A stretch of 64,000 bases of DNA, taken from positions 416,001 to 480,000 of the forward strand of contig CBDBKE010000004.1 in NCBI GenBank assembly GCA_965206645.1, in the 5' to 3' direction. The notes beneath the pieces are model-generated. The model had not been told where the DNA came from. It worked only from the letters and a program-made list of their open reading frames with translations, and made no database searches. Positions 1-64,000 of the stretch are shown piece by piece (position 1 is the first letter of the stretch; each line of letters starts with the position of its first letter). The translations under genes were made by a program, and so were the position numbers. Source of the DNA: Terriglobia bacterium (GTDB lineage Bacteria > Acidobacteriota > Terriglobia > JAJPHL01 > JAPKYU01).

Positions 1-1
1 G

Positions 2-544
2 CGCTGGGTCTACCGCAACGCCAAGGAATATGGCTTCGACACATCGAAGCTGGTGATGGCTGGCGAGTCCGCCGGCGGCCACCTCAGCCTGATGACGGGC
101 ATGCTCGATGCTAGCGCGGGATTCGACAACGAGTGTCCCGCGGAGCAGCCGCCCGGCAATCCTCCGCTGAAGGTTGCGGCCATCGTCAACTATTGCGGAA
201 TCGCCGACGTCACCAACGTGCTCGAAGGCCCCAGGCGCAAACACTTCGCTGTGCAATGGTTGGGCAGCCAGCCCAACCGGATGGAGCTGGCCCGGCGGCT
301 CTCCCCAATCTCGCACGTTCGCCGCGGCTTGCCGCCGGTGATTACCGTGCACGGCGCCGCCGACAGCACCGTGCCCTACGAAGACGCAGTCCGGATGCAC
401 CAGGCGCTGACTCAGGCCGACGTCCCCAACCAGCTCGTCACCATCCCTGGTGGGCAGCACTGGAGATGGCCCCGCGAAGAGTACCTGAAGGCACAGCAGG
501 CGATCTTCAAGTTCCTGGAACAACACGGAATCTTGTCTCGCTGA
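2..544 (+). CDS. Alpha/beta hydrolase (esterase/lipase), 5' end outside window
   Basis: GESAGGHL nucleophile elbow, HGAADSTVP acid motif and a C-terminal His; frame open from base 2. Confidence 0.85.
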   Translation, partial: RWVYRNAKEYGFDTSKLVMAGESAGGHLSLMTGMLDASAGFDNECPAEQPPGNPPLKVAAIVNYCGIADVTNVLEGPRRKHFAVQWLGSQPNRMELARRLSPISHVRRGLPPVITVHGAADSTVPYEDAVRMHQALTQADVPNQLVTIPGGQHWRWPREEYLKAQQAIFKFLEQHGILSR

Positions 545-564
545 AAGACTGGGAGCTACCACGA

Positions 565-1188
565 TCACCAATCACTCAAGACCACAACGTGCAGCTCGCC
601 TGGACCGTGCACACCTATGCTGAGGGTCAGCTCGATATCTGCCGTGCGGCTGGGGCCAGTGACCAGCACCATGGCGCTGGAACGCGTGGCCAGCTCGGGC
701 TCGAGAGTAAAAAGCTCCGCCAAGCCGGAGACGATGCGCGAGGCCGGCACGAGACAAGCATTGGCCGGCGGCAGCAAGGAAAGCGTGCGCCCTTCACCTT
801 CAGTGGCGAACAAGACTAGCGTCCCGGTGTCAGCCAGGCCGTAGTCAGCCTGGGTGATCGAGAGCGCGGCATTCTCGGCGGCAAAGCTGCCTTGGGGGTG
901 AAATCTGGTCCCGTTGAGACCGAGCGATTCCACCGTCGCCCGGCGCGCCACCACCACTTCCTCGCCCTTCTCCAGGGCGAGTTGCTCCAAATGCTGGCGC
1001 GCAGCAGCGGCGTCAGCGGCCACGAAAGTCTTGCACCCGAGCGCCTGCACCTCGTTCAGGAAACCAGCCAGCAGTTCCTCCCGAGTGCGCGCCGGGAAAT
1101 CCAGCAGGACTGGAGGCGCTTCCGGGTCGGCCGGCAGTCGTAGCCTCGCCTGAATCTCCCCCAGAATTTTTTCGCGCGCCGACTTCAT
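565..1188 (-). CDS. lutC: Lactate utilisation protein C (LutC/YkgG, LUD domain)
   Basis: ADTGTLV and TGPSRTADIE...GVHGP motifs; last gene of a lutABC run. Confidence 0.9.
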   Translation of the reverse strand: MKSAREKILGEIQARLRLPADPEAPPVLLDFPARTREELLAGFLNEVQALGCKTFVAADAAAARQHLEQLALEKGEEVVVARRATVESLGLNGTRFHPQGSFAAENAALSITQADYGLADTGTLVLFATEGEGRTLSLLPPANACLVPASRIVSGLAELFTLEPELATRSSAMVLVTGPSRTADIELTLSIGVHGPGELHVVVLSDW

Positions 1189-1207
1189 GTTTCGCAGACT
1201 TGCTCAG

Positions 1208-1231
1208 GTAGCGGCGGCCTTCAGGCCGCCG
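1208..1231. repeat. GTAG-type REP-like palindrome
   Basis: GTAG-CGGCGGCC-TTCA-GGCCGCCG perfect 8-bp stem between lutB and lutC. Confidence 0.5.
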
Positions 1232-1239
1232 TGTGGCTA

Positions 1240-2607
1240 CTAGCGCCGTTTGCGCCACCACTGGCGGAAAGAGGACTCCAGGGGCACGGGCAGCTCACGC
1301 GTCTTCTTCCAGGCAGCGGCCGGGCCGAGCGGCAGGGGCGCGAACCGTGCGCCCATCCCTGCCAATTCATACAGGTGGGGCCGTTCCATCACCCACGCCC
1401 AGACGCGGAAAGCCAACTTCTCCAGCCGGTGGCGCTCCGTGGCCGATTCGGTCTCATGGCGCCGCAGGGCCAGCAGTAATTCCGGGATGCGGATCTTCAC
1501 TGGACAGACGTCGCGGCAGGCGCCACACAGCGAGGAGGCGTAAGGCAGCTTGGGTTCGGCGGCCAGGCCGAGAATCTGCGGCGTCAGAATGGCGCCGATG
1601 GGTCCCGAGTACACCCCCGGATACGCGTGCCCGCCGATTTTGCGGTAAACAGGGCAAACATTGAGACAGGCTCCGCAGCGAATGCAGTAGAGCGCCTCGC
1701 GCAGCAGCGGGTCGCCCAGCGCGCGGGTGCGCCCATTGTCCAGCAGGACCAGGTGGAACTCGGCCGGTCCATCCGGCTCCGACGCGCGCCGCGCTCCGCT
1801 CAACACGGAAACGTAGCTGGTCAACTTCTGCCCGGTGCCGCTGCGGGCGATCAGCCGCAGGAACACCGCCAGATCGGCCATGCGCGGAATCACCTTCTCA
1901 ATTCCCATCACCGCCACATGCAGGCGCGGCACCGAGCTGCAGAAGCGGATGTTCCCCTCGTTCTCCACCAGCACCAGGCTGCCGGTTTCAGCCACGGCGA
2001 AATTCGCGCCAGTGACGCCCATCCCGGCCGTCAGAAACTTCTGGCGCAGCATGTTGCGTGCCGCGGCGGTCAACTTGGGAATTTCCTCGGTGCGCGGCAG
2101 CCCCAGCTTTTGCTCGAATAGGTCGGCCACCTCCTTGCGGGTCTTGTGGATGGCTGGGGCAATGATGTGGGAGGGCTTCTCGCCGGCAAGTTGGATGATG
2201 TACTCGCCCAGATCGGTTTCCACTGCCTCGATCCCCTGCCCCGCGAGCGCGTGGTTCAGCTCGATCTCCTCACTCAGCATGGACTTGCTCTTCACCACTT
2301 GTCGGACATGGCGGGCGCGGGCCAGTTCCGTGATGTAGGCGCAGGCTTGCTCTCCGTCGGCAGCCCAAAAAACGTGGCCACCGCGATCCAGCACACGCGC
2401 CTCGAGCTGCTGCAGGTAGTGGGAAAGATTCTCGATGGTGTGGCGTTTGATGGCGTTGGCCTGCTCGCGGAGTTGTTCCCATTCCGGCAAGCCCTGGGCG
2501 GCCCTGTCGCGCAACTCAACGAAGCGGAAGGTGGTCGCCGCCAGAGTGCCCTGCAGGCGTAGGTCGTCGAGGGCAACGTCAATGCGGCGGTCGAAGGAGG
2601 CCCTCAC
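1240..2607 (-). CDS. lutB: Lactate utilisation Fe-S protein B (LutB/LldF)
   Basis: ETDLGEYI, ENEGN, CIRCGACLNVCP and SSLCGACRDVCPVKI motifs; probable GTG start overlapping the lutA stop (GTGA). Confidence 0.92.
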   Translation of the reverse strand: MRASFDRRIDVALDDLRLQGTLAATTFRFVELRDRAAQGLPEWEQLREQANAIKRHTIENLSHYLQQLEARVLDRGGHVFWAADGEQACAYITELARARHVRQVVKSKSMLSEEIELNHALAGQGIEAVETDLGEYIIQLAGEKPSHIIAPAIHKTRKEVADLFEQKLGLPRTEEIPKLTAAARNMLRQKFLTAGMGVTGANFAVAETGSLVLVENEGNIRFCSSVPRLHVAVMGIEKVIPRMADLAVFLRLIARSGTGQKLTSYVSVLSGARRASEPDGPAEFHLVLLDNGRTRALGDPLLREALYCIRCGACLNVCPVYRKIGGHAYPGVYSGPIGAILTPQILGLAAEPKLPYASSLCGACRDVCPVKIRIPELLLALRRHETESATERHRLEKLAFRVWAWVMERPHLYELAGMGARFAPLPLGPAAAWKKTRELPVPLESSFRQWWRKRR

Positions 2608-3350
2608 GAGGATGCCCTGGCCGGAGTGGCCAGCACCTCGGCGACGTGCAGGCAGCGCAGTGGCAGGCCCAGCCGGCGCGCCCGTCCCTCCAGGTGCATT
2701 AGACAACCCATGTCACAGGAGACCAGCGTGCTGGCGCCCGAGCGACCCACGGACCGCAGCTTTTCGTCAGCGATAGCGGCCGAGAGCTCGGGGAACTTGG
2801 CCGAGAAGGTGCCGCCAAAGCCGCAGCACTCCTGCGCCTGGTCCAGCTCGCGCAGTTCCAGGCCGCGGACGTTTTCCAGCAGAGCGCGCGGCTGGCGGCT
2901 GACGCGCAATTCACGCAGCAGGTGGCAGCTTTCGTGGTAAGCCACCGCGCCGGCAAAACTCGCCCCCACGTCCTGGCGGCCCAACACCGACACCAGAAAC
3001 TCCGTGAATTCGTAGGTCCGCGCTCCCAGGCGCTCGGCTTCGGCCCGCTCTACGGTTCCTTCAGGGAACAGTTCGGGGAAGCCGTGGCGCACCATGGCCA
3101 CACAGGAGCCGGAAGGCGCCACGATTGTCTCGCTGTCGCGGAAGGCCGCCAGCCACGCCCGGGCCACGCGCCGCGCTTCCTCACGAAAGCCGCTGTTGAA
3201 CGCGGGCTGCCCGCAGCAGGTCTGCGCCGGCGGAAAGTCTACGGCCACGCCGCAGCGTTCCAGCACCGACACCATTCCGCTTCCGACATGCGGAAAAAAT
3301 TGGTCTACCAGGCAGGTGATGAACAGGGAAATTGGGGCCGGAGCCGGCAT
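2604..3350 (-). CDS. lutA: Lactate utilisation protein A (LutA, CCG-domain Fe-S protein)
   Basis: LFITCLVD, QTCCGQPAFNSG, SGSC, YHESCH, CCGFGGTFS, DMGCLMHL; start moved to ATG 3350. Confidence 0.92.
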   Translation of the reverse strand: MPAPAPISLFITCLVDQFFPHVGSGMVSVLERCGVAVDFPPAQTCCGQPAFNSGFREEARRVARAWLAAFRDSETIVAPSGSCVAMVRHGFPELFPEGTVERAEAERLGARTYEFTEFLVSVLGRQDVGASFAGAVAYHESCHLLRELRVSRQPRALLENVRGLELRELDQAQECCGFGGTFSAKFPELSAAIADEKLRSVGRSGASTLVSCDMGCLMHLEGRARRLGLPLRCLHVAEVLATPARASS

Positions 3351-3389
3351 CCAGAACGGATTGTAACATGCCGGCCAATTGGTGCTACT

Positions 3390-4022
3390 ATGGGACCCGT
3401 GACAGGAGTGCTGGTTTTGCTGGTGCCAGTGCTCGCGCTGGCGGGTCTGGCAATCTGGTACTGGTCGGTGGCGCAGGCGCGCCGGCACCGCGCGCTGGAA
3501 GTCGTGTCCTGGCTGCAGGGAGGGTTGGCCGGTCGCGGTCGTGTGGCTGGTACACGGTGGCTGACCTCCAACGAGTTGCTGACGCAACTGGATCTAGAGA
3601 GCAATCGGCTCTATACCGCTTCCGCTCACGTCTGCCTGGGAGGACCCAACTCCCCGGATGTCCTGACACTGCGCTGCGACCTGGATTACCCACCGAGCTT
3701 TGCGATCGAAGTAACATCCGAGCGCTGGAAGTTGGTCCCGGCCGACGCCCCTCCCAACTTCGGCGAAGGTCCACGCGTGCAGACCCGGCGCCTGGGGGTG
3801 TACGTGGTCACCGCCGAGCATCGCGTCACGCAGAATTACCGTGAGCTCATGCGTTCTCTGCTGAACTCGCACGCGATTCAGGTGGAGCGATTGCTGCTCA
3901 GTCCTGTGTCGCCGCACCTGGAGCTGAGCCTCAATCTCAACTTTGCCTCGCCGCCCCCGCCAGGGCCGCTATTCCGGTTATTGCAGCGGCTGGCAGAGCT
4001 TACACCGCAATACTCGCGCTAG
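3390..4022 (+). CDS. Hypothetical protein with N-terminal membrane anchor
   Basis: ATG 3390 followed by hydrophobic VLVLLVPVLALAGLAIWYW; divergent from lutA. Confidence 0.6.
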   Translation: MGPVTGVLVLLVPVLALAGLAIWYWSVAQARRHRALEVVSWLQGGLAGRGRVAGTRWLTSNELLTQLDLESNRLYTASAHVCLGGPNSPDVLTLRCDLDYPPSFAIEVTSERWKLVPADAPPNFGEGPRVQTRRLGVYVVTAEHRVTQNYRELMRSLLNSHAIQVERLLLSPVSPHLELSLNLNFASPPPPGPLFRLLQRLAELTPQYSR

Positions 4023-4057
4023 CGTCCCATTTCCGAAAATCGCTTTATAATCCGGTA

Positions 4058-4534
4058 ATGGCTAACGAACTGATCAGCACAGTTGCCGTTTCGACGACGT
4101 TGGGTGCCGCCTTGGTTGCCGGTATCTTCTTCGCCTTCTCAACATTCGTCATGACCGCTCTCAGCCGCCTGCTACCCGAACAAGGGATCGCAGCCATGCA
4201 GTTCATCAACGTGGCGGTACTCAACCCCTGGTTCTTTGCCGTGTTTTTCGGAACGGCGCTGGGCTCGATAGCTCTTGCCCTACTTGGAATCTTTTACTGG
4301 GGTGCACCTGGGTCGACCTATCTGGTCTCCGGCAGCCTACTTTACTTGATCGGCTGTATCTTGGTGACCATCGTGTTCAACGTCCCGCTCAACCATGCAC
4401 TGGCCGCTGTGGAACCGGGCAGCAAAGAGGGTGCTGAAATGTGGACCCGGTACCTCTCCACTTGGACTACATGGAATCACCTTCGAACAGTCGCGTCGCT
4501 GGCGGCCGCTGCATCGCTCGTCATGGCAACTTGA
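4058..4534 (+). CDS. DUF1772 / anthrone oxygenase family membrane protein
   Basis: AGIFFAFSTFVM, AMQFIN, NVPLN and WTTWNHLRT motifs. Confidence 0.85.
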   Translation: MANELISTVAVSTTLGAALVAGIFFAFSTFVMTALSRLLPEQGIAAMQFINVAVLNPWFFAVFFGTALGSIALALLGIFYWGAPGSTYLVSGSLLYLIGCILVTIVFNVPLNHALAAVEPGSKEGAEMWTRYLSTWTTWNHLRTVASLAAAASLVMAT

Positions 4535-5171
4535 TAATCCCACTTTATTCGGCATAACCATCAGATCGTAACAGGCCTGTTAATTTTCGAGTTAAGACAG
4601 GCGGGAAAACGACCGACCCAAACGTAAATTTTGAGGGGATGGGTGGTAGGAATTACCACCATTAGTGTGCTTTTGCTCAGTATTACGGCGAAAGACTGTT
4701 GCTGGGATAGCAACGATCAATCGCTCAGCGCCTCTCTCAGCCGACGACCGGACCGGGGAAGGCCCAGGGCTCGGCCTGGGCGAGTACGTGGCGCACACGG
4801 CGAATCTAGCCCGCGCCGAATGGCGCATCCACGGCGCGCCGCACGTCCTCCGAGCTCCTAGCCGTTCTCCAGCATGTATGGTTCAAGCTTCAGCCATTTG
4901 ATGGATTCTAAGCACTTAAATGGGAATCTTCATTCTCATCATCTGGCACTTCCACGAGAAAACTCTACCAGCAGCAAGATAGAAATACCTACTCGGCTTG
5001 GACTGAAAGCTCTGCGGGAGAGACAGTTCTGCCGAGTCCGGTGCAACTCATGCTCTTTCAGAGACTTGCATTACCGGCCCCTCTAGCGGGACAAGTGGAG
5101 AGTTTAACATCCCGATTCTGGGCCAGGCCTTGCACGAGGCGTGCTTAAGGCCCGTCAGCATTTCTCGGCCG

Positions 5172-5801
5172 TCACTTGGCTTCCGCTGCCAACAGGTTCT
5201 CGAACGCCACCTGCAGCTTTTCGTGACTGCCGATAATCGTGCGGCCCCAGGTGATCATGTGGGAGGGCGCATCTTCCGCTGGGTCGGGCCACCTGGCGGG
5301 CCGGCCGTAGAGAAAGAAGGCGTCCCACTCGACGCGATCGGAGCCGGGACGAGTCACGTGGGAGGCGTACCAGCGGCCCGCGACTTTTTGCGCGTCCCAG
5401 AAGTGGGTCACCCGGGAGTCGGCGAGCCTGTCGGTGGGCCACTCCGAACGGGCATCGGTGGGAATCATGTTGAACCACACGGCATACACCGCAACGTCCA
5501 GCTTGGGATTTTTCTCCAGGATCTTTTTCTGCACCCACCGGGTGCCGGCCGTGCAGACGGGTCACGTGGGAGAAAGCAGCAGCACAATGCGGATCTTCCC
5601 CTCGTCGCGGTTGAAGGTGGCCTGAAGATCCTCGACCCGCGCCAGGGTGTTCAGCCGCGTATCCTCCGCGGCCCAGAGGTCGCGAACCGGCGGCAACGAA
5701 GACAGAAGAGAGATGGCAACCAGCACGAAGGTCCAGGGACGGCCGTGGCGCATGTTTCGGGCTTTGTTCATCATGGTTCTCTCCATCTTGGTTCTCTGCA
5801 A
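5172..5801 (-). CDS. Exported thioredoxin-fold selenoprotein (UxxC), TGA at 5562-5564 read as Sec
   Basis: ORFs 5562..5801 and 5172..5534 are in the same frame; the join reads IVLLLSPT-TGA-PVCTAGTRWVQKKIL; N-terminal signal-like segment; start codon uncertain. Confidence 0.8.
5531..5561 (-). promoter_or_regulatory. Putative bacterial SECIS element
   Basis: GCACCC-GGT-GGGTGC hairpin whose G-starting loop lies 22 nt downstream of the UGA. Confidence 0.65.
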
Positions 5802-5988
5802 CGCGTCCGATGCACGGTAAGAGTCCCCTTATCCCCTCTTCCGGGTAGTTTCCCACCTATCCAGGCGGGTCAGGCCGCCTCCTCAACCATGCTCCGCAAC
5901 TTCGTGCCCTTGTACTTGCCCCAGCACGTGGGACATGGCCCGTACTTCTCAGCCTGGGGTGGCGGCGATTCCCGCTACGATGAATGAG

Positions 5989-7647
5989 CCGGAATTTCCA
6001 TTTTGAGCTTCCCCTTCACCCGAAAACCTATGCCTCTTACCCTGTCGTGTCAATCGCAAATCGCCCGGGCCTCTTTGAGGTGGTAGTGCGGCACATTTTG
6101 GCTGTTCTTCGGAGTCGCTGTGCGGGTTTCGCCTGCCCAGCCTGCCTCGCCGCTGACACTTGTCCGGCCCGACCACTTCTGAGCACCTAAAATTACCCTC
6201 TCTCCTGGGTCGCTAGCCGTCTGGCAGCGGCAGTGCCGAGATCGTTCGCAGCATGCTGCTGAACAGCCTCCGGCTCAAGTGCCCTTCGGCCAGCAAAAGC
6301 CAGTAATATCGCGCATGTTTCACCAGCCGTCCTCCCGTTTTCACCAGCCGCTGCTGCAAACTCGTCAGCGACCAGTTGTTGATCCTCTTCGGTAGCACCA
6401 GCCGCCGCCACAGGTTTCCCAAGTTGTAGGCGATCAGGCTCAGCCATAGGCGCACCTCGTTCGACCGAAACCGATGGCAACTCAGCCGGGTCATCTTTAC
6501 CGCCTGCTTGCCTTCCTTGATCCATTGCTCTGCGGTGCCCCGCTTGTTGTAGAACCGGACCACCGCCCGGCTGTCGGTCTCCAGATTGGTGACGATGAAC
6601 CCCACGCGAGGGAACAGTTCGCCAAAGTGGAACTCCACCTTCGCCACCACCCGCCGCGCCTTTTTCCAACTGGCTGCCTGGTAGAGAAAGCTCTTGTGCC
6701 AGACCACCGGCTTGTGGCTCGGTCGCCCCACTGACCGCGTCAACAACTCCGCGATGTCCCTCTCCAGACTGTCGTTGGCCGGGATGCGAATCGCATACTT
6801 CACGTCCCGCTCCTCCAGTGCGTCGTAGATCTCCGGCTTGGCGAAGGCGGCGTCGGCGCGAAACACCACTTCCTTGCCCAGCTTCTGCTGCCGTTCGATC
6901 TCTGGCAGGAGAAGTTCTTCCCAATCCTCGGCGCTGTGCACGTTGCCGGGTCGCAGCTTGGCCGCCAGACAGTCACCCTCGCGACTGAACAGCAACAACG
7001 GGTGATAGCAACTCGACTCGAAATGCCCGTTGTAGGCGCTCTGCTCCTGTTCGCCGTAGACCGGGATCTCGGTGCTGTCCATGTCCAGCACCACCCGGCG
7101 CGGCGCATCCATAGCTTCCGCCCTGGCGATCAAATCCCGGTTGATCGCTGCCAAACCAGCAAGGTTCTCGTCTTGCGTCAGCAGTTCTGTCTCGAACGAC
7201 TGTAACCGGGAAGTCAGGGCTGCGCCACGTTCCCAGATCTTCTCCGAACCGATCAGCCGGAACGTCGGATCTTGGGAAAGCCGCTCGGCGTCGTTGACGT
7301 CTTCGTATCCTGCCAAGCGGCTGTAGATGGACTGCCGCAGCAAGTCAGCGAGGGGCAACCGGGTGTTCTTCCCCCGAGAGTCGATCAAGTGCTGTTCGAT
7401 AAGTTCGCCGAACCCCAAACGTTCGTCCAACTCGCGCACCACAATCAGACCGCCGTCGGAAGTGATTCGCGATCCCTGAAATGTGACCCGCAGAAACCGG
7501 TTGAATGACAGTTGAAACGCCTGTTTTTGGCTCTCACCCATTCGGTGTACACCTCCGGAAGGCAATGTTGATGCTGGAACCCGCATCAATACTGACGTTG
7601 GAGTCATTCAGAAGGTTGCCGCCGATAGTTCATAAAGGAAATCCGGG
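5989..7647 (-). mobile_element. IS1380-family element
   Basis: Imperfect terminal IRs CCGGAATTTCCATTTTGAGC / CCCGGATTTCCTTTATGAAC around a transposase; no matching target duplication seen. Confidence 0.9.
6213..7541 (-). CDS. IS1380-family transposase
   Basis: TSDGGL, GYEDVND, LDMDST, YNGHF, RADAAF and FYNKRGTAEQWIKEGK motifs. Confidence 0.93.
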   Translation of the reverse strand: MGESQKQAFQLSFNRFLRVTFQGSRITSDGGLIVVRELDERLGFGELIEQHLIDSRGKNTRLPLADLLRQSIYSRLAGYEDVNDAERLSQDPTFRLIGSEKIWERGAALTSRLQSFETELLTQDENLAGLAAINRDLIARAEAMDAPRRVVLDMDSTEIPVYGEQEQSAYNGHFESSCYHPLLLFSREGDCLAAKLRPGNVHSAEDWEELLLPEIERQQKLGKEVVFRADAAFAKPEIYDALEERDVKYAIRIPANDSLERDIAELLTRSVGRPSHKPVVWHKSFLYQAASWKKARRVVAKVEFHFGELFPRVGFIVTNLETDSRAVVRFYNKRGTAEQWIKEGKQAVKMTRLSCHRFRSNEVRLWLSLIAYNLGNLWRRLVLPKRINNWSLTSLQQRLVKTGGRLVKHARYYWLLLAEGHLSRRLFSSMLRTISALPLPDG

Positions 7648-7729
7648 TTTATACCTACTTCGCCAGTGCGCCGTACCGGCTCGCCCGCGCTCCCCAGACC
7701 CAGAGCCAGACCTAAAGCCAGACCTCAAG

Positions 7730-8641
7730 TTAATCGCCGGCGCTCGACTCTTCGGCCTTCACACGCACCTGCGCTCCGGCCCAATCCTCGATGAGGGTAA
7801 TGGCCGACGCGTAGTCCTCCTCGCCGTGGCCGCGGGCAATGGAAGCGCCGAATAACTGGTGCACCACGGCCAGCCCCGGCAGCGGCACGCCCAATTCCTG
7901 GCCCGATTCCAGCATCAGCGAGAGGTCCTTGTGCATCCATTTCAAGGAGAAATTGGTGCTCCAATTCCCCTGAAACACCGCGTTCTTCTTGTACTGGTAG
8001 ATGCTGGCCTGAGCCGCGCTGTTCTGAACGATCTCGAACATCAGCTCAAGCGGAACGCCCGCCTTGGCCGCCAGCACAAAGCCCTCGCACATACCGTGGT
8101 AAGTCAAGGCCAGTACCAGATTCTGGGAAAGCTTGGCGTGCAGGCCCATACCGTTAGCGCCGACGTAGTACAGGTTCTTTCCCATCGGCAGGAAATACTC
8201 GCGGACGCGATCAAACACGGCGCGGTCGCCGCCAATCATAAACGTCAGAGTCCCCTTTTCGGCGCCCGCCTTGCTGCCGGTGCAGGGAGCGTCGAGAAAA
8301 TGCGCTCCCCGGGCGGCGAACTCGGCCGCCACGCGGCGGCTCACCGAGGGCGAAATCGTGCTGCAATCCACCACCGTGGCGCCTTTGCGAATGCCGTGGA
8401 GGAGGCCCTGCGGGCCGACCGTCATATCTTGCAAGTGGTCGGAATTCCCCACGCAGAGGAACACCAGTTCACACTTGGCCGCTAAATCGGCTGGTGAGGT
8501 CGCCACCTGGGCACCCTCTTTCCCCAGTTGCTTGGCTTTCTTCAGGGTGTGGCTGAAGACGGTCAGTGGGTGCTTCGCCGCCAGCAGCTGTCGCGCCATA
8601 GGCATGCCCATGATGCCCAAACCGATGAATCCCAGTTGCAT
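7730..8641 (-). CDS. Beta-hydroxyacid dehydrogenase (2-hydroxy-3-oxopropionate reductase-like)
   Basis: GFIGLGIMG, DCSTISP, FLDAPCTGS, KDL; next to glycerate kinase. Confidence 0.85.
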   Translation of the reverse strand: MQLGFIGLGIMGMPMARQLLAAKHPLTVFSHTLKKAKQLGKEGAQVATSPADLAAKCELVFLCVGNSDHLQDMTVGPQGLLHGIRKGATVVDCSTISPSVSRRVAAEFAARGAHFLDAPCTGSKAGAEKGTLTFMIGGDRAVFDRVREYFLPMGKNLYYVGANGMGLHAKLSQNLVLALTYHGMCEGFVLAAKAGVPLELMFEIVQNSAAQASIYQYKKNAVFQGNWSTNFSLKWMHKDLSLMLESGQELGVPLPGLAVVHQLFGASIARGHGEEDYASAITLIEDWAGAQVRVKAEESSAGD

Positions 8642-8695
8642 TGTTTCCTCCGAGTAGATCGATTCATTGAAGATTGATTCATTGGGAAGTTTTTG

Positions 8696-9991
8696 TTAGC
8701 CTGCGACCAGCAGGCGGAGGTCCCGCACATTATTGCCGGTGGGACCGGTAACCAGCGCATCGCCGAGGGCAGCGAAAAAGGTATAGGAGTCGGAGCGGCG
8801 AAAGAAGGCGACCGGGTCCATCCCTCCGACTCGGGCACGGGCCAGCGTGGTACCGTCGGCCACCGCGCCCGCCGCCGGGCTGTTGCCGTCCACGCCGTCG
8901 GTTCCCGCGCTCATCACGACAATGTTCTCCCCCTCGATCTTCGTTGCGCAGTAAAGAGCAAACGCCAGGTTCCGGCCGCCAACCCCATCGCCGGTCACCG
9001 GACAGCTCAACTCCCCGCCGCTGATCAGGCAGACCGGCCCGCTGGCCTGCCGCCGCAAGACTCTCAGCTTGCCGAGTAGATGATCTGCGGCCTTCTCCAG
9101 CGGCCAATCGTCGCAGCTCAGGTCAGACTCCGGTTTCCAGCCCCGCGCTTCGGCCAGACGCAGTAGGGAGGCGATCCCGTCCGCATTGGCGAGGATCGCC
9201 CGGTAGTAGCAGTTTGCAAAGCGCCGATCGCCCGGCTTGGGCGTCTCCGGGATTTCCCCGGACCCCAGCCGCCTCCCGTACGGTTCAGGAAGCTGGGCCG
9301 CCATGCCGTACCGCTTCGCCACTTCCAGGCATTCGGCAACTGTGGACTCGTCCGCCATGGTGGGTCCGCTGGCTACCGTAGAGGGCGTGTCGGCCGGAAC
9401 GTCCGACACGTAGAGCGTAAGCTGCTTGGCCGGATAGGCAGCCAAGGCGAGGCGCCCTCCCTTGACTGCCGAGAAATGTTTCCGCAGCACGTTCATCTCG
9501 TAAATGTTGGCGCCACAGGTGACCAGAAGCCGGTGAAACGCTGCAGCGTCCTCCAATGGGATGTCGTCAAACAGGGGCTTCTCCAGCAACGCCGAGCCTC
9601 CGCCGGAGATAAGAAACAACAACAGGGTTTGTTCGTCAGCTTCGGTGGCCAGGGTGAGTGCGGCCTCAGCGGCTTCCAGGCTCTCTGCATTGGGATAAGG
9701 GTGGCCACCCACGATGTAGCGAAAGTGGGGAAGCAATTGCCGGGGCGGCGCGCTGGGCACCACCAAGCCGCGCACCCGGCCTGCGCCCATGATCTGGTCC
9801 ACCGTGGCCGCCATCTCTGCGGCTGCCTTTCCGAAAGCCACAACTCGAATGCTTCGGTACTGATCGAGCGCGTACAGGTCGCCGCTCACTTCCAGCACTG
9901 TGCCTTTGACCCAAATGCCTGCCTGCATCCGCAAAGGCAGCTCCAGCTCGCGGAGCGCATCCAGGAAGATCTGGCGGAGAAGTTCACGCAT
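8696..9991 (-). CDS. Glycerate 2-kinase (DUF4147/MOFRL, TtuD-like)
   Basis: GKAA, GHPYP, LISGGGSAL, VKGG, SGPT, GGRN, GTDGVDG, TGPTGNNVRD. Confidence 0.9.
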   Translation of the reverse strand: MRELLRQIFLDALRELELPLRMQAGIWVKGTVLEVSGDLYALDQYRSIRVVAFGKAAAEMAATVDQIMGAGRVRGLVVPSAPPRQLLPHFRYIVGGHPYPNAESLEAAEAALTLATEADEQTLLLFLISGGGSALLEKPLFDDIPLEDAAAFHRLLVTCGANIYEMNVLRKHFSAVKGGRLALAAYPAKQLTLYVSDVPADTPSTVASGPTMADESTVAECLEVAKRYGMAAQLPEPYGRRLGSGEIPETPKPGDRRFANCYYRAILANADGIASLLRLAEARGWKPESDLSCDDWPLEKAADHLLGKLRVLRRQASGPVCLISGGELSCPVTGDGVGGRNLAFALYCATKIEGENIVVMSAGTDGVDGNSPAAGAVADGTTLARARVGGMDPVAFFRRSDSYTFFAALGDALVTGPTGNNVRDLRLLVAG

Positions 9992-10064
9992 GCAGGCTAG
10001 ACAAACTCTTCAAGACTCATTGCGGGTCAGGCAAGAATGGCAGGAGTGCCCTGCCTCGCGCGGG

Positions 10065-11054
10065 TCAGCCTTTGCGCTCCAGCACGTCGCGGTTCACCAG
10101 GGTGGGCGGGGTGCGCCCACTCAGTCCGGCAATGCAGTTCTCGGCAGCCAGAAGCGCCATGCGATCCCGCGTGGCCACAGAGCCGCTGGCAATGTGTGGC
10201 GCCAGCACCGCGTTGTCCAGCTTCAGCAGCTCGGGATGCACCTTGGGCTCGCGCTCAAACACGTCCAGGCCGGCGCCGGCCAGCCGGCCCGCCTTGAGGG
10301 CGTCTACCAGAGCCTGCTCATCCACCACCGGCCCACGCGCGGTGTTGATGAGGATGGCGGTGGGCTTCATCAGCGCCAGTGTCTCCGCGTTAATCAGATG
10401 CCGTGTTGTGGGCAGCAGCGGCACGTGCAAACTCAGGAAATCGGCCTCGCGCAGCACCGTGTCCCTCGGTACGAATTCCACACCCAACTCGCGCTCCACC
10501 TCCGGCTTGGGGCGAAACTCGTCGTAATAGATCACCCGCATGTCAAACCCGCGAGCGCGGCGCGCCATGCTGGCGCCGATCCGCCCGATTCCCAGCAGAC
10601 CCAGCGTGGCATGGTGGATGTCGGCTCCCAGGAACAGGTCCATCTTCCATTCCTTGAATTCCCCAGCACGCACGAAGCGGTCGGCCTCGGCGACGCGACG
10701 CGCCGTGGTCATCAGCAGGGTGAAGGCGAAATCGGCGGTGGTGTCGGTGAGTACATCCGGCGTGTTGGTGAGCATCACGCCGTGGCGAGTGGCGGCCGCT
10801 ACGTCCATATTGTCGAAGCCGACAGCCACGTTGCAGGCGATCTTCAAACCGGGTGTGGCGGCGAGCAGCTCCTCATTGATCTTGTCCTGTAGCAGGCAGA
10901 TCAGCCCTTGCCGGCCGGCCAGCCGGCCCCGCAACTCCTCGGCCGACAGCGCCCGGTCTTCTTCGTTGACATCCACGTCGTAATTTTGCTTCAGCATCTC
11001 GATCGCTTTCTGCGGGATGCGTCGGGAAACCAGAACTTTGGCACGTTCGCTCAT
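10065..11054 (-). CDS. D-glycerate dehydrogenase / glyoxylate reductase (2-hydroxyacid dehydrogenase)
   Basis: AVGFDN, NTPDVLT, GIGRIG, INTARGPVVDE, GLDVFEREP, PHIAS. Confidence 0.9.
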   Translation of the reverse strand: MSERAKVLVSRRIPQKAIEMLKQNYDVDVNEEDRALSAEELRGRLAGRQGLICLLQDKINEELLAATPGLKIACNVAVGFDNMDVAAATRHGVMLTNTPDVLTDTTADFAFTLLMTTARRVAEADRFVRAGEFKEWKMDLFLGADIHHATLGLLGIGRIGASMARRARGFDMRVIYYDEFRPKPEVERELGVEFVPRDTVLREADFLSLHVPLLPTTRHLINAETLALMKPTAILINTARGPVVDEQALVDALKAGRLAGAGLDVFEREPKVHPELLKLDNAVLAPHIASGSVATRDRMALLAAENCIAGLSGRTPPTLVNRDVLERKG

Positions 11055-11201
11055 AGAGGCCTCGTTTCAGATAATCAGCGGCCCATCCTACAGTCTTGAC
11101 GCTTGCCGCGCAAGTGGGTGGTGCCATTGGGCAAACAGTCCCCCAGGCCACTCAGGCGCCAGGTGGTGCCCGAGGGAACTTAGCCTGTTCCCATCCGGGG
11201 C

Positions 11202-12122
11202 ATGAAACCTTGCAGGCGCGGGTGGAATCATATTAAGTGCAGGCTTTTTTGCGCAAGGAACGGCTTGCTGGCAATGGCTATAGAGACGAGGTCGGCGAAG
11301 CGGCTTTCGATCCTGCCGAAACCTTTGGCCGCTATCTTGCTGCTTTCGCTTCTCTATTCGGGCAGTTCGGTCGAGCCGCGCCCGACCAAAGAAAATCCGA
11401 GCCCGGCGCCTGCCCTTGAGAGTCCGGGGCACTACAGTTGGGACAAGGTCCGGGGCGGGATGCGGGAACTCCGCAGCCGATTTGACGCCAAGCAGCTCGC
11501 GTTGCTGGAAAAATTGAATCGCAGCGACCTGCGCCATCTTGCCCGACAGGATGGTCTTGTGATTCCCGAGCGGTGGGACCTCGATGAGCTTGCCTACAGC
11601 TCGCTTGCTCACACCTACACTTGGGCCGAGCAATACCCCAAAGCCGTCGTCATCCGCCAACCACTACAAGTGTTCGGCGCGTACCAGAAGGGGAAGCTGG
11701 TTCACTGGGGCCCGGTCAGCACGGGACGAAAAACCGCGCCCACCCCGTCCGGTCTTTTCCACATGAACTGGAAGTCCAAGGGGCGCCACAGCACGGTCAA
11801 CGCGTCCTGGTTCATGCGCTGGTACTTCAACTTCCACCCAAAACGCGGGCTGGCTCTGCATGCGTATGGATTGCCGGGACACCCGGCCAGCCATGCCTGC
11901 GTGCGTCTGCTGCCCCGCGACGCCAAATGGCTATTCCATTGGGGGGAAGGCTGGAAGCTTGGCCCGCACAGCTGGGACGTGGGAGAGCAAGGCACCCCGG
12001 TGCTCATCCTGGGTCATTACGACTTCAATTCCCCGCCCCCCTGGCACTCCACTGACCGCATTCAGGCAGCGACCAATCTGCCGGTGCCCACCCCTGAACG
12101 CCCCATTCCCAACTCCGGCTGA
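11202..12122 (+). CDS. L,D-transpeptidase (YkuD family), exported
   Basis: GPVSTG...TPSG and LH...PASHACVRL catalytic motif; start may be ATG 11274. Confidence 0.85.
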   Translation: MKPCRRGWNHIKCRLFCARNGLLAMAIETRSAKRLSILPKPLAAILLLSLLYSGSSVEPRPTKENPSPAPALESPGHYSWDKVRGGMRELRSRFDAKQLALLEKLNRSDLRHLARQDGLVIPERWDLDELAYSSLAHTYTWAEQYPKAVVIRQPLQVFGAYQKGKLVHWGPVSTGRKTAPTPSGLFHMNWKSKGRHSTVNASWFMRWYFNFHPKRGLALHAYGLPGHPASHACVRLLPRDAKWLFHWGEGWKLGPHSWDVGEQGTPVLILGHYDFNSPPPWHSTDRIQAATNLPVPTPERPIPNSG

Positions 12123-12318
12123 GATCCACCCGCCTGAGATACACGTGGGGGTAATGGGTCAGTTTCCGGAAGGGCGTTCAGTGCCGGTGATTCTAGAACC
12201 ATGCTACTAAGCTGAGAAAGGCCTCGGCCGCTGCAATCCCAAGCTAGACGACACGCCAAGATCAATGTACCGTCTCGTGAAATATGCCGGCGAAGAGCCG
12301 CAGACTGCGCAAAATCCT

Positions 12319-12761
12319 TTACTGAGGGTCACGTTCAATCAATTCGGCGATTGTATGGTGCTCGATTCCGCCTTTTGCAGGGTGATGGGCTTTAAGGATG
12401 ACCAGTTGGAAACGACCTTGGGTGGCACCAGCGCGTAGGTCTAGCACGGATTCCTTCGACCAGTGACCAAGATTGCCGTGAGGGCCTACGGAGGTGACCT
12501 TGTAGGGCTTGTGGCCGGTTGCGATCGTTGGATGGCCGATGTCAGAGATGTCGACATAGTGGGAACCCGAGCCGCCGCTGATGCCAATAAAACCGGCTCC
12601 ACACGTCATACGGTGAGCCTGAAAATCCTCTAGTTCGACCGGTTCCACCTTTTCGATTCCGACTTCTTCGCCGAAGCGGACAATTTGGAGTATATGGCTC
12701 CCAGACTCGCCGACACACCGCGTCTCATAGGCAAGGTAACCGTTGCCAGCACAGAAGTAGC
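12319..12761 (-). pseudogene. Hypothetical gene fragment truncated by IS256
   Basis: Open frame running directly into the IS256 left end. Confidence 0.35.
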
Positions 12762-14199
12762 GAGAGTGTCTCACCTTTAGTTGAAAGTTGAGCGGCGGTT
12801 CGCTGACCTGGTTCCGTAGAATCGGGTTGGGAAACTTTCTGGAAAGGGGAACCGCCGTGCAGAGAAGCTACCACATCCTAGGCCGGAGCGATAGCCGAAG
12901 CTCCCGCAAACTGGCTGCCTACCTGGCTCGCCACGGGCAGTTTCTGCTGCCCTGGGTGGAGTTGATCGAACAATCGCGGTTAGCCGTCGACGAGCTGATC
13001 GACGTGGTGGGTAGGGCGGCGATTGAAGCGGTGCTGGAGTTGTCGGCCGCGCAGGTGGCCGGTCCACGCCGTCAGGGCCGGCGGCGCCGTGGGGTGGGCT
13101 GGTATGGGCGCCAGCGGGGACGGGTGCGCCTGAAGGAGAGAAAGCTGGCCGTGCACAGGCCACGGCTCCGGCGGCCAGGCCGGGGAGCGGGGAAAGAAGT
13201 TCCCCTCCCGGCCTACGAAGCCATGCAGGAGGGCGAGGGTCTGGGGGCCCGGATGTTGGATATCTTGCTGCGGGGCGTCTCGACCCGGCAGTACCAGCGG
13301 GTGTTGCCGGAGATGGCGGACACCGTGGGTGTGTCGCGCTCCACGGTCAGCCGGGAAACGATGGAGGCTGCCGCAGCCGAGTTAGAACGTCTGTTGAACC
13401 GCCGCTTCGAGGAAGTAGAGTTGCTGATCCTCTACATCGACGGGATGGTGTTTGGCGACCATCACGTGATTGCGGCTGTGGGCGTGGATGCGGAAGGGCA
13501 CAAGCACGTGCTGGGGATTCAGCAGGGGGCTACGGAGAACGCCGCGGCCGTCCAGGACTTGCTGGAAGGTTTAGTGCGGCGAGGGGTGCAGCCGGCCCAG
13601 AAACGGCTGTTTGTGATCGACGGCTCGAAGGCCTTGCGGGCGGCGATCCGCGCCGTGTTCGGGGCCGAGCAGCCGGTGCAGCGCTGCCGCGCCCACAAGT
13701 TGCGCAACGTCCTGGACCGGTTGCCGGAGCCAGAGCGGGACCAGGTGCGGGCGGCGATGCGGGCCGCCTGGCGGTTGGATCCGAAGACCGGCAGGGCCAA
13801 GCTGGAGAAGTTGGCCCAATGGTTGGAGCGAGATTGTCCGGCCGCGGCGGCCAGCTTACGGGAGGGTCTGGAGGAATGTTTCACCATCAACCGGCTGGGG
13901 CTTCCGGCTTCGCTACATCGCTGTCTGGCACCACCAATCTCATCGAGAGTCCGCAGGCGGGAGTGAGGTTGCGAACTCGCCGGGTGTGCCGCTGGCGGGA
14001 TGCGGCCATGGTCCAGCGCTGGGTCGCCTCCAGCTTCCTGGCCACGGAGAAAAACTTCCGCCGCCTGATGGGGTACCAGGACCTGTGGATGTTGAAAGCG
14101 ATCCTCGAAGGATCAAAGTCGGCCACTCGACGGGAGGTGGCGTAGTATGATGGCTCCGAACCGCCGCTACGAACTTTCAACTGAGTTCAGGACACCCTC
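12762..14199 (+). mobile_element. IS256-family element with frameshifted transposase (12857..14145)
   Basis: IRs GAGAGTGTCTCACCTTTAGTTGAAAGTT / GAGGGTGTCCTGAACTCAGTTGAAAGTT; GVSTR, YIDG, IDGSKAL, QRCRAHK; frame break near 13930 before TTNLIES. Confidence 0.9.
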
Positions 14200-14461
14200 C
14201 TCTCATGATCAAATGTTAACTCGTGTCGTCTAACTTATGTTTGGCCGACCTGGATGAAACCGGCCCTGGCCGCCCTAAGACGAAACCCCTGCACGCGGGT
14301 CGCGGCGAGTTGTTCATGAAGCTCCGCTCCAAGAAACTTTTGGTGCTGGAAACCATACTTCAACTAGAACGCCCGGTCAACCTGGGCTCCCCGACCTGGA
14401 TGTATAGTCGGCTTACCGAAAACTGACCCACTACTCGGCTGGGATACACTTTGGTGCCGCG

Positions 14462-15694
14462 TTACTTTTCCCGGTAGGCGGCCAGGGCCGGGTGGTGCAG
14501 ACCGTGCCGGCGAATGAACCAGATGACAGACAAGAAGCAGATGCCTCCAGCCACCTGCGCCGCCAGCGCGGTGTGCATTGCGGTCAGCAAGCCGTAGCGG
14601 TCGGCGATTTTTCCAACCAGCCATCCTGCAGGGACGGTGGCGCAGAGGTTCACAAAGAAGTAATTTAACCCCAGCGCGGTGGCATGGGCGCGCGCCGGAA
14701 TCAGGTCATGGATGGTAGCGGCCGACGGCCCGTGGTACCAGGTCATGAAGAAGCTGCCCAGGGCGAAGGCGCCGAGGAAGTGCAATTTGCTCGGCGTGTT
14801 CAGCGCGTACAGGATGAGCGGCGCAGAGATTAGAAATCCTAGCGAAATCGCCAGAACACGACCCCCGGGAAAGACGCGCGCCAAGCGGTCGGCCAGGGCG
14901 GCGCCGGTCAGGACCCCGAAAATGCCGGCGACCACTACGATCGAGCCCAGGCTGATGCCGGCTTCGCGCAGTCCCATACCTTTATGTTCGTGAACGAAGG
15001 TTGCGCCCCAAATGACATAGGTGTGACCAGCAAAGGTGATGAACCAGCTGCTCACCATCACCATCAGGAAGGCCGGGACCCGCAGCAGATCACGGATGGG
15101 GACTTGCTTTTCACTGCGCTCGCGGCGGGGTTCCGGCAGGCGCAGGACCGTCAGCGCCAGAATCAACCCCGGGATCCCGACCAGGAAAAAAGCCGGGCGC
15201 CAGCCCACCCACTCCGCCAGGATGCCGCCCAGGGCAATTCCCATGGCGCCGCCGATGAACATGCCCAGGTCGAATCTCCCCTGCACCCGGGCGCGGACTT
15301 CGCCAGGAAATGTAGCCGTCACGATGGCGCTAGCGGCCGGCGTATAAGCAGCTTCGCCCACTCCCACCATGGCCCTTGCCACGAGCAAGGAGCGGAAGGA
15401 GGTGGCGAGGCCGCTTAGGAAAGTTGCCCCGCTCCAGAACAAAATGCCGTAGCTGATCACTTTCTTGCGCGAGGTGCGGTCGGCCAAAATGCCCAGCGGC
15501 AGGGTGCCCACGGCATGGACAACACTGAAGACTGCAACCAGCAAGCCGATCTGCGAATAGTTAAGCGCAAACTCCGCGCCAATCAGCGGGAACAGCGGGT
15601 AAATGATCTGCCGGTCCAGATAGTTGACAAAATTCAGCAGCGCCAGGATCAGCAGGACTTTCTTCTGAGGGCCGGTGAAACGTGGCGTTGCCAT
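14462..15694 (-). CDS. MFS transporter (spinster-like)
   Basis: NFVNYLDRQI, GILADRTSRK, RAMVGVGEA, GWRPAF; multiple hydrophobic helices. Confidence 0.9.
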   Translation of the reverse strand: MATPRFTGPQKKVLLILALLNFVNYLDRQIIYPLFPLIGAEFALNYSQIGLLVAVFSVVHAVGTLPLGILADRTSRKKVISYGILFWSGATFLSGLATSFRSLLVARAMVGVGEAAYTPAASAIVTATFPGEVRARVQGRFDLGMFIGGAMGIALGGILAEWVGWRPAFFLVGIPGLILALTVLRLPEPRRERSEKQVPIRDLLRVPAFLMVMVSSWFITFAGHTYVIWGATFVHEHKGMGLREAGISLGSIVVVAGIFGVLTGAALADRLARVFPGGRVLAISLGFLISAPLILYALNTPSKLHFLGAFALGSFFMTWYHGPSAATIHDLIPARAHATALGLNYFFVNLCATVPAGWLVGKIADRYGLLTAMHTALAAQVAGGICFLSVIWFIRRHGLHHPALAAYREK

Positions 15695-15930
15695 CGCTGC
15701 CTCCACACAGAGCGGTTGCCTCCACACAGAGCCCCCAGGGGGGAGGCCGTCGCTTTTCGAACGCCGAGTCTCGTCCACGCGGGCGCGGTTGTCAACCAAC
15801 TTCGGCGCGCTGTCCGACAATGTTAGTGGGTATGCGGTGGCGGGCTGCCTAGTCTAAAGTAATAGGTTGGTCGCTATATGTTATTAGTTACAACAAATAG
15901 ACTTATACGCAACACCCATTCTTTGATTAT

Positions 15931-17255
15931 TCATAGTCTTTCTTGGAAGACGAAATAAGAGGACGTCCACATGTGGGTGGGGATGGAGCCCGGGGCGGCT
16001 GCCGTCAGGATGATTTTGAACAGGTCGCCGTCGCCCAGCGTCTCGAGCAGGTTCTGAGAAGCCCGCAGAGGCTCGACCCGCGCCAGATAGCTCAGGATGT
16101 CGAAAATGACCTCGGTCGCCGGTGCCGGCCGGGTGCGAAAATCGTCGGCGACGAACTCCAGTTGCGAATCAATCTCGTGGAAGTGCCATGCCAGCGCGGC
16201 GCAAAAGTCTACGGCTCGTTCGAACCGCTCCAGCATTTTCCCGTCTGGGAGCTGACCGGGCGGCCCGACATCGGGTAAGCAGCGGTCAAAGACCAGTTGC
16301 ACCCGCCGCTCGTCCTCCCGTGCGAACTCCCGCACCTTCAAGGCGGAGGTGTGAGCCGACGCCTTCCAATCCACAACGCGTGCGCTGTCGCTAGGTTGGT
16401 AGTCGCGGATGTTGTACAGGTCGTGCCCCCGCCCGCGGTAGAAGCTCTCCAGTTCCCCGCTGAGCAGCGGCAGGATTTCATGAAACTCCTCGGTCGGCTC
16501 CACCGCCGGATAAACCAGCAGCTCGTGGTGTACGGGCACCTTCAGTACTTTTTCTAAATAACCGAATGGGAAGCGGGACCGGAGCGCGAACTGCTCCTGG
16601 CGATAGCTGCCCCGATGAGGAAAGCGCACCTCGATCGACTGCGCTACGGTAGAACCGCCCCGCAGGTAGGGGAAGTAGACGCCCGGCCCGAGCAGGTCAT
16701 CGATGGGCGTTTCCGGCGGATGCGTTGCAGCCAGCGCTTCGACGTCTCTAACCCTGTCACGGCCACTGAGAAGGACGGTAGCCGCCACTTGCCGTTGCGG
16801 AGTCGCACGCGGGCAAGCGCAGGCTGGCGGGCAAAGACGTGGTCAGGCAGCAGAATGTCCAGCTCCAGGCTCCGCAGCACCATGCCCGACACCACCCCGG
16901 AGACCAGCAAGGAAGCCAACATCGCCGCCAGGATTAGAAACAGCATATTGTTCCCGGTGTTCAGCGCGGCGATACTCGGCACGAAGATGCTGCCTATGAA
17001 CAACGAGCCGGCGCGCGTCAGGTGATAATCCACGCCGGCCCGGAGCCAGCCGATGTTTGTGCGCCGTGCCAGGTAGGGGACCGTCGTCACGGCAACGAAG
17101 CCGGCCAGAGCCAGGGCCAGCGAACCGGTCACGGCGACGCCCAGCAGGCTGCCCTCCTTCGCCAACACGCCGGAATACACCGCCATCAGGAAGGCAATGG
17201 AAAGGGCCAGCATCCCCCCTCCAAACCGCTTCCAGGCGGGAACGTCAACTGCCAT
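15931..17255 (-). pseudogene. DUF58-domain protein, frameshifted near 16700-16760
   Basis: AALNTGNNMLFL in one frame; SRFPFG, LVYP, IRDYQPSD, VDWKASA and VREF in another. Confidence 0.8.
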
Positions 17256-17304
17256 AGGGGATCAGAAAAACGCTGTGCTACAATGGAGAGCGGTCAGAAA
17301 CCAA

Positions 17305-17354
17305 TGGTGGGCGACAGGGGACTCGAACCTCTGACCTCCTGCGTGTGAAGCAGG
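17305..17354 (-). tRNA. 3' half of tRNA-Val(CAC); att site of an integrated element, not an intact tRNA
   Basis: CCTGC-TTCACAC-GCAGG anticodon arm, GGTTCGAGTCC T-arm and CCA end; D-arm and 5' acceptor strand are absent. Confidence 0.85.
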
Positions 17355-17462
17355 TCACGTCCTTCTTTCAGTTACATTGCTTCCATCCGTTTCCTCGTAT
17401 TATCAATAACTTGGGGAACCTGCTTTCACTCAGTCAGCAACCCCACTCGCTTCCGAACATAG

Positions 17463-17487
17463 GGTTTTGATACGGTTTTGATACGGT
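17463..17487. repeat. Tandem 11-bp repeat, possible integrase arm-type sites
   Basis: GGTTTTGATAC x2 about 110 bp inside the att site. Confidence 0.55.
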
Positions 17488-17630
17488 ACCATCTTCTTTA
17501 GAGGCGCAGAGCCGCCCTTTCCACGACTCCCCTTCATTTCGTCCTCTTGCACTTTTCTTCAAGCTGGTACGTCATGTCCTCAGAACCTGTTTTTAGCAAT
17601 CAATATGCTCTTGCGAACGGTGCCGTTCAG

Positions 17631-18237
17631 CTAGCAGGGCTTCCGTTTCAGACAGATCCCTTCCCCGATCACGATGAAGGCCGCCGCCCGCGCCGTCCCA
17701 TCGAGGATCGCCGAAAGCTCTTTCCAGTACGCCATCACGGCGGCGCACCACTTGGACAGATCGCGCTCCGATGCGTAGAGGTTATCTCCGGCGAGTGGTG
17801 CGACGAACCAGGACGCCAGCACCGCCGCGAGAGGTGATTTCGCATCGTCGCCTTTCTTCGCCCATCCGAGCCGCGAGAGGACTGGGTTTAGGAAGAGATC
17901 GGGCCGAAGTTTTGCCAGCTCGCTAGCAGATGGTCCCGCCCCGTGCTTGATTGCGTTCGCGGCCATCCTGAGTTTGTAGAGCTTCCCGGCGCAGGCGAAA
18001 CTCCGGCACTCGACGCCGTATGCGGCCAGACGCTTTTCGAGTTCCGCCGTCTGGAACGATCCATTTTCTTCCCTGGCCGCTTCGGCTGCCGCAGCCGCTT
18101 CTTCCGCGATGCCACCAAACGCCGGAGCCACCCTTCTCAAGTGCCCCGGCGTGAAAACCTTGGATCGCTGGAACGTAGACCCCCCGAAAATAATGGGCCC
18201 AGAACCGGGCATTCGGAACCATGTACCCATGGTACAT
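17631..18237 (-). pseudogene. Hypothetical HEPN-like protein, frameshifted
   Basis: LRMAANAIKHG motif; N-terminus MYHGY... lies in another frame. Confidence 0.4.
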
Positions 18238-18349
18238 CGCCCGGCCGGCATCCGGTCTCGACGCGCCGGGGCACCCCGGCCGCGTTCGGCGCGTGGGCCG
18301 CGCTCGATCCGGACATCGACTCCTACATGTCACAGGCGACGTTCTTCCG

Positions 18350-18710
18350 TCACAGGTCCTTCACACTATTGTTGAGCTGCTGGGCGCCATCGGCATATAC
18401 CAGCAAATCATCCTTCCCGAATACAGCAATGTTGTTGCGATTCCCCAAAAACGCGCCTCCGGCCTGACGCTCATGCAAGATGAGGAACCCTGCCGCCGTC
18501 CGGTCGGCGGTAATGCGGACGTTCAGACAGAATCGGCGTAACTTCTTCATCACCTCGATAGTCTGAGGCTCTGTCGTGCCACTTGTCCCGCTAAAACTCG
18601 ACACTACTGAGCCTTGTACAAATACCGTGACTCCGGGCGCATCCTCATTGAGCATCCGTGTTCATGGCGATCACTAAAACCAGCACCACTCCAGCAACTA
18701 ATGTTCGCAT
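18350..18710 (-). pseudogene. Small secreted hypothetical protein with a 1-nt frameshift
   Basis: Signal peptide MRTLVAGVVLVLVIAMNTDAQ after a GGAGG RBS; continues as EDAPGVTVFV in a shifted frame. Confidence 0.45.
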
Positions 18711-18804
18711 AGCGATAGTCCCTCCTTCAGAAGTTTCCCGGCTGCTCCAGCCTCGGTTATCCGACCGGAGGCGACAATGCCCCAGCTCCCGCCGCTTCGT
18801 GGGG

Positions 18805-19229
18805 TCAGTCCAACCGGGCTCCTTGGCGCCATTGCCAGGGCTTGATGAATTGTCCTTGCCAGATACCACGATTGTCTTTCCGGGCTTCATCTTCAGCGGC
18901 AACGTACCGTTTCGAGAAGCGCCGATAAGCAAGTGCTTGGCCTTGACGGACAAGCCATCCGTTCAAGTCCATGTCGTCCAGGTAGCAGACGGAAATCAAA
19001 CGGCCGTACTGGTCCCTCGTGTCACCCTTGCACGTGATGGACGCCTTGCCGATCTTTACACGCAGTGCCGAAGTCGCCTCCTTTCCGCAATCGTAGCGCT
19101 TCCCGTCACGCTTGCACGTCTGTCTTGATTCCGGCGCGTCAATCCCCTCCAGGCGCAACTTTTCACCGGCAATCTCCACGGTGTCGGCGTCGATGATGCG
19201 AGCCACGCCGGTCAGAGTTTCGGCACTGC
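18805..19229 (-). pseudogene. Thermonuclease (SNase-like) gene, 5' end removed at IS3
   Basis: IIDADT, RLEGIDAPE, DQYGR, LVRQGQA and RGIWQG motifs. Confidence 0.85.
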
Positions 19230-20509
19230 TGACCTGCCTGGCGATTTCCGGACCAGCTGAAGCCTGAGAGAATGGCGCCCTCGGAGAAACGAGGGAGCCA
19301 TGAAGAAGACCCGGTTTACCGAAGAGCAGATGGTGACGATCCTCCGCGAGGCCGATCAGCGGCCCGTTCCGGAGGTGGCCAAAAAGAACGGCGTCAGCGC
19401 CCAGACGCTCTACGCCTGGCGGAAACACTTCGGCACGTTGGAGCCCGCCGATGTGAAGCGGCTGCGGCAGCTCGAGCAGGAGAACGGCCGGCTGAAAAAG
19501 ATGGTGGCCGATCGAGATCTGGAGATCGACGTGCTCAAGGAGATCACCCGAAAAAAATGGTAGGCGCACGCGTGCGCCGGCCGCAGGTCGCGTATGCACG
19601 TGCACGCGGTCTGTCGGGTCGCCGCGCGTGCGCCTTGCTCTCCGTCGCACGGTCCACGCTGGGCTACCAGTCGCGGCTGGTCGACCGGGATGCCCCGGCG
19701 CTGGCCGCGATGCGTCGTCTGGCGGCGCAGTATCCGCGGTACGGCTATCGCCGGATTCGGATTTTCCTAAAACGCGAAGGGCACACGATGAGCACGGACC
19801 GGACCCATCGCCTCTGGCGCCAGGCGGGGTTGCAGGTGCCTCGGCGGCGGCCGCGGCGCCGGGTCGCCCTGAGCCGGCCCCGCCCGGTGCCCGCCACTGC
19901 GGTCAATCACGTCTGGGCGTACGACTTCGTGTTCGACACCTGCGCGAATGGGCAGACGCTCAAGTGCCTCACCGTCGTCGACGAATGGACCCGCGAGTCA
20001 CTCGCGATCGACGTGGCCGGCGGCATTCGGTCCGGGCGCGTTATCGAGGTGCTCACGCAGCTCGTGAGCGTCCACGGAGCCCCACGTTACCTCCGGTCCG
20101 ACAACGGCCCCGAGTTTGTCGCGGGTGCGATTCTCCGGTGGCTGCTCCAGGCGCAGATCGAAACCGCGCTCATCGAGCCGGGGAAGCCGTGGCAGAATGC
20201 GACCGACGAATCGTTCAACGGGAAGTTCCGCGACGAGTATCTGAGCCTGCAGTGGTTTCGGAACCGCGTGGACGCGAAGGTGGGGATCGAGCAATGGCGA
20301 CGGCACTACAACGACGTGCGACCGCACTCGAGCCTTGGCTATCTGACGCCAGCCGAGTTCAAAGCGCAGCTCCGTGCTGGCTCGGATGACGGTGGGCGCT
20401 CGCCGGCGATGCCGGCTCACGCTGACCAAGAAGAACACGAGAGCGACTTAACCATGCCGACTGGCGCTGTTCTCCAGTAATCGGTGGTCCGAAGAAAGCC
20501 GGCAGGTCA
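19230..20509 (+). mobile_element. IS3-family element (OrfA 19300..19563; OrfB to 20480 via -1 frameshift)
   Basis: TG...CA ends with IR TGACCTGCC..GGACCA; A7 slippery site near 19551; WAYDF, SDNGPEF, ESFNGKFRDE. Confidence 0.93.
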
Positions 20510-20796
20510 CAACAATGCTTCAACTCGAACGCCCGCAGGCCATACAAAGACAGGAGTAACCTGATGCTTACCGTTGCCGCGTTCCCGCGGGTGTCGCCGC
20601 GAACCCGTTGCTACTGCCTGTAATCTAGAAAGCAACTCAAACACCTTCTGAGCAGCGGTTGGCGAAGATCCGGTCGCTGAAGGCCGTCTTCACAGGACAA
20701 ATCCGCGGGGTTTTCAAAATTGCGCTACATCAAGCCGGCGCACTTCGGAGAGGCTTGGTTTTCTAATTCCCTTCCAAGGTCGACGAACGGATCACA

Positions 20797-23700
20797 TCAG
20801 TCGCTGAGCAAATACTGAGTCACCAACGCACGTGTGATGGCTTCACCGCGTCCGGAAAGCTTTCGAACGTTTTCTTCCGACATTGCGGAGAAGTCGGTCG
20901 GGTAATGGATCACTTCCTCACGATCCACCCAGTTGGCGGATTTCAGAGGTACACGACGATCGATCTGTCCGAGACCTGCGTAGACAAACCCGTCAAGTCG
21001 CCCGAATTTCGCGTGATCGTGAAGCCGCTGTTTGGTAGCGTCCTGGACTTTGCGCATGACTGCGGACATGACCTGGGTCATTCGTTTTGTCCAACTGATG
21101 GGCACCCCCTTGCCGGTGAATTGCCCGGCGCCGGCGTCGCTCGCGATGATGATGTCGGGGTTGTAACTGATTGCGCTTACCTCGAGATCTCGGCCAGGCT
21201 CCATCACACTCACGCCTAGATTCTCGAACACGCCCCCGTCGGTGACTATCACGCGGCATGTATCGGTTTGCCCGTTTCTCTCCAAAGACTTCGTCCAGTC
21301 GAACGGCGGAAGGAATGGCGGGTAGGCGGCCGTGGCCGTCACCGCGTCGGCGACCCGGAGTTCGCTCGCCGGTGCCCAGCCGTATCTCCAAGTGCCGAAG
21401 CGTTCGTTGCTCATACGGAATGCAGTGCCGGTTCGGAGCTCACAAGCGTTGAAGACGATCGCCTTGCCTTGGCGCGTGGGCGCATCGCAGTTCTGAGTGC
21501 CGACTACGCCAGCGATCGCGTCGGCAAGGACGTGTGTCCGCGAATAGCGATGTCGGAGTGGCCACGACCAGCGCGAGACGAGGTTGCTGGCACTGCGAAT
21601 CCCGGGAAAGAATGTGGAGACCAGATTTGCGATCCAGGTCATCAAGTCGGTGGCCAACGTTGGCAGAGCGACGACAGCAAAGTTCCACAGGAGCGAACCG
21701 AGGCGTGCGGGATGCAGGAGTTTTTTCAGCGCAGGTCTTACCAGACCGCGATGAAGGAATTTGACAGCGCTGTCATCGATTTCGGAGAACGCAGCTTCGG
21801 TATAGCCGACTAGGGCAGTCATGACCGAGCCGCCCGACACGCCGGATATCACATCGACCTCATCGAGTAACTTGAGGTCTTCGAGCGCACGCAATGTGCC
21901 AAGATGAAATGCGACGGCACGCGATCCGCCGCCGGATAGCGACAGCCCAATCTTCTTGTCGAGTGCCGCCACCGGAGGCGGAGTCGTAACACCGCCTCGT
22001 GCCCCGATTGTGATCTCCATTCCGTTTCGGTGCGCGGCCAATTCTCTCTTTTCGAACGCGTAAGCCCCAATTTGCGGCTTCTGTTCGGCGGCATGCCCGA
22101 CGATCACCATCAGCTGGAGGGCACCGTCGTCGGGTCCAGCCGCAAAAATGGTGGCGATGCCTTCGTAGTCCGTGGCGCTAGGCGTTGCTGGGCTGACCGG
22201 ATGGGAATGCCAGGTTCCGACGTAACGCACGATCCGGTGGGTGCGTTCTTCGTAGTCCTTGCACAGAGCTCTTGTGCCGTGGGTTCCGCAGCGGAAGAGC
22301 TCGGCGGAAAACGTGCTGTCCTGCGGCGGCCCACTGACGTTGGTCACCCATACGATTCCGAGGGTCTCGTCGAACTGTCCGAACAGTAGACCACCCGTTT
22401 CCTGTTCCGCGGATCGTTCTCGGGCCCCCGCGCGTATCCAGCCGATCATATCCCGCCAGACATTCGCCGACATCCGGAAGTCGAGCCCGTCCGCGACCCA
22501 CCGAATGTCCGGGCGAAACCTAAAACGCTGTTCACGAATATCGGGCGACTGGCAGATGAGAAAACCGCTGGCGATGTCACCAGCGTCGTCAAGCGCCTCG
22601 GCCAATGCATTGAGCGCCCGCGCCGAAAGGACGGCCACGTCGGCGTGCGATGCGACGAAGGTGGGATCGGAACATCCGGGTTCTGGCTGCCGGAGACCTT
22701 CGATAGCGTCAGACGTCCAGAAGGCCTTCGCCCACTCGCCGAGCCAGTCACGGTTCACGGCCGCAAGGCCTAGGCGGCGGAACATGTCGAGGGGTCCAGC
22801 TCGGTATCCGGACGGAGCGACGACTGCGACAGCGTGCTGCGCGGTGGCGCTGATCATCACCGAAGCGATTGGAATCTGCCGCTCGTGTTCCTTGAGTACC
22901 GCCTCAAGCTTGCTTCTAACACGGAGTGACGCGGTCGCATCGACCACGACGTCGATATCCGCGTCCCAATCGGTCCTGGTCAGGGTCTGGAAGACAATGT
23001 CCTCGATTCTCGCAAAAACTTTGACGTTTGGTGCGATCGATTGCACCCGACTGGCGAGTGCCGTGGCCTTTGGCTCGTTAGTGTCCGCAGCGGAAAAGTT
23101 CTGGCGAACCAGCACGCCCGGGGTTACGTGGTTTCGGTCGTAAAGCGTGAGTTCTGCGATTCCCGCTCGAGCGAGGTGCTCTGCAATGAGTGAGCCTATT
23201 GCTCCGCAGCCCCAAAGCGCCACCCGTTTTCCGCGAAACCAGTCCATCGCCGTGCCTTCGTCTCGCCGGGTTACGATCTCGGGACGGTTCTCAATCACAG
23301 AGCACCACCTTACACGTGCCTCGTTCCTCCATCTGATCAAGGTTTCGAAAACAGAGTTGATCAACGCTTGGAATTCTTCCGGGGTGTCTTCTCTCCTGTA
23401 GTGGTTGCTGAATTGGCAGGCGATCGAGGCTGCGCGCAGCTTGGCGACATCGTGCCCTTCGATTTCCCAAAATGTGAGGTGTTGGTGTCGTTGCGTGACG
23501 TCGCCGGCGACGCCTCGTGCAGGCGCACCGATCGCGACGTACAACGGGGCGCCCTTGGTGACACGCTCCGAGGCCAGCATCAGGTGAGCAAGCAGCCGAT
23601 AGCCCAGGGCACCTTTGCTTTCCAGGTGGTGGAGCAGGTGATGGACCATTCGGGGGTATTCGAACGGAAGCTCGAAGTTCAGCAAGACCGTGGGCGCGAA

Positions 23701-24297
23701 CAACACATCGTTCTGCAAATGTTGTACGGGCACCCACGCATTGACCTCAAGAAGGCCGGGCTTCGGCTGGTCGAGCACTGCGGCTCCGAACCATGGCCAA
23801 GTATCGCGGCCCGGCGTGTCGGCGTTCACACAGATCGATGTCAAGGCCACCGTATAGGCAACGGGCGGGTGCAAAGGACCTTCGGGATGGTCGAGTTCGT
23901 TGCGGGCTCCACGTCGAAACCACTCGTCGAGCTGCGCCAGGAATCCGAACATGCCTTGAGACGGGATCCACTGGGTGTCGAGGGATTGATACAGGCATAG
24001 GTGGCTTCCCCACTGAACGTGACCAAAGCCGTGGAATCGGGTGTGGGCAGTGTCGGCAGATGGCGGACTGAATGGGAAATCTGCCGGCACCCATAGCGTG
24101 ATGCCTTCGCGGTCGTGGAGCTGCAGACCGTCATCGACATGCTCGTGACGGGAGCAATCGAGCGTGATGTCGACGCCTAAAGAAGCACCCTGGTCGACGC
24201 TCTCTTCAACACCGATGATCTGAACCGGGGATCGATCGGTACCTGCTATGCGTCGCAGCTGGTCTAGCGCGGTCCGTTGGCCTTCACTAAGCGCCAC
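20797..24297 (-). CDS. E2-E1(ThiF)-JAB-patatin fusion protein
   Basis: E2-like HVQWGSHLCLY; E1 WGCGAIGS, DVVVDAT, PEPGCSDP; JAB ETGG...WHSHPVSPATPSATD; patatin LSGGGSR, GVSGG, DGG; probable GTG start at 24297 overlapping the upstream stop. Confidence 0.88.
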   Translation of the reverse strand: MALSEGQRTALDQLRRIAGTDRSPVQIIGVEESVDQGASLGVDITLDCSRHEHVDDGLQLHDREGITLWVPADFPFSPPSADTAHTRFHGFGHVQWGSHLCLYQSLDTQWIPSQGMFGFLAQLDEWFRRGARNELDHPEGPLHPPVAYTVALTSICVNADTPGRDTWPWFGAAVLDQPKPGLLEVNAWVPVQHLQNDVLFAPTVLLNFELPFEYPRMVHHLLHHLESKGALGYRLLAHLMLASERVTKGAPLYVAIGAPARGVAGDVTQRHQHLTFWEIEGHDVAKLRAASIACQFSNHYRREDTPEEFQALINSVFETLIRWRNEARVRWCSVIENRPEIVTRRDEGTAMDWFRGKRVALWGCGAIGSLIAEHLARAGIAELTLYDRNHVTPGVLVRQNFSAADTNEPKATALASRVQSIAPNVKVFARIEDIVFQTLTRTDWDADIDVVVDATASLRVRSKLEAVLKEHERQIPIASVMISATAQHAVAVVAPSGYRAGPLDMFRRLGLAAVNRDWLGEWAKAFWTSDAIEGLRQPEPGCSDPTFVASHADVAVLSARALNALAEALDDAGDIASGFLICQSPDIREQRFRFRPDIRWVADGLDFRMSANVWRDMIGWIRAGARERSAEQETGGLLFGQFDETLGIVWVTNVSGPPQDSTFSAELFRCGTHGTRALCKDYEERTHRIVRYVGTWHSHPVSPATPSATDYEGIATIFAAGPDDGALQLMVIVGHAAEQKPQIGAYAFEKRELAAHRNGMEITIGARGGVTTPPPVAALDKKIGLSLSGGGSRAVAFHLGTLRALEDLKLLDEVDVISGVSGGSVMTALVGYTEAAFSEIDDSAVKFLHRGLVRPALKKLLHPARLGSLLWNFAVVALPTLATDLMTWIANLVSTFFPGIRSASNLVSRWSWPLRHRYSRTHVLADAIAGVVGTQNCDAPTRQGKAIVFNACELRTGTAFRMSNERFGTWRYGWAPASELRVADAVTATAAYPPFLPPFDWTKSLERNGQTDTCRVIVTDGGVFENLGVSVMEPGRDLEVSAISYNPDIIIASDAGAGQFTGKGVPISWTKRMTQVMSAVMRKVQDATKQRLHDHAKFGRLDGFVYAGLGQIDRRVPLKSANWVDREEVIHYPTDFSAMSEENVRKLSGRGEAITRALVTQYLLSD

Positions 24298-25444
24298 GAC
24301 CGAATCCAACTGCCGTTGCAGGCGCGACGGCGGCGCCACTGGCAGCCTTCAGCGCGTCGCTCATCGACTTGCTGGATTCGCTCTTGCCGACATAGGCGAA
24401 CCCTGTCTCGCTGACCTCGAAGATGATTGGCTCGGGGTTCCTCTTGTCCGGATGTTCCTGGGTGCACATGAACTCGTTAGGGACGATGCGCTGATACTGT
24501 CGCTTCGCCTTGGCGTGTGGTGGATTATCACCTGGTTCGTTGCTCGCCGGCACAGGGTCCGAGCTCGAGACAACATATCCGGGATTGAGGGCAGCGTTGC
24601 CAATGTCACGCACGATGTCAGATTTCAGCGTCTCCTCGTCGCCGTCCTCGTCTTTCCAGTACATCACTGACTTCGAGCAATGATGGGGTGCGAGCAGGAC
24701 GTTCCAGGCCCGCTTTGCGGCTTTACTGCGGTCGAAGATTCGTCGGATGATCGGATAGCTAAGGTCTCCCATGAGCAGCGCTCGGCCGACGCCGGATTCG
24801 TTATAGAGGGAGATCTGGAAGGCAAGGCTACAATCGTTCCGGTCGCCGAAGCTGTCGTCCTTGAACGGGGCGTGCACAAACGCCTCAAATGCATTGGGGA
24901 CGTCCTCACCGTCCAAAGTTGTGATGGTTTGGCCCGGAATGGACAGGAATTCTTTGGGAAAGCCTTTGAAATCGGGCTCCTTGAGCAGGTCGTCGTAGCC
25001 GATGATGCGAATTCGACGGCCTCGTCCGGGATCGCCGCCAGCGTCTATGCCCACCTTAACACGTCGCATCGCCTCGTCGTGGAAGGCTTGCGCGTCTTCG
25101 CAGAGGTCGTTGTTCTCGCGGAATTCGCGGAACGTGCGCGGCGACATCCAGAGCTCGGAGATGATCACGCGGTCGTTCAGCTCCTCAAAGCCCTGGCAGT
25201 GGTCCAGATCGGGATGCGTGAGCGCGAATACCGACAGATACGGCTTGCCGCGAAGTTTCGGCAGAACCTTGATCAACTCGTCGATTACCGGCCAAGCTGG
25301 GTCGTCGTCCTCTTCGGACTTGGCCATGTGCCGCATGTCGACCTGTAGGTACACCGTCTCGGACACGCGAACGGTCGTGCTGTCGCCAGTGCCGACCGGC
25401 CAGAAGATGAAGCCTCGGGCAGGAGAGTAGATCATATTGAGCAA
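24287..25444 (-). CDS. ComEC/Rec2-type metallo-beta-lactamase-fold protein with a ubiquitin-like C-terminal tail
   Basis: PVGTGDS, THPDLDH, MGD and PHHCS motifs; ends in low-complexity AAVAPATAVGFGRGA. Confidence 0.85.
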   Translation of the reverse strand: MLNMIYSPARGFIFWPVGTGDSTTVRVSETVYLQVDMRHMAKSEEDDDPAWPVIDELIKVLPKLRGKPYLSVFALTHPDLDHCQGFEELNDRVIISELWMSPRTFREFRENNDLCEDAQAFHDEAMRRVKVGIDAGGDPGRGRRIRIIGYDDLLKEPDFKGFPKEFLSIPGQTITTLDGEDVPNAFEAFVHAPFKDDSFGDRNDCSLAFQISLYNESGVGRALLMGDLSYPIIRRIFDRSKAAKRAWNVLLAPHHCSKSVMYWKDEDGDEETLKSDIVRDIGNAALNPGYVVSSSDPVPASNEPGDNPPHAKAKRQYQRIVPNEFMCTQEHPDKRNPEPIIFEVSETGFAYVGKSESSKSMSDALKAASGAAVAPATAVGFGRGA

Positions 25445-25662
25445 CCCCTTATGCTATACTAGCACATGTTGGGGTCGGTTGGAAGTGCGAGGGTTTCAGT
25501 ACATGCGAGGTGAGCTCTGGGGAAATAACCGGCTCACCGTCAAAAAGCTCAGCCTTGAGCGGCCGCCGTTCTGACCTGCATGTCTCGACGTGACGAGTGC
25601 TGCGACGGGGCGAATAGGCACTTGCGATGCAGTTTCCGGATCTTTGAGACAGCCTCTTCACC

Positions 25663-26070
25663 TTGCTTCTAAGGGCCTTTACCAACCATGGTGTGGGATA
25701 CTTGCTTATCGGAAGCATGGCCAAGTCCCATTACTCCCGTCGGCGCGAGCCGCTAGGCGAAATGGACCTGCTGATTAATCCCAAGCCCGAGAATGCAAGA
25801 AGGGTAGAGTCCGCTTTCCGGGAGCGAAATTATCATCAGCTGTTGCAGCTCGAACTGGAATAACTTGCCCTCCCAAATCAACAACACGCAATTTTCGACT
25901 GCGGCGTCCGCGTCGGCGTGTTCTTTCTCTTAAGCCGAATTTTAGTTTGTGTAAAGCCTTCTCCCGCTTAGAGACAGAGGTCGTTGACAGCATAAGTGTG
26001 CGGGTCGCATCTGAATGTGATTTGGAAACGCTCGACTCACTGAGAGAACAGAGCGCACGAGCACGTTGAA
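25663..26070 (+). pseudogene. Decayed nucleotidyltransferase-like gene
   Basis: GVGYLLIGSMA...EMDLLINPKPENA followed by an in-frame stop. Confidence 0.45.
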
Positions 26071-26129
26071 CCGGAACGAGCTTCCCTAGCAGTCCAAGGT
26101 TATAGTCAGATTGTTCATAGGATCAAACG

Positions 26130-26867
26130 GATCGCTCGTGACCGTGTCGGAATAGTGGTATCGGAAGATTTTGGTGTTGCTGCATCAGGAAGGCTGGCCG
26201 GTGGGCAAGTCTCTGGTGAGGCGATTGTATCGGGAAGAAGGACTGACGCTGCGACGGATGGTGCCAATGAAACGCCGGGTGGCAGTGGAACGAACAGAGA
26301 GAATTAAACCCAGCGGACTGAACCAGGTGTGGAGTCTGGACTTTCTGGCGGAGCAGTTGGCCGATGGCAGGTGATTCCGAGCATTGACGGTGGTGGATGT
26401 ATTCGCGCGGGAAAGCCTAGCGGTCGAGCCGAGACAGAGTCTGATAGGGGGAGACGTGGTCCGAGTGCTGCAGCGGATTCAGAAAGACCGTGGGGCGCCG
26501 AAGGCGCTGTTCTGCGACAATGGATTGGAGTTCACGAGCCAGGTGATGGACTTCTGGGCGTACCGGAACGGAGTGAAGATCGACTTTTCACGCCCGGGAA
26601 AGCCGACCGACAACGGGCACATTGAGTCGTTCAACGGAACGTTCCGGGACGAGTGTCTGAACACACATTGGTTCCCGACGCTCGGGGATGCCAGGGAGAT
26701 CATCGCAGCATGGCGAAGGGAGTACAATGAGAGTCGTCCTCACAGGGCCCTGAGGGAGAAGAGGCCGTACGAATTTGCTCATCAAATCGCGGCTCGCCGC
26801 GATTTGATGGGTTCGAAAAAACCGCAATACTCACCTTGAAGTTGGTACGAAATCTCGGGACCCCTCA
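26130..26867 (+). mobile_element. IS3-family OrfB remnant
   Basis: VWSLDF, internal TGA at 26372, CDNGLEF, ESFNGTFRDECLN; terminal ...CCCCTCA. Confidence 0.85.
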
Positions 26868-26914
26868 GTCATATAAACCGGAATAAACTTTTTGGCTCTC
26901 CGGCGGTTGCGAGT

Positions 26915-27054
26915 GGCGTTGTTGCGTAATTCGCGCTCGCGGCGAACCGGGCCGAGAAGCTCATCCGCCTCAGTACACGCGCTCCGACCGTGGCATTCCA
27001 AGCTCCGCCATCCGGTTCAGCACAGCGCACTTGATCGCGGCTTCGACTTTTTGG
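26915..27054 (-). mobile_element. IS5-family (IS903-like) 3' remnant
   Basis: VEAAIKCAVLNRMAELGMPRS C-terminus followed by IR GGCGTTGTTGCGTAA. Confidence 0.65.
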
Positions 27055-27173
27055 GGTGTTGTCAAGTTGAGGCTGACGGGTGTTTCTGATGCCCAGCATG
27101 GCGCGTTCAAGACGGGCTGGAGCCCAGTATCCTGGGGGTCGATCGACTAGCTTTTCGTCAACTTGACAATGCC
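27055..27173. mobile_element. 119-bp IS6-derived miniature element
   Basis: GGTGTTGTCAAGTT ... AACTTGACAATGCC inverted ends, similar to the IS6 end at 63308. Confidence 0.7.
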
Positions 27174-27854
27174 GGCGACGGCGTTCTCGTTTAGAGGGAC
27201 GGCGTGCTGCATGAGGCTCTCGAAATATCGCATCGAGAACTGGACCTGGGTCGGCCAGAGGACACGCTGGCGGGCGTCCTGCGGGGTCCAAAGCTCCAAG
27301 CCCTCAATGACTGTTCCCTTGATGGTGACGGACCGGCCGTCTTTGCTGGCACCGAGGCGGAAATCCGCGGCGGCCAGCCGGTTGAGCTGTTCTTTGACGG
27401 TCTTGATGGTGCGCCCGCCCACGTCGAGGCCGAGGGTGCGCTTCACGAAAGCCGTGAGGCTGTCTTCGAGCTCAATGTTGGGCGATTGCGTGCGCAGGGC
27501 CTCGGCGTTCAGGTGGTAGAGGACAAGCCGGGGTTTCGGCCCGAAGGGCAGGCCCACGTCCACGAAATCCTCGGTTGTCGGATCGAGGAGACGACCGGCC
27601 TGAAGCTCCAGCCGGACCATGCCGTTCTTGCGCTGCCATAGCCGCACGGCTTCGCCGGGGTCGCGGTAAGGCATGCAGGTCTGGCACAGGACGGAATGCT
27701 GGTAGAGGATCGATTGGGCTTCCTCGTCCTGGAGAGGCATCGAAATGAGCCGTTCATGAATCCGGGAAAGCGGTTTGTGCTCGGGCTTGATGATGGCGGG
27801 AAAAAGGTCGCCGATGCGCTGCATCCCTTTTGCGGTTTTGTCGTCTATCGGCAC
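27174..27854 (-). pseudogene. repA: Plasmid replication initiator RepA (IncW-like RepA_C family), C-terminally truncated
   Basis: HSVLCQTCMPYRDP, GLPFGPKPRL, LWPTQVQFSMRYF; cut by the IS6-type end. Confidence 0.8.
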
Positions 27855-27890
27855 TTCCCTGCCCTCCTTTCGCTAATTTGCTAAGTTTCG

Positions 27891-28145
27891 CTAATTAGCC
27901 GCCGTTTTTCTTCCCTGCTGCTTTTCCCATGAGTCCACGGCCCGCTTGAGGAGCTGGATGTTTTTGAGCTGTGCGTCGAGTGCGAGGCGCTTGAATTTTT
28001 GCCTGAATTCTGGAGGCACCTTGAAATTGAGATCGACGAGCGTTTCCTTGGTGCTCTGCCCCCGCTGGAGTGAACCCGATACCGCAGTGGGGCTCCCTTT
28101 GGTTGCGAGCAAGGTACCGGCGTTGATCGCTGATGGTTTAGGCAT
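27891..28145 (-). CDS. Small partition protein (ParG-like ribbon-helix-helix)
   Basis: Overlaps parA; LNFKVPPEFRQKFK strand-helix pattern. Confidence 0.65.
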   Translation of the reverse strand: MPKPSAINAGTLLATKGSPTAVSGSLQRGQSTKETLVDLNFKVPPEFRQKFKRLALDAQLKNIQLLKRAVDSWEKQQGRKTAAN

Positions 28146-28824
28146 GTACTTTGACTCTCTTCTGGGTATTCGCTAATTCGCTATTGTTCGCTAATTCGCC
28201 TATGCGTTTCTTGGTGAACCGCCAGAGTTCGGCGATTTCCGCGGCGGCGGGGCTGCTTGGATTGATCTCTGGGGCGGTGCGGCCATCGGTCATCGAGGAG
28301 GCATAGTCCACCCGGTCATGCACGACGGATTGGAACACCTGCCCGTGCTGGGAAAGCGCCGCGATGGTCTGGACGGTGATCCGGGCGTTGGCCTTGGCCT
28401 GGGTCAGCACAAAGGCGAAAGGCGTCTCTGATTCCTTGACCAGGTCAAGCGTAGCCCCCAGGGACCAGAGGTCGTTGGGGCTCGGGCGTGTCGGGATCAG
28501 CACCAGGTCGGCGCGCTTGAGCACTTGCCGGTTCTGTTCGGTGAGCGCGGGCGGCGTGTCGATAAAGCAGGAGGCGAAGCCCGCCTCAGCCAAGGTCTGG
28601 AGCTTTTCAGGAAGTTCGCGGAGGTTGACGGGCGCAAGCTTGGGGCTTTCTGCTTCGCGGAGGTTCCACCAGGTGGCCAGTGTTTGTTGGGGATCGGTAT
28701 CAATGAGCACGGCGGGACCGTTCTTGGCGTGCTCTGCGGCCACGGCCAGGTGCGCCGCGAGGGTGGTCTTGCCGCTGCCTCCCTTCTGGGACGTGATCAC
28801 GACTATTTTCATTGGCATCGCCAT
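28138..28824 (-). CDS. parA: ParA-family partition ATPase
   Basis: SQKGGSGKTT, IDTDPQ, IDTPP, LVLIPTRPSPND. Confidence 0.92.
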   Translation of the reverse strand: MAMPMKIVVITSQKGGSGKTTLAAHLAVAAEHAKNGPAVLIDTDPQQTLATWWNLREAESPKLAPVNLRELPEKLQTLAEAGFASCFIDTPPALTEQNRQVLKRADLVLIPTRPSPNDLWSLGATLDLVKESETPFAFVLTQAKANARITVQTIAALSQHGQVFQSVVHDRVDYASSMTDGRTAPEINPSSPAAAEIAELWRFTKKRIGELANNSELANTQKRVKVHA

Positions 28825-29163
28825 AGGCTAAGGTACGCTAATTCGCTCTTTAGCGAATCTTAGCGCAATACGAACCCAAAAGAAAAGGGGGGGAGCGGAT
28901 CAGCCAGTGATTTTGTATCTCATTTGATAGTGTTTAATAGCATTGCACCACGCCCAAAACCGGGGCATTCGGGCCGCGTGGACGGGCCGAAAGGGAACCT
29001 TTCGGCCATACCAGACGCCTGAGCCGCAGCCGTGGGGCGCTGTCACCCGCAGGGCCGTAGCGCAGCGCAGGAGGTTTTCCCAGGGGGTGGACGCGGCGCT
29101 GGGCTCCTAGTGGGCCGGGTGAATTTTTCAGTAGCCTAAGACCGAGATGTTCCAGACCCGCTG

Positions 29164-30009
29164 ATGCTACAAACACGCATTAAAAACCGGCTGATTCGGC
29201 GCGGCATTGTCGCCTTGGCGCTGCTGGCTACGCTGCCCGGCATACCGGTCGCGGCGGGGCAGACATTTGACGAAGCTGTGGCAGCGTATGGCCGTGGCGA
29301 CTATGCCACAGCGGTGCGAGGGTTCCTCGTTCACGCTGAGCAGGGCGACGCCAGTGCCCAGTTCAACCTCGGGGTCATGTACGCCAACGGGCGGGGCGTT
29401 CTCAAGGACGAGGCCGAAGCTGTGCGCTGGTACCGGCTGGCCGCCGAGCAGGGCGACGCCGATGCCCAGTTCAGCCTCGGGGTCATGTACGCCAACGGGC
29501 GGGGCGTTCTCAAGGACGAGGCCGAAGCTGTGCGCTGGTACCGGCTGGCCGCCGAGCAGGGTCACGCCGGTGCCCAATACAACCTCGGGGTCCGGTACGC
29601 CAACGGGCTGGGCGTTCTCAAGGACGAGGCCGAAGCTGTGCGCTGGTACCGGGTGGCCGCCGAGCAGGGTCACGCCAGTGCCCAATACAACCTCGGGGTC
29701 CGGTACGCCAACGGGCGGGGCGTTCTCAAGGACGAGGCCGAAGCTGTGCGCTGGTACCGGCTGGCCGCCGAGCAGGGTCACGCCGGTGCCCAATACAACC
29801 TCGGTCTCATGCACGCCAAGGGCGAGGGCGTCCTCAAGGATTCCGTGCTCGCGCACATGTGGTCCAACATCGCTGGCGCAAACGGGAACGAAGCCGCCCG
29901 GGAGTTGCGGGACAGTCTTGAACGTGACATGACCCGCGCCGAGGTCAGCCGAGCGACTGAACTAGCGCGGGTCTGTATGACCTCGGACTATCAGGACTGC
30001 GAGCCGTAA
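29164..30009 (+). CDS. Secreted Sel1-repeat protein
   Basis: Signal peptide plus four near-identical 36-aa/108-bp repeats (AQFNLGVMYANGRGVLKDEAEAVRWYRLAAEQG) and a divergent fifth. Confidence 0.93.
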   Translation: MLQTRIKNRLIRRGIVALALLATLPGIPVAAGQTFDEAVAAYGRGDYATAVRGFLVHAEQGDASAQFNLGVMYANGRGVLKDEAEAVRWYRLAAEQGDADAQFSLGVMYANGRGVLKDEAEAVRWYRLAAEQGHAGAQYNLGVRYANGLGVLKDEAEAVRWYRVAAEQGHASAQYNLGVRYANGRGVLKDEAEAVRWYRLAAEQGHAGAQYNLGLMHAKGEGVLKDSVLAHMWSNIAGANGNEAARELRDSLERDMTRAEVSRATELARVCMTSDYQDCEP

Positions 30010-30139
30010 GCAGGGCTGGCATACGCAAATCCTTGAACATCGCGTCGTAGGAGAAATTAAGCGGGAGGAGTATTGATGGCCAAATCTTCGGCCAGGTGAT
30101 AGACCACCGCCGGTGGGTCGAGTAACACTGTCCTTTCCA

Positions 30140-30655
30140 TTATTCCTCCAAGTTAATCTGTTCCGTGTTTTTCCCGCGCGCCGCGTCTCGGATCTGCCGC
30201 ATTTTCTCCAGCTCAGAATCAGGAACGTCTGACAGGTCTTCGATGTGCGCGTCGGACACGTCGGCCACTTTTGCGACGGGCGGGAAGTGCTCAACGATGA
30301 CCCTGCTCGCGGTGCGAATTGCGGACACGCTGCCGTCATCGAGCAGCGAGTTCGCTACGTCAACGAACCGGCGGCGAACCTTCACAAGCTCGATCTGAGT
30401 GGCGTCTAAACACTCGCGTACGGTGAACTCGACAAAGGCGGCGCGTCGGCGCACCCAGTTGTGCTTCGTGGACCATCCTGTCCAGGCGCCGGGCGCGGAC
30501 GTTGCCTGAGCCTTGCCGGATCGTTGCCGGTATGCGTCACGCAACGAGCCAGTCTCGAGGTACGCGGCGAACGCTTCGTACGCGCGGTCTCTTTCGTCGG
30601 CGCGGCGGTTCCAGGGGTGCGGGGTGCCAGTCATGGCGACTATTGGGCCGATCAT
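30140..30655 (-). CDS. Terminase small subunit-like HTH protein
   Basis: PWNRRADERDRAYEAF...WSTKHNWVRR and DLSDVPDSEL tail resemble phage TerS proteins; homolog at 47385. Confidence 0.5.
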   Translation of the reverse strand: MIGPIVAMTGTPHPWNRRADERDRAYEAFAAYLETGSLRDAYRQRSGKAQATSAPGAWTGWSTKHNWVRRRAAFVEFTVRECLDATQIELVKVRRRFVDVANSLLDDGSVSAIRTASRVIVEHFPPVAKVADVSDAHIEDLSDVPDSELEKMRQIRDAARGKNTEQINLEE

Positions 30656-31079
30656 GGTACCTCCGGGTCGGCCCCGATCAGCTTCGTCAATTCGATCACG
30701 GCTTTGTATTCGTCGCCGTCCTCACGCCGAACCTTGTAGATTTTGCCCGTGCTCGTATCGGTAGCAGTCAAAACAAGGGGTGCTGGTCCTTCGTTTATGG
30801 CGTCATGGTAGCCACGGACTCGGAACCCGCGGTCTTCGATTTCTTTCACAGCGGCACGGGTAAGACTCAGCATGATCACTCGCCGTTGATGACCTCAACT
30901 GGCGTGCATCCACTCTCATCGCAACGACGGACTTCAGGCGGCTTCTCGCCCGGAAATGCGGTGCGTATCGTGTCTAGTCTTGGTACCAGGAGAAAGGCGC
31001 CTTCCACCTCAACTGGTTTACCTGATCGGCAACGGTGAAGCCCCGTTGCGCCGGTGGTGGGGTTTTGCGGAGCGCCTGG
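30604..31079. repeat. 476-bp direct duplication, copy 1
   Basis: Matches 49478..49953 by eye. Confidence 0.9.
30652..30879 (-). CDS. Hypothetical protein (identical copy at 49526..49753)
   Basis: ATGA overlap with the TerS-like gene; duplicated. Confidence 0.55.
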   Translation of the reverse strand: MIMLSLTRAAVKEIEDRGFRVRGYHDAINEGPAPLVLTATDTSTGKIYKVRREDGDEYKAVIELTKLIGADPEVP

Positions 31080-31175
31080 ACCGGGCCGGGCAGATCGGCC
31101 AAGGCTTCCCCGATCGGAACAAGCCGTCTCGCCGACGCTGCTGCATGGCTTATTCTCCCATGTTCCCTGACTTAG

Positions 31176-32833
31176 CCGGAATTTCCATTTTGAGCTTCCC
31201 CTTCACCCGAAAAGCTATGCCTCGTACCCTGTCGTGTCAACCGCAAACAGCTCTGGCCTCTTTGAGGTGGTAGTGCGGCACATTTTGGCTGTTCTTCGGA
31301 GTCGCTGTGCGGGTTTCGCCTGCCCAGCCTGCCTCGCCGCTGACACTTATCCGGCCCGACCACTTCTGAGCACCTAAAATTACCCTCTCTCCCGGTTCGC
31401 TAGCCATCCGGCAGCGGCAGCGCCGCGATCATTCTCAGCATGCTGCCAAAACGCTGCCGTGTGAGGTGCCCCTCGGCCAATAGCAGCCAGTAATAGCGCG
31501 CATGTTTCACCAGCCGTCCGCCGGTCTTGACCAAGCGCTGCTGCAAACTGGTTAGCGACCAACTCTTGATCCTCTGCGGCAGTGCCAAACGTCGCCACAG
31601 GTTTCCCAGATTATAGGCGATCACACTGAGCCCAAGCCGCACCTGGTTAGACCGGAACCGGTGGCAGCTCAGCCGCGTCATCTTCACCGCCTGCTTGCCT
31701 TCCTTGATCCACTGTTCGGCAGTGCCCCGCTTGTTGTAAAAACGCACCACCGCCCGACTTGGCAGAGTCAAGTTCGTCACGATGAATCCTACTCGCGGGA
31801 ACAGCTCCCCTGGGTGATGCTCCACCCTGGCCACCACCCTGCGTGCTGTCTTCCAGCTGGCCGCTTGGTATAGAAAGCCCTTGAACTCCACCAACGGCTT
31901 CTTGCTGGGTCTCCCCACCGGCCGAGTCAGCAACTCCTCAATGTCCCGCTGTAGGCTGTCGTTAGCCGGGATGCGGATGGCGTACTTTACCTCCCGCTCC
32001 TCCAGAGCCTCGTAAATCTCCGGCTTGGCAAAGGCCGCGTCGGCACGAAACACCACTTCCTTGCCCAGCTGCTGCTGCCGCTCGATCTCCGGCAGGAGAA
32101 GTTCTTTCCAGTCCTCGGCGCTGTGCACGTTGCCCGGTCGCAGCTTGGCCGCCAGACAGTCACCCTCGCGATTGAACAGCAACAACGGGTGATAGCAGCT
32201 CGACTCGAAATGCCCGTTGTAGGCACTCTGCTCCTGCTGGCCGTAGACCGGAATCTCGGTCGAGTCCATGTCCAGCACCACCCGTTGCGGGGAATCCATA
32301 GCTTCCGCCCTGGCGATTAAATCCCGGTTGATCGCTGCCAAACCAGCCAGGTTCTCATCTTGCGTCAGTAGTTCTGTCTCGAACGATTGCAGCCGGGAAG
32401 TCAACGCGGCTCCTCGCTCCCAGATCTTTTCTGAACCGATCAGCCGGAACGTCGGATCTTGAGAGAGCCGTTCCGCGTCATTCATATCTTCGTAACCCGC
32501 CAAGCGGCTGTACACGGACTGGCGCAGGAGGTCAGCAAAGGGCAACCGTGTGTTCTTTCCCCGAGGATCGGCCAAGTGCTGTTTGATGAGTTCCCCGAAT
32601 CCCAAATGTTCGTCTAATTCGCGCACGAGGATCAGGCCGCCGTCGGAAGTAACCCGCGACCCCTGGAAATAGACCTTCAATGCAGCATTGAAAGAGAACT
32701 GAAAGGGCTGATTTTGCCTCTCACCCACTGGGTTTCTACCTCCGGAAGCTGTATTGACGCTGGAACCGGCATAAATATTGGCGTCGGAGGTCAGTATAAG
32801 GTTAGCTTTGGAGTTTCAAAACGGAAATCCGGG
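31176..32833 (-). mobile_element. IS1380-family element (transposase 31400..32728)
   Basis: IRs CCGGAATTTCC / CCCGGATTTCC; 5-bp target duplication CTTAG; close homolog of the element at 5989. Confidence 0.95.
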
Positions 32834-32847
32834 CTTAGACAGAAGGC

Positions 32848-33519
32848 TCAATGGCGGATACAGACTATTCCACCGCATCCCGAAGAGTTCATGGCCTTCG
32901 ACAAGCGACGGGTTTCAAAATCCAGCAGCAACGCGTCATCCTGCGTGATCTGGCGGGCATGCATGGTGTCCACACGCACCGGGTACATCCTTCGGAAAGA
33001 TTCGCGTACATTCTCCTTTCGATCGAAGATCGGCGAAAAGACATGCCAGTTGTCACGCTTGCACATCACCTGAACATAGTCGGTGAAGTCTGCATAGGCG
33101 ATCAGGGCATCTTCTCCTCGCCCACCCTGTTGCGCTTTTTGCTTCTTCTCTTTCCACTGGAGGTACATTCCGTTTGGCAACTGGTGTTTCGGCCAGTCGG
33201 AACCGTAGCATGCTGTCATCCGTTCATCGATGCAACGCCGCAACTGCGTTTCCAGCCCAGCAATCCGGACATACGCCATGGGGGCACGGCCTTCCTCTTT
33301 GTGGTCCAGCGGCTTGTCCCCACGCAGATCGGCGATATCTAGGCTTTTTTCGAAGGCCGGGGCAGAAAAATCCGGTCGCGCGCCCTTTAATCCACGGCTC
33401 ACATAGAAATCTGCGCGTTCGCCATAATCCGTGAGTATCTTTCTCGGCCAGGCGATCCGGTTCTGATCTTGCACCGCCGCCTCCGGCGTCGGGTTCACTA
33501 GCAGCGTTTTTTCAGTCAT
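32848..33519 (-). CDS. Swt1-family HEPN domain protein
   Basis: LETQLRRCI...YGSDW, YADFTDY, DNW..F and RVDTMH (R-x4-H); GGAGG RBS upstream of ATG 33519. Confidence 0.7.
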   Translation of the reverse strand: MTEKTLLVNPTPEAAVQDQNRIAWPRKILTDYGERADFYVSRGLKGARPDFSAPAFEKSLDIADLRGDKPLDHKEEGRAPMAYVRIAGLETQLRRCIDERMTACYGSDWPKHQLPNGMYLQWKEKKQKAQQGGRGEDALIAYADFTDYVQVMCKRDNWHVFSPIFDRKENVRESFRRMYPVRVDTMHARQITQDDALLLDFETRRLSKAMNSSGCGGIVCIRH

Positions 33520-33654
33520 CTTTTCCTCCAAAGTTTTTCCTGAGTGCTGTGGTGTTGACGTGGTTCTAAGGTGCGGGAACCGTTCACCCGACAGCGGGAA
33601 TTCATCCCTGAGTGAAGCAGTATTGACATGGTTTTGATGTCCCCCGTCCCCGCC

Positions 33655-34620
33655 CCATAAATACTTTCTGACCGCGCCGCGTTCGGCCGTGGCGCCCGCG
33701 CTGTAGTGGGCGACCATGCGCGACGTGCGCCAGTTCCCGGCCAACATGACTTCGGTTGTTGACGCGCCGCGCGCCGTCAGTTCGGACGCGAGCCCGACCC
33801 GGCCACTGTGCGCCGTCAAGCGCGCCTCGATGCCGGCGGCGTGGGCGGCAGCGGTGAACCGGCGCTGAATCTGCAACGGCGACAACCCGACCACCCGATC
33901 CGTGGGTGCGGCGTCGGGCCGGTCGGCGCGGACGGTGCGGATCGCTTTCGCGCCGCCGTTCTTCAGATACCGCACGTCGGCGGCGTCCCCCTCTTGATTC
34001 GTTTTCGAGGTCCGCACGGTGAGCAGCACGCCGTCGCCGTCGCTGGCGTCCGTCACGTCGGCCCAGCGCAAGGCGGCGACTTCCGACCGCCGCAGCCCGC
34101 CCATGAACAACAGCGAGGCGATCACGGCGTCGAGTCGGCCCCGGCGTTGCGCCGTGGTGTGGGATTCGACGCCCCGGCCGTCAGTGCGGGGACGGTCGGC
34201 GGTGGCGAGAATCGCGGCGAGCCCGTCCGCGCGCAGCGGGGCGGCCTGGCCCCGGCCCCGGTCGGCGGCCGTGCGACGGTAGCCGCCCAACACGCGGGCG
34301 GTCGCTTCCCCGGCGGGGTCCGGCTGGCCGGCGAGCTTGGCCCGAAACCGGACGGCGGCGACGGCGAGGGCGGCGGTTGCGGGCGCGCGGCCCGCCTCGA
34401 AGAGCTCGCCGAGGTAGACGGCCAGCAAGGGGTCGTCAACCGGGGCGGTCCCCCGCCATGCGTCCAGGCGCGCCAGCGCGCCGGCGTAGGCCAGTCGGGT
34501 GTTGCGGCTGATAGAGGCGTCGGCGAGCTGGCGCGTGGTCGGCGTGGCGACGGCCAGCGGCCCCGCCGTGTCGGGGCGTCGGGCGAGCGCGGCGGGTTCG
34601 GCCTGTGTTGTTTGAAGCAT
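33655..34620 (-). CDS. Cre-like tyrosine recombinase, copy 1; stop lost, in frame with the HEPN gene
   Basis: LRRSE, SKT, HSGR, GNW and AHY catalytic residues; TGG where copy 2 has TAG. Confidence 0.88.
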
Positions 34621-34626
34621 AATATC

Positions 34627-35855
34627 GGTGGTCTCAACCCATCGACGCAACACTTTGCCTTGAAAGGAGGAGGTGGAGTGTATGCGGATGAAGCAAAGAG
34701 CTCGTCGCGGTTACACGCTGGCGGAACTGGAGGAGGTGTGGGATCGGTGGAAACGAGGGGAGTCGCTCAAGTCGATTGGACGAGTGTTTTGTAAGCAGCC
34801 ATCGTCTGTTTACCATCAGCTTGCTCCGTACGGAGGCATCCGTCCTCGGCCACCACGCCGTTCATGTTGGGCACTGACGTTGTCGGAGCGCGAAGAGATC
34901 TCTCGAGGCATTGCGGCACATCAATCGATACGATCCATCGCCGGGTTGCTGGGTCGCTCACCATCGACGGTGAGCCGGGAGATTCGGCGGAATGGCGGCG
35001 ATAATGACTATCGAGCAGCGGAGGCCGATGAGCAAGCCGGGGAGAGGGCCCGCCGGCCGAAGCGGTGTCAGCTGGTCAAGCATCCACAACTACGACGGGT
35101 AGTGGCCAGAAAGCTCAGCATAAACTGGTCGCCTGAGCAGATCGCCAGCTGGCTGAAACGAGCCTATCCGAAGGATCCGTCCTATCACGTGTCTCACGAG
35201 ACCATCTACCGCAGCCTGTTTGTTCAAGCCCGCGGTGCGCTGAAGGCAGAGCTGATGCAGCATCTGCGGTCAAAGCGGACGATTCGTCGATCCCGACATG
35301 CAAGTCTGAGAGGCCATGGACGAGGACAGATCACCGACATCGTATCGATCCGTGAGCGCCCGGCCTCGGTCGAAGATCGTGCCGTGCCCGGTCATTGGGA
35401 AGGCGATCTGCTGTCCGGATCGAAGAACAGCCACATTGCGACTCTGGTCGAACGTCATACGCGCTACGTGATGCTTACGAAAGTATCCAGCAAGAAAACG
35501 GAGACGGTCGTGTCGGCGCTCATCAAGCACGCGAAGAAGCTGCCGACGGAACTGTACAAATCTCTGACTTGGGATCGAGGCCTGGAGCTCGCCGAGCATC
35601 GACGGTTCACGTTGGCGACCGACATTGACGTATACTTCTGTGATCCTCAGAGTCCATGGCAGCGCGGTTCGAATGAGAACACCAACGGTCTACTCCGACA
35701 GTACTTCCCCAAGGGAACGGACTTGTCGGTGCACTCTCAGGCGCATCTGAACAAGGTGGCACGTCAGCTGAACGAACGGCCCCGTCAGACGCTGGAGTTT
35801 GAAACTCCGGCAGAACGATTTAACGCTTGTGTTGCATCGACCGGTTGAGCTGGCA
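34627..35855 (+). mobile_element. IS30-family element (transposase 34673..35848)
   Basis: IRs CTCAACCCATCGACGCAACAC / CTCAACCGGTCGATGCAACAC; 2-bp TC duplication; GHWEGDL, WDRG, SPWQRGSNENTNGLLRQYFPKG. Confidence 0.95.
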
Positions 35856-36242
35856 TCCTTTATCATGCGTGATAAGCTTCCTCTCCCGCCGCTCCCCGGC
35901 AGGCCATAATGCCGGATCGCTCCCTAACGTATAGTAGAAGAGGAGCTTCCCCCATGCCCTCCCAACCCGCCTGGTTTCATCGACTTGACGAAATCCTCGC
36001 ACTGCTGCGGGGCTTCGACACCAGATACCTCGATCGGCAAGCGGGTCGAGAGGCTGTTGAAAGGTACGCGCGCGCCGCGCACCGACGCGCCATTCCGTCG
36101 CCGGTCCGGGCATACGCCGCCTGGTGGTCATCGGCGCTCTCGTTTCGTTTGTGATCAGGTGGGAGATCGGACTGCAAACAATTGTGACGATTCGTGCAAC
36201 AACGCCATTACTCACCATCGTGAACATCATCAGGAGATTCGA

Positions 36243-36728
36243 ATGCATGATCACATAGCGCTTGTGTATGGGTTCAACCTTATGCGCGCAGAAACCCTCG
36301 TCAAAGACCTCTCAGCCGAACAGATGGTCGAACAGCCGAACGGTGTAATCAACCACCCGGCGTGGTCCCTTGGTCACCTCGTCGTCTGGGCCAACAACCT
36401 TGGCTCGATGCTCGGACTTGAATCGAGCCTGCCGGATGGGTGGGACAAGACATTTGCCACCGGTGAAACACCGTCGTCAGACGTTTCAGCCTATCCGTCG
36501 AAAGACGAGATCCTCGGTGCGCTCAGGGAACAGCACTCGCGCAACACTGAAGCGCTGAAGAGCGCCGACCTTGAATCGTGGGCCAAGCCCCATCCGTACG
36601 TGAAAACGCTTCCCTATTTCCCGACGGTCGGCGACATGATCACGTTCTTGATGACGGCCCACGAGATGAACCACGTCGGACAGATCGCGGCCTGGCGACG
36701 TGCAATGGGACTCGGCTCCGCGACGTGA
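36243..36728 (+). CDS. DinB-family protein
   Basis: NHPAWSLGHL and HEMNHVGQIAAWRR metal-binding histidines. Confidence 0.85.
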   Translation: MHDHIALVYGFNLMRAETLVKDLSAEQMVEQPNGVINHPAWSLGHLVVWANNLGSMLGLESSLPDGWDKTFATGETPSSDVSAYPSKDEILGALREQHSRNTEALKSADLESWAKPHPYVKTLPYFPTVGDMITFLMTAHEMNHVGQIAAWRRAMGLGSAT

Positions 36729-36774
36729 GTCTAAGCCGGGATTTCCGATTTGCCTGCCCCGGAGGGCCCCGTTA

Positions 36775-36934
36775 TACACCCGACCGCGGAGCTGGAGCGG
36801 GTCGGGCTGTCGGGTCGGCTCGATTTCCGGGCGTTGATGGCGTCCGATCTACAGGGCCGGACTCGGGCATTCCGACAGCTTCGGGACGGCGGGATGGGCG
36901 AGTCAGAGGCGCGGGCCGTGTGCGGATTCGACTA
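36775..36934 (+). pseudogene. Phage portal protein C-terminal fragment
   Basis: LDFRALMASDLQGRTRAFRQL..GGM..SEARAVCG resembles HK97-type portal C-termini. Confidence 0.5.
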
Positions 36935-37749
36935 GGGCGTGTTAACACTAACGCAGTGCATCGAAAATGAGTGCGAAGTGGATGAAGCCAAGGAAGAGCA
37001 CATCCAGCTTGTCAAAGCGCGAGAAGATCCGGCGATAGCCCTTCAAGCGGCGGAACAGGCGCTCGATCTCGTTGCGCCGCTTGTACAGCTCCCGGTCGTA
37101 CTCCCAAGGGTCCACGCGGGTCGCGACCGGCGGCACCACCGGCGTGAACCCCAGATCCAACGCCAGTTGGCGGGTCTCGTCACCCTGGTAGGCGCGGTCC
37201 ATCACCAGCGCCAGCGGCTCGTCGTGCGGTCCCCAGTGCGTGAGGAGCTTGCGCCCTTCCGGCGCATCGTGGGCTTGGCCGGGGGAAAGCGCGAACGTTA
37301 TTGCCGTATGAGCATCCGCGGCAACCAGATGAATCTTGGTGGTCCACCCGCCGCGGGATTTGCCGATGGCCTGGGGACCGTTTTTTTTAGCGCCCCCGTG
37401 CCGTCGGGATGGACCTTGACGATGGTGCTGTCCAGCGACACCGCCTCCAGCTTGATGCGGATCAACTGGGCGCGTTGCAGGTGTTCGAACACCCGGTCGA
37501 GCACCCCGTTTTTGGACCAGCGATTTATGCGGGTGTAGATCGTGTGCCAATTCCCGAAGCGACGCGGCATGCCCCGCCACTTGCACCCGTGCTCGGCGAC
37601 GTACAGGATCGCATTGAGCACCTGCTGGTTGGACACGCTGACATTGCCACGTTGCCGCGGAAGATAGGACGCAATGCGCGCGTATTGTGCCTCGGTGAGT
37701 TCCATCCATGAAGGGTAACACGATAAGGCTAAATAGTGTTAACAGGCCC
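36935..37749 (-). mobile_element. IS5-family (IS427-like) element, two-ORF frameshift transposase
   Basis: IRs GGGCGTGTTAACACTA / TAGTGTTAACAGGCCC, TA flanks, A8 run at the ORF overlap; LDST, DRAY, YKRRNEIERLF. Confidence 0.93.
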
Positions 37750-37847
37750 TAATTCGGCTCCGATTTCAATTTTGAGATAGGTTCTAAGGTGTGCGACACA
37801 TCCGCCTACCCTGACGTCTCACGACGACCGCCGGTCACAGAGTTTCC

Positions 37848-38702
37848 ATGGCTTACCTGCTCGCACTCAGTTCGGCGGCGCTGTACGGCACAGCCGATTT
37901 CCTTTGCGGCCTCGCCTCGCGCCGAGCGAGCACCCTCGGCATCGTCGTTACGTCGCAGGGCTGTGGCCTGACGCTGCTGGTGCTCAGTCTGCCGTTGTTG
38001 CCCGCGGCCACACCTGCCGCGCGCGATCTGGTCTGGGGCGGCGCGGCCGGATTGGCCGGTGGCGTCGGAGTGACGCTCCTGTATCGGGCGCTTGCCGTGG
38101 GGCGGATGGCGGTCGTGGCTCCGACGACGGCCGTGTGCGCAGTGACGATTCCGGTCGTCACCAGTGTCGTGCTCGGCGAACGGCTCGCGCCGCTGACGAT
38201 GCTCGGCATCGCGCTGGCGATCGTGGCCATCGTGCTGGTCAGTCAGCAGGAGGCAGCGGCGAGTCCCGTGTCGGTGCGGGCCAGGGCGCTGCCGCCTGGT
38301 GTCGGGCTCGCGCTCCCGTCGGGCGTGGCGATCGGCTTGTTCTTCCTGGCCCTCGCTGAAACAGACGCCCAGGCAGGCATGTGGCCTCTCGTGGCGGCGC
38401 GTGCCGCCTCGGTGACGCTGTTCGGCGTCATCGCGCTGGTCAGCGCGCGGCCGTGGCGCATGTCGGCGGCCGTCACCAGGATCGCCATCGCCGCCGGCGC
38501 CATCGACATAGGCGCCAACGCACTGTACCTGTTGGCCACCCGTTACGGGCCCCTCAGCATCGCTGTCACCCTGTCATCGCTGTACCCCGCGAGTACTGTG
38601 ATCCTCGCGCGGATCGTGCTTGGCGAGCACCTCAATGGCTGGCAAGTCATCGGTGTGGCGTGCGCCGTCCTCGCGGTCGCGTTCATCGTCAGTCCGGGAT
38701 GA
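37848..38702 (+). CDS. DMT/EamA-family transporter
   Basis: About ten TM helices; GRMAVVAP, LGER, SLYPA, LGEHL. Confidence 0.88.
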   Translation: MAYLLALSSAALYGTADFLCGLASRRASTLGIVVTSQGCGLTLLVLSLPLLPAATPAARDLVWGGAAGLAGGVGVTLLYRALAVGRMAVVAPTTAVCAVTIPVVTSVVLGERLAPLTMLGIALAIVAIVLVSQQEAAASPVSVRARALPPGVGLALPSGVAIGLFFLALAETDAQAGMWPLVAARAASVTLFGVIALVSARPWRMSAAVTRIAIAAGAIDIGANALYLLATRYGPLSIAVTLSSLYPASTVILARIVLGEHLNGWQVIGVACAVLAVAFIVSPG

Positions 38703-38873
38703 CGACGGCGAATGCACACCTGGCAACGGCGCCATACCCGACGAGAGCGACTCAGCGACCAGAGGACTGGCTCGGCACTCAGCCCGCGCCGGTGTATCCG
38801 TAGAGCTCAATGAGGCGGTGCGCCTGGGCGCGGGTGAGCTTCATTGATGCGGCTCCTTAGCCCGCATTTCTCA

Positions 38874-40869
38874 GTGCGCCGTGCGAAGGCGCCACTCCCC
38901 AGCGGGTGCGAATCCCGCCCGGCAACTGTCGCTCCAGCCGGTAGCAGACGGAGCGGATGATGGAGGTAACGATATCGCCCGAAGCACTCCGACGGCAAAG
39001 GGCCGCGTAGGCGGCTCAGCGACCATGCGGGCCGCAACGCGAGTGAACGCCGAGCAGGCCTCGAAACGGGTAACGTGGAGGCCGACCCGCCTGAGATACA
39101 GGGAAGGCTGCCAGCGGCCGGGTAGCGAGCGACACATGCACCGGCCGGCTCCGCCGGGGTAGTGGCGGCGGCACGCATGGAAGAGGGGAATGGACGCAAC
39201 ACGGGAAGCCCTGCCGGCGGCGTGGCACGCGCCAACCGACAGCCCGCGAGGGTCAGGTCGGGCCGGAGAGGGTGGCGGAGAGGCCCGTAGTACCGGGGAA
39301 GCCGAGTAATGTCGGCGGAGGGAAGGGGCCTCGGTTCGAGAGCAGCGCAGGACGGAGGAAGGGACGTGGGGACTGGCGAGAGCCTAACAGCCTCAGAGAG
39401 GGTTCAGCGACTCCAGACGGCGCTCCATGCGAAAGCGAAGGAAGCTCCGGGCTTCCGGTTCTACTCGCTGAGCGACAAGGTGTGGCGCGATGACGTTCTC
39501 GCGGTCTCCTGGCAGGCTGTGCGCCGCAACGGCGGGTCGGCCGAGGTGGACGGCGAGACGGTCGCGGACATCGAGTCGCAGGGGGTGGACCGGTGGCTGG
39601 GAGCACTGGCGCGGGACCTGAAGTCGGGGACTTACCGGCCGCGTGCGGTCCGGCAGGTCCTGATTCCGAAGAAGCAACGCGGGAAGTTTCGGCCGTTAGG
39701 CATACCTTGTCTCCGAGACCGGGTAGCGCAGACGGCGGCGATGCTGGTGTTATCGCCGATCTTCGAAGCGGACCTTGAACCGGAGCAGTATGCCTATCGG
39801 CCGGGCCGAGACGCGCGTGACGCGGTCAGGCGCGTACACCGGCTGCTGACGACGGGCCACCGGGAGGTGGTGGACGCCGACTTGTCGGACTACTTCGGCC
39901 AGATACCGCACGCGGAGTTGATGCAGTCGATGGCCCGGCGCGTGAGCGACGGGCGGCTGTTGGGCTGGGTCAAGGCGTGGCTGGAAATGGCGGTGGAGGA
40001 GGACGACGGGCGCGGTGGCCGCCGCCTGACGAACCGGGCGCGTCGGGAGCGGAAGGGGACCCCGCAAGGGTCTCCGATTTCGCCGTTGTTCAGCAACATC
40101 TACATGCGTCGCTTCATCTTGGGCTGGAATGTGCTGGGCTATGCCCGGCGCTTCAAGGCGGACCTCGTCAACTACGCGGACGACATCGCGGTGCTCGGCC
40201 GAGCGCCGGCAGCGGAGATGCTGGCGGCGGTGGAAGGGCTGATGAAGCGTCTGAAGCTGCCGCTGAACGCCGAGAAGACCCGCTGCTGCCGGGTGCCGGA
40301 GGAACCGATGACGTTGCTCGGCTACCGGATTGGCCGCAACTGGCGCCGGGACACGGGGCAAGCCTACATCGGCACCCGCCCGAGCCCGGCGAGCGTCCAG
40401 AGCATTTGCCGTCGCGTGAGTGAGCTGACGGCGTCGCGTTACGGGCTTCTGGAACCCGAGGTCGTGGTGGGTCGCCTGAACCGGTTGCTGACCGGCTGGG
40501 CGAACTACTTCACCTTGGGCCAGGTCAGCCCGGCCTACGCGGCGATTGACCGGCACGCTACCCGGCGGCTGCGCCAGTGGCTCTGTCGCAAGCAGAAGGT
40601 GCGGTCCGGGAAATGTGTGCGCTTCCCGGACGAGCGACTGTGGACCGAGTACGGGCTCACGCACCTTGGATCGCGAACGGCGAGTCTTCCGTGGGCGAAG
40701 GCATGATCTCGTCCGAGAGCCGGATGCGGAAAATTCGCATGTCCGGTTCGATGAGCGGCGACTGGAAACGGAGCCATGGCAGGGATTGAGGCACCGGCTA
40801 CGGGCGAAAGCCGCCGGGAACGGCTACCCCCCTTCCGCCTACCGCCACCGCGCCAGTCGTCGACTCTAC
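38874..40869 (+). mobile_element. Group II intron
   Basis: 5' GTGCG; domain V GAGAGCCGGATGCGGAAAATTCGCATGTCCGGTTC near 40715; domain VI ending ...CTCTAC. Confidence 0.92.
39309..40706 (+). CDS. ltrA: Group II intron reverse transcriptase/maturase, no endonuclease domain
   Basis: RPLGIP..RDRV.Q, GTPQGSPISP, YADD, maturase GWANYF. Confidence 0.95.
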   Translation: MSAEGRGLGSRAAQDGGRDVGTGESLTASERVQRLQTALHAKAKEAPGFRFYSLSDKVWRDDVLAVSWQAVRRNGGSAEVDGETVADIESQGVDRWLGALARDLKSGTYRPRAVRQVLIPKKQRGKFRPLGIPCLRDRVAQTAAMLVLSPIFEADLEPEQYAYRPGRDARDAVRRVHRLLTTGHREVVDADLSDYFGQIPHAELMQSMARRVSDGRLLGWVKAWLEMAVEEDDGRGGRRLTNRARRERKGTPQGSPISPLFSNIYMRRFILGWNVLGYARRFKADLVNYADDIAVLGRAPAAEMLAAVEGLMKRLKLPLNAEKTRCCRVPEEPMTLLGYRIGRNWRRDTGQAYIGTRPSPASVQSICRRVSELTASRYGLLEPEVVVGRLNRLLTGWANYFTLGQVSPAYAAIDRHATRRLRQWLCRKQKVRSGKCVRFPDERLWTEYGLTHLGSRTASLPWAKA

Positions 40870-41277
40870 CGAGCGTTCGTCGCGAGGGCGTCGAGGCGCC
40901 GTGGTGGTGGGGCGCACGGACTGAACGACGCTGCAGGCGTAGTCGCAACTACGTCGAAGCGGCGTGAGGGAGTACGCCCCGTCAACGCGAGCGGATCGGC
41001 GTCCGCAGCAGAAGGCTGGTGAGAAATACGCGTGGACGTCCGGCCCCGAAGACCGCTGGGCCGGGCGCGCCGGGGCACCCCCGGATCGTCGCCGTCGATC
41101 CCGGTGATGATGTCGCTGACTCAAGGACACCCGCCTGCTTCACACGCGGGTCGATCGGACGTGCGGTCGGGCCGCGCCGACGTCCCCGCATGTCCCGCAG
41201 CGCGCCTTGCTCACGCTGCCGTCGCCAGTTCGCCGAGTGCGAGCTTTACAACTCACGGCATCGACTATATTCGGCGT

Positions 41278-42036
41278 ATGCCGATTCCAGCCTGCATCCT
41301 TCTGATCCTTGCCCATCCAGACGACGAGAGCTTTTTCGCGGCCGGTCTGGCGCGGCGCCACGTCGAGCGGGGCGCGAAGGTCACCCTCGTGACGGCCACT
41401 CGTGGCGACGCCGGCCAAGTGGGAGATCCACCGCTGTGCGACCGCGACGCCCTACCCGCGCTCCGCGAGGCCGAGCTTCGTGAGGCAGCCGACATCCTCG
41501 GAATTTCAGAGGTGCACCTGTTGGACTATCAGGACACGCGGCTCGCAGAGGCGCCGATCGATCAGATTCGCTGCGAGTTGGTCGCACTCATCCGTCGCCA
41601 CCGGCCGCATGTGGTGATCACATTTGATCCGAACGGCCAAAACGGTCATGCCGACCATGTCGCGATTTCGCGGTTCACGACGGATGCCGTGGCAGCGGCC
41701 GCGGATCCGCGCTGGGCGTCCGAACCGACCACCCCGCACCTGGTGCAACGGCTCCTGTGGACCTCGCCAATTGCGCCGTGGGAGGTGACGCGCCCGGCGG
41801 CCCTGCGTCTCGAGGCGGGGGTGGACTTCGCGATCGACATCGCCCCGTATCGGACCGTGAAGACCGAGGCACTTCGGGCGCACCGGAGTCAGCACGTTCC
41901 GGTCGATCGCTGGTTCCTGAGCAAGCCTGACCTGGACCAAATCTTGAGTATCGAAACGTTCAGACAGGCGTGGGGCCCTACCTTGCGACGGGTGCCCGCC
42001 GACGACGTGTTGGCGGGAATCGACCTGTCCGTGTAG
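41278..42036 (+). CDS. PIG-L/LmbE-family deacetylase
   Basis: AHPDDE, TRGDAG, REAEL, GHADH, AHRSQ. Confidence 0.9.
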   Translation: MPIPACILLILAHPDDESFFAAGLARRHVERGAKVTLVTATRGDAGQVGDPPLCDRDALPALREAELREAADILGISEVHLLDYQDTRLAEAPIDQIRCELVALIRRHRPHVVITFDPNGQNGHADHVAISRFTTDAVAAAADPRWASEPTTPHLVQRLLWTSPIAPWEVTRPAALRLEAGVDFAIDIAPYRTVKTEALRAHRSQHVPVDRWFLSKPDLDQILSIETFRQAWGPTLRRVPADDVLAGIDLSV

Positions 42037-42079
42037 CAGAGGTCGGCGGCTTCGCCGCCGCGCACTTCGCCGACGACGA

Positions 42080-42178
42080 TGTGATCGGGTCGGTGCCGCA
42101 GGGCGTGACGCTGCTAACGGAGGAACTTTAGGCCGGACAGCGCGTTGACGGCCTGACGATCGTCAATCCGTTCGTCTG
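42080..42178 (+). pseudogene. PIN-domain toxin C-terminal remnant
   Basis: TLLTEEL*AGQRVDGLTIVNPF. Confidence 0.5.
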
Positions 42179-42199
42179 AAAGCCGCTCGGTTCTTGTAG

Positions 42200-43111
42200 T
42201 TGAGGACCGCGCGGGCCAGCCGTCGGGCCGACCGGGTGCACGCGATAGCATGGCAAGGAACGCGGCATTCGCTGCAACCAGGGCCGCGCCGCACGTCACG
42301 GGGTGGTCAGCGCAGATACTCGGATTTGGCGATCGAGACATGCCTGATGCTGCGCACGGCATACCATCTTGGACTGCGTCAGACACAGGGGCTTATGGGT
42401 TCCATCGGCACGCTCATGGGGTTGGATATACGGGTACCGGATTACTCCACGCTGTCGCGTCGCGCAAACGGGGTGAGCATCGCTCAGGTGATGAGGCAAG
42501 CAGGATCTGTGCCTATCCATCTGCTGGTCGACAGTACTGGCCTGAAGATCTTCGGCGAGGGCGAATGGCTAGCGCAGAAGCATAACACCAAGGGAATACG
42601 CCGCCGCTGGCGCAAGCTCCACCTCGGACTGGACCTCGCCAGCGGGGCGATTGTTTGCGCCGCTCTGACTCACGATAACGTTGGAGACAGCACAGCCTTA
42701 CCCAGCCTCCTGGATCAGCTGGATGCCCCGGTCACGGGCTTTCTGGCTGACGGCGCCTACGATGGAGCGTCCACACGAAATCTGCTGAGGCAGCGGTATG
42801 AGGAGACCCTGGATGTGGTCATACCGCCGCCAAAGGACGCAGTGATCCGCCTGCAATCGGCGCGTGATGCGACCGTTCGGGATCGCCATATTGCCCAAAT
42901 CCGCAGCAACGGCCGCATGGCCTGGCAGACGGCAACAGGGTACAACCAGCGCAGCCGAATAGAAACGCAGATGGGCCGTTGGAAGAGCGTCATCGGCCCC
43001 AAACTCAAATCCCGCAGCTTCTCCAGGCAGATCACGGAGATCCAACTCGGCCGAAAAGTCCTGAACACAATGACCGCGCTCGGACGGCCTGTGTTCGAAC
43101 GCATCGCCTGA
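42200..43111 (+). mobile_element. IS5-family (IS903-like) transposase, 5' degenerate
   Basis: YSDLAIE, PDYSTLSRR, VDSTGLK..GEGEW, WRKLH, ADGAYD, GYNQRSRIET. Confidence 0.88.
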
Positions 43112-43662
43112 CACTACCGCTTGGGGAAAGGGGGTTCTTGCCCACTGGCGCAACCGCCATTTCATAGGTTTGTGTCCCTTCTTCATCGCCGCTCCTGGGG
43201 GGTTGTTTCTGAGCCTTCCCGCAGGGATAAATGAGGACGTGAGCGACCCCATGGGGGCCGGTACAGAGGCGTGCCACGAACGCCATCTGTGCGGGACCGC
43301 ATGACCCCCCGGTTTTTGGGGGGGGCGCTCACGTCCCCCGCCTTTCTCCCGCGTCCGAAGCGGGAGGGCCGTTTCAAAGCAGATAACAACAGCGGAATGA
43401 GTCATATAGACTAATGTGGCCGTGGTAGACCTGAGCGAAAAGTCGTGCCACACCCCCCCCTCTGAGGGTGTGGCATCCTGGTACGGCGCTGGTGGCATGA
43501 AAAACTACCGATTTTCCCTCTCTCTCAGCCGATCTCATCCCGCTCCGCAAACCGCACGGCCCGCCATGTCGAATAGTCGTCAATCGAGACTCCTTCGAGC
43601 CGCGCCGATCCGAGTCTCAGGCAGTCACCGTTTCGCGTCCTGCTGGTAGGCTGGATGCGCTC

Positions 43663-46495
43663 ATGACGCCGCACGAGTTCATCACCAAGTGGCGCGCTTC
43701 CGAACTGAAGGAGAGTTCGGCGTCGCAGGAACACTTCATCAACCTGTGCGAGCTGCTGGGCGAGCCAACACCGGCCGAAGCCGACCCGACCGGCGACCGC
43801 TACTGCTTCGAACGCGGAGCGCGCAAGGACACCGGCGGCGACGGCTGGGCCGACGTGTGGAAGCGGCACTGCTTCGCCTGGGAATACAAGGGCAAGCATG
43901 CGGACCTGGACGCCGCCTTCGCCCAACTCCGGCAATACGCGCTGGCGCTGGAGAACCCGCCGCTGCTGATCGTTTCGGATATGGCGCGGTTCCGCATCCG
44001 CACCAATTGGACCAACAGCGTGAGCGAAAAGCACGAGTTCGCGCTGGACGATCTCGCCGACGCGACCGTTCGAGACAAGCTCAAGTGGGCGATGTCCGAT
44101 CCCGACCGTCTGCGTCCGGGCGAGAGCCGACAGGCGCTGACCGAGCGTGCGGCGGAAACTTTCGCATCGCTGGCGCAATCGTTGCGGGAACGTGGACACG
44201 ACCCGCAGGCGGTGGCGCATTTCGTCAACCGGCTGGTTTTCTGCATGTTTGCCGAGGATGTGGGCCTGCTGGCCGACAACATATTCACCCGGATGCATGG
44301 AACATGCACACAAGCGTCCCGAGGACTTCGCTGCCCTGGCGCGGGACTTATTCGGGGCGATGGCCACCGGAGGCCGGATCGGGTTCGAGGCGGTGGCATG
44401 GTTCAACGGCGGACTGTTCGACGACGACACCGCCTTACCGCTGGACAAAACCGAGATCGATACAACGCTCAAGGCGTCGTCGCTCGACTGGTCGGAGATC
44501 GACCCGTCGATTCTTGGCACGCTGTTCGAGCGCGGGCTCGACCCGGACAAGCGCTCGCAGCTTGGCGCGCATTATACGGATCGCGACAAGATCATGCGGA
44601 TCATTGAGCCAGTGGTCATCCGTCCCTGGCTCGCGGAATGGGAGACGGCGAAGGCCGAGATTGCCGCCGGTCTCGAACGCGCGGATGCGGCCAAGTCGAG
44701 GCCGGCGCGGACGCGACAGCACAGGCAGGCGGAGCATCTGCTGCGCTCCTTCCTCGAACGGCTGCGGGATTTCACCGTGCTCGACCCTGCCTGCGGCTCG
44801 GGCAACTTCCTCTATCTCGCGTTGCACGCGCTCAAGGACCTGGAGCACCGGATGCAGTTGGAAGGCGAGGCGTTGGGCCTTCAGCGGGCTTTCCCAGCGG
44901 TCGGCCCAGCCAACGTCAAGGGGATCGAGATCAACGCCTACGCCGCCGAGCTCGCTCGCGTGTCGGTATGGATCGGCGAAATCCAGTGGATGCGGCGCAA
45001 CGGGTTCCATGAGTCACGCGACCCGATTCTCAAGCCGCTCGACACCGTCGAATGCCGCGACGCGATCCTGACGCCGGACGGCGGGGAGCCGGAATGGCCG
45101 GAATCCGATGTTGTGATCGGGAACCCACCGTTTCTGGGCAACAGAAAGCTCCGTAGCGAGTTGGGGTCCGTCTACACCGAAGCGCTGCAACGGACCTACA
45201 CGGGATTAGTCCGCGGTAAACCAGACCTGGTTTGCTACTGGTTCGCCAAGGCTGGACAACTCCTAGCAAAAGGCAATATCCAACGCGCCGGTTTAGTGGC
45301 GACGAACTCGATCCGTGGCGGTACCAATCGGGCAGTGCTAGACGAAATCCTAGAGGCCTCAACAATTTTCGCCGCTTGGTCCGATGAGCCCTGGGTGGTC
45401 GATGGTGCCGCCGTGCGGGTCTCGTTGGTCTGCTTCGCTTCGAAGAACGCTGGGCTACCCATATCCCTGAACAACGTCGAAGAATCGAGAATCAACGCGG
45501 ACCTTACGGCGGGGACCCTCGATCTCACGCGCGCAACTCCACTGAAACGAAGCAAGGGCGTTGCCTTCCAAGGTGATATCAAACGCGGTCCGTTCGACAT
45601 TCCCGGTGACATGGCCCGAGAGTGGCTCCGCTTGCCTGCCAATCCCAACGGTCGCCCGAATGCCGATGTTCTCAAGCCATGGGTCAATGGAATGGACTTG
45701 ACCCGCCGTTCATCGGGTAAGTGGATCATCGATTTCGGCGATACGATGAGCGAAGCCCAAGCCGCGCTTTACGAAGCCCCTTTCGGCTACATCGACGGGC
45801 ATGTGAAACCGGTGCGCCAGGAGAACCGAGAGAAGGCAAGCAGAGAGTTCTGGTTCAGACACTGGAACCCGCGCCCTGGTATGTGGCGAGCGCTCGACGG
45901 GCTGTCACGCTACATCGCCACGCCGACCCTCGCCAAGCACCGGCTGTTCGTCTGGTGCGACGCCCGCATCTGCCCCGATCATCAACTGATCGTCATCGCA
46001 CGCGACGACGATACGACATTCGGGATCCTGCACAGCCGGTTTCACGAGATCTGGTCGCTCCGACTCGGAACGAGCCTGGAGGATCGGCCGCGCTACACCC
46101 CGACCACCACATTCGAGACGTTCCCGTTCCCCGAAGGGCTATCGCCCGACATACCCGCGGCCAACTATGCGAATGATCCGCGTGCCGCCGCCATTGCGGC
46201 GGACGTGCAGCGGCTGGTCGAACTGCGCAACCGCTGGCTCAACCCGCCCGAATGGGTGGAATGGGTGGACGAGCCGGTTCCCGGCTATCCCAAGCGCCCG
46301 GTGCCCCGCGACGAAGACGCGGCGAAGGCGCTCAAGAAGCGCACGCTGACGAACCTCTACAACGCCCGGCCGCAATGGCTCGCCGATGCGCACGAGGCTC
46401 TTGACGCGGCGGTGGCTGCCGCGTACGGTTGGCCCGCCGACATCTCCGACGACGAGGTTCTCCGCGAGTTGCTGGCGCTCAACGGTGGCTGCTGA
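43663..46495 (+). pseudogene. MmeI-like type IIG/IIL restriction-modification enzyme, 1-nt frameshift near 44297
   Basis: N-terminal ADVWK...WEYK nuclease, FCMFAED, FNGGLF, GAHYT, DPACGSGNFL, NPPF and a C-terminal recognition region. Confidence 0.88.
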
Positions 46496-46622
46496 GATGC
46501 AGTCTTGAGGGGAGCGAAACTGGCCCTGTCTTGTCTGGGGAACATGGGAGAATAGGGCATGCAGCGTAAACGAGACGGCTTGGTTCCCATCGGGGAAGTC
46601 TTCTCTGATCTGAGCGGGCCGG

Positions 46623-46707
46623 TGGCGGCGATGTCGAATCCAGCCTGTTCGAATCCGAGGCTTAGGCCCCCTGCCCCCGCAAACAGGTCGACTCCGATCG
46701 GACGCAC
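46623..46707 (-). pseudogene. DNA cytosine methyltransferase N-terminal stub
   Basis: IGVDLFAGAGGLSLGFEQAGFD motif I only; abuts a repA stub at 46559-46630 on the + strand. Confidence 0.7.
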
Positions 46708-47119
46708 TTGTACCTCCCGCCCTATGCTAATTTGCCTGGCAGGTCTTCGCGATGGAGCCGATATCGATAGCCCCTAGCATGGAGACAACGTCGGACGAGC
46801 ATTTCCGGCTTCGTATCTTTGCTCTTAACGGCTTGCATGATACGCCGTCTTTGTTTGGGTGTTCGCGTGTCCATAAACAAAGACTGTCGGCGCGTATGAC
46901 GCGGGCCGATCCCCGCGTTGACGCTGCATGGCTTTTTATTCTCACATGCGCCTCAGAAGTAGAGCATATTGGCGTCAGGCAGAAGCAGCTAATAATGAAA
47001 CGGCCAGTTGAGTGACGACGATGAACTACAGGTGGATTTATCGCTCACGATTGAGTGGCGACCGCGATACGCGGCTTTGATTCTTCGGCGTCTGGAACGC
47101 TCTACTTTGGTCGACTTGG

Positions 47120-47407
47120 TCACTGTCTCTTCAACACCCGGCGCAGTACGTCATTGACCGCCGGGTTTCCCAATACGTCATGCGGCTTTCGCTTTTCCGG
47201 CGTCATTCGCGAGCGTTCTTGCCCTTCGCAAACTGGGCAATGCTTCTCGTGGTCCTCAGTTAGTCTGCTGACAATATCAGCCGGGTATTTCTCATCCTTA
47301 GTCGGAAAATCAGCCGCGCTGACGACCGCGACGGCGCCGCTTGCGATCAACTCGATGTGTTCCCCTTGAACCTCCGGCGGTGCGTCAACTAATACCATTC
47401 GTATCAT
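47120..47407 (-). CDS. Hypothetical protein with a CxxC motif
   Basis: Overlaps the end of the TerS-like fragment; HCPVC. Confidence 0.4.
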   Translation of the reverse strand: MIRMVLVDAPPEVQGEHIELIASGAVAVVSAADFPTKDEKYPADIVSRLTEDHEKHCPVCEGQERSRMTPEKRKPHDVLGNPAVNDVLRRVLKRQ

Positions 47408-47718
47408 CTTGGATTCCTCCTAGTTCGTTGCCTGTTCGTTTCGCGCGCGCGGCATCGCGGATCGCCTTCATGCGCTCGATATCGGCATCCGGGATATCCG
47501 ACAGATCCTCAATCTGTTCGCCGTCTGAAACGTCGGCCACTCGCGCGACGGGCGGGAAGTTTTCAACGATGACGCGAGACGCGGCGCGAACTGCGGGTAC
47601 GCCGCCGTCGTCTAGCAGCTCGTTCGCGGCGTCAATGAGCCGTTTTCGAATCTGCACAAGCCCGATCTGAATGGCGTCCTGGCACTCGCGGACGGTGAAC
47701 TCGACGTAGGCGGCGCGG
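47385..47718 (-). pseudogene. TerS-like protein C-terminal part (homolog of 30140..30655)
   Basis: RAAYVEFTVREC...FPPVARVADVSD..IEDLSD shared with the 30140 ORF. Confidence 0.7.
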
Positions 47719-48966
47719 GTGTGGGCGGATGCCGACCCCATGCGAGCGATGCAGGCCATCTGCACGCCGGACACGTTACGGGCGCTGCGACGGCAGTACG
47801 TCAGCTTGCGCCGGGCGGATCGTCGGTTGCGTGAGCCGATGCGGGCCTGTGTGCGAACAGTCCGGGCGGTTGTGCGGGTGCTGGCGGGCGGCGAGAACCT
47901 CACACCTAATGACGCGCTCCTTGCCGTCCCTGTCTTCACGCGCGGGCTCGTTCCTGTCATGGCGGAAAGGGCCGTGGATACATCGGGCCTATCGGCACTC
48001 GCGTTCGCGTATGCGCGCCGGCCGAAGGCGGCAAACCTACAACGGCTTGATCCGATTCTGCCTCGTATCACGGTCGGCGCGGTAAACCCGGCGCGCGAAC
48101 GCGGCGAGCTGCTGCTTGCTGTGAACGGGCTGCCGGGGTTGCGAGAATCCGCGCTGCCGCTGTTTCCCGAAGTGGCCGACGATGACGCGATCGTACCGCT
48201 GCTAGAACTGGCGAACGTGGCGACGGGCGACCGGGCGGTATCCAGTGGACGCGGCGCGGCGCATGAGCTCCGGTTGGTGTTCGAGGCGCTAACCGCGCTA
48301 CCGCCGGGCGGCTACGCGGGCGGGGTGCCAGTCGCGTACACCGTAGAGGATCTGCTGCGGGCGTTCTATCGGGGCGGGGCGGCGAGCATGTATCGGAGTG
48401 GTGACCGGCCGGGCGACTGGGCTCAAATCCGGGCGGCGTGCGAGTGGATAGATCGGGCGGCGCTGCCGTGGCGCGTGCCGTCCGGTAACGTGCAATCCTG
48501 GTTTCTCATGCGGCTACGCACGCTGCCGGGAGATCGGCCGGCGCTGTCCGATCCGGTGGTGTTCGAGGTGGCACTGCCGCCGGGAAGCGAACACGGGCCG
48601 GCCGTGGATCGGCCGGCGCTACGTGTGGCTGGCCGGATATCGTCGCCGGCCTTCCGGATCGGGATCGCGGTACCTACGCTCACCTGGATACCGGGCTTGA
48701 CGCGCCGGCCAGTGAAAGGGCCGGGGGGCTTGTGGATCGGCGATGCGAGCCGCTACCCGGTGCTTTCGCGGCGTGACCGGCGGCGTATCGCGTTCGGGCC
48801 GGATGCCACGCATGACAACGCGCGGGTGGATCGCGCGTGGCGCAAGGCGGCGGACGCGGCGGGCGTCGTGATTCTGGACACAGAGGCCGTGGACCGGGTC
48901 GGCAAGCGCGGTTGGATCGTCGTGCCGGCGGCGGCGGCCAAAGCGATACGCAAGGCGACAAAGTAG
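47719..48966 (+). CDS. Hypothetical protein, possible replication initiator; probably 5' truncated
   Basis: 415-aa ORF starting at a recombination junction; function inferred from context only. Confidence 0.5.
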   Translation: MWADADPMRAMQAICTPDTLRALRRQYVSLRRADRRLREPMRACVRTVRAVVRVLAGGENLTPNDALLAVPVFTRGLVPVMAERAVDTSGLSALAFAYARRPKAANLQRLDPILPRITVGAVNPARERGELLLAVNGLPGLRESALPLFPEVADDDAIVPLLELANVATGDRAVSSGRGAAHELRLVFEALTALPPGGYAGGVPVAYTVEDLLRAFYRGGAASMYRSGDRPGDWAQIRAACEWIDRAALPWRVPSGNVQSWFLMRLRTLPGDRPALSDPVVFEVALPPGSEHGPAVDRPALRVAGRISSPAFRIGIAVPTLTWIPGLTRRPVKGPGGLWIGDASRYPVLSRRDRRRIAFGPDATHDNARVDRAWRKAADAAGVVILDTEAVDRVGKRGWIVVPAAAAKAIRKATK

Positions 48967-49214
48967 GTGGGGCCAACCGTTGCATTTAGGGGGGCTAAGT
49001 CCTTTGTTCGCTACAAATATTGGTCACGACGACCCCGACCTCGACAGAGGAGGGGAGGTACGGCGGGCCGGGCGTCCGCTTGAGGCTACCGCCCAACCCC
49101 CGCCGTACCTTCAACCGTGCTGCTAGACACCTTACCGGCCTGTTTACAGGGGTGCGACGGCCTGGCGCGGCCCGGCCCGCCGTCTATTCGGGGCGTCCGT
49201 GGCGTGAGCGATAA

Positions 49215-49444
49215 TTCCCGTTAGCGCGCTTGTACTGAAGCCAGTTGCCGGGGTTGGTGCGGGGCAACGAGCAGAGCGCCATCATCCGCGCCATGAAACC
49301 AAGCTCCGGCTGCGCTTCGCTGGCCGAGACAAGCTGGTTTACCTGATCGAATCGGCTGTAGTGGTGGAGCGCCTGGGGCGAGGTGTCGCGGATCGCGGCC
49401 ACCGGGCCGTCCAGGTCGGAGAGAACTTCCGCAACCGGAACCAA
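49215..49444 (-). pseudogene. RepA (IncW-like) N-terminal fragment
   Basis: ELGFMARMMALCSLPRTNPG..QYKRANG. Confidence 0.75.
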
Positions 49445-49477
49445 CTCGCAGTAGAAGCGGAAGGCGGCGTAGGCTTT

Positions 49478-49953
49478 GGCGGTTCCAGGGGTGCGGGGTG
49501 CCAGTCATGGCGACTATTGGGCCGATCATGGTACCTCCGGGTCGGCCCCGATCAGCTTCGTCAATTCGATCACGGCTTTGTATTCGTCGCCGTCCTCACG
49601 CCGAACCTTGTAGATTTTGCCCGTGCTCGTATCGGTAGCAGTCAAAACAAGGGGTGCTGGTCCTTCGTTTATGGCGTCATGGTAGCCACGGACTCGGAAC
49701 CCGCGGTCTTCGATTTCTTTCACAGCGGCACGGGTAAGACTCAGCATGATCACTCGCCGTTGATGACCTCAACTGGCGTGCATCCACTCTCATCGCAACG
49801 ACGGACTTCAGGCGGCTTCTCGCCCGGAAATGCGGTGCGTATCGTGTCTAGTCTTGGTACCAGGAGAAAGGCGCCTTCCACCTCAACTGGTTTACCTGAT
49901 CGGCAACGGTGAAGCCCCGTTGCGCCGGTGGTGGGGTTTTGCGGAGCGCCTGG
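49478..49953. repeat. 476-bp direct duplication, copy 2
   Basis: Matches 30604..31079. Confidence 0.9.
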
Positions 49954-50278
49954 CCCGGCCCGGGCTGTGTAATGATCCCGAACTAAAGAGAGGGCGTACT
50001 ATAGGCGTTTCTCTTCGAGAAACGCCGTGCGGCCAGTCTGCAAGCCCGTCCAGGCGGAATCAGAGATAGCCTCCGCCGAGAGGCGAGTCAAGCCGCTGGC
50101 GCGGCTCCTACGCTGCGCTACGGCCTGCGCGAGTTGAAAAAATCAAGGACGCGTGGCCGGACCTGCACTATCGGACGGTCAAGGGCGCGCTCGTCATCGC
50201 GCCATCGCCGCCGTGTAATCGCACCGTCGCAACTGCGCCTAGTAGAATAGCGCCAGTTGTTCCGAACAAAGTGTCTGT

Positions 50279-51049
50279 ATGGAATTCTGGGATCATCTTC
50301 TCGCCACCGGGGGGGGCGCAGCCATCGGCGTGTTGGCGGCCAAGCTCTGGCAGCGGTACCTGCAGCGCATGGTGACAATCCGATGGTCCGTGACCCATGA
50401 AACGCTTGCCGCCGGCGGTGACGACCCAAGATGGGGGCGCGTCGAAATACTTTTCAACGGTAATCCGGCCGGAAATCTGCTCCAGTGGTGCAGAGTTGAG
50501 ATCGAGAACGAAAGCGGCAGCCGCGACCTGTCGGACGTAGTCGTGAGTCTCCAGTACGATCAACCCGAGCCGGAGATTCTCAGTGGTGGCGGATCCCTTG
50601 AAGGCAGCAATCAGGGGCTCTTTTGGACCACCATGTTTGCCGCTGTGGTTACCAGCTATTTTGAGCTACCTGTTGCTGACCGGCCGCCATCAACCGACAT
50701 ATTTCGACGCCAGGACTTCGTAATCCCAGTACTGAATCGAGGCGCGAAGGCGATCTTTCTCTTTCTTGTCAGACCAAACATCTCGAACCAGACACTACGC
50801 GTCCACTGCGATCACCTCAGTGTGCGACTTAAGCATCGGCCCACGCGTCCACTGATCCTCGGCGTGGTTCAAACACGCGCCAGCTGGACCGGACTGGGCG
50901 TTGGAGCCCTGGTCGCCGGGGCCCTTGCGATGAGTCTCGCGAATATCTGGGTTGCCGTGTCCGTGGCGCTATTAGTGGGCTGGTTCGGGCAACTCGTAGG
51001 TGTCGCTGTGATCCGCGGGTGGCGAGGGCTTACGCGGGCGATAGGATGA
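50279..51049 (+). CDS. Hypothetical membrane protein flanked by 33-bp direct repeats
   Basis: One N-terminal and two C-terminal hydrophobic segments; repeats at 50093..50125 and 51194..51226. Confidence 0.65.
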   Translation: MEFWDHLLATGGGAAIGVLAAKLWQRYLQRMVTIRWSVTHETLAAGGDDPRWGRVEILFNGNPAGNLLQWCRVEIENESGSRDLSDVVVSLQYDQPEPEILSGGGSLEGSNQGLFWTTMFAAVVTSYFELPVADRPPSTDIFRRQDFVIPVLNRGAKAIFLFLVRPNISNQTLRVHCDHLSVRLKHRPTRPLILGVVQTRASWTGLGVGALVAGALAMSLANIWVAVSVALLVGWFGQLVGVAVIRGWRGLTRAIG

Positions 51050-51574
51050 GTGTCGTCTTCTGGTAGACCGGTCCATGTGCCAGCGCCGCCAAGCCGAGCA
51101 GGGGCACGCTGAGGCCCAAGCAAGGCTCGGTTACACGGCGAGGTTACCCCGTGCCCGTCCCGCCGTCCTCCGCCCGTAAATCGCGCTCTTGGTCCGCTGG
51201 CGCGGCTCCTACGCTGCGCTACGGCCCTGCGGGTGACAGCGCCCCTCGGCTACGGCTCAAGCGGCTGGTATAACCGTTCATCATACGCTTAGCAACTCGC
51301 CCTCGCGCCACACGGCCCGAACCCCCCCTTTCCCCTCATAAATAGCCATCCGGGGCAGAGTGTCTGTCCAGTCCCGATGTCTTCACCCTCGACGCCGCAC
51401 AGCGTGATCGACTCGCTGCAGGACTCGCCCACCCAGTCCACGCGCAAGTGGCGATAACGTCCTTTCCCGGCGGAGCGCCTGGATGACCGCCTCGCGGACG
51501 GCGTTGCAAAAAACTATCGCCAATTGAATCTCTCCTGCAATACCGTTTCGCAACCCCCCAGCCCTTGAAAACCA

Positions 51575-51603
51575 GGGTCTATCCCCGCGTGTGCGGGGGA
51601 ACC
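51575..51603 (-). CRISPR. Solitary type I-E-like CRISPR repeat (no array)
   Basis: GGTTCCCCCGCACACGCGGGGATAGACCC, 29 nt, with a CCCCGC-ACAC-GCGGGG stem and an ATAGACCC handle. Confidence 0.75.
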
Positions 51604-51777
51604 CTCCAAGAGCACCAACCGGGTCTTCTGCGCCCACAAGGGCGGCAAGAATAGCCGCGCCGCCCACCAGGATCATCCCACGTTTACGCATCTCCATCTT
51701 CCTTCCCGATCGCTAACGGCTATTCCACGAGGCGCAGTTTAGACGGCGGGATGCGCGGGGCCGAGGCGATCGCGCCG

Positions 51778-52263
51778 TCAGCAGCCATGTGTCTCATCAA
51801 CAACACATTCACAAGTTTCTTTAGGTTCCCCCATGAACCACACTCTGCGAAAACGACCTGCGCCACTGCTAAATAACTCTTGAATTGAAGAAATACTCAT
51901 GTCTGGCGGCTGCACGACTCGACCGGCTGTGTAGAAAAGAAGCTCGATTGGATATGCAGTCCGGTAGTTTTCAGATTTTTTTATTTTCTTCCTTGCGATT
52001 CCAGGTACGGGATCGTCCGACCAAATGCCTTTCGATACACCACCCGTCTGAGGTATATGGGAAATCTCTCTAGGAATTTCGGGAGAACAGACTTCAGCGA
52101 GTTCGAACTGAACGTATTCACCAGACACCTTGCAGAGCATGTCGGGCTCCGGAGGATCGCATTTTCTGACTGATTGGCGGTCAATCGGTAAACCAGAGCG
52201 CTTTGTAAAATCCTCGAACACTTGCATCTCTCTTGCTGCCTTTTTTTCATCGATGCCGCCCAT
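51778..52263 (-). CDS. Hypothetical lower-GC protein, possible PD-(D/E)XK-like fold
   Basis: PPEPDMLC...VQFELAE; directly downstream of integrase copy 2. Confidence 0.55.
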   Translation of the reverse strand: MGGIDEKKAAREMQVFEDFTKRSGLPIDRQSVRKCDPPEPDMLCKVSGEYVQFELAEVCSPEIPREISHIPQTGGVSKGIWSDDPVPGIARKKIKKSENYRTAYPIELLFYTAGRVVQPPDMSISSIQELFSSGAGRFRRVWFMGEPKETCECVVDETHGC

Positions 52264-52363
52264 GAAATTCTTCTGAGTGCTGTGGTGTTGCTGTGATGTT
52301 GACGTGGTTCGAAGGTGCGGGAACCGTTCACCCGACAGCGCGAATTGACATACTTTTGACCTA

Positions 52364-53329
52364 CTACAGATACTTGGCGACCGCCCCTTTTTCGGCCACC
52401 GCGCCGGCCGAGTAGTGAGCGACCATGCGGGCGGTTTTCCAGTTGCCGGCCAGCATGACTTCGGTTGTGGACGCGCCGCGCGCCGTCAGTTCGGACGCGA
52501 GCCCGACCCGGCCACTGTGCGCCGTCAAGCGCGCCTCGATGCCGGCGGCGCGGGCGGCCGCGGTGAAGCGGCGCTGAATCTGCAACGGCGACAACCCGAC
52601 CACCCGATCCGTGGGCGCGGCGTCGGGCCGGTCGGCGCGGACGGTGCGGATCGCTTTCGCGCCGCCGTTCTTCAGATACCGCACGTCGGCGGCGTCCCCC
52701 TCTTGATTCGTTTTCGAGGTACGCACGGTGAGAAGCACGCCGTCGCCGTCGCTGGCGTCCGTCACGTCGGCCCAGCGCAAGGCGGCGACTTCCGACCGCC
52801 GCAGCCCTCCCATGAACAGCAAGCCGGCGATCACGGCGTCGAGTCGGCCCCGGCGTTGCGCCGTGGTGTGGGATTCGACGCCCCGGCCGTCAGTGCGGGG
52901 ACGGTCGGCGGTGGCGAGAATCGCGGCGAGCCCGTTCGCGCTCAGCGGGGCGGCCTGGCCCCGGCCCCGGTCGGCGGCCGTGCGACGGTAGCCGCCCAAC
53001 ACGCGCGCGGTGCGTTCCCCGGCGGGGTCCGCCTGGCCGGCGAGCTTGGCCCGAAACCGGACGGCGGCGACGGCGAGGGCGGCGGTTGCGGGCGCGCGGC
53101 CCGCCTCGAAGATCGCGCCGAGGTAGGCGGCTAGCAGGGCGTCGTCAACCGGGGCGGTCCCCCGCCATGCGTCCAGGCGCGCCAGCGCGCCGAGGTAGGC
53201 GCGGCGGGTGTTGAGGCTGATAGAGGCGTCGGTGAGCTTACGGGTGGTCGGCGTGGCGACGGCCAGCGGCCCCGCCGTGTCGGGGCGTCGGGCGAGCGTG
53301 GCCGGTGCGGTCGGTGTAGTCTGAAGCAT
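52364..53329 (-). CDS. Cre-like tyrosine recombinase, copy 2
   Basis: LRRSE, SKT, HSGR, GNW, AHY; highly similar to 33655..34620. Confidence 0.92.
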   Translation of the reverse strand: MLQTTPTAPATLARRPDTAGPLAVATPTTRKLTDASISLNTRRAYLGALARLDAWRGTAPVDDALLAAYLGAIFEAGRAPATAALAVAAVRFRAKLAGQADPAGERTARVLGGYRRTAADRGRGQAAPLSANGLAAILATADRPRTDGRGVESHTTAQRRGRLDAVIAGLLFMGGLRRSEVAALRWADVTDASDGDGVLLTVRTSKTNQEGDAADVRYLKNGGAKAIRTVRADRPDAAPTDRVVGLSPLQIQRRFTAAARAAGIEARLTAHSGRVGLASELTARGASTTEVMLAGNWKTARMVAHYSAGAVAEKGAVAKYL

Positions 53330-53421
53330 AAGTAATTATCAATCATAAAAGAACCTGCCCCGCTTGTTGTTGGCTTGGGTCTCGACCGAAGCGGTACGGA
53401 CCCAATCTCGTGAGGGAAAGC

Positions 53422-53660
53422 ATGGCGAGGCCACGGCTAGGCGAGTCGGAACGGCGGACACGCACGATCGGCGTGCGGGTGACGGAGGCCGAGGAGGCAG
53501 AGCTGCGGGAGCGAGCCCAAGCCGCGCGCCTCTCCATGGGAGCCTACCTGCGCCGCCGGGCGCTGGGTCAGCGGGTGCGGCGCGCGGTTGAGCGGCGGCT
53601 GGGAGCGGCGGAGATGCGGGAGTTGAACCGGATCGGGGTGAATCTGAATCAAATGGCGCT
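53422..53660 (+). pseudogene. mobC: MobC relaxosome accessory protein, truncated
   Basis: Ribbon-helix-helix N-terminus and ELNRIGVNLNQMA; collides with the hsdR 3' end. Confidence 0.8.
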
Positions 53661-56600
53661 TGCTTCCCCCGCTGCCTTCACCATCAACCCCGACTGGACC
53701 GCCTTCAGTGTGTCGAAAATCCCTTCGATCACGTTTTTCTTTCCACCAAACAATGTCTCCGGCCCCCCGGCGTGCAGGTTGCTGAAGGGCGGTTCGTAGA
53801 GAGCCGATGCCTCCATAACGCCTCGGGCCGTGAGCTGGTCGATCACCATCTCGACGAAGCGGATCTGCGGTGGCGTGAGGCTCTGGTCGGAGAGGAAGCC
53901 GGAGAAGGCGCGCTGCGCCGCGGCGCGATCCATCCCCACCATGTTCCGAACGAAGTGGGCCAGCGATGGCGCCTCGCTACGGGCCAGGAGGCCCGTCAAC
54001 AACGTCTGGCCGTCGTCCTCGCCGATCTCCGCCAGGGTCCTCTCCAATCCCAGCAAATCGGTCGCGGTGAGCGGCTGGTTGGTTCGTAGACGGTGGATGA
54101 CGATGTGGTCGAGGTGGTTCTTCAGGTAGGCCTTGACCTTCTTCTCATACTGGACACCGGTCATCTTCGGCATGTGGACGACCTCTTCATCTCGCACGCC
54201 TATAACCTGATCCTGGAAGTCGGTGTAGACGATCTTCTGCTTCTTCTTGTCGAGGAAGGGCACCAGCCTGCGTAGGCGCAGCCGCAACGCTTCGAGACCG
54301 TGCAGGTCGACCCCCTCCCAGAAGCCGCTCTCCTGCATGGAAGCCAGGAATTCGAGCTGGGCCTTGACGGCGGGGATCGTCGTCTTCTCCTCCAGCAGCA
54401 TGGCGATTTCGACCATCCGCTGCCGGTGACTCTCGACGGCGCTCATGTTGCCCTCGGCCAGGGCTACCTGCATGCGAAGGGCTGTGAGATCGAACATCCG
54501 TGACTCGATCTCATCTGTCTCGACCTCGCTTGGCAGCCCGGCGACTTCACGCTGTAGCACCTCACGGTCCGCGTCGCTGAGCTGTTCCCATGTCGTGCGC
54601 TCCCGGAAGCGATCCACGGCCTCCAGGTGCATCCGGACGATAAAGTTCTCGCGGTTCATCGCCGCCACTTCCCCATGGAGTTCCGTGATCAGGGCGCCCG
54701 CGAGCGCCGTATCCGGGTCCAGGTCGGGCGTCGCCTGGACATGGGTCAGCAGTTGCACCCGGGAGCGGAAGAGGCGGGTGCCGAGCGGGACGATACCGCG
54801 TCCCTCGATGCCCTCTGGATTCTCGCGGAAGAAGTCGAAATTGAAGCAGAAGTCGAAGACGCGGAAGTCCTGCTTGTCGTCGCCGGGACCGAACAGTTCC
54901 GGACAGAGTCGCGTGCCGCGTCCGATCATCTGCCAGAACTTGATCTTCGAGTAGACCGGCTTGAAGAAGACCAGGTTCGCGACCTCGGGAATGTCGATGC
55001 CGGTGTCGAGCATGTCGACCGAGATGGCAATGTGCGGCGCGTTGTCCTTCTGTGAGAAGTGGTCGAGGAGACTCTGCGGATACGTCGCATAGTGGTCAAT
55101 GACGCGCGCGAAGTGTCCCTTGTGCTGCGGGTAGTGGTGATTGAATCGCTCCTCGATGAACTGCGCGTGCGTGTGGTTGCGGGCGAAGAGAATCGTCTTG
55201 GCTAGCCGGTCCCGCCCTTCGACTTTGTGGCCATGTTCCATCAGGTGCTGGAGCACCTTGTCCACCGTGTCCTTGTTGAAGAGCCAACTGTTGAGGGCGG
55301 TGGCGTTGACCTTGTTCGGCAGACTGCTCTCGTCCACGTCGTCGCCCCAGTCGAGGCTCTCCCACTGTTCCTTCTCCTCGTCGCTGAGCGAGTCGTAGTC
55401 GATGCCTTCGCGGGGAAACTGCAGGTCCACCTGCTGCACGCGCGGTGGCACGAGGAAGCCGTCCGCGACGGCGGTCTCCAGTTCGTAGGCGTCGGTCGGC
55501 ACGCCCGACTCCAGGTCGAAGAGTGCGTAGGTGTTTCTGTCTACCTGCTCCCCTGGTGTCGCAGTCAGACCGATCAGCAGCGAGTCGAAGTAGCGGAAGA
55601 TCGCCCCGTACTTCTGGTACACCGAGCGATGCGCTTCGTCGATGATCACGAGATCGAAATGCCCGACGCTGAAGCGCGCCTCGCTGCCCTTCGTCTCGTT
55701 AATCAGTCCCATCATCGTCGGATAGGTGCAGACATAGACTCGACCCGTCGTGTCCTTCTCGGCGACCAGGTTCACCGGGCTGGACTGGGGAAGGTGTGCT
55801 TTGAACGCACCAACGGCTTGGTTCACCAGCGACACCCGGTCGGTCAGGAACAACGCCCGCTTCACCCAGCCCGCCCGTTGCAGCAGGTCCACCAGGGCGA
55901 TCGCCGTGCGTGTCTTGCCGCTGCCGGTGGCCATCACCAGCAGCGCCTTGCGTCGCGTCTGCGCGAACTGCTCGCCGATGCTGCCAATGGCCCGCTTCTG
56001 GTAGTAGCGCTCGACGATGTCGTCCTTCACCTGCGACACATCGAGCGGGGAGCGCTGGGCTCGGCGAATGATCAGGGACGCGAGCTCGTCCTTCTTGTAG
56101 AACCCGGCGACCGGACGTGGCGGGTAGGCGAGGTCATCCCACAGGAAGGTCTCGTACCCGTTGGTGTAGAAGATGACCGGACGCTGGCCGTGCATCGTCT
56201 CCAGGCAGTCGGCGTAGAGCTTCGCCTGCTGCTGGCCCACTGCCGGGTCGACGGTGGTCTTCTTCGCCTCCACCACCGCCAGCGGCTTGCCGTCGTCTCC
56301 CCAGAGGACATAGTCGGCATAGCCGATGCCCGAATCGTTCGGCATGCCCGTCACTTCGTATTCACGGTCCTGTTCCCGGTCCAGATGCCATCCGGCGCGT
56401 TCCAGATCGAGATCGATGATGAGCGTGCGGGTCTTGTCCTCGTTCCAGTCGTGGGTCTCGGGGAAACCTTCGTTCTCCGCCTTGATGGCCGCGAGGCGTC
56501 CACGCACCGCTTCAAGTTCGCTCTCGATCTCCTTGCGGGCCTCCGCCGCCGCATCCCGCTGGGCCTTCAGAGCCTCCAGCTCCTGGACGCTGGCTGGGGT

Positions 56601-57053
56601 AATTGCCGGTTCCACGTTCGGGACGAGGGATTCGTCGAAGGTCTTGCCCTGCAGACTCTCCGCGCCCTTGCGCAGGTAGGTGCGGCCCGTCCAGTAGAGG
56701 ACGTGATACAGCTCTCGCAGGACGTCGAGCGCCTTCTCGGGCGCGGGCGTCTTGGTACCGTGAACCGCGACCTTGCCCGCCTGGCGGACGAACTCGGCTT
56801 TCTGCCAGATGACCTCGGGCACGAGTTCGCGGAAGGCAAGGTCGCTGATGTAGCCGTCCAGGTTCGTGACCTTCAGCGGCTTCAGCGCCTTCTCGACCTT
56901 GTAGACACGCTTGAGCAGACGCTCCAGTGCGTGCCGGGCATGGAAGCAGGACGCCCGTGGGTCGCCGAAGACATGCCGCTCCGCAAAACTCGCACTCTCC
57001 GCCGCGTGCGGGAACTCTTGTTTCAGGAACGCGAAGTTGGCCGAGATCTCCAT
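53649..57053 (-). CDS. hsdR: Type I restriction enzyme R subunit
   Basis: ADYVL...VVEAKK nuclease, MATGSGKT, DEAH, QMIGRGTR. Confidence 0.95.
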   Translation of the reverse strand: MEISANFAFLKQEFPHAAESASFAERHVFGDPRASCFHARHALERLLKRVYKVEKALKPLKVTNLDGYISDLAFRELVPEVIWQKAEFVRQAGKVAVHGTKTPAPEKALDVLRELYHVLYWTGRTYLRKGAESLQGKTFDESLVPNVEPAITPASVQELEALKAQRDAAAEARKEIESELEAVRGRLAAIKAENEGFPETHDWNEDKTRTLIIDLDLERAGWHLDREQDREYEVTGMPNDSGIGYADYVLWGDDGKPLAVVEAKKTTVDPAVGQQQAKLYADCLETMHGQRPVIFYTNGYETFLWDDLAYPPRPVAGFYKKDELASLIIRRAQRSPLDVSQVKDDIVERYYQKRAIGSIGEQFAQTRRKALLVMATGSGKTRTAIALVDLLQRAGWVKRALFLTDRVSLVNQAVGAFKAHLPQSSPVNLVAEKDTTGRVYVCTYPTMMGLINETKGSEARFSVGHFDLVIIDEAHRSVYQKYGAIFRYFDSLLIGLTATPGEQVDRNTYALFDLESGVPTDAYELETAVADGFLVPPRVQQVDLQFPREGIDYDSLSDEEKEQWESLDWGDDVDESSLPNKVNATALNSWLFNKDTVDKVLQHLMEHGHKVEGRDRLAKTILFARNHTHAQFIEERFNHHYPQHKGHFARVIDHYATYPQSLLDHFSQKDNAPHIAISVDMLDTGIDIPEVANLVFFKPVYSKIKFWQMIGRGTRLCPELFGPGDDKQDFRVFDFCFNFDFFRENPEGIEGRGIVPLGTRLFRSRVQLLTHVQATPDLDPDTALAGALITELHGEVAAMNRENFIVRMHLEAVDRFRERTTWEQLSDADREVLQREVAGLPSEVETDEIESRMFDLTALRMQVALAEGNMSAVESHRQRMVEIAMLLEEKTTIPAVKAQLEFLASMQESGFWEGVDLHGLEALRLRLRRLVPFLDKKKQKIVYTDFQDQVIGVRDEEVVHMPKMTGVQYEKKVKAYLKNHLDHIVIHRLRTNQPLTATDLLGLERTLAEIGEDDGQTLLTGLLARSEAPSLAHFVRNMVGMDRAAAQRAFSGFLSDQSLTPPQIRFVEMVIDQLTARGVMEASALYEPPFSNLHAGGPETLFGGKKNVIEGIFDTLKAVQSGLMVKAAGEASAI

Positions 57054-57059
57054 CGAGGT

Positions 57060-58217
57060 TCAGAGGTCTCCTCGGAAGGCGCGGGCTTGCAGGGAGGTGA
57101 AGAAGGTGTCGAGTTCGGCCAGGTGGGCGTGCTGGCTGGCCTTCTGGCGTTCGACGGATTCGACGATGGCGGCGAAGCGATGTTGGAGGTTGAGGGGTGG
57201 ATTCGTTAGTCGGATGCTCTTCACATCATTGAAATTCAGGCCCGCCTTAACTCCCTCACGATTGAGCCGGTTGAATTGAGCTTGCCCACCTTTCGAGGCC
57301 AACTGATAGCTGACAAAGACCGGGTTCAGGCTCGTAAACCTTAGGATTGCAAGATGCTGGTTGATATGAGCCTTAGCAATGCCACCAGGGACGACCGCGG
57401 TTCTGCCTAAGTCGGCGGTGATGCTTAGCAGAACGTCTCCAGGCTCAACCGTTGTTCGCTTCGCCTCTGCGGATTCAGGTGCGTTGACGAAGGCGCTGTC
57501 ATCAAGATCAAGTTGTCCGCCCTTCAGATTCTGAATCCTAATGAACGTGTCGCCCTCCTTTGCATAGTACCTAGCCCACCCCCGTGAACCGCTGGTCAGA
57601 AAACTGATCTCGTCACCCACGCTGACGACTTCCCACCCCATGGGATTGGTGACGGGGTCGCCGAACATGTCGAGGAAGGTGGATTGGAGGAGGGTGTCGA
57701 GCTGGGCGAGGGCCTCGCGGCGCTTGGCCCGCAAGGCGTCCGCCGCATCCAGAATCCGCGCGATCCGCTTCTGCTCGGCGAGGGGCGGGAGGGGGATCTG
57801 GATCTTGAACACCTCGGCAGGTCTGGCCCTGAGCAGCGACCCGCCAACGCCCGAGACTGTCCGCATGAAAGCCGAGTGAAAAACATCTCCGACCAACTGC
57901 CACCGCAAGTATTTCGGCCAAATGCGCTCGTCTCTGAAAATGATCCATTCGCCCGATGCGATCTGACGATGTCCCTTGGCTGGCCCAACAACACACGCCC
58001 GACGGATGTGCGGAACGATGCGCGAGATCATCACGTCGTTCGGCTGGACAGCTTTCTTTGAAGAGCCAATTGCAGAGCCAGCAACTACTTCAGGAACACC
58101 GGCATCGAAAGCGGGGATGCTATAAAGCTCGAACACTCCGTCCTGGTGCTTCTTGGGATCTACAGAGCCACCTTTGCGAAGAGCAATGTCTCCCGTTGAG
58201 ATCATGTTCCACTTCAT
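57060..58217 (-). CDS. hsdS: Type I restriction enzyme specificity subunit
   Basis: Two variable regions with conserved IPLPPLAEQKRI and PPLNLQHRF segments. Confidence 0.93.
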   Translation of the reverse strand: MKWNMISTGDIALRKGGSVDPKKHQDGVFELYSIPAFDAGVPEVVAGSAIGSSKKAVQPNDVMISRIVPHIRRACVVGPAKGHRQIASGEWIIFRDERIWPKYLRWQLVGDVFHSAFMRTVSGVGGSLLRARPAEVFKIQIPLPPLAEQKRIARILDAADALRAKRREALAQLDTLLQSTFLDMFGDPVTNPMGWEVVSVGDEISFLTSGSRGWARYYAKEGDTFIRIQNLKGGQLDLDDSAFVNAPESAEAKRTTVEPGDVLLSITADLGRTAVVPGGIAKAHINQHLAILRFTSLNPVFVSYQLASKGGQAQFNRLNREGVKAGLNFNDVKSIRLTNPPLNLQHRFAAIVESVERQKASQHAHLAELDTFFTSLQARAFRGDL

Positions 58218-59698
58218 CCCAGCATCCCCTCCAACTCCTTACGTCCCTTCGCGATGTCCTCCTCCAACGCCGCTAGCCGCCCAAGGATCACCTTCGGTGG
58301 GTCGCACTCCACCGCCTGGTAACTGACCTCCTTGTAGCGGTTGATGGAAAGGTCGTAGTCGTTGCCCGCGATCTCGGCCTTGGGCACGAGGAAACTCTGG
58401 TCCGTCCGCGCCCGCTTGCGCTCCGCCTCGCGGTTCCGCCAGCGGGCGAGGATGTCGGCGAGGTCGCTGTTGTCGGGTTGCGGCGTGCGCTTGTCGTCCA
58501 GCGAGTAGCCGTCCGCCTGCATGTCGTAGAACCAGACGTCGTCCGTGCCGGCGGAGTTGGTCTTGGTGAAGAACAGGATGGCGGTGGAGACGCCGGCGTA
58601 GGGTTTGAAGACACCGGAGGGCATGGAGACGATGGCGTCGAGCTTCTGCTCCTCGACCAGAATCTTGCGCAGGGTCCTGTGCGCTTTGCTCGACCCGAAG
58701 AGCACGCCGTCGGGCACGATGCCGGCGGCGCGGCCGCCGGTCTGGAGCAGGCGCAGAAACAGGGCAAGGAACAGCAGCTCGGTCTTCTTGGTCTTGACGA
58801 CCTGCTGCAGGTCCTTGGCGGTGGACTCGTAGTCGAGACTGCCCGCAAACGGCGGATTGGCGAGGACCAAGGAGTACTTCTCCGCGTCATCATCGTCGGT
58901 CTGGGCCAGCGAGTCCTTGTAGCGGATGTCTGGGTTCTCCACGCCGTGCAGCAGCATGTTCATACTGCCGATGCGCAGCATGGTGTTGTCGAAGTCGTAG
59001 CCGTGGAACGTGTCCTCGTTGAAGTGGCGGCGCGCCGTAGCGTTCTTGTAGATGGTGTCGCTGTGGTGCTCCACTAGGTGCTCAGACGCGGCAACGAGGA
59101 AGCCCGCCGTGCCGCAGGCCGGGTCGCAGATCACGTCCTTGGGCGTCGGGGCGGTCATGATCACCATCAGACGGATGATGTGACGCGGCGTGCGGAACTG
59201 ACCGTTCTGTCCGGCGGTGGCAATCTTGCCGAGCATGTACTCGTAGAGGTCGCCCTTGGTGTCGCTGTCGGCCATATCAATGCCGTCGAGTTGGTCGACG
59301 ACGTTGGCCAGCACACGGGCCGTGGGCATCATGAAGAGGGCATCCTTCATATGGTGGCTGTACGTCGAGCCCCCCTCGCCATCCGCCTCCCCCTTCTGCC
59401 CGAGCGTCTTGATGAAGGAGAACACTCCGTCGCGGACCGTCTCAAACATCTGCTCCGGCGCGGCCTCTCTAAAGCGTGACCAGCGGAGTTTGTCCTGCTT
59501 GGCGGTGAAGATCGGATCCTCGATATGCTTGCCGGTGCGGGCGGCCTTGCGCTCCTTCAGGGTGTGTAGTTCGTCGAGCCGCTTGATGAAGAGCAGGTAG
59601 GTGAGCTGCTCGATGACCGAGAGCGGATTCGAGATGCCGCCAGACCACATCGTGTTCCAGATGCTGTCCACCTTGGATTTGAGTGCGCCGGTGATCAT
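58214..59698 (-). CDS. hsdM: Type I restriction-modification methyltransferase subunit
   Basis: GQFRTPRHI, DPACGTAGFL, NPPF. Confidence 0.95.
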   Translation of the reverse strand: MITGALKSKVDSIWNTMWSGGISNPLSVIEQLTYLLFIKRLDELHTLKERKAARTGKHIEDPIFTAKQDKLRWSRFREAAPEQMFETVRDGVFSFIKTLGQKGEADGEGGSTYSHHMKDALFMMPTARVLANVVDQLDGIDMADSDTKGDLYEYMLGKIATAGQNGQFRTPRHIIRLMVIMTAPTPKDVICDPACGTAGFLVAASEHLVEHHSDTIYKNATARRHFNEDTFHGYDFDNTMLRIGSMNMLLHGVENPDIRYKDSLAQTDDDDAEKYSLVLANPPFAGSLDYESTAKDLQQVVKTKKTELLFLALFLRLLQTGGRAAGIVPDGVLFGSSKAHRTLRKILVEEQKLDAIVSMPSGVFKPYAGVSTAILFFTKTNSAGTDDVWFYDMQADGYSLDDKRTPQPDNSDLADILARWRNREAERKRARTDQSFLVPKAEIAGNDYDLSINRYKEVSYQAVECDPPKVILGRLAALEEDIAKGRKELEGMLG

Positions 59699-59882
59699 GA
59701 CCTCTCCTTCAATCCTGCCTGTTCAGTAGCCTACACCGCTAGCCAGCTAGATTCGGACTTCAGCAACGGGTTTTTGGTTAGCCATGATGCCCTCCTGTGA
59801 AGTTAAATGTTAGGGAGCGATCCGGCATTATGGCCTGCCGGGGAGCGGCCACGCGGCGGTATCTGCCTACGGGCGGCTGGCC

Positions 59883-60263
59883 GTGGAGCTGCCTTGCCGC
59901 GAGAATGGCGAAGGCGGCGAGGCGGCGGTGTTCTTTGGCCTGGTAGCGTTCGGCGAGCTGGCCGAATCCCTGGCCCTGCACGTGAAGGGCGACATGATGG
60001 GCGCGTTCGGGCGCGTCAAGATCAACCGCTACACGAATCGGGAGGGCGAGGCGCGGGAGGAACTGCAAATCATGGCCGACGGCCTGGTATCGGCCCGCAC
60101 CGTCCGGCCCGGCGGCGGGCGCAAGAATAAGGCGGCGGCCACGGCCACGGCGGCGGCGCTGCCGTTCGAGGTTCCGGCCACAGAGCGGAAACCCAAAGCG
60201 GTGGCGGCCTCGCGGCCCGTCACCGACCAGGACCCGATCACCGATGACGATATCCCGTTCTGA
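59883..60263 (+). CDS. ssb: Single-stranded DNA-binding protein, probably 5' truncated
   Basis: VAFGELAE...KGD OB-fold pattern and acidic DDDIPF tail. Confidence 0.8.
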   Translation: MELPCRENGEGGEAAVFFGLVAFGELAESLALHVKGDMMGAFGRVKINRYTNREGEAREELQIMADGLVSARTVRPGGGRKNKAAATATAAALPFEVPATERKPKAVAASRPVTDQDPITDDDIPF

Positions 60264-60315
60264 ATCCTTGGGCGCGTGGACATGATCGCCTGCCGTAAGG
60301 AGAGAGAGAGGACCA

Positions 60316-60684
60316 ATGATTGAGGCCAACATCCACCCGGAGCCGATCCCCGCGCGCGTCATGCGGCAGGTCGCAAGCGGCACGCTCGATGAAGCGCGGC
60401 TATTGCCGGCGCCGGACAAGCGCGAACGCGACGTAAGAAAGAGCCTGGCGAGGCTGGCGGAACACAAGAGCTGGTATCAGTTCGCGGCGGGTCAAGCCTA
60501 CGTGATGCTCCACGGCAAAGCGGCGGGCCAGCGCAACGCGGGGATTACGCTTGTCCGCGAGGCGACACGCTGGCGCGCGGAAGTGAAGCGGTACGCGCCG
60601 GACGGGCTGGCAGGATTCGACGCGCTGATTCAGCACGCACTGAGCAACCCGGTGCCGTTGCCGCAACGGCAGGACAGGCCGTGA
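60316..60684 (+). CDS. Hypothetical protein
   Basis: RBS, and GTGA coupling to the primase-like gene. Confidence 0.6.
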   Translation: MIEANIHPEPIPARVMRQVASGTLDEARLLPAPDKRERDVRKSLARLAEHKSWYQFAAGQAYVMLHGKAAGQRNAGITLVREATRWRAEVKRYAPDGLAGFDALIQHALSNPVPLPQRQDRP

Positions 60685-61646
60685 TCGGCTGGCTGGAGCT
60701 GGAACGCGCGGCGCAACAAGCTGGGTGGAAGCGCACCGGGCGCACCTGGCGGGGCGGGCCGTGCCCGTCATGCGGCGGCGGCACGCGGGATACAGCGTGG
60801 GTTGCGCCTGGCCGTCGCTCCGCGTTTATCGGCGGCTGCAACGGGGGCTGCACCGGGCCCGACGTCGCGCGGGCCTTGGTGCCGGACAGCGGCCCGTCGC
60901 CTGTGGTGTGGCGAGGGCCACGCACGCGGAACGCACACGCGCCGCAAGAAACCCCGCCCACGCTGCCGGAGCGCGCCTGGCGGGCGACTGAGCCCGTTGA
61001 ACACACACCCGGCGCAACCTACCTCACGGCGCGGGGACTGGCGGGACCGTGGCCGGTGTCTGTGCGCTGGCTGCCGACTGAATCCGCGCGGCGCGTGGGC
61101 CTGCAACCGTCGCTGCCGGCGGGCGCGGCCGGGTGCTTGGTCTATCGGTTCGCTTCGCCGGGGGAAGCCGACACCTACGCGGCGCAACTGGAAGCGGTGA
61201 ACACGGCCGGCGCGCGTGTGCTGTTCGCCACGGCTGGCAAGCGGCCAAGCGTCCGGGGCTCCACCTTCGCCCACGGCGCGCGCGTGTTCCATGCTGGCGG
61301 CGACGCCGATCGCGGCGTGCAACTGTGCGAGGGGCCGCTTGACGCGCTGGCGCTCATGCACCTGGAGCAGCTCGGGGCGGTGGAGCTTGCCGGCGGCGCG
61401 GTGCATGGCGCGCCGGGCGTGTCCGGGTTTCAACTGGCGGCGTGTCCGGGCCGGGGGCCGGTGACGTTGTGGCCGGACGCGGACGGGGCCGGAATCCGCG
61501 CGGCGCTGCGGTTGCGCCTGGCGCTTGAGGCGGCGGGCCGACGTTGCGCTGTCCGGCTCGCCGGGGACCTGGGCGACGTAGCAGATTGGGCGGCGCACAC
61601 AAGGAGAAAAAAATGGAGCACAGAAGACACCCGCAAAGTGAATTGA
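60681..61646 (+). CDS. Zn-finger + TOPRIM primase-like protein
   Basis: GPCPSCGG...CNGGC, YLTARGL, CEGPLDALA, WPDADGAG. Confidence 0.8.
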   Translation: MIGWLELERAAQQAGWKRTGRTWRGGPCPSCGGGTRDTAWVAPGRRSAFIGGCNGGCTGPDVARALVPDSGPSPVVWRGPRTRNAHAPQETPPTLPERAWRATEPVEHTPGATYLTARGLAGPWPVSVRWLPTESARRVGLQPSLPAGAAGCLVYRFASPGEADTYAAQLEAVNTAGARVLFATAGKRPSVRGSTFAHGARVFHAGGDADRGVQLCEGPLDALALMHLEQLGAVELAGGAVHGAPGVSGFQLAACPGRGPVTLWPDADGAGIRAALRLRLALEAAGRRCAVRLAGDLGDVADWAAHTRRKKWSTEDTRKVN

Positions 61647-62077
61647 AACCCAGCATGAGCACGCATGAATTCAGCGCGCTGGTCGAATCCATGAAGGCAC
61701 ACGGATTCGATGACAGCTTCCCGATTCTCTTATTCGAGAACCAAATCGTTGACGGGTGGCAACGCTACAAAGCGGCACTGAAGGCCGGCGTGACGCCTGC
61801 GTTTCGGGTGTGGCGCGGGGCAAAGGCGAAGCTGCAAGCGTTGGTCATCTACGCCAATTCCACGAGGCGGCATCTATCGAAGGCCACACACGCGGCCGTG
61901 CTGGTGAAGGCTCGCGCCGGCGGCCTAACAATCACCAACAAGGAAATCGCTATGGCAACAGGGGCCAGCATACCGACTGTCGGCGAGCAGGACCGACTTC
62001 GGCGCATTAACCCGAAGATCGCAGACGAGGTGGCAGACGGCAAGACCAAGGCGACGTGGGCTCGGAGGGAGGGGTGA
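61613..62077 (+). CDS. ParB N-terminal-like domain protein
   Basis: EFSALVESMKAHG...PILL...IVDGWQRY, N..RRHL. Confidence 0.7.
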   Translation: MEHRRHPQSELKPSMSTHEFSALVESMKAHGFDDSFPILLFENQIVDGWQRYKAALKAGVTPAFRVWRGAKAKLQALVIYANSTRRHLSKATHAAVLVKARAGGLTITNKEIAMATGASIPTVGEQDRLRRINPKIADEVADGKTKATWARREG

Positions 62078-63186
62078 TGGCGACACGCGAGGAAGTAGAG
62101 CGGACGTTGTGTGCATATGAGCCGGGGCCGGACGATCCGAGCCTGGCCGACATCATGCGGGGACCCCTTGACGCGGCGGGCGCACACGCGGCGGTTGAGC
62201 CCGAGCCCTGCCCGGCCATAAACGGAGACACCTGGATCGGGCCGTGGCCGGAACGCGAATGGCTGATACCCGGCTGGTTGCCAGTCGGCCGGCTGGGTAT
62301 GCTGTCGGGCCGCGGCGGGCGCGGCAAATCTCGCCTGGCGCTGCAACTGGCGGCTCGCATAGCGGCCGTGCCGGCGGCGCGCGGGGCATTAGTGCCGGAG
62401 GGGCGCGGGCAGGGGGACTGGGCGGCGGTGAGGAGTGCGAACTTAGAACTCGACGCCACGCACGCCGGGCCTGTGGTTTACGTGTCTTGGGAAGATGAAC
62501 GCGAGGAAGCGGGGCGGCGCATTGCTCAATTCGGCGCGGACGGGCTCGCGGTCCCCGACGCACTGGCCGGGCGGCTGCGGTATCTCGACCTTCGCGGCGA
62601 GGGGCCGCTGTGGGGGCCGTTCGGCGAGGGCCGGAGCCTGACCGCGGTGGGCGACCTGACGCCGGCCGGCCGGCGCGTGCGGGACACGTGCGAAGCGCTG
62701 GACGCGCGGTTGCTGATTCTGGATAGCCTGGCCGGGGCTTACGGCTCAGATGAGAACGTGCGGGCGCTTGTGAGGCTTTTCTGTGCGAGTTGGGACAGGT
62801 GGGCGACTGACAAGCGGTGTGCCGTGATGTTGATCGCCCACCCGCCAAAGACGGTTGCCGGCGCGGGTATTGGACAGGTTGACAGAGACTATGCCGGCTC
62901 AACCGACTGGCACGGCGCGGCGCGCTGGCGCTGGACGCTGGACCCGGCCGATACGGGCGAGGCCACGCCGGGCCTGAGCGGCGGCAGGGGACAACCGAAG
63001 CCGGTTGAGGCGCTGGCGCTCTCGCTGGCAAAGTCTTCCTATGGCCCTGGCGGCCGTCGCCTATTCCTGGAACCGTCGGCCAGCGGAACCGGATGGCTGG
63101 GCGTGTCAAGCGCGCGCGCGACACAACAGGCCGTCGCGGCACAACAGGCTATGGAAGGGGGAGACGACGATGCAATCCGGTGGTAA
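62077..63186 (+). CDS. AAA_25 / RepA-type helicase ATPase
   Basis: EWLIPGWLP, Walker A GRGGRGKS, Walker B LLILDSL, IAHPPK, AGST. Confidence 0.85.
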   Translation: MATREEVERTLCAYEPGPDDPSLADIMRGPLDAAGAHAAVEPEPCPAINGDTWIGPWPEREWLIPGWLPVGRLGMLSGRGGRGKSRLALQLAARIAAVPAARGALVPEGRGQGDWAAVRSANLELDATHAGPVVYVSWEDEREEAGRRIAQFGADGLAVPDALAGRLRYLDLRGEGPLWGPFGEGRSLTAVGDLTPAGRRVRDTCEALDARLLILDSLAGAYGSDENVRALVRLFCASWDRWATDKRCAVMLIAHPPKTVAGAGIGQVDRDYAGSTDWHGAARWRWTLDPADTGEATPGLSGGRGQPKPVEALALSLAKSSYGPGGRRLFLEPSASGTGWLGVSSARATQQAVAAQQAMEGGDDDAIRW

Positions 63187-63307
63187 CACAGACCCGGCAG
63201 CCGTCAGCAACCACGCGGCGGCGGCGTGGGCCGAGGCCGATCCGCGCGAGGCCGTGATCGTGGCGGCGAGTGAAGACGGCCAAGCGGCGCTCATGCGCGC
63301 GGCCGAC

Positions 63308-64000
63308 GGTACTGTCAAGTTCAGTGGGAGCGTGGCAGACTTGGCCGATGAAACGCGACACGCTGAGCTACCATGGATATCGATTCCCACCCGACATTAT
63401 CAGCCACGCCGTCTGGCTGTATCACCGCTTCGGTGTGAGCTTTCGCGATGTCGAAGATCTCCTGGCCCAACGCGGCATTACGGCGTCCTACGAAGCGATC
63501 CGGCTGTGGTGCCTCACGGTCGGTTCAGTATACGCTCGCCGGCTCAAGCGTCGACAGGGCCGGCTGGGCGACATCTGGCACCTGGACGAGGTCTTCGTCA
63601 CCATCCAGGGACAGCGGCGCTATCTCTGGCGTGCCGTCGATCAAGATGGTGACGTCATCGATATCCTCGTCCAGTCGCATCGCGACTGTCGGGCGGCTAC
63701 ACGCTTTTTCCGCAAGCTGTTGAAGGGCCAGGAGCGTACGCCTGGGCGGTTGGTCACCGACAAGCTGAGCAGCTACAGGGCTGCGCACCGAGCGGTCATG
63801 CCGTCCGTCGCCCATCGCACGGACCGATACGAGAACAATCGCGCCGAAGTCTCCCACCAGCCCACACGGCAACGCGAGCGACAAATGCGCCGGTTCAAAT
63901 CTCCCGGGCAGGCACAACGATTCTTGTCCGTGCATGGACTCGTCCGCAACCTCTTCCGCGTTGGCCGTCACCTGGTGCGAGCGGTGCATCATCGGGAGCT
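63308..64000 (+). mobile_element. IS6-family element (transposase from 63348, runs off window)
   Basis: Left IR GGTACTGTCAAGTT; YRFPPDIISHAVWLY, WHLDEVF, LWRAVD, TDKL, NNRAE. Confidence 0.93.

What the first reader, a model, noticed from the sequence alone, without database searches (positions are those of the whole stretch)
20797..25444. Cyclase-free ubiquitin-like defence operon: MBL protein plus a single E2-E1-JAB-patatin fusion
Seen: two overlapping genes. The second carries apparently intact E2 (LCLY), E1 (GCGAIG, PEPGC), JAB (E...HxH-x7-S-x2-D) and patatin (GGGxR, GxSxG, DGG) motifs in one continuous frame. Established: these correspond to type II CBASS Cap2 (E2-E1), Cap3 (JAB) and the CapV-type phospholipase fold, and MBL + E2/E1/JAB operons lacking a cyclase are already known. 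Inference: the fused phospholipase adds a membrane-damaging effector, possibly controlled by conjugation or deconjugation of the MBL protein instead of a cyclic nucleotide. I do not know this four-domain architecture as a characterised system, but could not check that. Its location in a tRNA island alongside RM systems fits antiphage defence.
Basis: partly seen in the sequence, partly recalled or inferred. Interest (0 to 1): 0.92.

Follow-up and report, generated by a model that had tools for sequence, protein, structure and literature searches.

The report
6A-MBL phage defence with fused phospholipase
These two genes are a copy of an already named bacterial anti-virus system (6A-MBL) in which the ubiquitin-type ligase has a membrane-cutting phospholipase fused to its end, a common but apparently undescribed variant.

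Summary

It is not a new kind of system. Both proteins pass NCBIfam's curated cut-offs for the named anti-phage "6A-MBL" system, which is operon type 6a of Iyer et al. 2006.

The patatin domain is the unusual part, and the fusion is real.
- All 120 best protein clusters listed carry it, and 34 of 151 representatives are full-length fusions.
- All 31 full-length genomic loci, from many phyla, have the MBL gene upstream.
- Sister operons encode patatin as a separate gene, and fused and unfused forms interleave on the tree.

The MBL protein has a disordered tail with a conserved VGFG motif. It is predicted to dock on the E2 domain.

My reading is that E1/E2 conjugate the MBL enzyme through that tail, JAB trims or reverses this, and patatin is a second, membrane-directed effector.

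I found no tRNA in the window. I found no paper that links patatin to 6A-MBL; the key 2024 paper was not held. This scan has noted the same variant before, on other DNA.

The parts
24287..25435 (-). MBL-fold partner gene of the 6A-MBL system (382 aa from ATG 25435; the longest ORF starts 3 codons upstream at TTG 25444)
   Evidence: NF058524 '6A-MBL system MBL-fold protein' scores 293.6 bits against a cut-off of 220. The HxDxDH motif (H74, D76, D78, H79), H188, D224 and H251-H252 are invariant in 17 homologs. The AF2 model has pLDDT 80.9. The best fold match is the ComEC MBL domain 9ic4, E 6.1e-11.
24290..24382 (-). Coding region of the disordered C-terminal tail of the MBL protein (residues 352-382). 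The conserved V-G-F-G lies at residues 376-379 (GFG codons 24299-24307) and is followed by R-G-A and the stop.
   Evidence: pLDDT is below 50 for residues 352-382. GFG is present near the end in 28 of 30 homolog loci, the other 2 being truncated ORFs, and 2 ORFs end exactly at GFG. G379 is invariant, and G377 and F378 are at least 90% conserved. The motif is also kept in the Streptomyces and Rhodococcus plasmid operons.
20797..24339 (-). Cap2_3-patatin fusion gene (1180 aa from GTG 24339; probable true start GTG 24297, giving 1166 aa)
   Evidence: NF058523 '6A-MBL system cap2_3 protein' scores 360.2 bits against a cut-off of 320, over residues 72-746. Four Pfam domains are found. The full-length AF2 model has pLDDT 83.4 and pTM 0.77.
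23815..24204 (-). E2-like domain (residues 46-175; catalytic C115 at 23995-23997, H107)
   Evidence: PF14457 scores 68.9 bits. C115 is kept in 34 of 34 fused and 68 of 68 unfused representatives. The predicted MBL docking surface lies within residues 27-138.
22834..23235 (-). E1 adenylation domain (Pfam residues 369-502). The catalytic-Cys loop RQPEPGC556SDPTF lies further on, with the C556 codon at 22672-22674.
   Evidence: PF00899 scores 75.4 bits. G377, G379, R412, D467 and C556 are kept in 34 of 34 fused representatives. Residues 547-559 are low-confidence in the model, as expected for a mobile loop.
22096..22422 (-). JAB/JAMM metallopeptidase domain (residues 640-748)
   Evidence: PF14464 scores 38.8 bits. 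PADLOC JAB models score up to 72.1 bits. E647, H711, H713, S721 and D724 are kept in all 113 fused, unfused and 'other' representatives counted.
20800..21945 (-). Patatin-like phospholipase domain (residues 799-1180; Ser835-Asp1034 dyad, GGGSR oxyanion motif)
   Evidence: PF01734 scores 70.1 bits. G803, G804, R807, S835 and D1034 are kept in 34 of 34 fused representatives. The fold resembles CBASS CapE, 9ion_B. ESM Atlas neighbours are stand-alone patatins of 391-398 aa.

Best explanation
This is a two-gene anti-phage operon of the 6A-MBL family, with a patatin phospholipase fused to the C-terminus of the E2-E1-JAB protein. In sister operons that phospholipase is a separate third gene.

Shown here: family membership, intact catalytic sites in all five enzyme modules, strict MBL-fusion gene linkage across phyla, a disordered MBL tail with a conserved VGFG motif, and sporadic distribution in a region rich in mobile elements.

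Inferred mechanism, by analogy with type II CBASS Cap2/Cap3:
1. The JAB domain trims the few residues after VGFG (R-G-A here) to expose a C-terminal glycine.
2. The E1 domain adenylates that glycine and takes it as a thioester on C556.
3. The thioester passes to C115 of the E2 domain and is ligated to an amine on an unknown target, which activates or localises the ComEC-like MBL hydrolase, a probable nuclease or phosphodiesterase.
4. JAB also reverses the conjugate, keeping the system off in uninfected cells.
5. The patatin domain is a second effector. Being tethered to the ligase, it hydrolyses membrane phospholipid when the system fires, without a nucleotide second messenger.

How firing is coupled to patatin activity is not known.
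For: Family and integrity:
- Both proteins exceed the NCBIfam equivalog cut-offs for 6A-MBL.
- The catalytic residues of E2, E1, JAB and patatin are kept in 34 of 34 fused representatives. The MBL metal-binding motifs are invariant in 17 homologs.

The fusion is real:
- 120 of the 120 best clusters listed carry ThiF, JAB and Patatin in one protein, and 114 of the 120 also carry Prok-E2_A.
- Among the best 150 HMMER representatives plus the query, 34 are full core plus patatin.

Gene linkage:
- 31 of 31 genomic loci with a full-length fusion have an MBL match upstream on the same strand. 27 of those are full-length and abut the fusion gene.
- These loci come from Gemmatimonadota, Acidobacteriota, Alpha- and Gammaproteobacteria, cyanobacteria, Bdellovibrionales, Binatia, Dadabacteria, Verrucomicrobiota and others.

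Patatin is a functional partner rather than an accident:
- Split operons with a separate patatin gene occur on Streptomyces, Rhodococcus, Roseomonas and Bradyrhizobium plasmids and in genomes G203 and G116.
- Fused and unfused states interleave on the core-domain tree. At least 23 changes are needed, and at least 15 are forced by well-supported branches.

MBL as the substrate of the ligase:
- The tail (residues 352-382) is disordered.
- GFG followed by 0-14 residues is found in 28 of 30 loci, and 2 ORFs end exactly at GFG.
- More distant family members end in PHG, PHGG or RAG, or in RAGNE.
- The predicted complex of MBL with fusion residues 1-610 scores ipSAE 0.79, against 0.00 for the best of 3 controls. 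The mark was reached by 58 of 80 solved complexes and 2 of 110 mismatched pairs. The three runs agree in at least 91% of contacts, and the partner's pLDDT is at least 84. A related Cap2-CD-NTase complex is solved, so part of this score may reflect likeness to that structure.
- Ye et al. 2024 (bioRxiv 10.1101/2024.11.21.623953, Discussion passages read) state that the type II CBASS, Pycsar and MBL pathways use the E2-E1 fusion to conjugate their enzymes.

Defence context:
- Only 1 of 61 related genomes, the window's own, has the system, as do 4 of 401 genomes sampled from the phylum.
- IS3-type transposase genes flank the operon, and RepA/ParA, integrase and RM genes lie in the window.
- A 2025 preprint lists 6A-MBL among known jumbo-phage defences (10.1101/2025.09.30.679545, passages read).
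Against: - No biochemical or phage test exists for this protein or, as far as I could find, for any patatin-bearing member.
- The paper that validated 6A-MBL (van den Berg et al. 2024, Cell Host Microbe) was not held. I therefore do not know which architecture was tested or what mechanism it reports.
- Three of six intact systems sampled have no patatin within about 10 kb (G288, G541, G486). Patatin is therefore dispensable for the core mechanism.
- The predicted interface puts the MBL body on the E2 domain, not its tail in the E1 adenylation site.
- The patatin domain is only remotely like the CBASS phospholipase models (20.8 bits), and nothing shows how it is switched on.
- No sigma-70-like promoter was found by the simple scan.
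- The conjugation target is unknown.
Confidence: 0.6

Rival explanations
1. CBASS-like signalling logic. The MBL enzyme takes the place of the cyclase. Once primed by conjugation it makes a small-molecule signal, for example a nucleotide-derived product of a phosphodiesterase reaction, that switches on the patatin effector. The MBL would then be a sensor and signal generator rather than a nuclease effector.
For: The operon layout parallels type II CBASS: a conjugated enzyme, then E2-E1, JAB and a patatin effector. Ye et al. 2024 call the conjugated proteins 'signaling enzymes'. MBL-fold relatives include phosphodiesterases, and 7dck appears among the fold matches. The patatin fold resembles the cyclic-nucleotide-activated CapE.
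Against: Three of six intact systems sampled have MBL and Cap2_3 but no patatin or other recognisable effector nearby, so there the MBL must itself be the effector. Pfam found no ligand-sensing domain in the fusion. The best fold match of the MBL is the ComEC nuclease domain.
Confidence: 0.12
2. Lipid-directed conjugation. Like Atg7/Atg3 attaching Atg8 to phosphatidylethanolamine, the E1/E2 module attaches the MBL tail glycine to a membrane lipid amine. The patatin domain would serve to bind, prepare or later release that lipid anchor, placing a ComEC-like nuclease at the membrane where phage DNA enters.
For: Cap2-type E2-E1 fusions are described as related to Atg7, and an Atg7-Atg10 complex is among the fold matches (4gsk_B). 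The lipid-acting domain is covalently tethered to the ligase. Residues about 874-922 of the patatin domain form a hydrophobic helical hairpin. The MBL's best structural match, ComEC, acts at the membrane.
Against: This is purely an analogy. The targets of bacterial Cap2 are reported as unknown. The hydrophobic stretch stays below a usual transmembrane threshold, with a highest 19-residue Kyte-Doolittle mean of 1.47. Patatin-less systems exist.
Confidence: 0.08
3. The operon does not act against phages. It would instead be a mobile-element conflict or addiction module, for example plasmid or IS maintenance or exclusion of other elements, that uses the same enzymes.
For: It sits between IS3-type transposase genes and next to RepA_C and ParA genes. 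Relatives lie on conjugative and mobilizable plasmids next to relaxase and T4SS genes. One relative lies on a predicted viral contig.
Against: The family is curated by NCBI as anti-phage and cited as validated against phages. Defence systems are typically carried on such elements, so the context does not discriminate between the two readings.
Confidence: 0.1
4. An inactive relic. The operon would be a decaying passenger of an IS-rich island and would no longer function.
For: The island is full of transposases and truncated genes. Disrupted copies exist elsewhere: L025 is split by a roughly 4.8 kb insertion, G359 is cut by three integrase genes, and L001, L012, L026 and L029 have broken MBL genes.
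Against: Both frames are open, and every catalytic residue examined matches the family consensus. Short contigs from three metatranscriptome libraries match parts of both genes at 99% or more, though DNA carry-over cannot be excluded.
Confidence: 0.03

Closest known systems
6A-MBL anti-phage system (operon type 6a of Iyer, Burroughs & Aravind 2006, PMC1779556; NCBIfam NF058523 and NF058524; cited as validated by van den Berg et al. 2024, not read)
   Same: An MBL-fold gene lies directly upstream of a single E2-E1-JAB polypeptide. Both proteins pass the curated cut-offs. The catalytic residues are the same.
   Different: The Cap2_3 protein carries an extra C-terminal patatin domain of about 390 aa, which the 665-position family profile does not cover. 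Row 6a of the 2006 table, as read, describes only the triple-module protein plus MBL.
Type II CBASS (CD-NTase + Cap2 + Cap3 + effector such as the patatin phospholipases CapV/CapE)
   Same: It has a homologous E2-E1 ligase (7TO3) and JAB peptidase. The partner enzyme has a disordered Gly-ended tail. The effector has a patatin fold (9ion_B).
   Different: No CD-NTase was found in the operon or the genome. The conjugated enzyme is an MBL hydrolase. E2-E1, JAB and patatin form one chain. The patatin domain is not a member of the CBASS phospholipase models (20.8 bits). The Cap3 equivalog model scores 24.9 bits against a cut-off of 200.
Three- and four-gene 6A-MBL operons with a separate patatin gene (Streptomyces sp. 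NBC_01220 and Rhodococcus pyridinivorans plasmids; genomes G203 and G116)
   Same: They hold the same modules in the same order. In the two actinobacterial plasmid operons (Streptomyces, Rhodococcus) the MBL tail keeps the GFG motif.
   Different: Patatin, and in Streptomyces also JAB, is a separate gene, often overlapping its neighbour by 4 nt. In the window it is fused.
Atg7/Atg3-Atg8 lipidation and the other bacterial ubiquitin-like pathways (Bil, Bub)
   Same: They use an E1 then E2 cascade acting on a C-terminal glycine, with a JAB peptidase for maturation or reversal.
   Different: There is no separate ubiquitin-like protein gene here. The tail of an enzyme appears to play that part. Bub uses serine oxyesters, whereas this protein keeps both cysteines.
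ComEC metallo-beta-lactamase nuclease domain (PDB 9ic4)
   Same: It is the best structural match of the MBL partner (E 6.1e-11, TM 0.74 on the target), and the MBL partner carries an HxDxDH-type metal motif.
   Different: Identity is only 17%. The MBL partner is a soluble stand-alone protein with a conjugation-type tail. It has no sequence relative in the PDB.

Membership tests
6A-MBL anti-phage system | E2-E1-JAB 'cap2_3' protein reaching the NF058523 equivalog cut-off | tested here: met
   360.2 bits against a cut-off of 320, residues 72-746 on profile positions 6-665
6A-MBL anti-phage system | Specialised MBL-fold protein reaching the NF058524 equivalog cut-off | tested here: met
   293.6 bits against a cut-off of 220, full profile 1-346; one copy in the genome
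6A-MBL anti-phage system | The two genes are adjacent and co-oriented, with MBL first | tested here: met
   The genes overlap by 11 or 53 nt on the minus strand. The same order holds in 31 of 31 full-length homolog loci.
6A-MBL anti-phage system | Catalytic Cys of E2 and E1 and the JAMM motif are intact | tested here: met
   C115, C556, E647, H711, H713, S721 and D724 are present
6A-MBL anti-phage system | Two-component architecture, with a Cap2_3 of about 750-810 aa and no further domain | tested here: not met
   An extra patatin domain occupies residues 799-1180. Unfused family members are about 740-830 aa.
6A-MBL anti-phage system | Protection against phage infection | not testable with these tools
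   This needs cloning and phage challenge. The published test (van den Berg 2024) could not be read.
Type II CBASS | CD-NTase (SMODS) cyclase in the operon | tested here: not met
   PF18144 finds nothing in the whole 97.9%-complete genome. The operon has only two genes.
Type II CBASS | Cap2 (E2-E1) and Cap3 (JAB) proteins | tested here: inconclusive
   The domains are homologous: PADLOC E1-E2 model 257.8 bits, JAB 72.1 bits, and Cap2 7TO3 E 2e-21. The Cap3 equivalog NF050170 scores 24.9 bits against a cut-off of 200.
Type II CBASS | Cyclic-nucleotide-activated effector of the CapV/CapE phospholipase family | tested here: not met
   The best PADLOC phospholipase effector model gives 20.8 bits over 49 residues, and NF053870 gives 26.8 bits against a cut-off of 400. 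Only the fold is alike (9ion_B).
Patatin-like phospholipase (PF01734) | GGGxR oxyanion motif, GxSxG nucleophile, DGG catalytic Asp, and a score above the gathering threshold | tested here: met
   70.1 bits against 27.7. G803-R807, S835 and D1034 are kept in 34 of 34 fused representatives.
Ubl-based bacterial conjugation systems (Bil, Bub) | A separate ubiquitin-like protein gene in the operon | tested here: not met
   The operon has two genes. The only other same-strand ORF nearby (25449-25724, 91 aa) has no Pfam match and lies in a region without coding signal.

The most novel reading that the evidence does not exclude
The patatin-bearing branch of 6A-MBL is a second-messenger-free, two-enzyme attack. 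In it a ubiquitin-type ligase attaches a ComEC-like nuclease by its VGFG tail to a membrane-associated target, possibly a lipid amine as in Atg8-PE, while the tethered phospholipase opens a lipid barrier. That barrier would be either the host membrane or the lipid vesicle that shields early jumbo-phage DNA. 6A-MBL is listed among jumbo-phage defences, so such a lipase-plus-nuclease pair could be a way to reach DNA hidden inside a membrane compartment.
Probability: 0.1. Interest if true: 0.85.

Novelty: new variant of a known kind. Interest (0 to 1): 0.5.

Why it matters
6A-MBL is a validated anti-phage system whose mechanism is barely described in the papers I could read. This variant adds a recognisable effector to it. 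The patatin phospholipase recurs as a fused or neighbouring gene in a large part of the family. That argues the system has a membrane-directed arm that works without any cyclic-nucleotide messenger.

The conserved VGFG tail gives a concrete, mutable handle for testing whether an enzyme itself, and not a ubiquitin-like protein, is the conjugated moiety.

The single-chain form (E2, E1, JAB and lipase in one polypeptide, plus one partner) is a compact object for structural and biochemical work on how bacterial ubiquitin-like ligation is coupled to cell killing or to destruction of the phage.

Tried and rejected
1. RGG cleavage site. An R-G-G at residues 781-783, in the JAB-patatin linker, looked like a ubiquitin-type cleavage site in close homologs. 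It is absent and the linker is variable in the 34 deep fused representatives, so I dropped the idea of JAB releasing the patatin domain there.

2. Composite transposon. IS3-type transposase genes flank the operon (19272-20480, and a truncated one at 26384-26839). No direct or inverted repeats of 25 nt or more link the two sides, so a composite transposon is not shown.

3. tRNA island. No tRNA was found.

4. Alternative fused effectors. The 11 'core+other' representatives were tested in part, 7 of the 11. None had a Pfam domain beyond E2, ThiF and JAB, so there is no evidence of a swappable effector slot. The three 'long' proteins in the same call were patatin fusions.

5. Promoter scan. No sigma-70-like sites were found. 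This is uninformative for an unknown host.

I sampled instead with search_dna_similar and with the genome search plus fetch from genomes. That gave only six intact systems.

7. Literature.
- '6A-MBL' gave 3 papers, 2 of them relevant.
- Searches combining Cap2, patatin, metallo-beta-lactamase, JAB, ThiF and ubiquitin-like gave no paper that links patatin to this system.
- van den Berg 2024 is not held.
- Supplements are closed, so domain-architecture tables in supplements may already list this variant.

8. RNA libraries. Parts of the stretch have no cover in the three RNA runs.

9. PDB by sequence for the MBL. Only a spurious match at E 0.01 was returned.

Full report
WHAT IS THERE

Pfam places four domains in the long protein, all above gathering score:
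- Prok-E2_A, residues 46-175.
- ThiF, residues 369-502.
- Prok-JAB, residues 640-748.
- Patatin, residues 799-1044.

- E2: H107 and C115.
- E1: GCGAIG at 377-382 and PEPGC556.
- JAB: E647, H711-S-H713, S721, D724.
- Patatin: GGGSR at 803-807, GVSGG around S835, and D1034-G-G.

The likely true starts are ATG 25435 for the MBL gene and GTG 24297 for the fusion.
- For the MBL gene, catalogued homologs are 382 aa, and AAGGGG lies 9 nt upstream.
- For the fusion, most homologs are 1166 aa and begin MALSEGQR. Residues 1-14 are modelled with pLDDT below 50.
- With GTG 24297 the genes overlap by 11 nt (GTGGCGCTTAG). With GTG 24339 they overlap by 53 nt.

IDENTITY

NCBIfam gives the answer directly.
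- The long protein scores 360.2 bits (cut-off 320) on NF058523, 'anti-phage 6A-MBL system cap2_3 protein'.
- The short one scores 293.6 bits (cut-off 220) on NF058524, 'anti-phage 6A-MBL system MBL-fold protein'.

The name goes back to row 6a of Table 1 in Iyer, Burroughs and Aravind 2006 (PMC1779556; passages and table row read). [quoted passage not shown]

A 2026 review (PMC13276650, one passage read) credits van den Berg et al. 2024 with confirming antiphage activity in Pseudomonas aeruginosa. A 2025 preprint lists 6A-MBL among 'known jumbo phage defense systems' (10.1101/2025.09.30.679545, passages read). The 2024 paper itself is not held.

The NF058523 profile is 665 positions long and ends at residue 746 of this protein. 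The patatin domain therefore lies outside the family definition.

IS THE FUSION REAL AND COMMON?

Yes.
- In the 5.8-billion-protein catalogue, all 120 best clusters listed (55-100% identity, 911-1187 aa) carry ThiF, JAB and Patatin in one protein. 114 of them also carry the E2 domain.
- An exhaustive HMMER search of 1.84 billion representatives gave 8676 hits at E up to 0.001.
- I classified the best 150 plus the query by local BLAST:

| Class | Count |
|---|---|
| Full core plus patatin | 34 |
| Core only | 68 |
| Core plus extra length | 11 |
| Core plus a cut patatin | 3 |
| Fragments | 35 |

- All 17 catalytic positions I checked are identical in 34 of 34 fused representatives.
- A scan of one genome per species returned 41 loci, 31 of them with a match spanning the whole protein. 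These come from Gemmatimonadota, Acidobacteriota, Alpha- and Gammaproteobacteria, Prochlorococcaceae, Bdellovibrionales, Binatia, Thermodesulfobacteriota, Dadabacteria, Bryobacterales, Chthoniobacter and Pyrinomonadaceae MAGs.
- All 31 have an MBL match upstream on the same strand. 27 are full length and abut the fusion gene. Four (L001, L012, L026, L029) are broken or displaced.

PATATIN IS A PARTNER, FUSED OR NOT

tblastn against plasmids found the same modules as separate genes.
- Streptomyces sp. NBC_01220: hypothetical (MBL), then ThiF (E2-E1), then Mov34 (JAB), then patatin.
- Rhodococcus pyridinivorans: MBL, then an 833-aa ThiF protein (E2-E1-JAB), then patatin.
- Roseomonas and Bradyrhizobium have further versions.

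I then sampled 401 genomes of the window's phylum and 157 of another class. Six intact systems came up:
- One fused: the window itself.
- Two with a separate downstream patatin. In G203 it overlaps Cap2_3 by 4 nt. In G116 it is a 629-aa patatin protein.
- Three with no patatin within about 10 kb: G288, G541 and G486.
- A seventh, G359, is cut by three tandem integrase genes.

On a FastTree of the E2-E1-JAB core (116 rows, patatin columns excluded), fused and unfused proteins interleave. At least 23 changes of state are needed, and at least 15 are forced by branches with 95% support or more. FastTree supports are optimistic and the root is unknown. Even so, many independent fusion or fission events are needed on any reading. 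That fits genes which usually sit next to each other.

THE MBL PARTNER

It has no Pfam hit and no sequence relative in the PDB. An alignment of 17 homologs keeps H74-P-D76-x-D78-H79, H188, D224 and H251-H252 invariant. This is the metal-binding pattern of an active MBL hydrolase; that reading rests on my knowledge of the fold.

The AlphaFold model (pLDDT 80.9, pTM 0.85) best matches the ComEC beta-lactamase-like nuclease domain (9ic4, E 6.1e-11). After that come a phosphorylcholine esterase, RNase J, RNase Z and phosphodiesterases.

The last 31 residues are disordered. They end in ...AVGFG-RGA.
- Across 30 homolog loci, 28 keep GFG followed by 0-14 variable residues. Two ORFs end exactly at GFG. 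The two exceptions are truncated ORFs.
- The motif persists at 43-44% identity in the actinobacterial plasmids: IGFGAA and VGFGR.
- More distant family members end in PHG, PHGG, RAG or RAGNE.

A flexible tail ending in glycine, sometimes with a few removable residues, is what an E1 substrate with a JAB-processed pro-peptide looks like. This agrees with the statement in Ye et al. 2024 that the type II CBASS, Pycsar and MBL pathways conjugate their enzymes.

A complex prediction of the MBL with fusion residues 1-610 scored ipSAE 0.79, against 0.00 for the best of three controls.
- That mark was reached by 58 of 80 solved complexes and by 2 of 110 mismatched pairs.
- The runs agree in at least 91% of contacts, and the partner's pLDDT is at least 84.
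- The interface lies on the E2 domain (residues 27-138). On the MBL it covers residues 272-286, 312-321, the tail helix 353-366, and 374-377.
- A Cap2-CD-NTase complex is in the PDB, so the pass partly reflects likeness to that structure. It supports binding but does not show it.

STRUCTURE OF THE FUSION

The full-length model has pLDDT 83.4 and pTM 0.77. Low-confidence stretches are 1-14, 151-163, the catalytic-cysteine loop 547-559, and the linker 772-775.

Its best PDB matches are Cap2 of Enterobacter cloacae (7TO3, E 1.7e-22), other E1 enzymes, Atg7-Atg10, and, for the C-terminal part, the CBASS phospholipase CapE (9ion_B).

By sequence the patatin domain is far from defence phospholipase models: 20.8 bits on PADLOC and 26.8 bits against a cut-off of 400 on NF053870. 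Its nearest Atlas clusters are stand-alone patatins of 391-398 aa.

Residues about 874-922 form a hydrophobic helical hairpin, with a highest 19-residue hydropathy mean of 1.47. This could touch a membrane.

CONTEXT

The operon is the only one of its kind in the genome. It is missing from the 60 related genomes searched, including 3 of the same genus.

It is flanked by an IS3-type transposase gene (19272-20480) and a truncated one (26384-26839). Beyond these lie:
- RepA_C and ParA genes.
- An integrase-HEPN fusion.
- Several DDE transposases.
- A group II intron.
- An MmeI-like enzyme (44147-46495).
- A type I RM system (53649-59698).

I found no tRNA and no CD-NTase anywhere in the genome. 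One relative sits on a predicted viral contig.

Short contigs from three metatranscriptome libraries of one study match pieces of both genes at 99% or more. One of them spans the gene junction (24235-24387). RNA libraries can hold DNA, so this is only a weak hint of expression.

MECHANISM

Shown:
- Family membership.
- Intact active sites.
- Obligate gene pairing.
- A Gly-ended disordered tail on the MBL protein.
- Recurrent patatin association.

Inferred, by analogy with Cap2/Cap3:
- JAB trims R-G-A from the tail.
- E1 adenylates G379 and forms a thioester on C556.
- E2 C115 passes it to an unknown amine.
- JAB also reverses the conjugate.
- The ComEC-like hydrolase is the primary effector, since half of the sampled systems have nothing else.
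- Patatin is a second, membrane-directed effector.

How ligation is coupled to lipase activity is open. The rivals are that the MBL acts as a signal generator for patatin, that conjugation is to a lipid as with Atg8, that the operon serves mobile-element conflict and not phage defence, and that it is a relic. I give these lower odds for the reasons set out in their entries.

NOVELTY

The system is known and named. I could not find the patatin-bearing branch, or the single-chain form, in the held literature. However, the key paper and all supplements were out of reach.

Earlier agents of this scan reached the same reading on other genomes. Those are unchecked AI notes and not independent evidence, and I had formed my reading before seeing them.

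I rate it a new variant of a known kind, of moderate interest.

Noticed in passing
window 38900-40869: A group II intron. Rfam matches D1-D4 (86.8 bits) and domain V/VI (41.5 bits), and an RT/maturase ORF lies at 39309-40706 (RVT_1 plus GIIM).
   Followed up: partly
window 44147-46495 and 52364-59698: An MmeI-like type IIL methyltransferase/endonuclease gene, and a type I RM operon (hsdR 53649-57053, hsdS 57060-58217, hsdM 58214-59698) next to a tyrosine integrase gene (52364-53329). They lie 19-34 kb from the operon.
   Followed up: partly
window 32848-34653: A 601-aa protein joins a phage-integrase domain to a C-terminal Swt1-like HEPN domain. This is an unusual pairing in an IS-rich stretch.
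   Followed up: no
window 27147-28824: RepA_C and ParA genes lie inside a large chromosomal contig, beside the operon. This looks like the remnant of an integrated plasmid.
   Followed up: no
window 6213-7607 and 31400-32728: Two copies of a DDE_Tnp_1_4 transposase gene (both about 394 bits on PF13701) bracket about 24 kb that includes the operon. I did not check for terminal repeats at that scale.
   Followed up: no
window 20800-21720 (fusion residues about 874-922): A hydrophobic helical hairpin is inserted in the patatin domain (helices 877-910 and 912-922 in the model; highest 19-residue hydropathy mean 1.47). It may be a membrane-contact element.
   Followed up: partly
L025 1-1155 and 6001-7725; L061 (G359) 2812-8329: Homologous operons are hit by mobile DNA. 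In L025 the fusion gene is split by an insertion of about 4.8 kb. In G359 the E2-E1 gene is cut short and followed by three tandem tyrosine-integrase genes.
   Followed up: partly
L065 1-4618 (IMG/VR contig): A full MBL plus fused E2-E1-JAB-patatin operon (38% identity; MBL tail ...VGFGD) lies at the end of a 28.5 kb predicted viral contig.
   Followed up: no
window 24235-24387 and other pieces of 22313-25887: Short contigs from three metatranscriptome libraries of one study match both genes at 99% or more, and one spans the gene junction. This is a weak hint of transcription, because DNA carry-over is not excluded.
   Followed up: partly
L056 6797-9436 (Bradyrhizobium barranii plasmid): A second, 879-aa patatin-family gene lies just downstream of the JAB-patatin pair in that split operon.
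   Followed up: no

What the first reader, a model, noticed from the sequence alone, without database searches (positions are those of the whole stretch)
24287..24360. MBL C-terminus looks like a masked conjugation tail (…VGFG|RGA)
Seen: an Ala-rich flexible tail ending TAVGFG followed by RGA-stop, the last codons overlapping the next gene's start. Established: E1 enzymes adenylate a free C-terminal Gly/Ala, Cap2-linked cyclases end in similar tails, and JAB peptidases can trim extensions. Inference: the MBL is the conjugated substrate and needs JAB cleavage after Gly to be armed.
Basis: partly seen in the sequence, partly recalled or inferred. Interest (0 to 1): 0.75.

Follow-up and report, generated by a model that had tools for sequence, protein, structure and literature searches.

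The report
Capped conjugation tail of 6A-MBL enzyme
The flexible end of this nuclease-like enzyme carries a conserved Gly-Phe-Gly handle hidden under three throw-away residues, as expected if the neighbouring ubiquitin-type ligase/protease trims it and attaches the enzyme to a target; the phage-defence system it belongs to (6A-MBL) is already named.

Summary
The minus-strand gene 24287-25435 encodes a 382-aa metallo-beta-lactamase-fold protein. Its last 33 residues are a disordered, Ala-rich tail ending VGFG(379)-RGA-stop. The last 11 nt overlap the GTG start (24297) of the next gene.

Both genes pass NCBIfam's curated cut-offs for the known anti-phage 6A-MBL system (operon type 6a of Iyer et al. 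2006). The second gene here is a four-domain E2-E1-JAB-patatin fusion.

- GFG followed by 3-4 variable residues occurs in 115 of 117 close homologues.
- Among 72 full-length family representatives, 64 carry an aromatic-Gly/Ala motif in the last 14 residues, against 6 of 72 in an internal control.
- GFG is kept through synonymous codon changes.
- The cap varies even between >90% identical proteins and switched state at least 16 times on the family tree.

A co-fold supports binding of the enzyme to the E2-E1 part (0.80 against 0.00 for controls), but on the E2 domain, not in the E1 pocket.

Conjugation at Gly379 and trimming by the JAB domain remain inferences; nothing here shows cleavage or an adduct. 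This scan found the same system before on other DNA. Verdict: a variant of a known system, of moderate interest.

The parts
24287..25435 (-). Gene 1: the 6A-MBL system's MBL-fold enzyme, 382 aa plus stop (ComEC-like metallo-hydrolase fold).
   Evidence: NCBIfam NF058524.1 '6A-MBL_enzyme' scores 293.6 bits (cut-off 220) over residues 11-345. The AF2 model has pLDDT 90.5. The Foldseek top hit is the ComEC MBL domain 9ic4, E 4.9e-13. Invariant residues are D33, H74, D78, H79, D224, H251 and H252.
24299..24388 (-). Disordered Ala/Ser/Gly-rich linker (residues 350-379) ending in the conserved V-G-F-G379, the predicted conjugation handle.
   Evidence: pLDDT is below 50 for residues 353-357 and 365-382. 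GFG is kept in 115 of 117 close homologues. It is kept in 19 of 19 loci despite synonymous codon variation.
24290..24298 (-). Three-residue cap R380-G381-A382 after the conserved Gly. It is not conserved, and its codons also encode the start of gene 2.
   Evidence: Caps differ even in homologues of 93-95% identity (RGAQ) and across the clade (RGTE, HGTH, SGTD...). Family-wide the cap is 0 to about 8 residues long.
24287..24297 (-). 11-nt overlap (GTGGCGCTTAG) between the end of gene 1 and the GTG start of gene 2. This arrangement suggests translational coupling.
   Evidence: ATG sits at the homologous position in L004, L014 and L019.
20797..24297 (-). Gene 2: a 1166-aa E2-E1-JAB-patatin fusion (the 6A-MBL 'cap2_3' protein with a C-terminal phospholipase).
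   Evidence: NCBIfam NF058523.1 scores 360.2 bits (cut-off 320). Pfam finds Prok-E2_A, ThiF, Prok-JAB and Patatin. PADLOC E1-E2 model PDLC00857 scores 4.8e-77.
23815..24204 (-). E2-like domain, with invariant H85, H93 and C101 (1166-aa numbering).
   Evidence: Pfam PF14457, 4.7e-19. This domain is the predicted docking site of the MBL protein.
22834..23235 (-). E1 (ThiF) adenylation domain, with GxGxxG 363-368, R398-Q399-N400, and D449/D453. Just downstream, C542 lies in the disordered crossover loop.
   Evidence: Pfam PF00899, 4.8e-21. The loop 530-546 has low pLDDT.
22096..22422 (-). JAB/JAMM metallopeptidase domain with the full motif: E633, then H697-x-H699-x7-S707-x2-D710.
   Evidence: Pfam PF14464, 9.5e-10. 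The sequence reads GTWHSHPVSPATPSATD. These residues are invariant in 51 sequences.
21208..21945 (-). Patatin-like phospholipase domain, with G789-G-G-x-R793, G-x-S821-x-G, and D1020-G-G.
   Evidence: Pfam PF01734, 3.7e-19. It is only weakly like the CBASS phospholipase models.

Best explanation
This is the C-terminal conjugation tail of the MBL-fold enzyme of a 6A-MBL anti-phage system, in a variant whose ligase also carries a patatin phospholipase.

Shown:
- A folded ComEC-like MBL core (residues 1-349) is followed by a 30-residue disordered linker ending in the conserved V-G-F-G379.
- Three non-conserved residues (R-G-A) follow. Their codons double as the start of gene 2.
- Gene 2 encodes E2, E1, JAB and patatin domains, all with intact catalytic motifs.
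- Family-wide the motif is aromatic-Gly/Ala, exposed in about half of the representatives and capped in the rest.

Inferred by analogy with Cap2/Cap3 of type II CBASS and with JAB processing of Bil/Bub pre-proteins:
- The two proteins are made together through translational coupling.
- The MBL enzyme docks on the E2 domain.
- The JAB peptidase cuts after Gly379.
- The E1 domain adenylates Gly379 and takes it onto C542.
- Gly379 then passes to the E2 cysteine C101 and on to an unknown target.
- This changes the activity or location of the nuclease-like enzyme during infection, and the JAB domain can also reverse the link.
- The fused patatin domain is a membrane-damaging effector. In sister loci it is a separate third gene.
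For: Family membership: both NCBIfam equivalogs score above their cut-offs.

Tail:
- GFG plus 3-4 residues occurs in 115 of 117 close homologues.
- 64 of 72 representatives have the motif in the last 14 residues, against 6 of 72 in a control; 32 of 72 end on it.
- G379 is at least 90% conserved.
- All four VGFG codons vary synonymously while GFG is kept in 19 of 19 loci.
- The tail is disordered in a model of pLDDT 90.5.
- The cap state changed at least 16 times among 73 sequences, so caps are tolerated. This fits a trimming activity that is always present.

Ligase and protease: all catalytic motifs are invariant in 51 sequences.

Binding: the co-fold of E2-E1 (1-600) with mature MBL (1-379) scored 0.80, with the best of 3 controls at 0.00. 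That mark was reached by 58 of 80 solved complexes and 2 of 110 mismatched pairs. The runs agree in at least 88% of contacts, and the partner's pLDDT is at least 85. The interface covers E2 residues 13-126, flanking C101, with MBL residues 272-286, 312-321 and tail 353-375.

Precedents in print:
- Cap3 cuts exactly after the last residue of cGAS in a cGAS-GFP fusion, and Cap2 adenylates the cGAS C-terminus (preprint 10.1101/2022.03.31.486616, passages).
- The Bil JAB peptidase exposes the Ubl's C-terminal glycine (10.1101/2023.09.26.559546, passages).
- 'MBL pathways' are said to conjugate their enzyme (PMC11601596, passages).

Only the two genes are conserved across 19 loci.
Against: - No cleavage, adenylate, thioester or isopeptide was observed. 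Everything after 'conserved capped motif' is inference.
- The co-fold gave no confident contact for residues 376-379 or for the E1 adenylation domain (residues 355-488). It was run with one ligase copy, whereas Cap2 works as a dimer. Solved Cap2 complexes exist (7to3, 7tsq), so part of the score could be likeness. The calibration counts hold only roughly with my own alignments.
- Cap presence goes with overlap of gene 2's start codon: all capped loci examined overlap, and 3 of 3 uncapped ones (L022-L024) do not. The cap may therefore be a by-product of gene packing with no regulatory meaning.
- Some family members have a non-aromatic residue before the Gly (PRAG, PRLG), and 8 of 72 representatives lack the motif as I defined it.
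- The paper that named the system (van den Berg et al. 2024, Cell Host Microbe) is not held, so I could not see what it reports about the tail.
Confidence: 0.6

Rival explanations
1. The tail is a non-covalent docking or regulatory peptide. The conserved aromatic-Gly motif binds the E2, E1 or JAB domain (or the MBL active site) as a tether or pseudo-substrate. It is never trimmed or conjugated, so the cap is irrelevant.
For: The co-fold places tail residues 353-375 and the MBL body on the E2 domain with high confidence. It gives no confident placement of the terminal VGFG in any active site.
Against: A docking motif has no reason to sit at or within a few residues of the C-terminus in 64 of 72 representatives, or to be the very last residues in 32 of 72. 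The E1, E2 and JAB catalytic residues are invariant, which implies a covalent substrate. No Ubl gene accompanies the pair in 19 loci.
Confidence: 0.15
2. The cap is removed by something other than the system's own JAB domain, such as a phage or host protease. Unmasking of Gly379 would then be the infection sensor.
For: Proteolytic activation of CBASS cyclases by phage prohead proteases has been reported (PMC12991175, abstract). The cap lies in an exposed, disordered tail.
Against: That report concerns an internal activation loop, not the C-terminus. Cap sequences are not conserved, so they offer no recognition site. About 44% of representatives have no cap at all. A JAB domain with the right kind of specificity is always present.
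Confidence: 0.1
3. The E1 domain uses the true C-terminus (Ala382 here) without trimming, and GFG is only part of the recognition stretch.
For: This protein happens to end in Gly-Ala. Some family members end in aromatic-Ala (RYA, RFA).
Against: The terminal residue is Q, E, K, H, D or T in close homologues, including Q in proteins 93-95% identical. A conserved adenylation pocket is unlikely to accept all of these.
Confidence: 0.05
4. The GFG-plus-cap pattern is conserved at the nucleotide level for ribosome binding and translational coupling of gene 2. It is not a protein feature.
For: The motif lies immediately upstream of gene 2's start codon in every locus.
Against: All four codons vary at synonymous sites (GTT/GTC/GTG; GGA/GGG/GGC; TTC/TTT; GGT/GGC/GGA) while the amino acids are kept. 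The motif is also kept where gene 2 starts further downstream (L022-L024).
Confidence: 0.03

Closest known systems
6A-MBL anti-phage system. This is operon type 6a of Iyer, Burroughs & Aravind 2006 (PMC1779556, section 14 and Table 1 read). It was named and tested by van den Berg et al. 2024, Cell Host Microbe, which is not held and is known here only through citing papers (PMC13276650, 10.1101/2025.09.30.679545 and PMC11601596, passages).
   Same: A two-gene operon: a specialised MBL-fold protein followed by an E2-E1-JAB protein. Both genes pass NCBIfam's curated cut-offs.
   Different: The ligase carries a C-terminal patatin phospholipase, so it has four domains. In this clade the tail is always capped (115 of 117). 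The NCBIfam MBL profile ends at residue 345 and does not cover the tail.
Type II CBASS: Cap2 (E2-E1), Cap3 (JAB), a CD-NTase with a disordered tail, and often the patatin effector CapV.
   Same: An Atg7-like fused E2-E1. A JAB peptidase that cuts exactly after the substrate's last residue. A substrate that is an enzyme with a disordered tail and a conserved small C-terminal residue, not a beta-grasp Ubl. A patatin partner.
   Different: There is no nucleotide cyclase; the substrate has an MBL fold. The JAB and patatin domains are fused to the ligase. The patatin domain matches the CBASS phospholipase models only weakly. The C-terminus is capped.
Bil and Bub bacterial ubiquitination-like pathways.
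   Same: A JAB peptidase processes a precursor to expose the reactive C-terminus and can also reverse conjugates.
   Different: Those systems conjugate a beta-grasp Ubl using separate E1 and E2 proteins. Here the conjugated moiety is a 380-residue enzyme.
Eukaryotic ATG8/LC3 with ATG4, ATG7 and ATG3. The C-terminal sequences are recalled from my own knowledge, not taken from a call.
   Same: An aromatic-Gly C-terminus (Phe-Gly or Tyr-Gly) hidden under a short, variable extension that a dedicated protease removes. The E1 is of the Atg7 type; 6a and Cap2 E1s are said to be its closest bacterial relatives (supplemental discussion passage).
   Different: ATG8 is a small beta-grasp protein attached to a lipid. 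ATG4 is a cysteine protease, not a JAB metalloprotease. No target is known here.

Membership tests
6A-MBL anti-phage system | MBL-fold protein of the 6A-MBL family | tested here: met
   NF058524.1 scores 293.6 bits against a cut-off of 220. The MBL fold is confirmed by AF2 and Foldseek.
6A-MBL anti-phage system | Adjacent E2-E1-JAB ('cap2_3') protein | tested here: met
   NF058523.1 scores 360.2 bits against a cut-off of 320 over residues 72-746. Pfam finds E2_A, ThiF and JAB.
6A-MBL anti-phage system | Simple operon with the MBL gene directly upstream of the ligase gene | tested here: met
   The genes overlap by 11 nt. They are the only two genes conserved across 19 loci.
6A-MBL anti-phage system | Intact catalytic residues of the E2, E1 and JAB domains | tested here: met
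   C101, GxGxxG, C542, and E633/H697/H699/S707/D710 are invariant in 51 sequences.
6A-MBL anti-phage system | Protection against phage | not testable with these tools
   Reported for Pseudomonas aeruginosa systems according to citing papers only.
6A-MBL anti-phage system | Covalent conjugation of the MBL protein through its C-terminus | not testable with these tools
   Asserted in PMC11601596. Here there is only comparative evidence and a co-fold that supports binding.
Type II CBASS | CD-NTase (cyclic-oligonucleotide synthase) in the operon | tested here: not met
   No nucleotidyltransferase was found among the neighbours scanned with Pfam. No third conserved gene exists in 19 loci.
Type II CBASS | Cap2-like E2-E1 and Cap3-like JAB | tested here: met
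   PADLOC E1-E2 scores 4.8e-77 and JAB 8.6e-21. The closest solved relatives are Cap2 chains 7tsq and 7to3.
Type II CBASS | Cyclic-nucleotide-activated patatin effector (CapV-like) | tested here: inconclusive
   A patatin domain is present. It matches CBASS phospholipase models only over about 50 residues, at E 4.4e-5 and 3.1e-6.
Ubiquitin-like modifiers (Ubl/ATG8 type) | C-terminal Gly (often aromatic-Gly or Gly-Gly) at the end of a flexible tail, sometimes capped | tested here: met
Ubiquitin-like modifiers (Ubl/ATG8 type) | Beta-grasp fold | tested here: not met
   The fold is an alpha-beta/beta-alpha MBL sandwich. It works like a Ubl tail but is not a Ubl.

The most novel reading that the evidence does not exclude
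The aromatic-Gly handle under a removable cap, an Atg7-type E1 and a membrane-acting patatin domain on the same polypeptide could together form a bacterial counterpart of ATG8 lipidation. After JAB trimming, the nuclease-like enzyme itself would be attached to a membrane lipid, or to a membrane-proximal phage structure, next to the phospholipase. Trimming would then be an obligatory licensing step and not the antagonistic role that Cap3 has in CBASS.
Probability: 0.06. Interest if true: 0.85.

Novelty: new variant of a known kind. Interest (0 to 1): 0.4.

Why it matters
In ubiquitin-type pathways, enzymes that carry their own conjugation tail are known in detail only for CBASS cyclases. This family gives a second, unrelated enzyme fold with the same kind of tail.

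The comparative pattern yields a precise, testable prediction: cleavage after Gly379 by the JAB domain, then E1/E2-dependent conjugation.

The capped and uncapped forms within one family are a natural experiment on whether the peptidase acts as an activator (maturation) as well as an antagonist. The patatin fusion, which is a separate third gene in sister loci, suggests how the system kills or arrests the cell.

All of this refines a known system. It does not reveal a new one.

Tried and rejected
- Pfam finds no family for the MBL protein at E up to 0.01. A sequence search of the PDB gives nothing relevant. The fold was established only through AF2 and Foldseek.
- PADLOC gives only weak hits for the MBL protein (PDC-M48B, LmuA). 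I did not use them.
- I considered that GFG conservation might reflect a ribosome-binding site for gene 2, and rejected this on synonymous codon variation.
- I considered a third conserved gene, such as a regulator or a Ubl. None was found in 19 loci. The small ORFs upstream (25449-25724 and 25775-25993) have no Pfam hit.
- I considered that the true C-terminus is the reactive residue, and rejected this on its variability.
- Literature searches for a description of the tail found no paper describing the MBL tail motif or its cap: 'E2-E1-JAB' (0 papers), '6A-MBL' (2 papers), Cap2/Cap3/CBASS plus metallo-beta-lactamase, 'Type II Pycsar' plus MBL, and a five-term search. The naming paper (pmid 39094584) and Ledvina et al. 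2023 (PMC10292035) are not held, so the motif or cap may be in print there.
- The AF2 model of the whole 1166-aa ligase (pLDDT 78.8) added only domain boundaries and a disordered crossover loop. I had no coordinates with which to measure distances between active sites.
- The single co-fold job went to E2-E1 with the mature MBL protein.
Full report
**What is in the sequence**

Two minus-strand genes sit back to back. Gene 1 (24287-25435) encodes a 382-aa protein ending ...SMSDALKAASGAAVAPATAVGFGRGA*. Database copies start at the ATG at 25435.

Gene 2 is listed as an ORF from 24339. Alignment of the junction in 13 homologous loci shows that conservation starts at M-A-L-S-E-G-Q. This is a GTG at 24297 here and an ATG at the same place in L004, L014 and L019. 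The genes therefore overlap by 11 nt (GTGGCGCTTAG). The codons of R380-G381-A382 are the same nucleotides as M-A-L-S of gene 2.

**What the genes are**

Pfam finds nothing for gene 1. NCBIfam assigns it to NF058524.1, 'anti-phage 6A-MBL system MBL-fold protein' (293.6 bits, cut-off 220). It assigns gene 2 to NF058523.1, '6A-MBL system cap2_3 protein' (360.2 bits, cut-off 320).

Gene 2 has Prok-E2_A, ThiF, Prok-JAB and Patatin domains and matches PADLOC's E1-E2 model at 4.8e-77.

[quoted passage not shown] It is now called 6A-MBL and counted among phage defences (PMC13276650 and 10.1101/2025.09.30.679545, passages). [quoted passage not shown] The paper it cites for MBL (van den Berg et al. 2024) is not held.

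**The enzyme**

With a 75-sequence alignment, AlphaFold2 gives a confident model (pLDDT 90.5, pTM 0.89) with residues 353-357 and 365-382 below pLDDT 50. Foldseek against the PDB finds MBL-fold phosphodiesterases and nucleases. The top hit is the ComEC beta-lactamase-like domain 9ic4 (E 4.9e-13), followed by the Pce esterase and RNase J.

Family-invariant residues include H74-x-D76-x-D78-H79, D224 and H251/H252, so the metal site looks intact. The substrate is unknown.

**The tail**

Close homologues. A search returned 2938 proteins at E <= 0.001 and listed the best 120, at 72-100% identity. I examined the 117 of length 375-410. Three shorter ones were dropped: two are N-terminally short but also end in GFG plus a cap, and one is C-terminally truncated. 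Of the 117:
- 115 contain GFG followed by a cap, 110 with 4 residues and 5 with 3;
- the two exceptions (P0075, P0084) read like the +2 frame of the same DNA, so they are probably frameshift errors.

Cap sequences differ (RGA, RGAQ, RGTE, HGTH, SGTD, NCAK...), even between proteins 93-95% identical.

Wider family. An exhaustive search of 50%-identity representatives found 617 relatives and listed the best 150. I took the 72 of 340-460 aa as full length and dropped 78 as fragments or fusions. Results:
- 64 of 72 carry [FYHW][GA] within the last 14 residues, against 6 of 72 for an internal 14-mer;
- 32 of 72 end exactly on it (TYG, RHG, GFG, RYA...);
- two of the eight 'misses' end in PRLG and PRAG.

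Named examples fit the pattern. Rhizobium plasmid pRLa11 ends KVGFG-AE. E. coli plasmid pKMi029_1 ends APRAG-VINQ.

Selection. In 19 loci the four VGFG codons all vary synonymously while GFG is kept in 19 of 19. Selection therefore acts on the protein, not on a ribosome-binding site.

Lability of the cap. On a tree built from the core columns only, the capped/exposed state changes at least 16 times among 73 sequences. In 200 label shuffles the mean was 24.4 changes and the minimum 18. Caps come and go easily.

**The cap and the gene overlap**

In the patatin clade, the 3-4 cap codons are read in a second frame as M-A-L-S-E/D of gene 2. This explains their semi-regular look (R/H-G-A/T-E/Q).

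In more distant loci the overlap is shorter, yet caps persist: 4 nt in L018, L027 and pRLa11; 8 nt in L019 and L025. In the three uncapped loci examined (L022-L024), gene 2 starts after the stop codon.

Caps may thus arise as a by-product of start-stop overlap and be tolerated because something removes them. This is a correlation in a small sample, not a demonstration.

**The partner**

In a 51-sequence alignment the following are invariant:
- E2: H85, H93, C101;
- E1: G363-x-G365-x-x-G368, R398-Q399-N400, D449, D453 and C542 (PEPGCSDP);
- JAB: E633, H697, H699, S707, D710;
- patatin: G789-G-G-x-R793, S821, D1020.

The loop holding C542 is disordered in the AF2 model of the whole protein (pLDDT 78.8), as expected for an E1 crossover loop.

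The four-domain architecture is common in metagenomes. All 120 listed homologues (56-100% identity) carry the ThiF, JAB and Patatin domains. In 12 of 20 genome loci the downstream reading frame is 1142-1185 codons.

In relatives of the same phylum:
- L054 has the patatin as a separate third gene overlapping the ligase gene by 4 nt;
- L053 has a separate patatin further downstream;
- L056 has the fusion, broken by insertion sequences;
- L051 and L052 lack a patatin.

The phospholipase is thus a recurrent, modular third part of these systems.

**Co-fold**

I co-folded E2-E1 (residues 1-600 of the 1166-aa protein, with alignment A2) and the mature MBL protein (residues 1-379, with alignment A1). 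The score was 0.80 (runs 0.80, 0.79, 0.80), with the best of 3 controls at 0.00. That mark was reached by 58 of 80 solved complexes and 2 of 110 mismatched pairs. These counts hold only roughly because my own alignments were used. The runs agree in at least 88% of contacts, and the partner's pLDDT is at least 85.

The confident interface is on the E2 domain (residues 13-126, including 84-87, 98, 103 and 108-111 around C101). On the MBL side it involves helices 272-286 and 312-321 and tail residues 353-375.

There is no confident contact for residues 376-379 or for the E1 adenylation domain. The model supports binding and an engaged tail. It does not show adenylation of Gly379. Solved Cap2 complexes exist, so some likeness effect is possible, although the MBL partner is unrelated to a cyclase.

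**Mechanism and verdict**

The best reading (confidence 0.6) has five steps:
1. The two proteins are synthesised together through translational coupling.
2. The MBL enzyme docks on the E2 domain.
3. The JAB domain cuts after Gly379.
4. The E1 and E2 domains conjugate Gly379 to an unknown target.
5. The JAB domain can also reverse the link.

The patatin domain would act as a membrane effector. Every step after 'conserved, capped, disordered tail next to an intact E2-E1-JAB' is inferred from type II CBASS and Bil/Bub.

The aromatic-Gly-plus-cap pattern also recalls ATG8 with ATG4. That comparison is recalled, not from a call. It fits the reported kinship of 6a/Cap2 E1s with Atg7.

The system occurs once in this genome. 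It was found above the cut-off in 8 of 401 genomes sampled from the phylum, counting this one. It lies among insertion sequences and RepA/ParA genes.

Earlier notes of this scan reached the same identification on other DNA. I re-tested their main points here.

Noticed in passing
window 26384-28824 and 12788-20480: The operon lies in a mobile patch. On one side are a truncated rve integrase (26384-26839), RepA_C (27147-27854) and ParA (28138-28824). On the other are an IS with rve/HTH_21 (19272-20480), a Mutator-family transposase (12788-13966) and a staphylococcal-nuclease homologue (18805-19650). This looks like plasmid-derived DNA inside a contig of about 2.2 Mb.
   Followed up: partly
window 32848-34653 (-): A 601-aa ORF combines a phage-integrase (tyrosine recombinase) domain with a C-terminal Swt1-like HEPN domain. 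It lies next to a DDE transposase (31400-32728).
   Followed up: no
L054 (G150:C1:914000-924000) 1723-7316: A sister 6A-MBL locus with four genes: an MBL protein ending PRAG-NE, an E2-E1-JAB protein of 811 aa, a separate patatin of 393 aa overlapping it by 4 nt, and a second 270-aa MBL-like ORF with no Pfam hit.
   Followed up: partly
L056 (G200:C1) 2592-8725: A copy of the fused system whose ligase gene is interrupted by two copies of an insertion sequence. A JAB-patatin remnant of 676 aa is left.
   Followed up: no
L058 (E. coli plasmid NZ_CP147110.1) 4007-8410: The enterobacterial plasmid version has a WYL-domain protein divergently upstream and umuD just downstream. Its MBL tail ends APRAG-VINQ. 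Homologues occur in 279 plasmid records, 125 of them from Klebsiella.
   Followed up: partly
proteins P0075 and P0084: Two database homologues end in ...GGRIRSWH and ...CGRIRS, which is the +2 frame of the usual VGFGRG... DNA. These are probably frameshift or sequencing errors just before the motif.
   Followed up: no
proteins P0164 (714 aa), P0146 (593 aa), P0239 (631 aa), P0266 (532 aa): Some relatives of the MBL enzyme are much longer, with extra N- or C-terminal regions of unknown content. These may be fusions.
   Followed up: no
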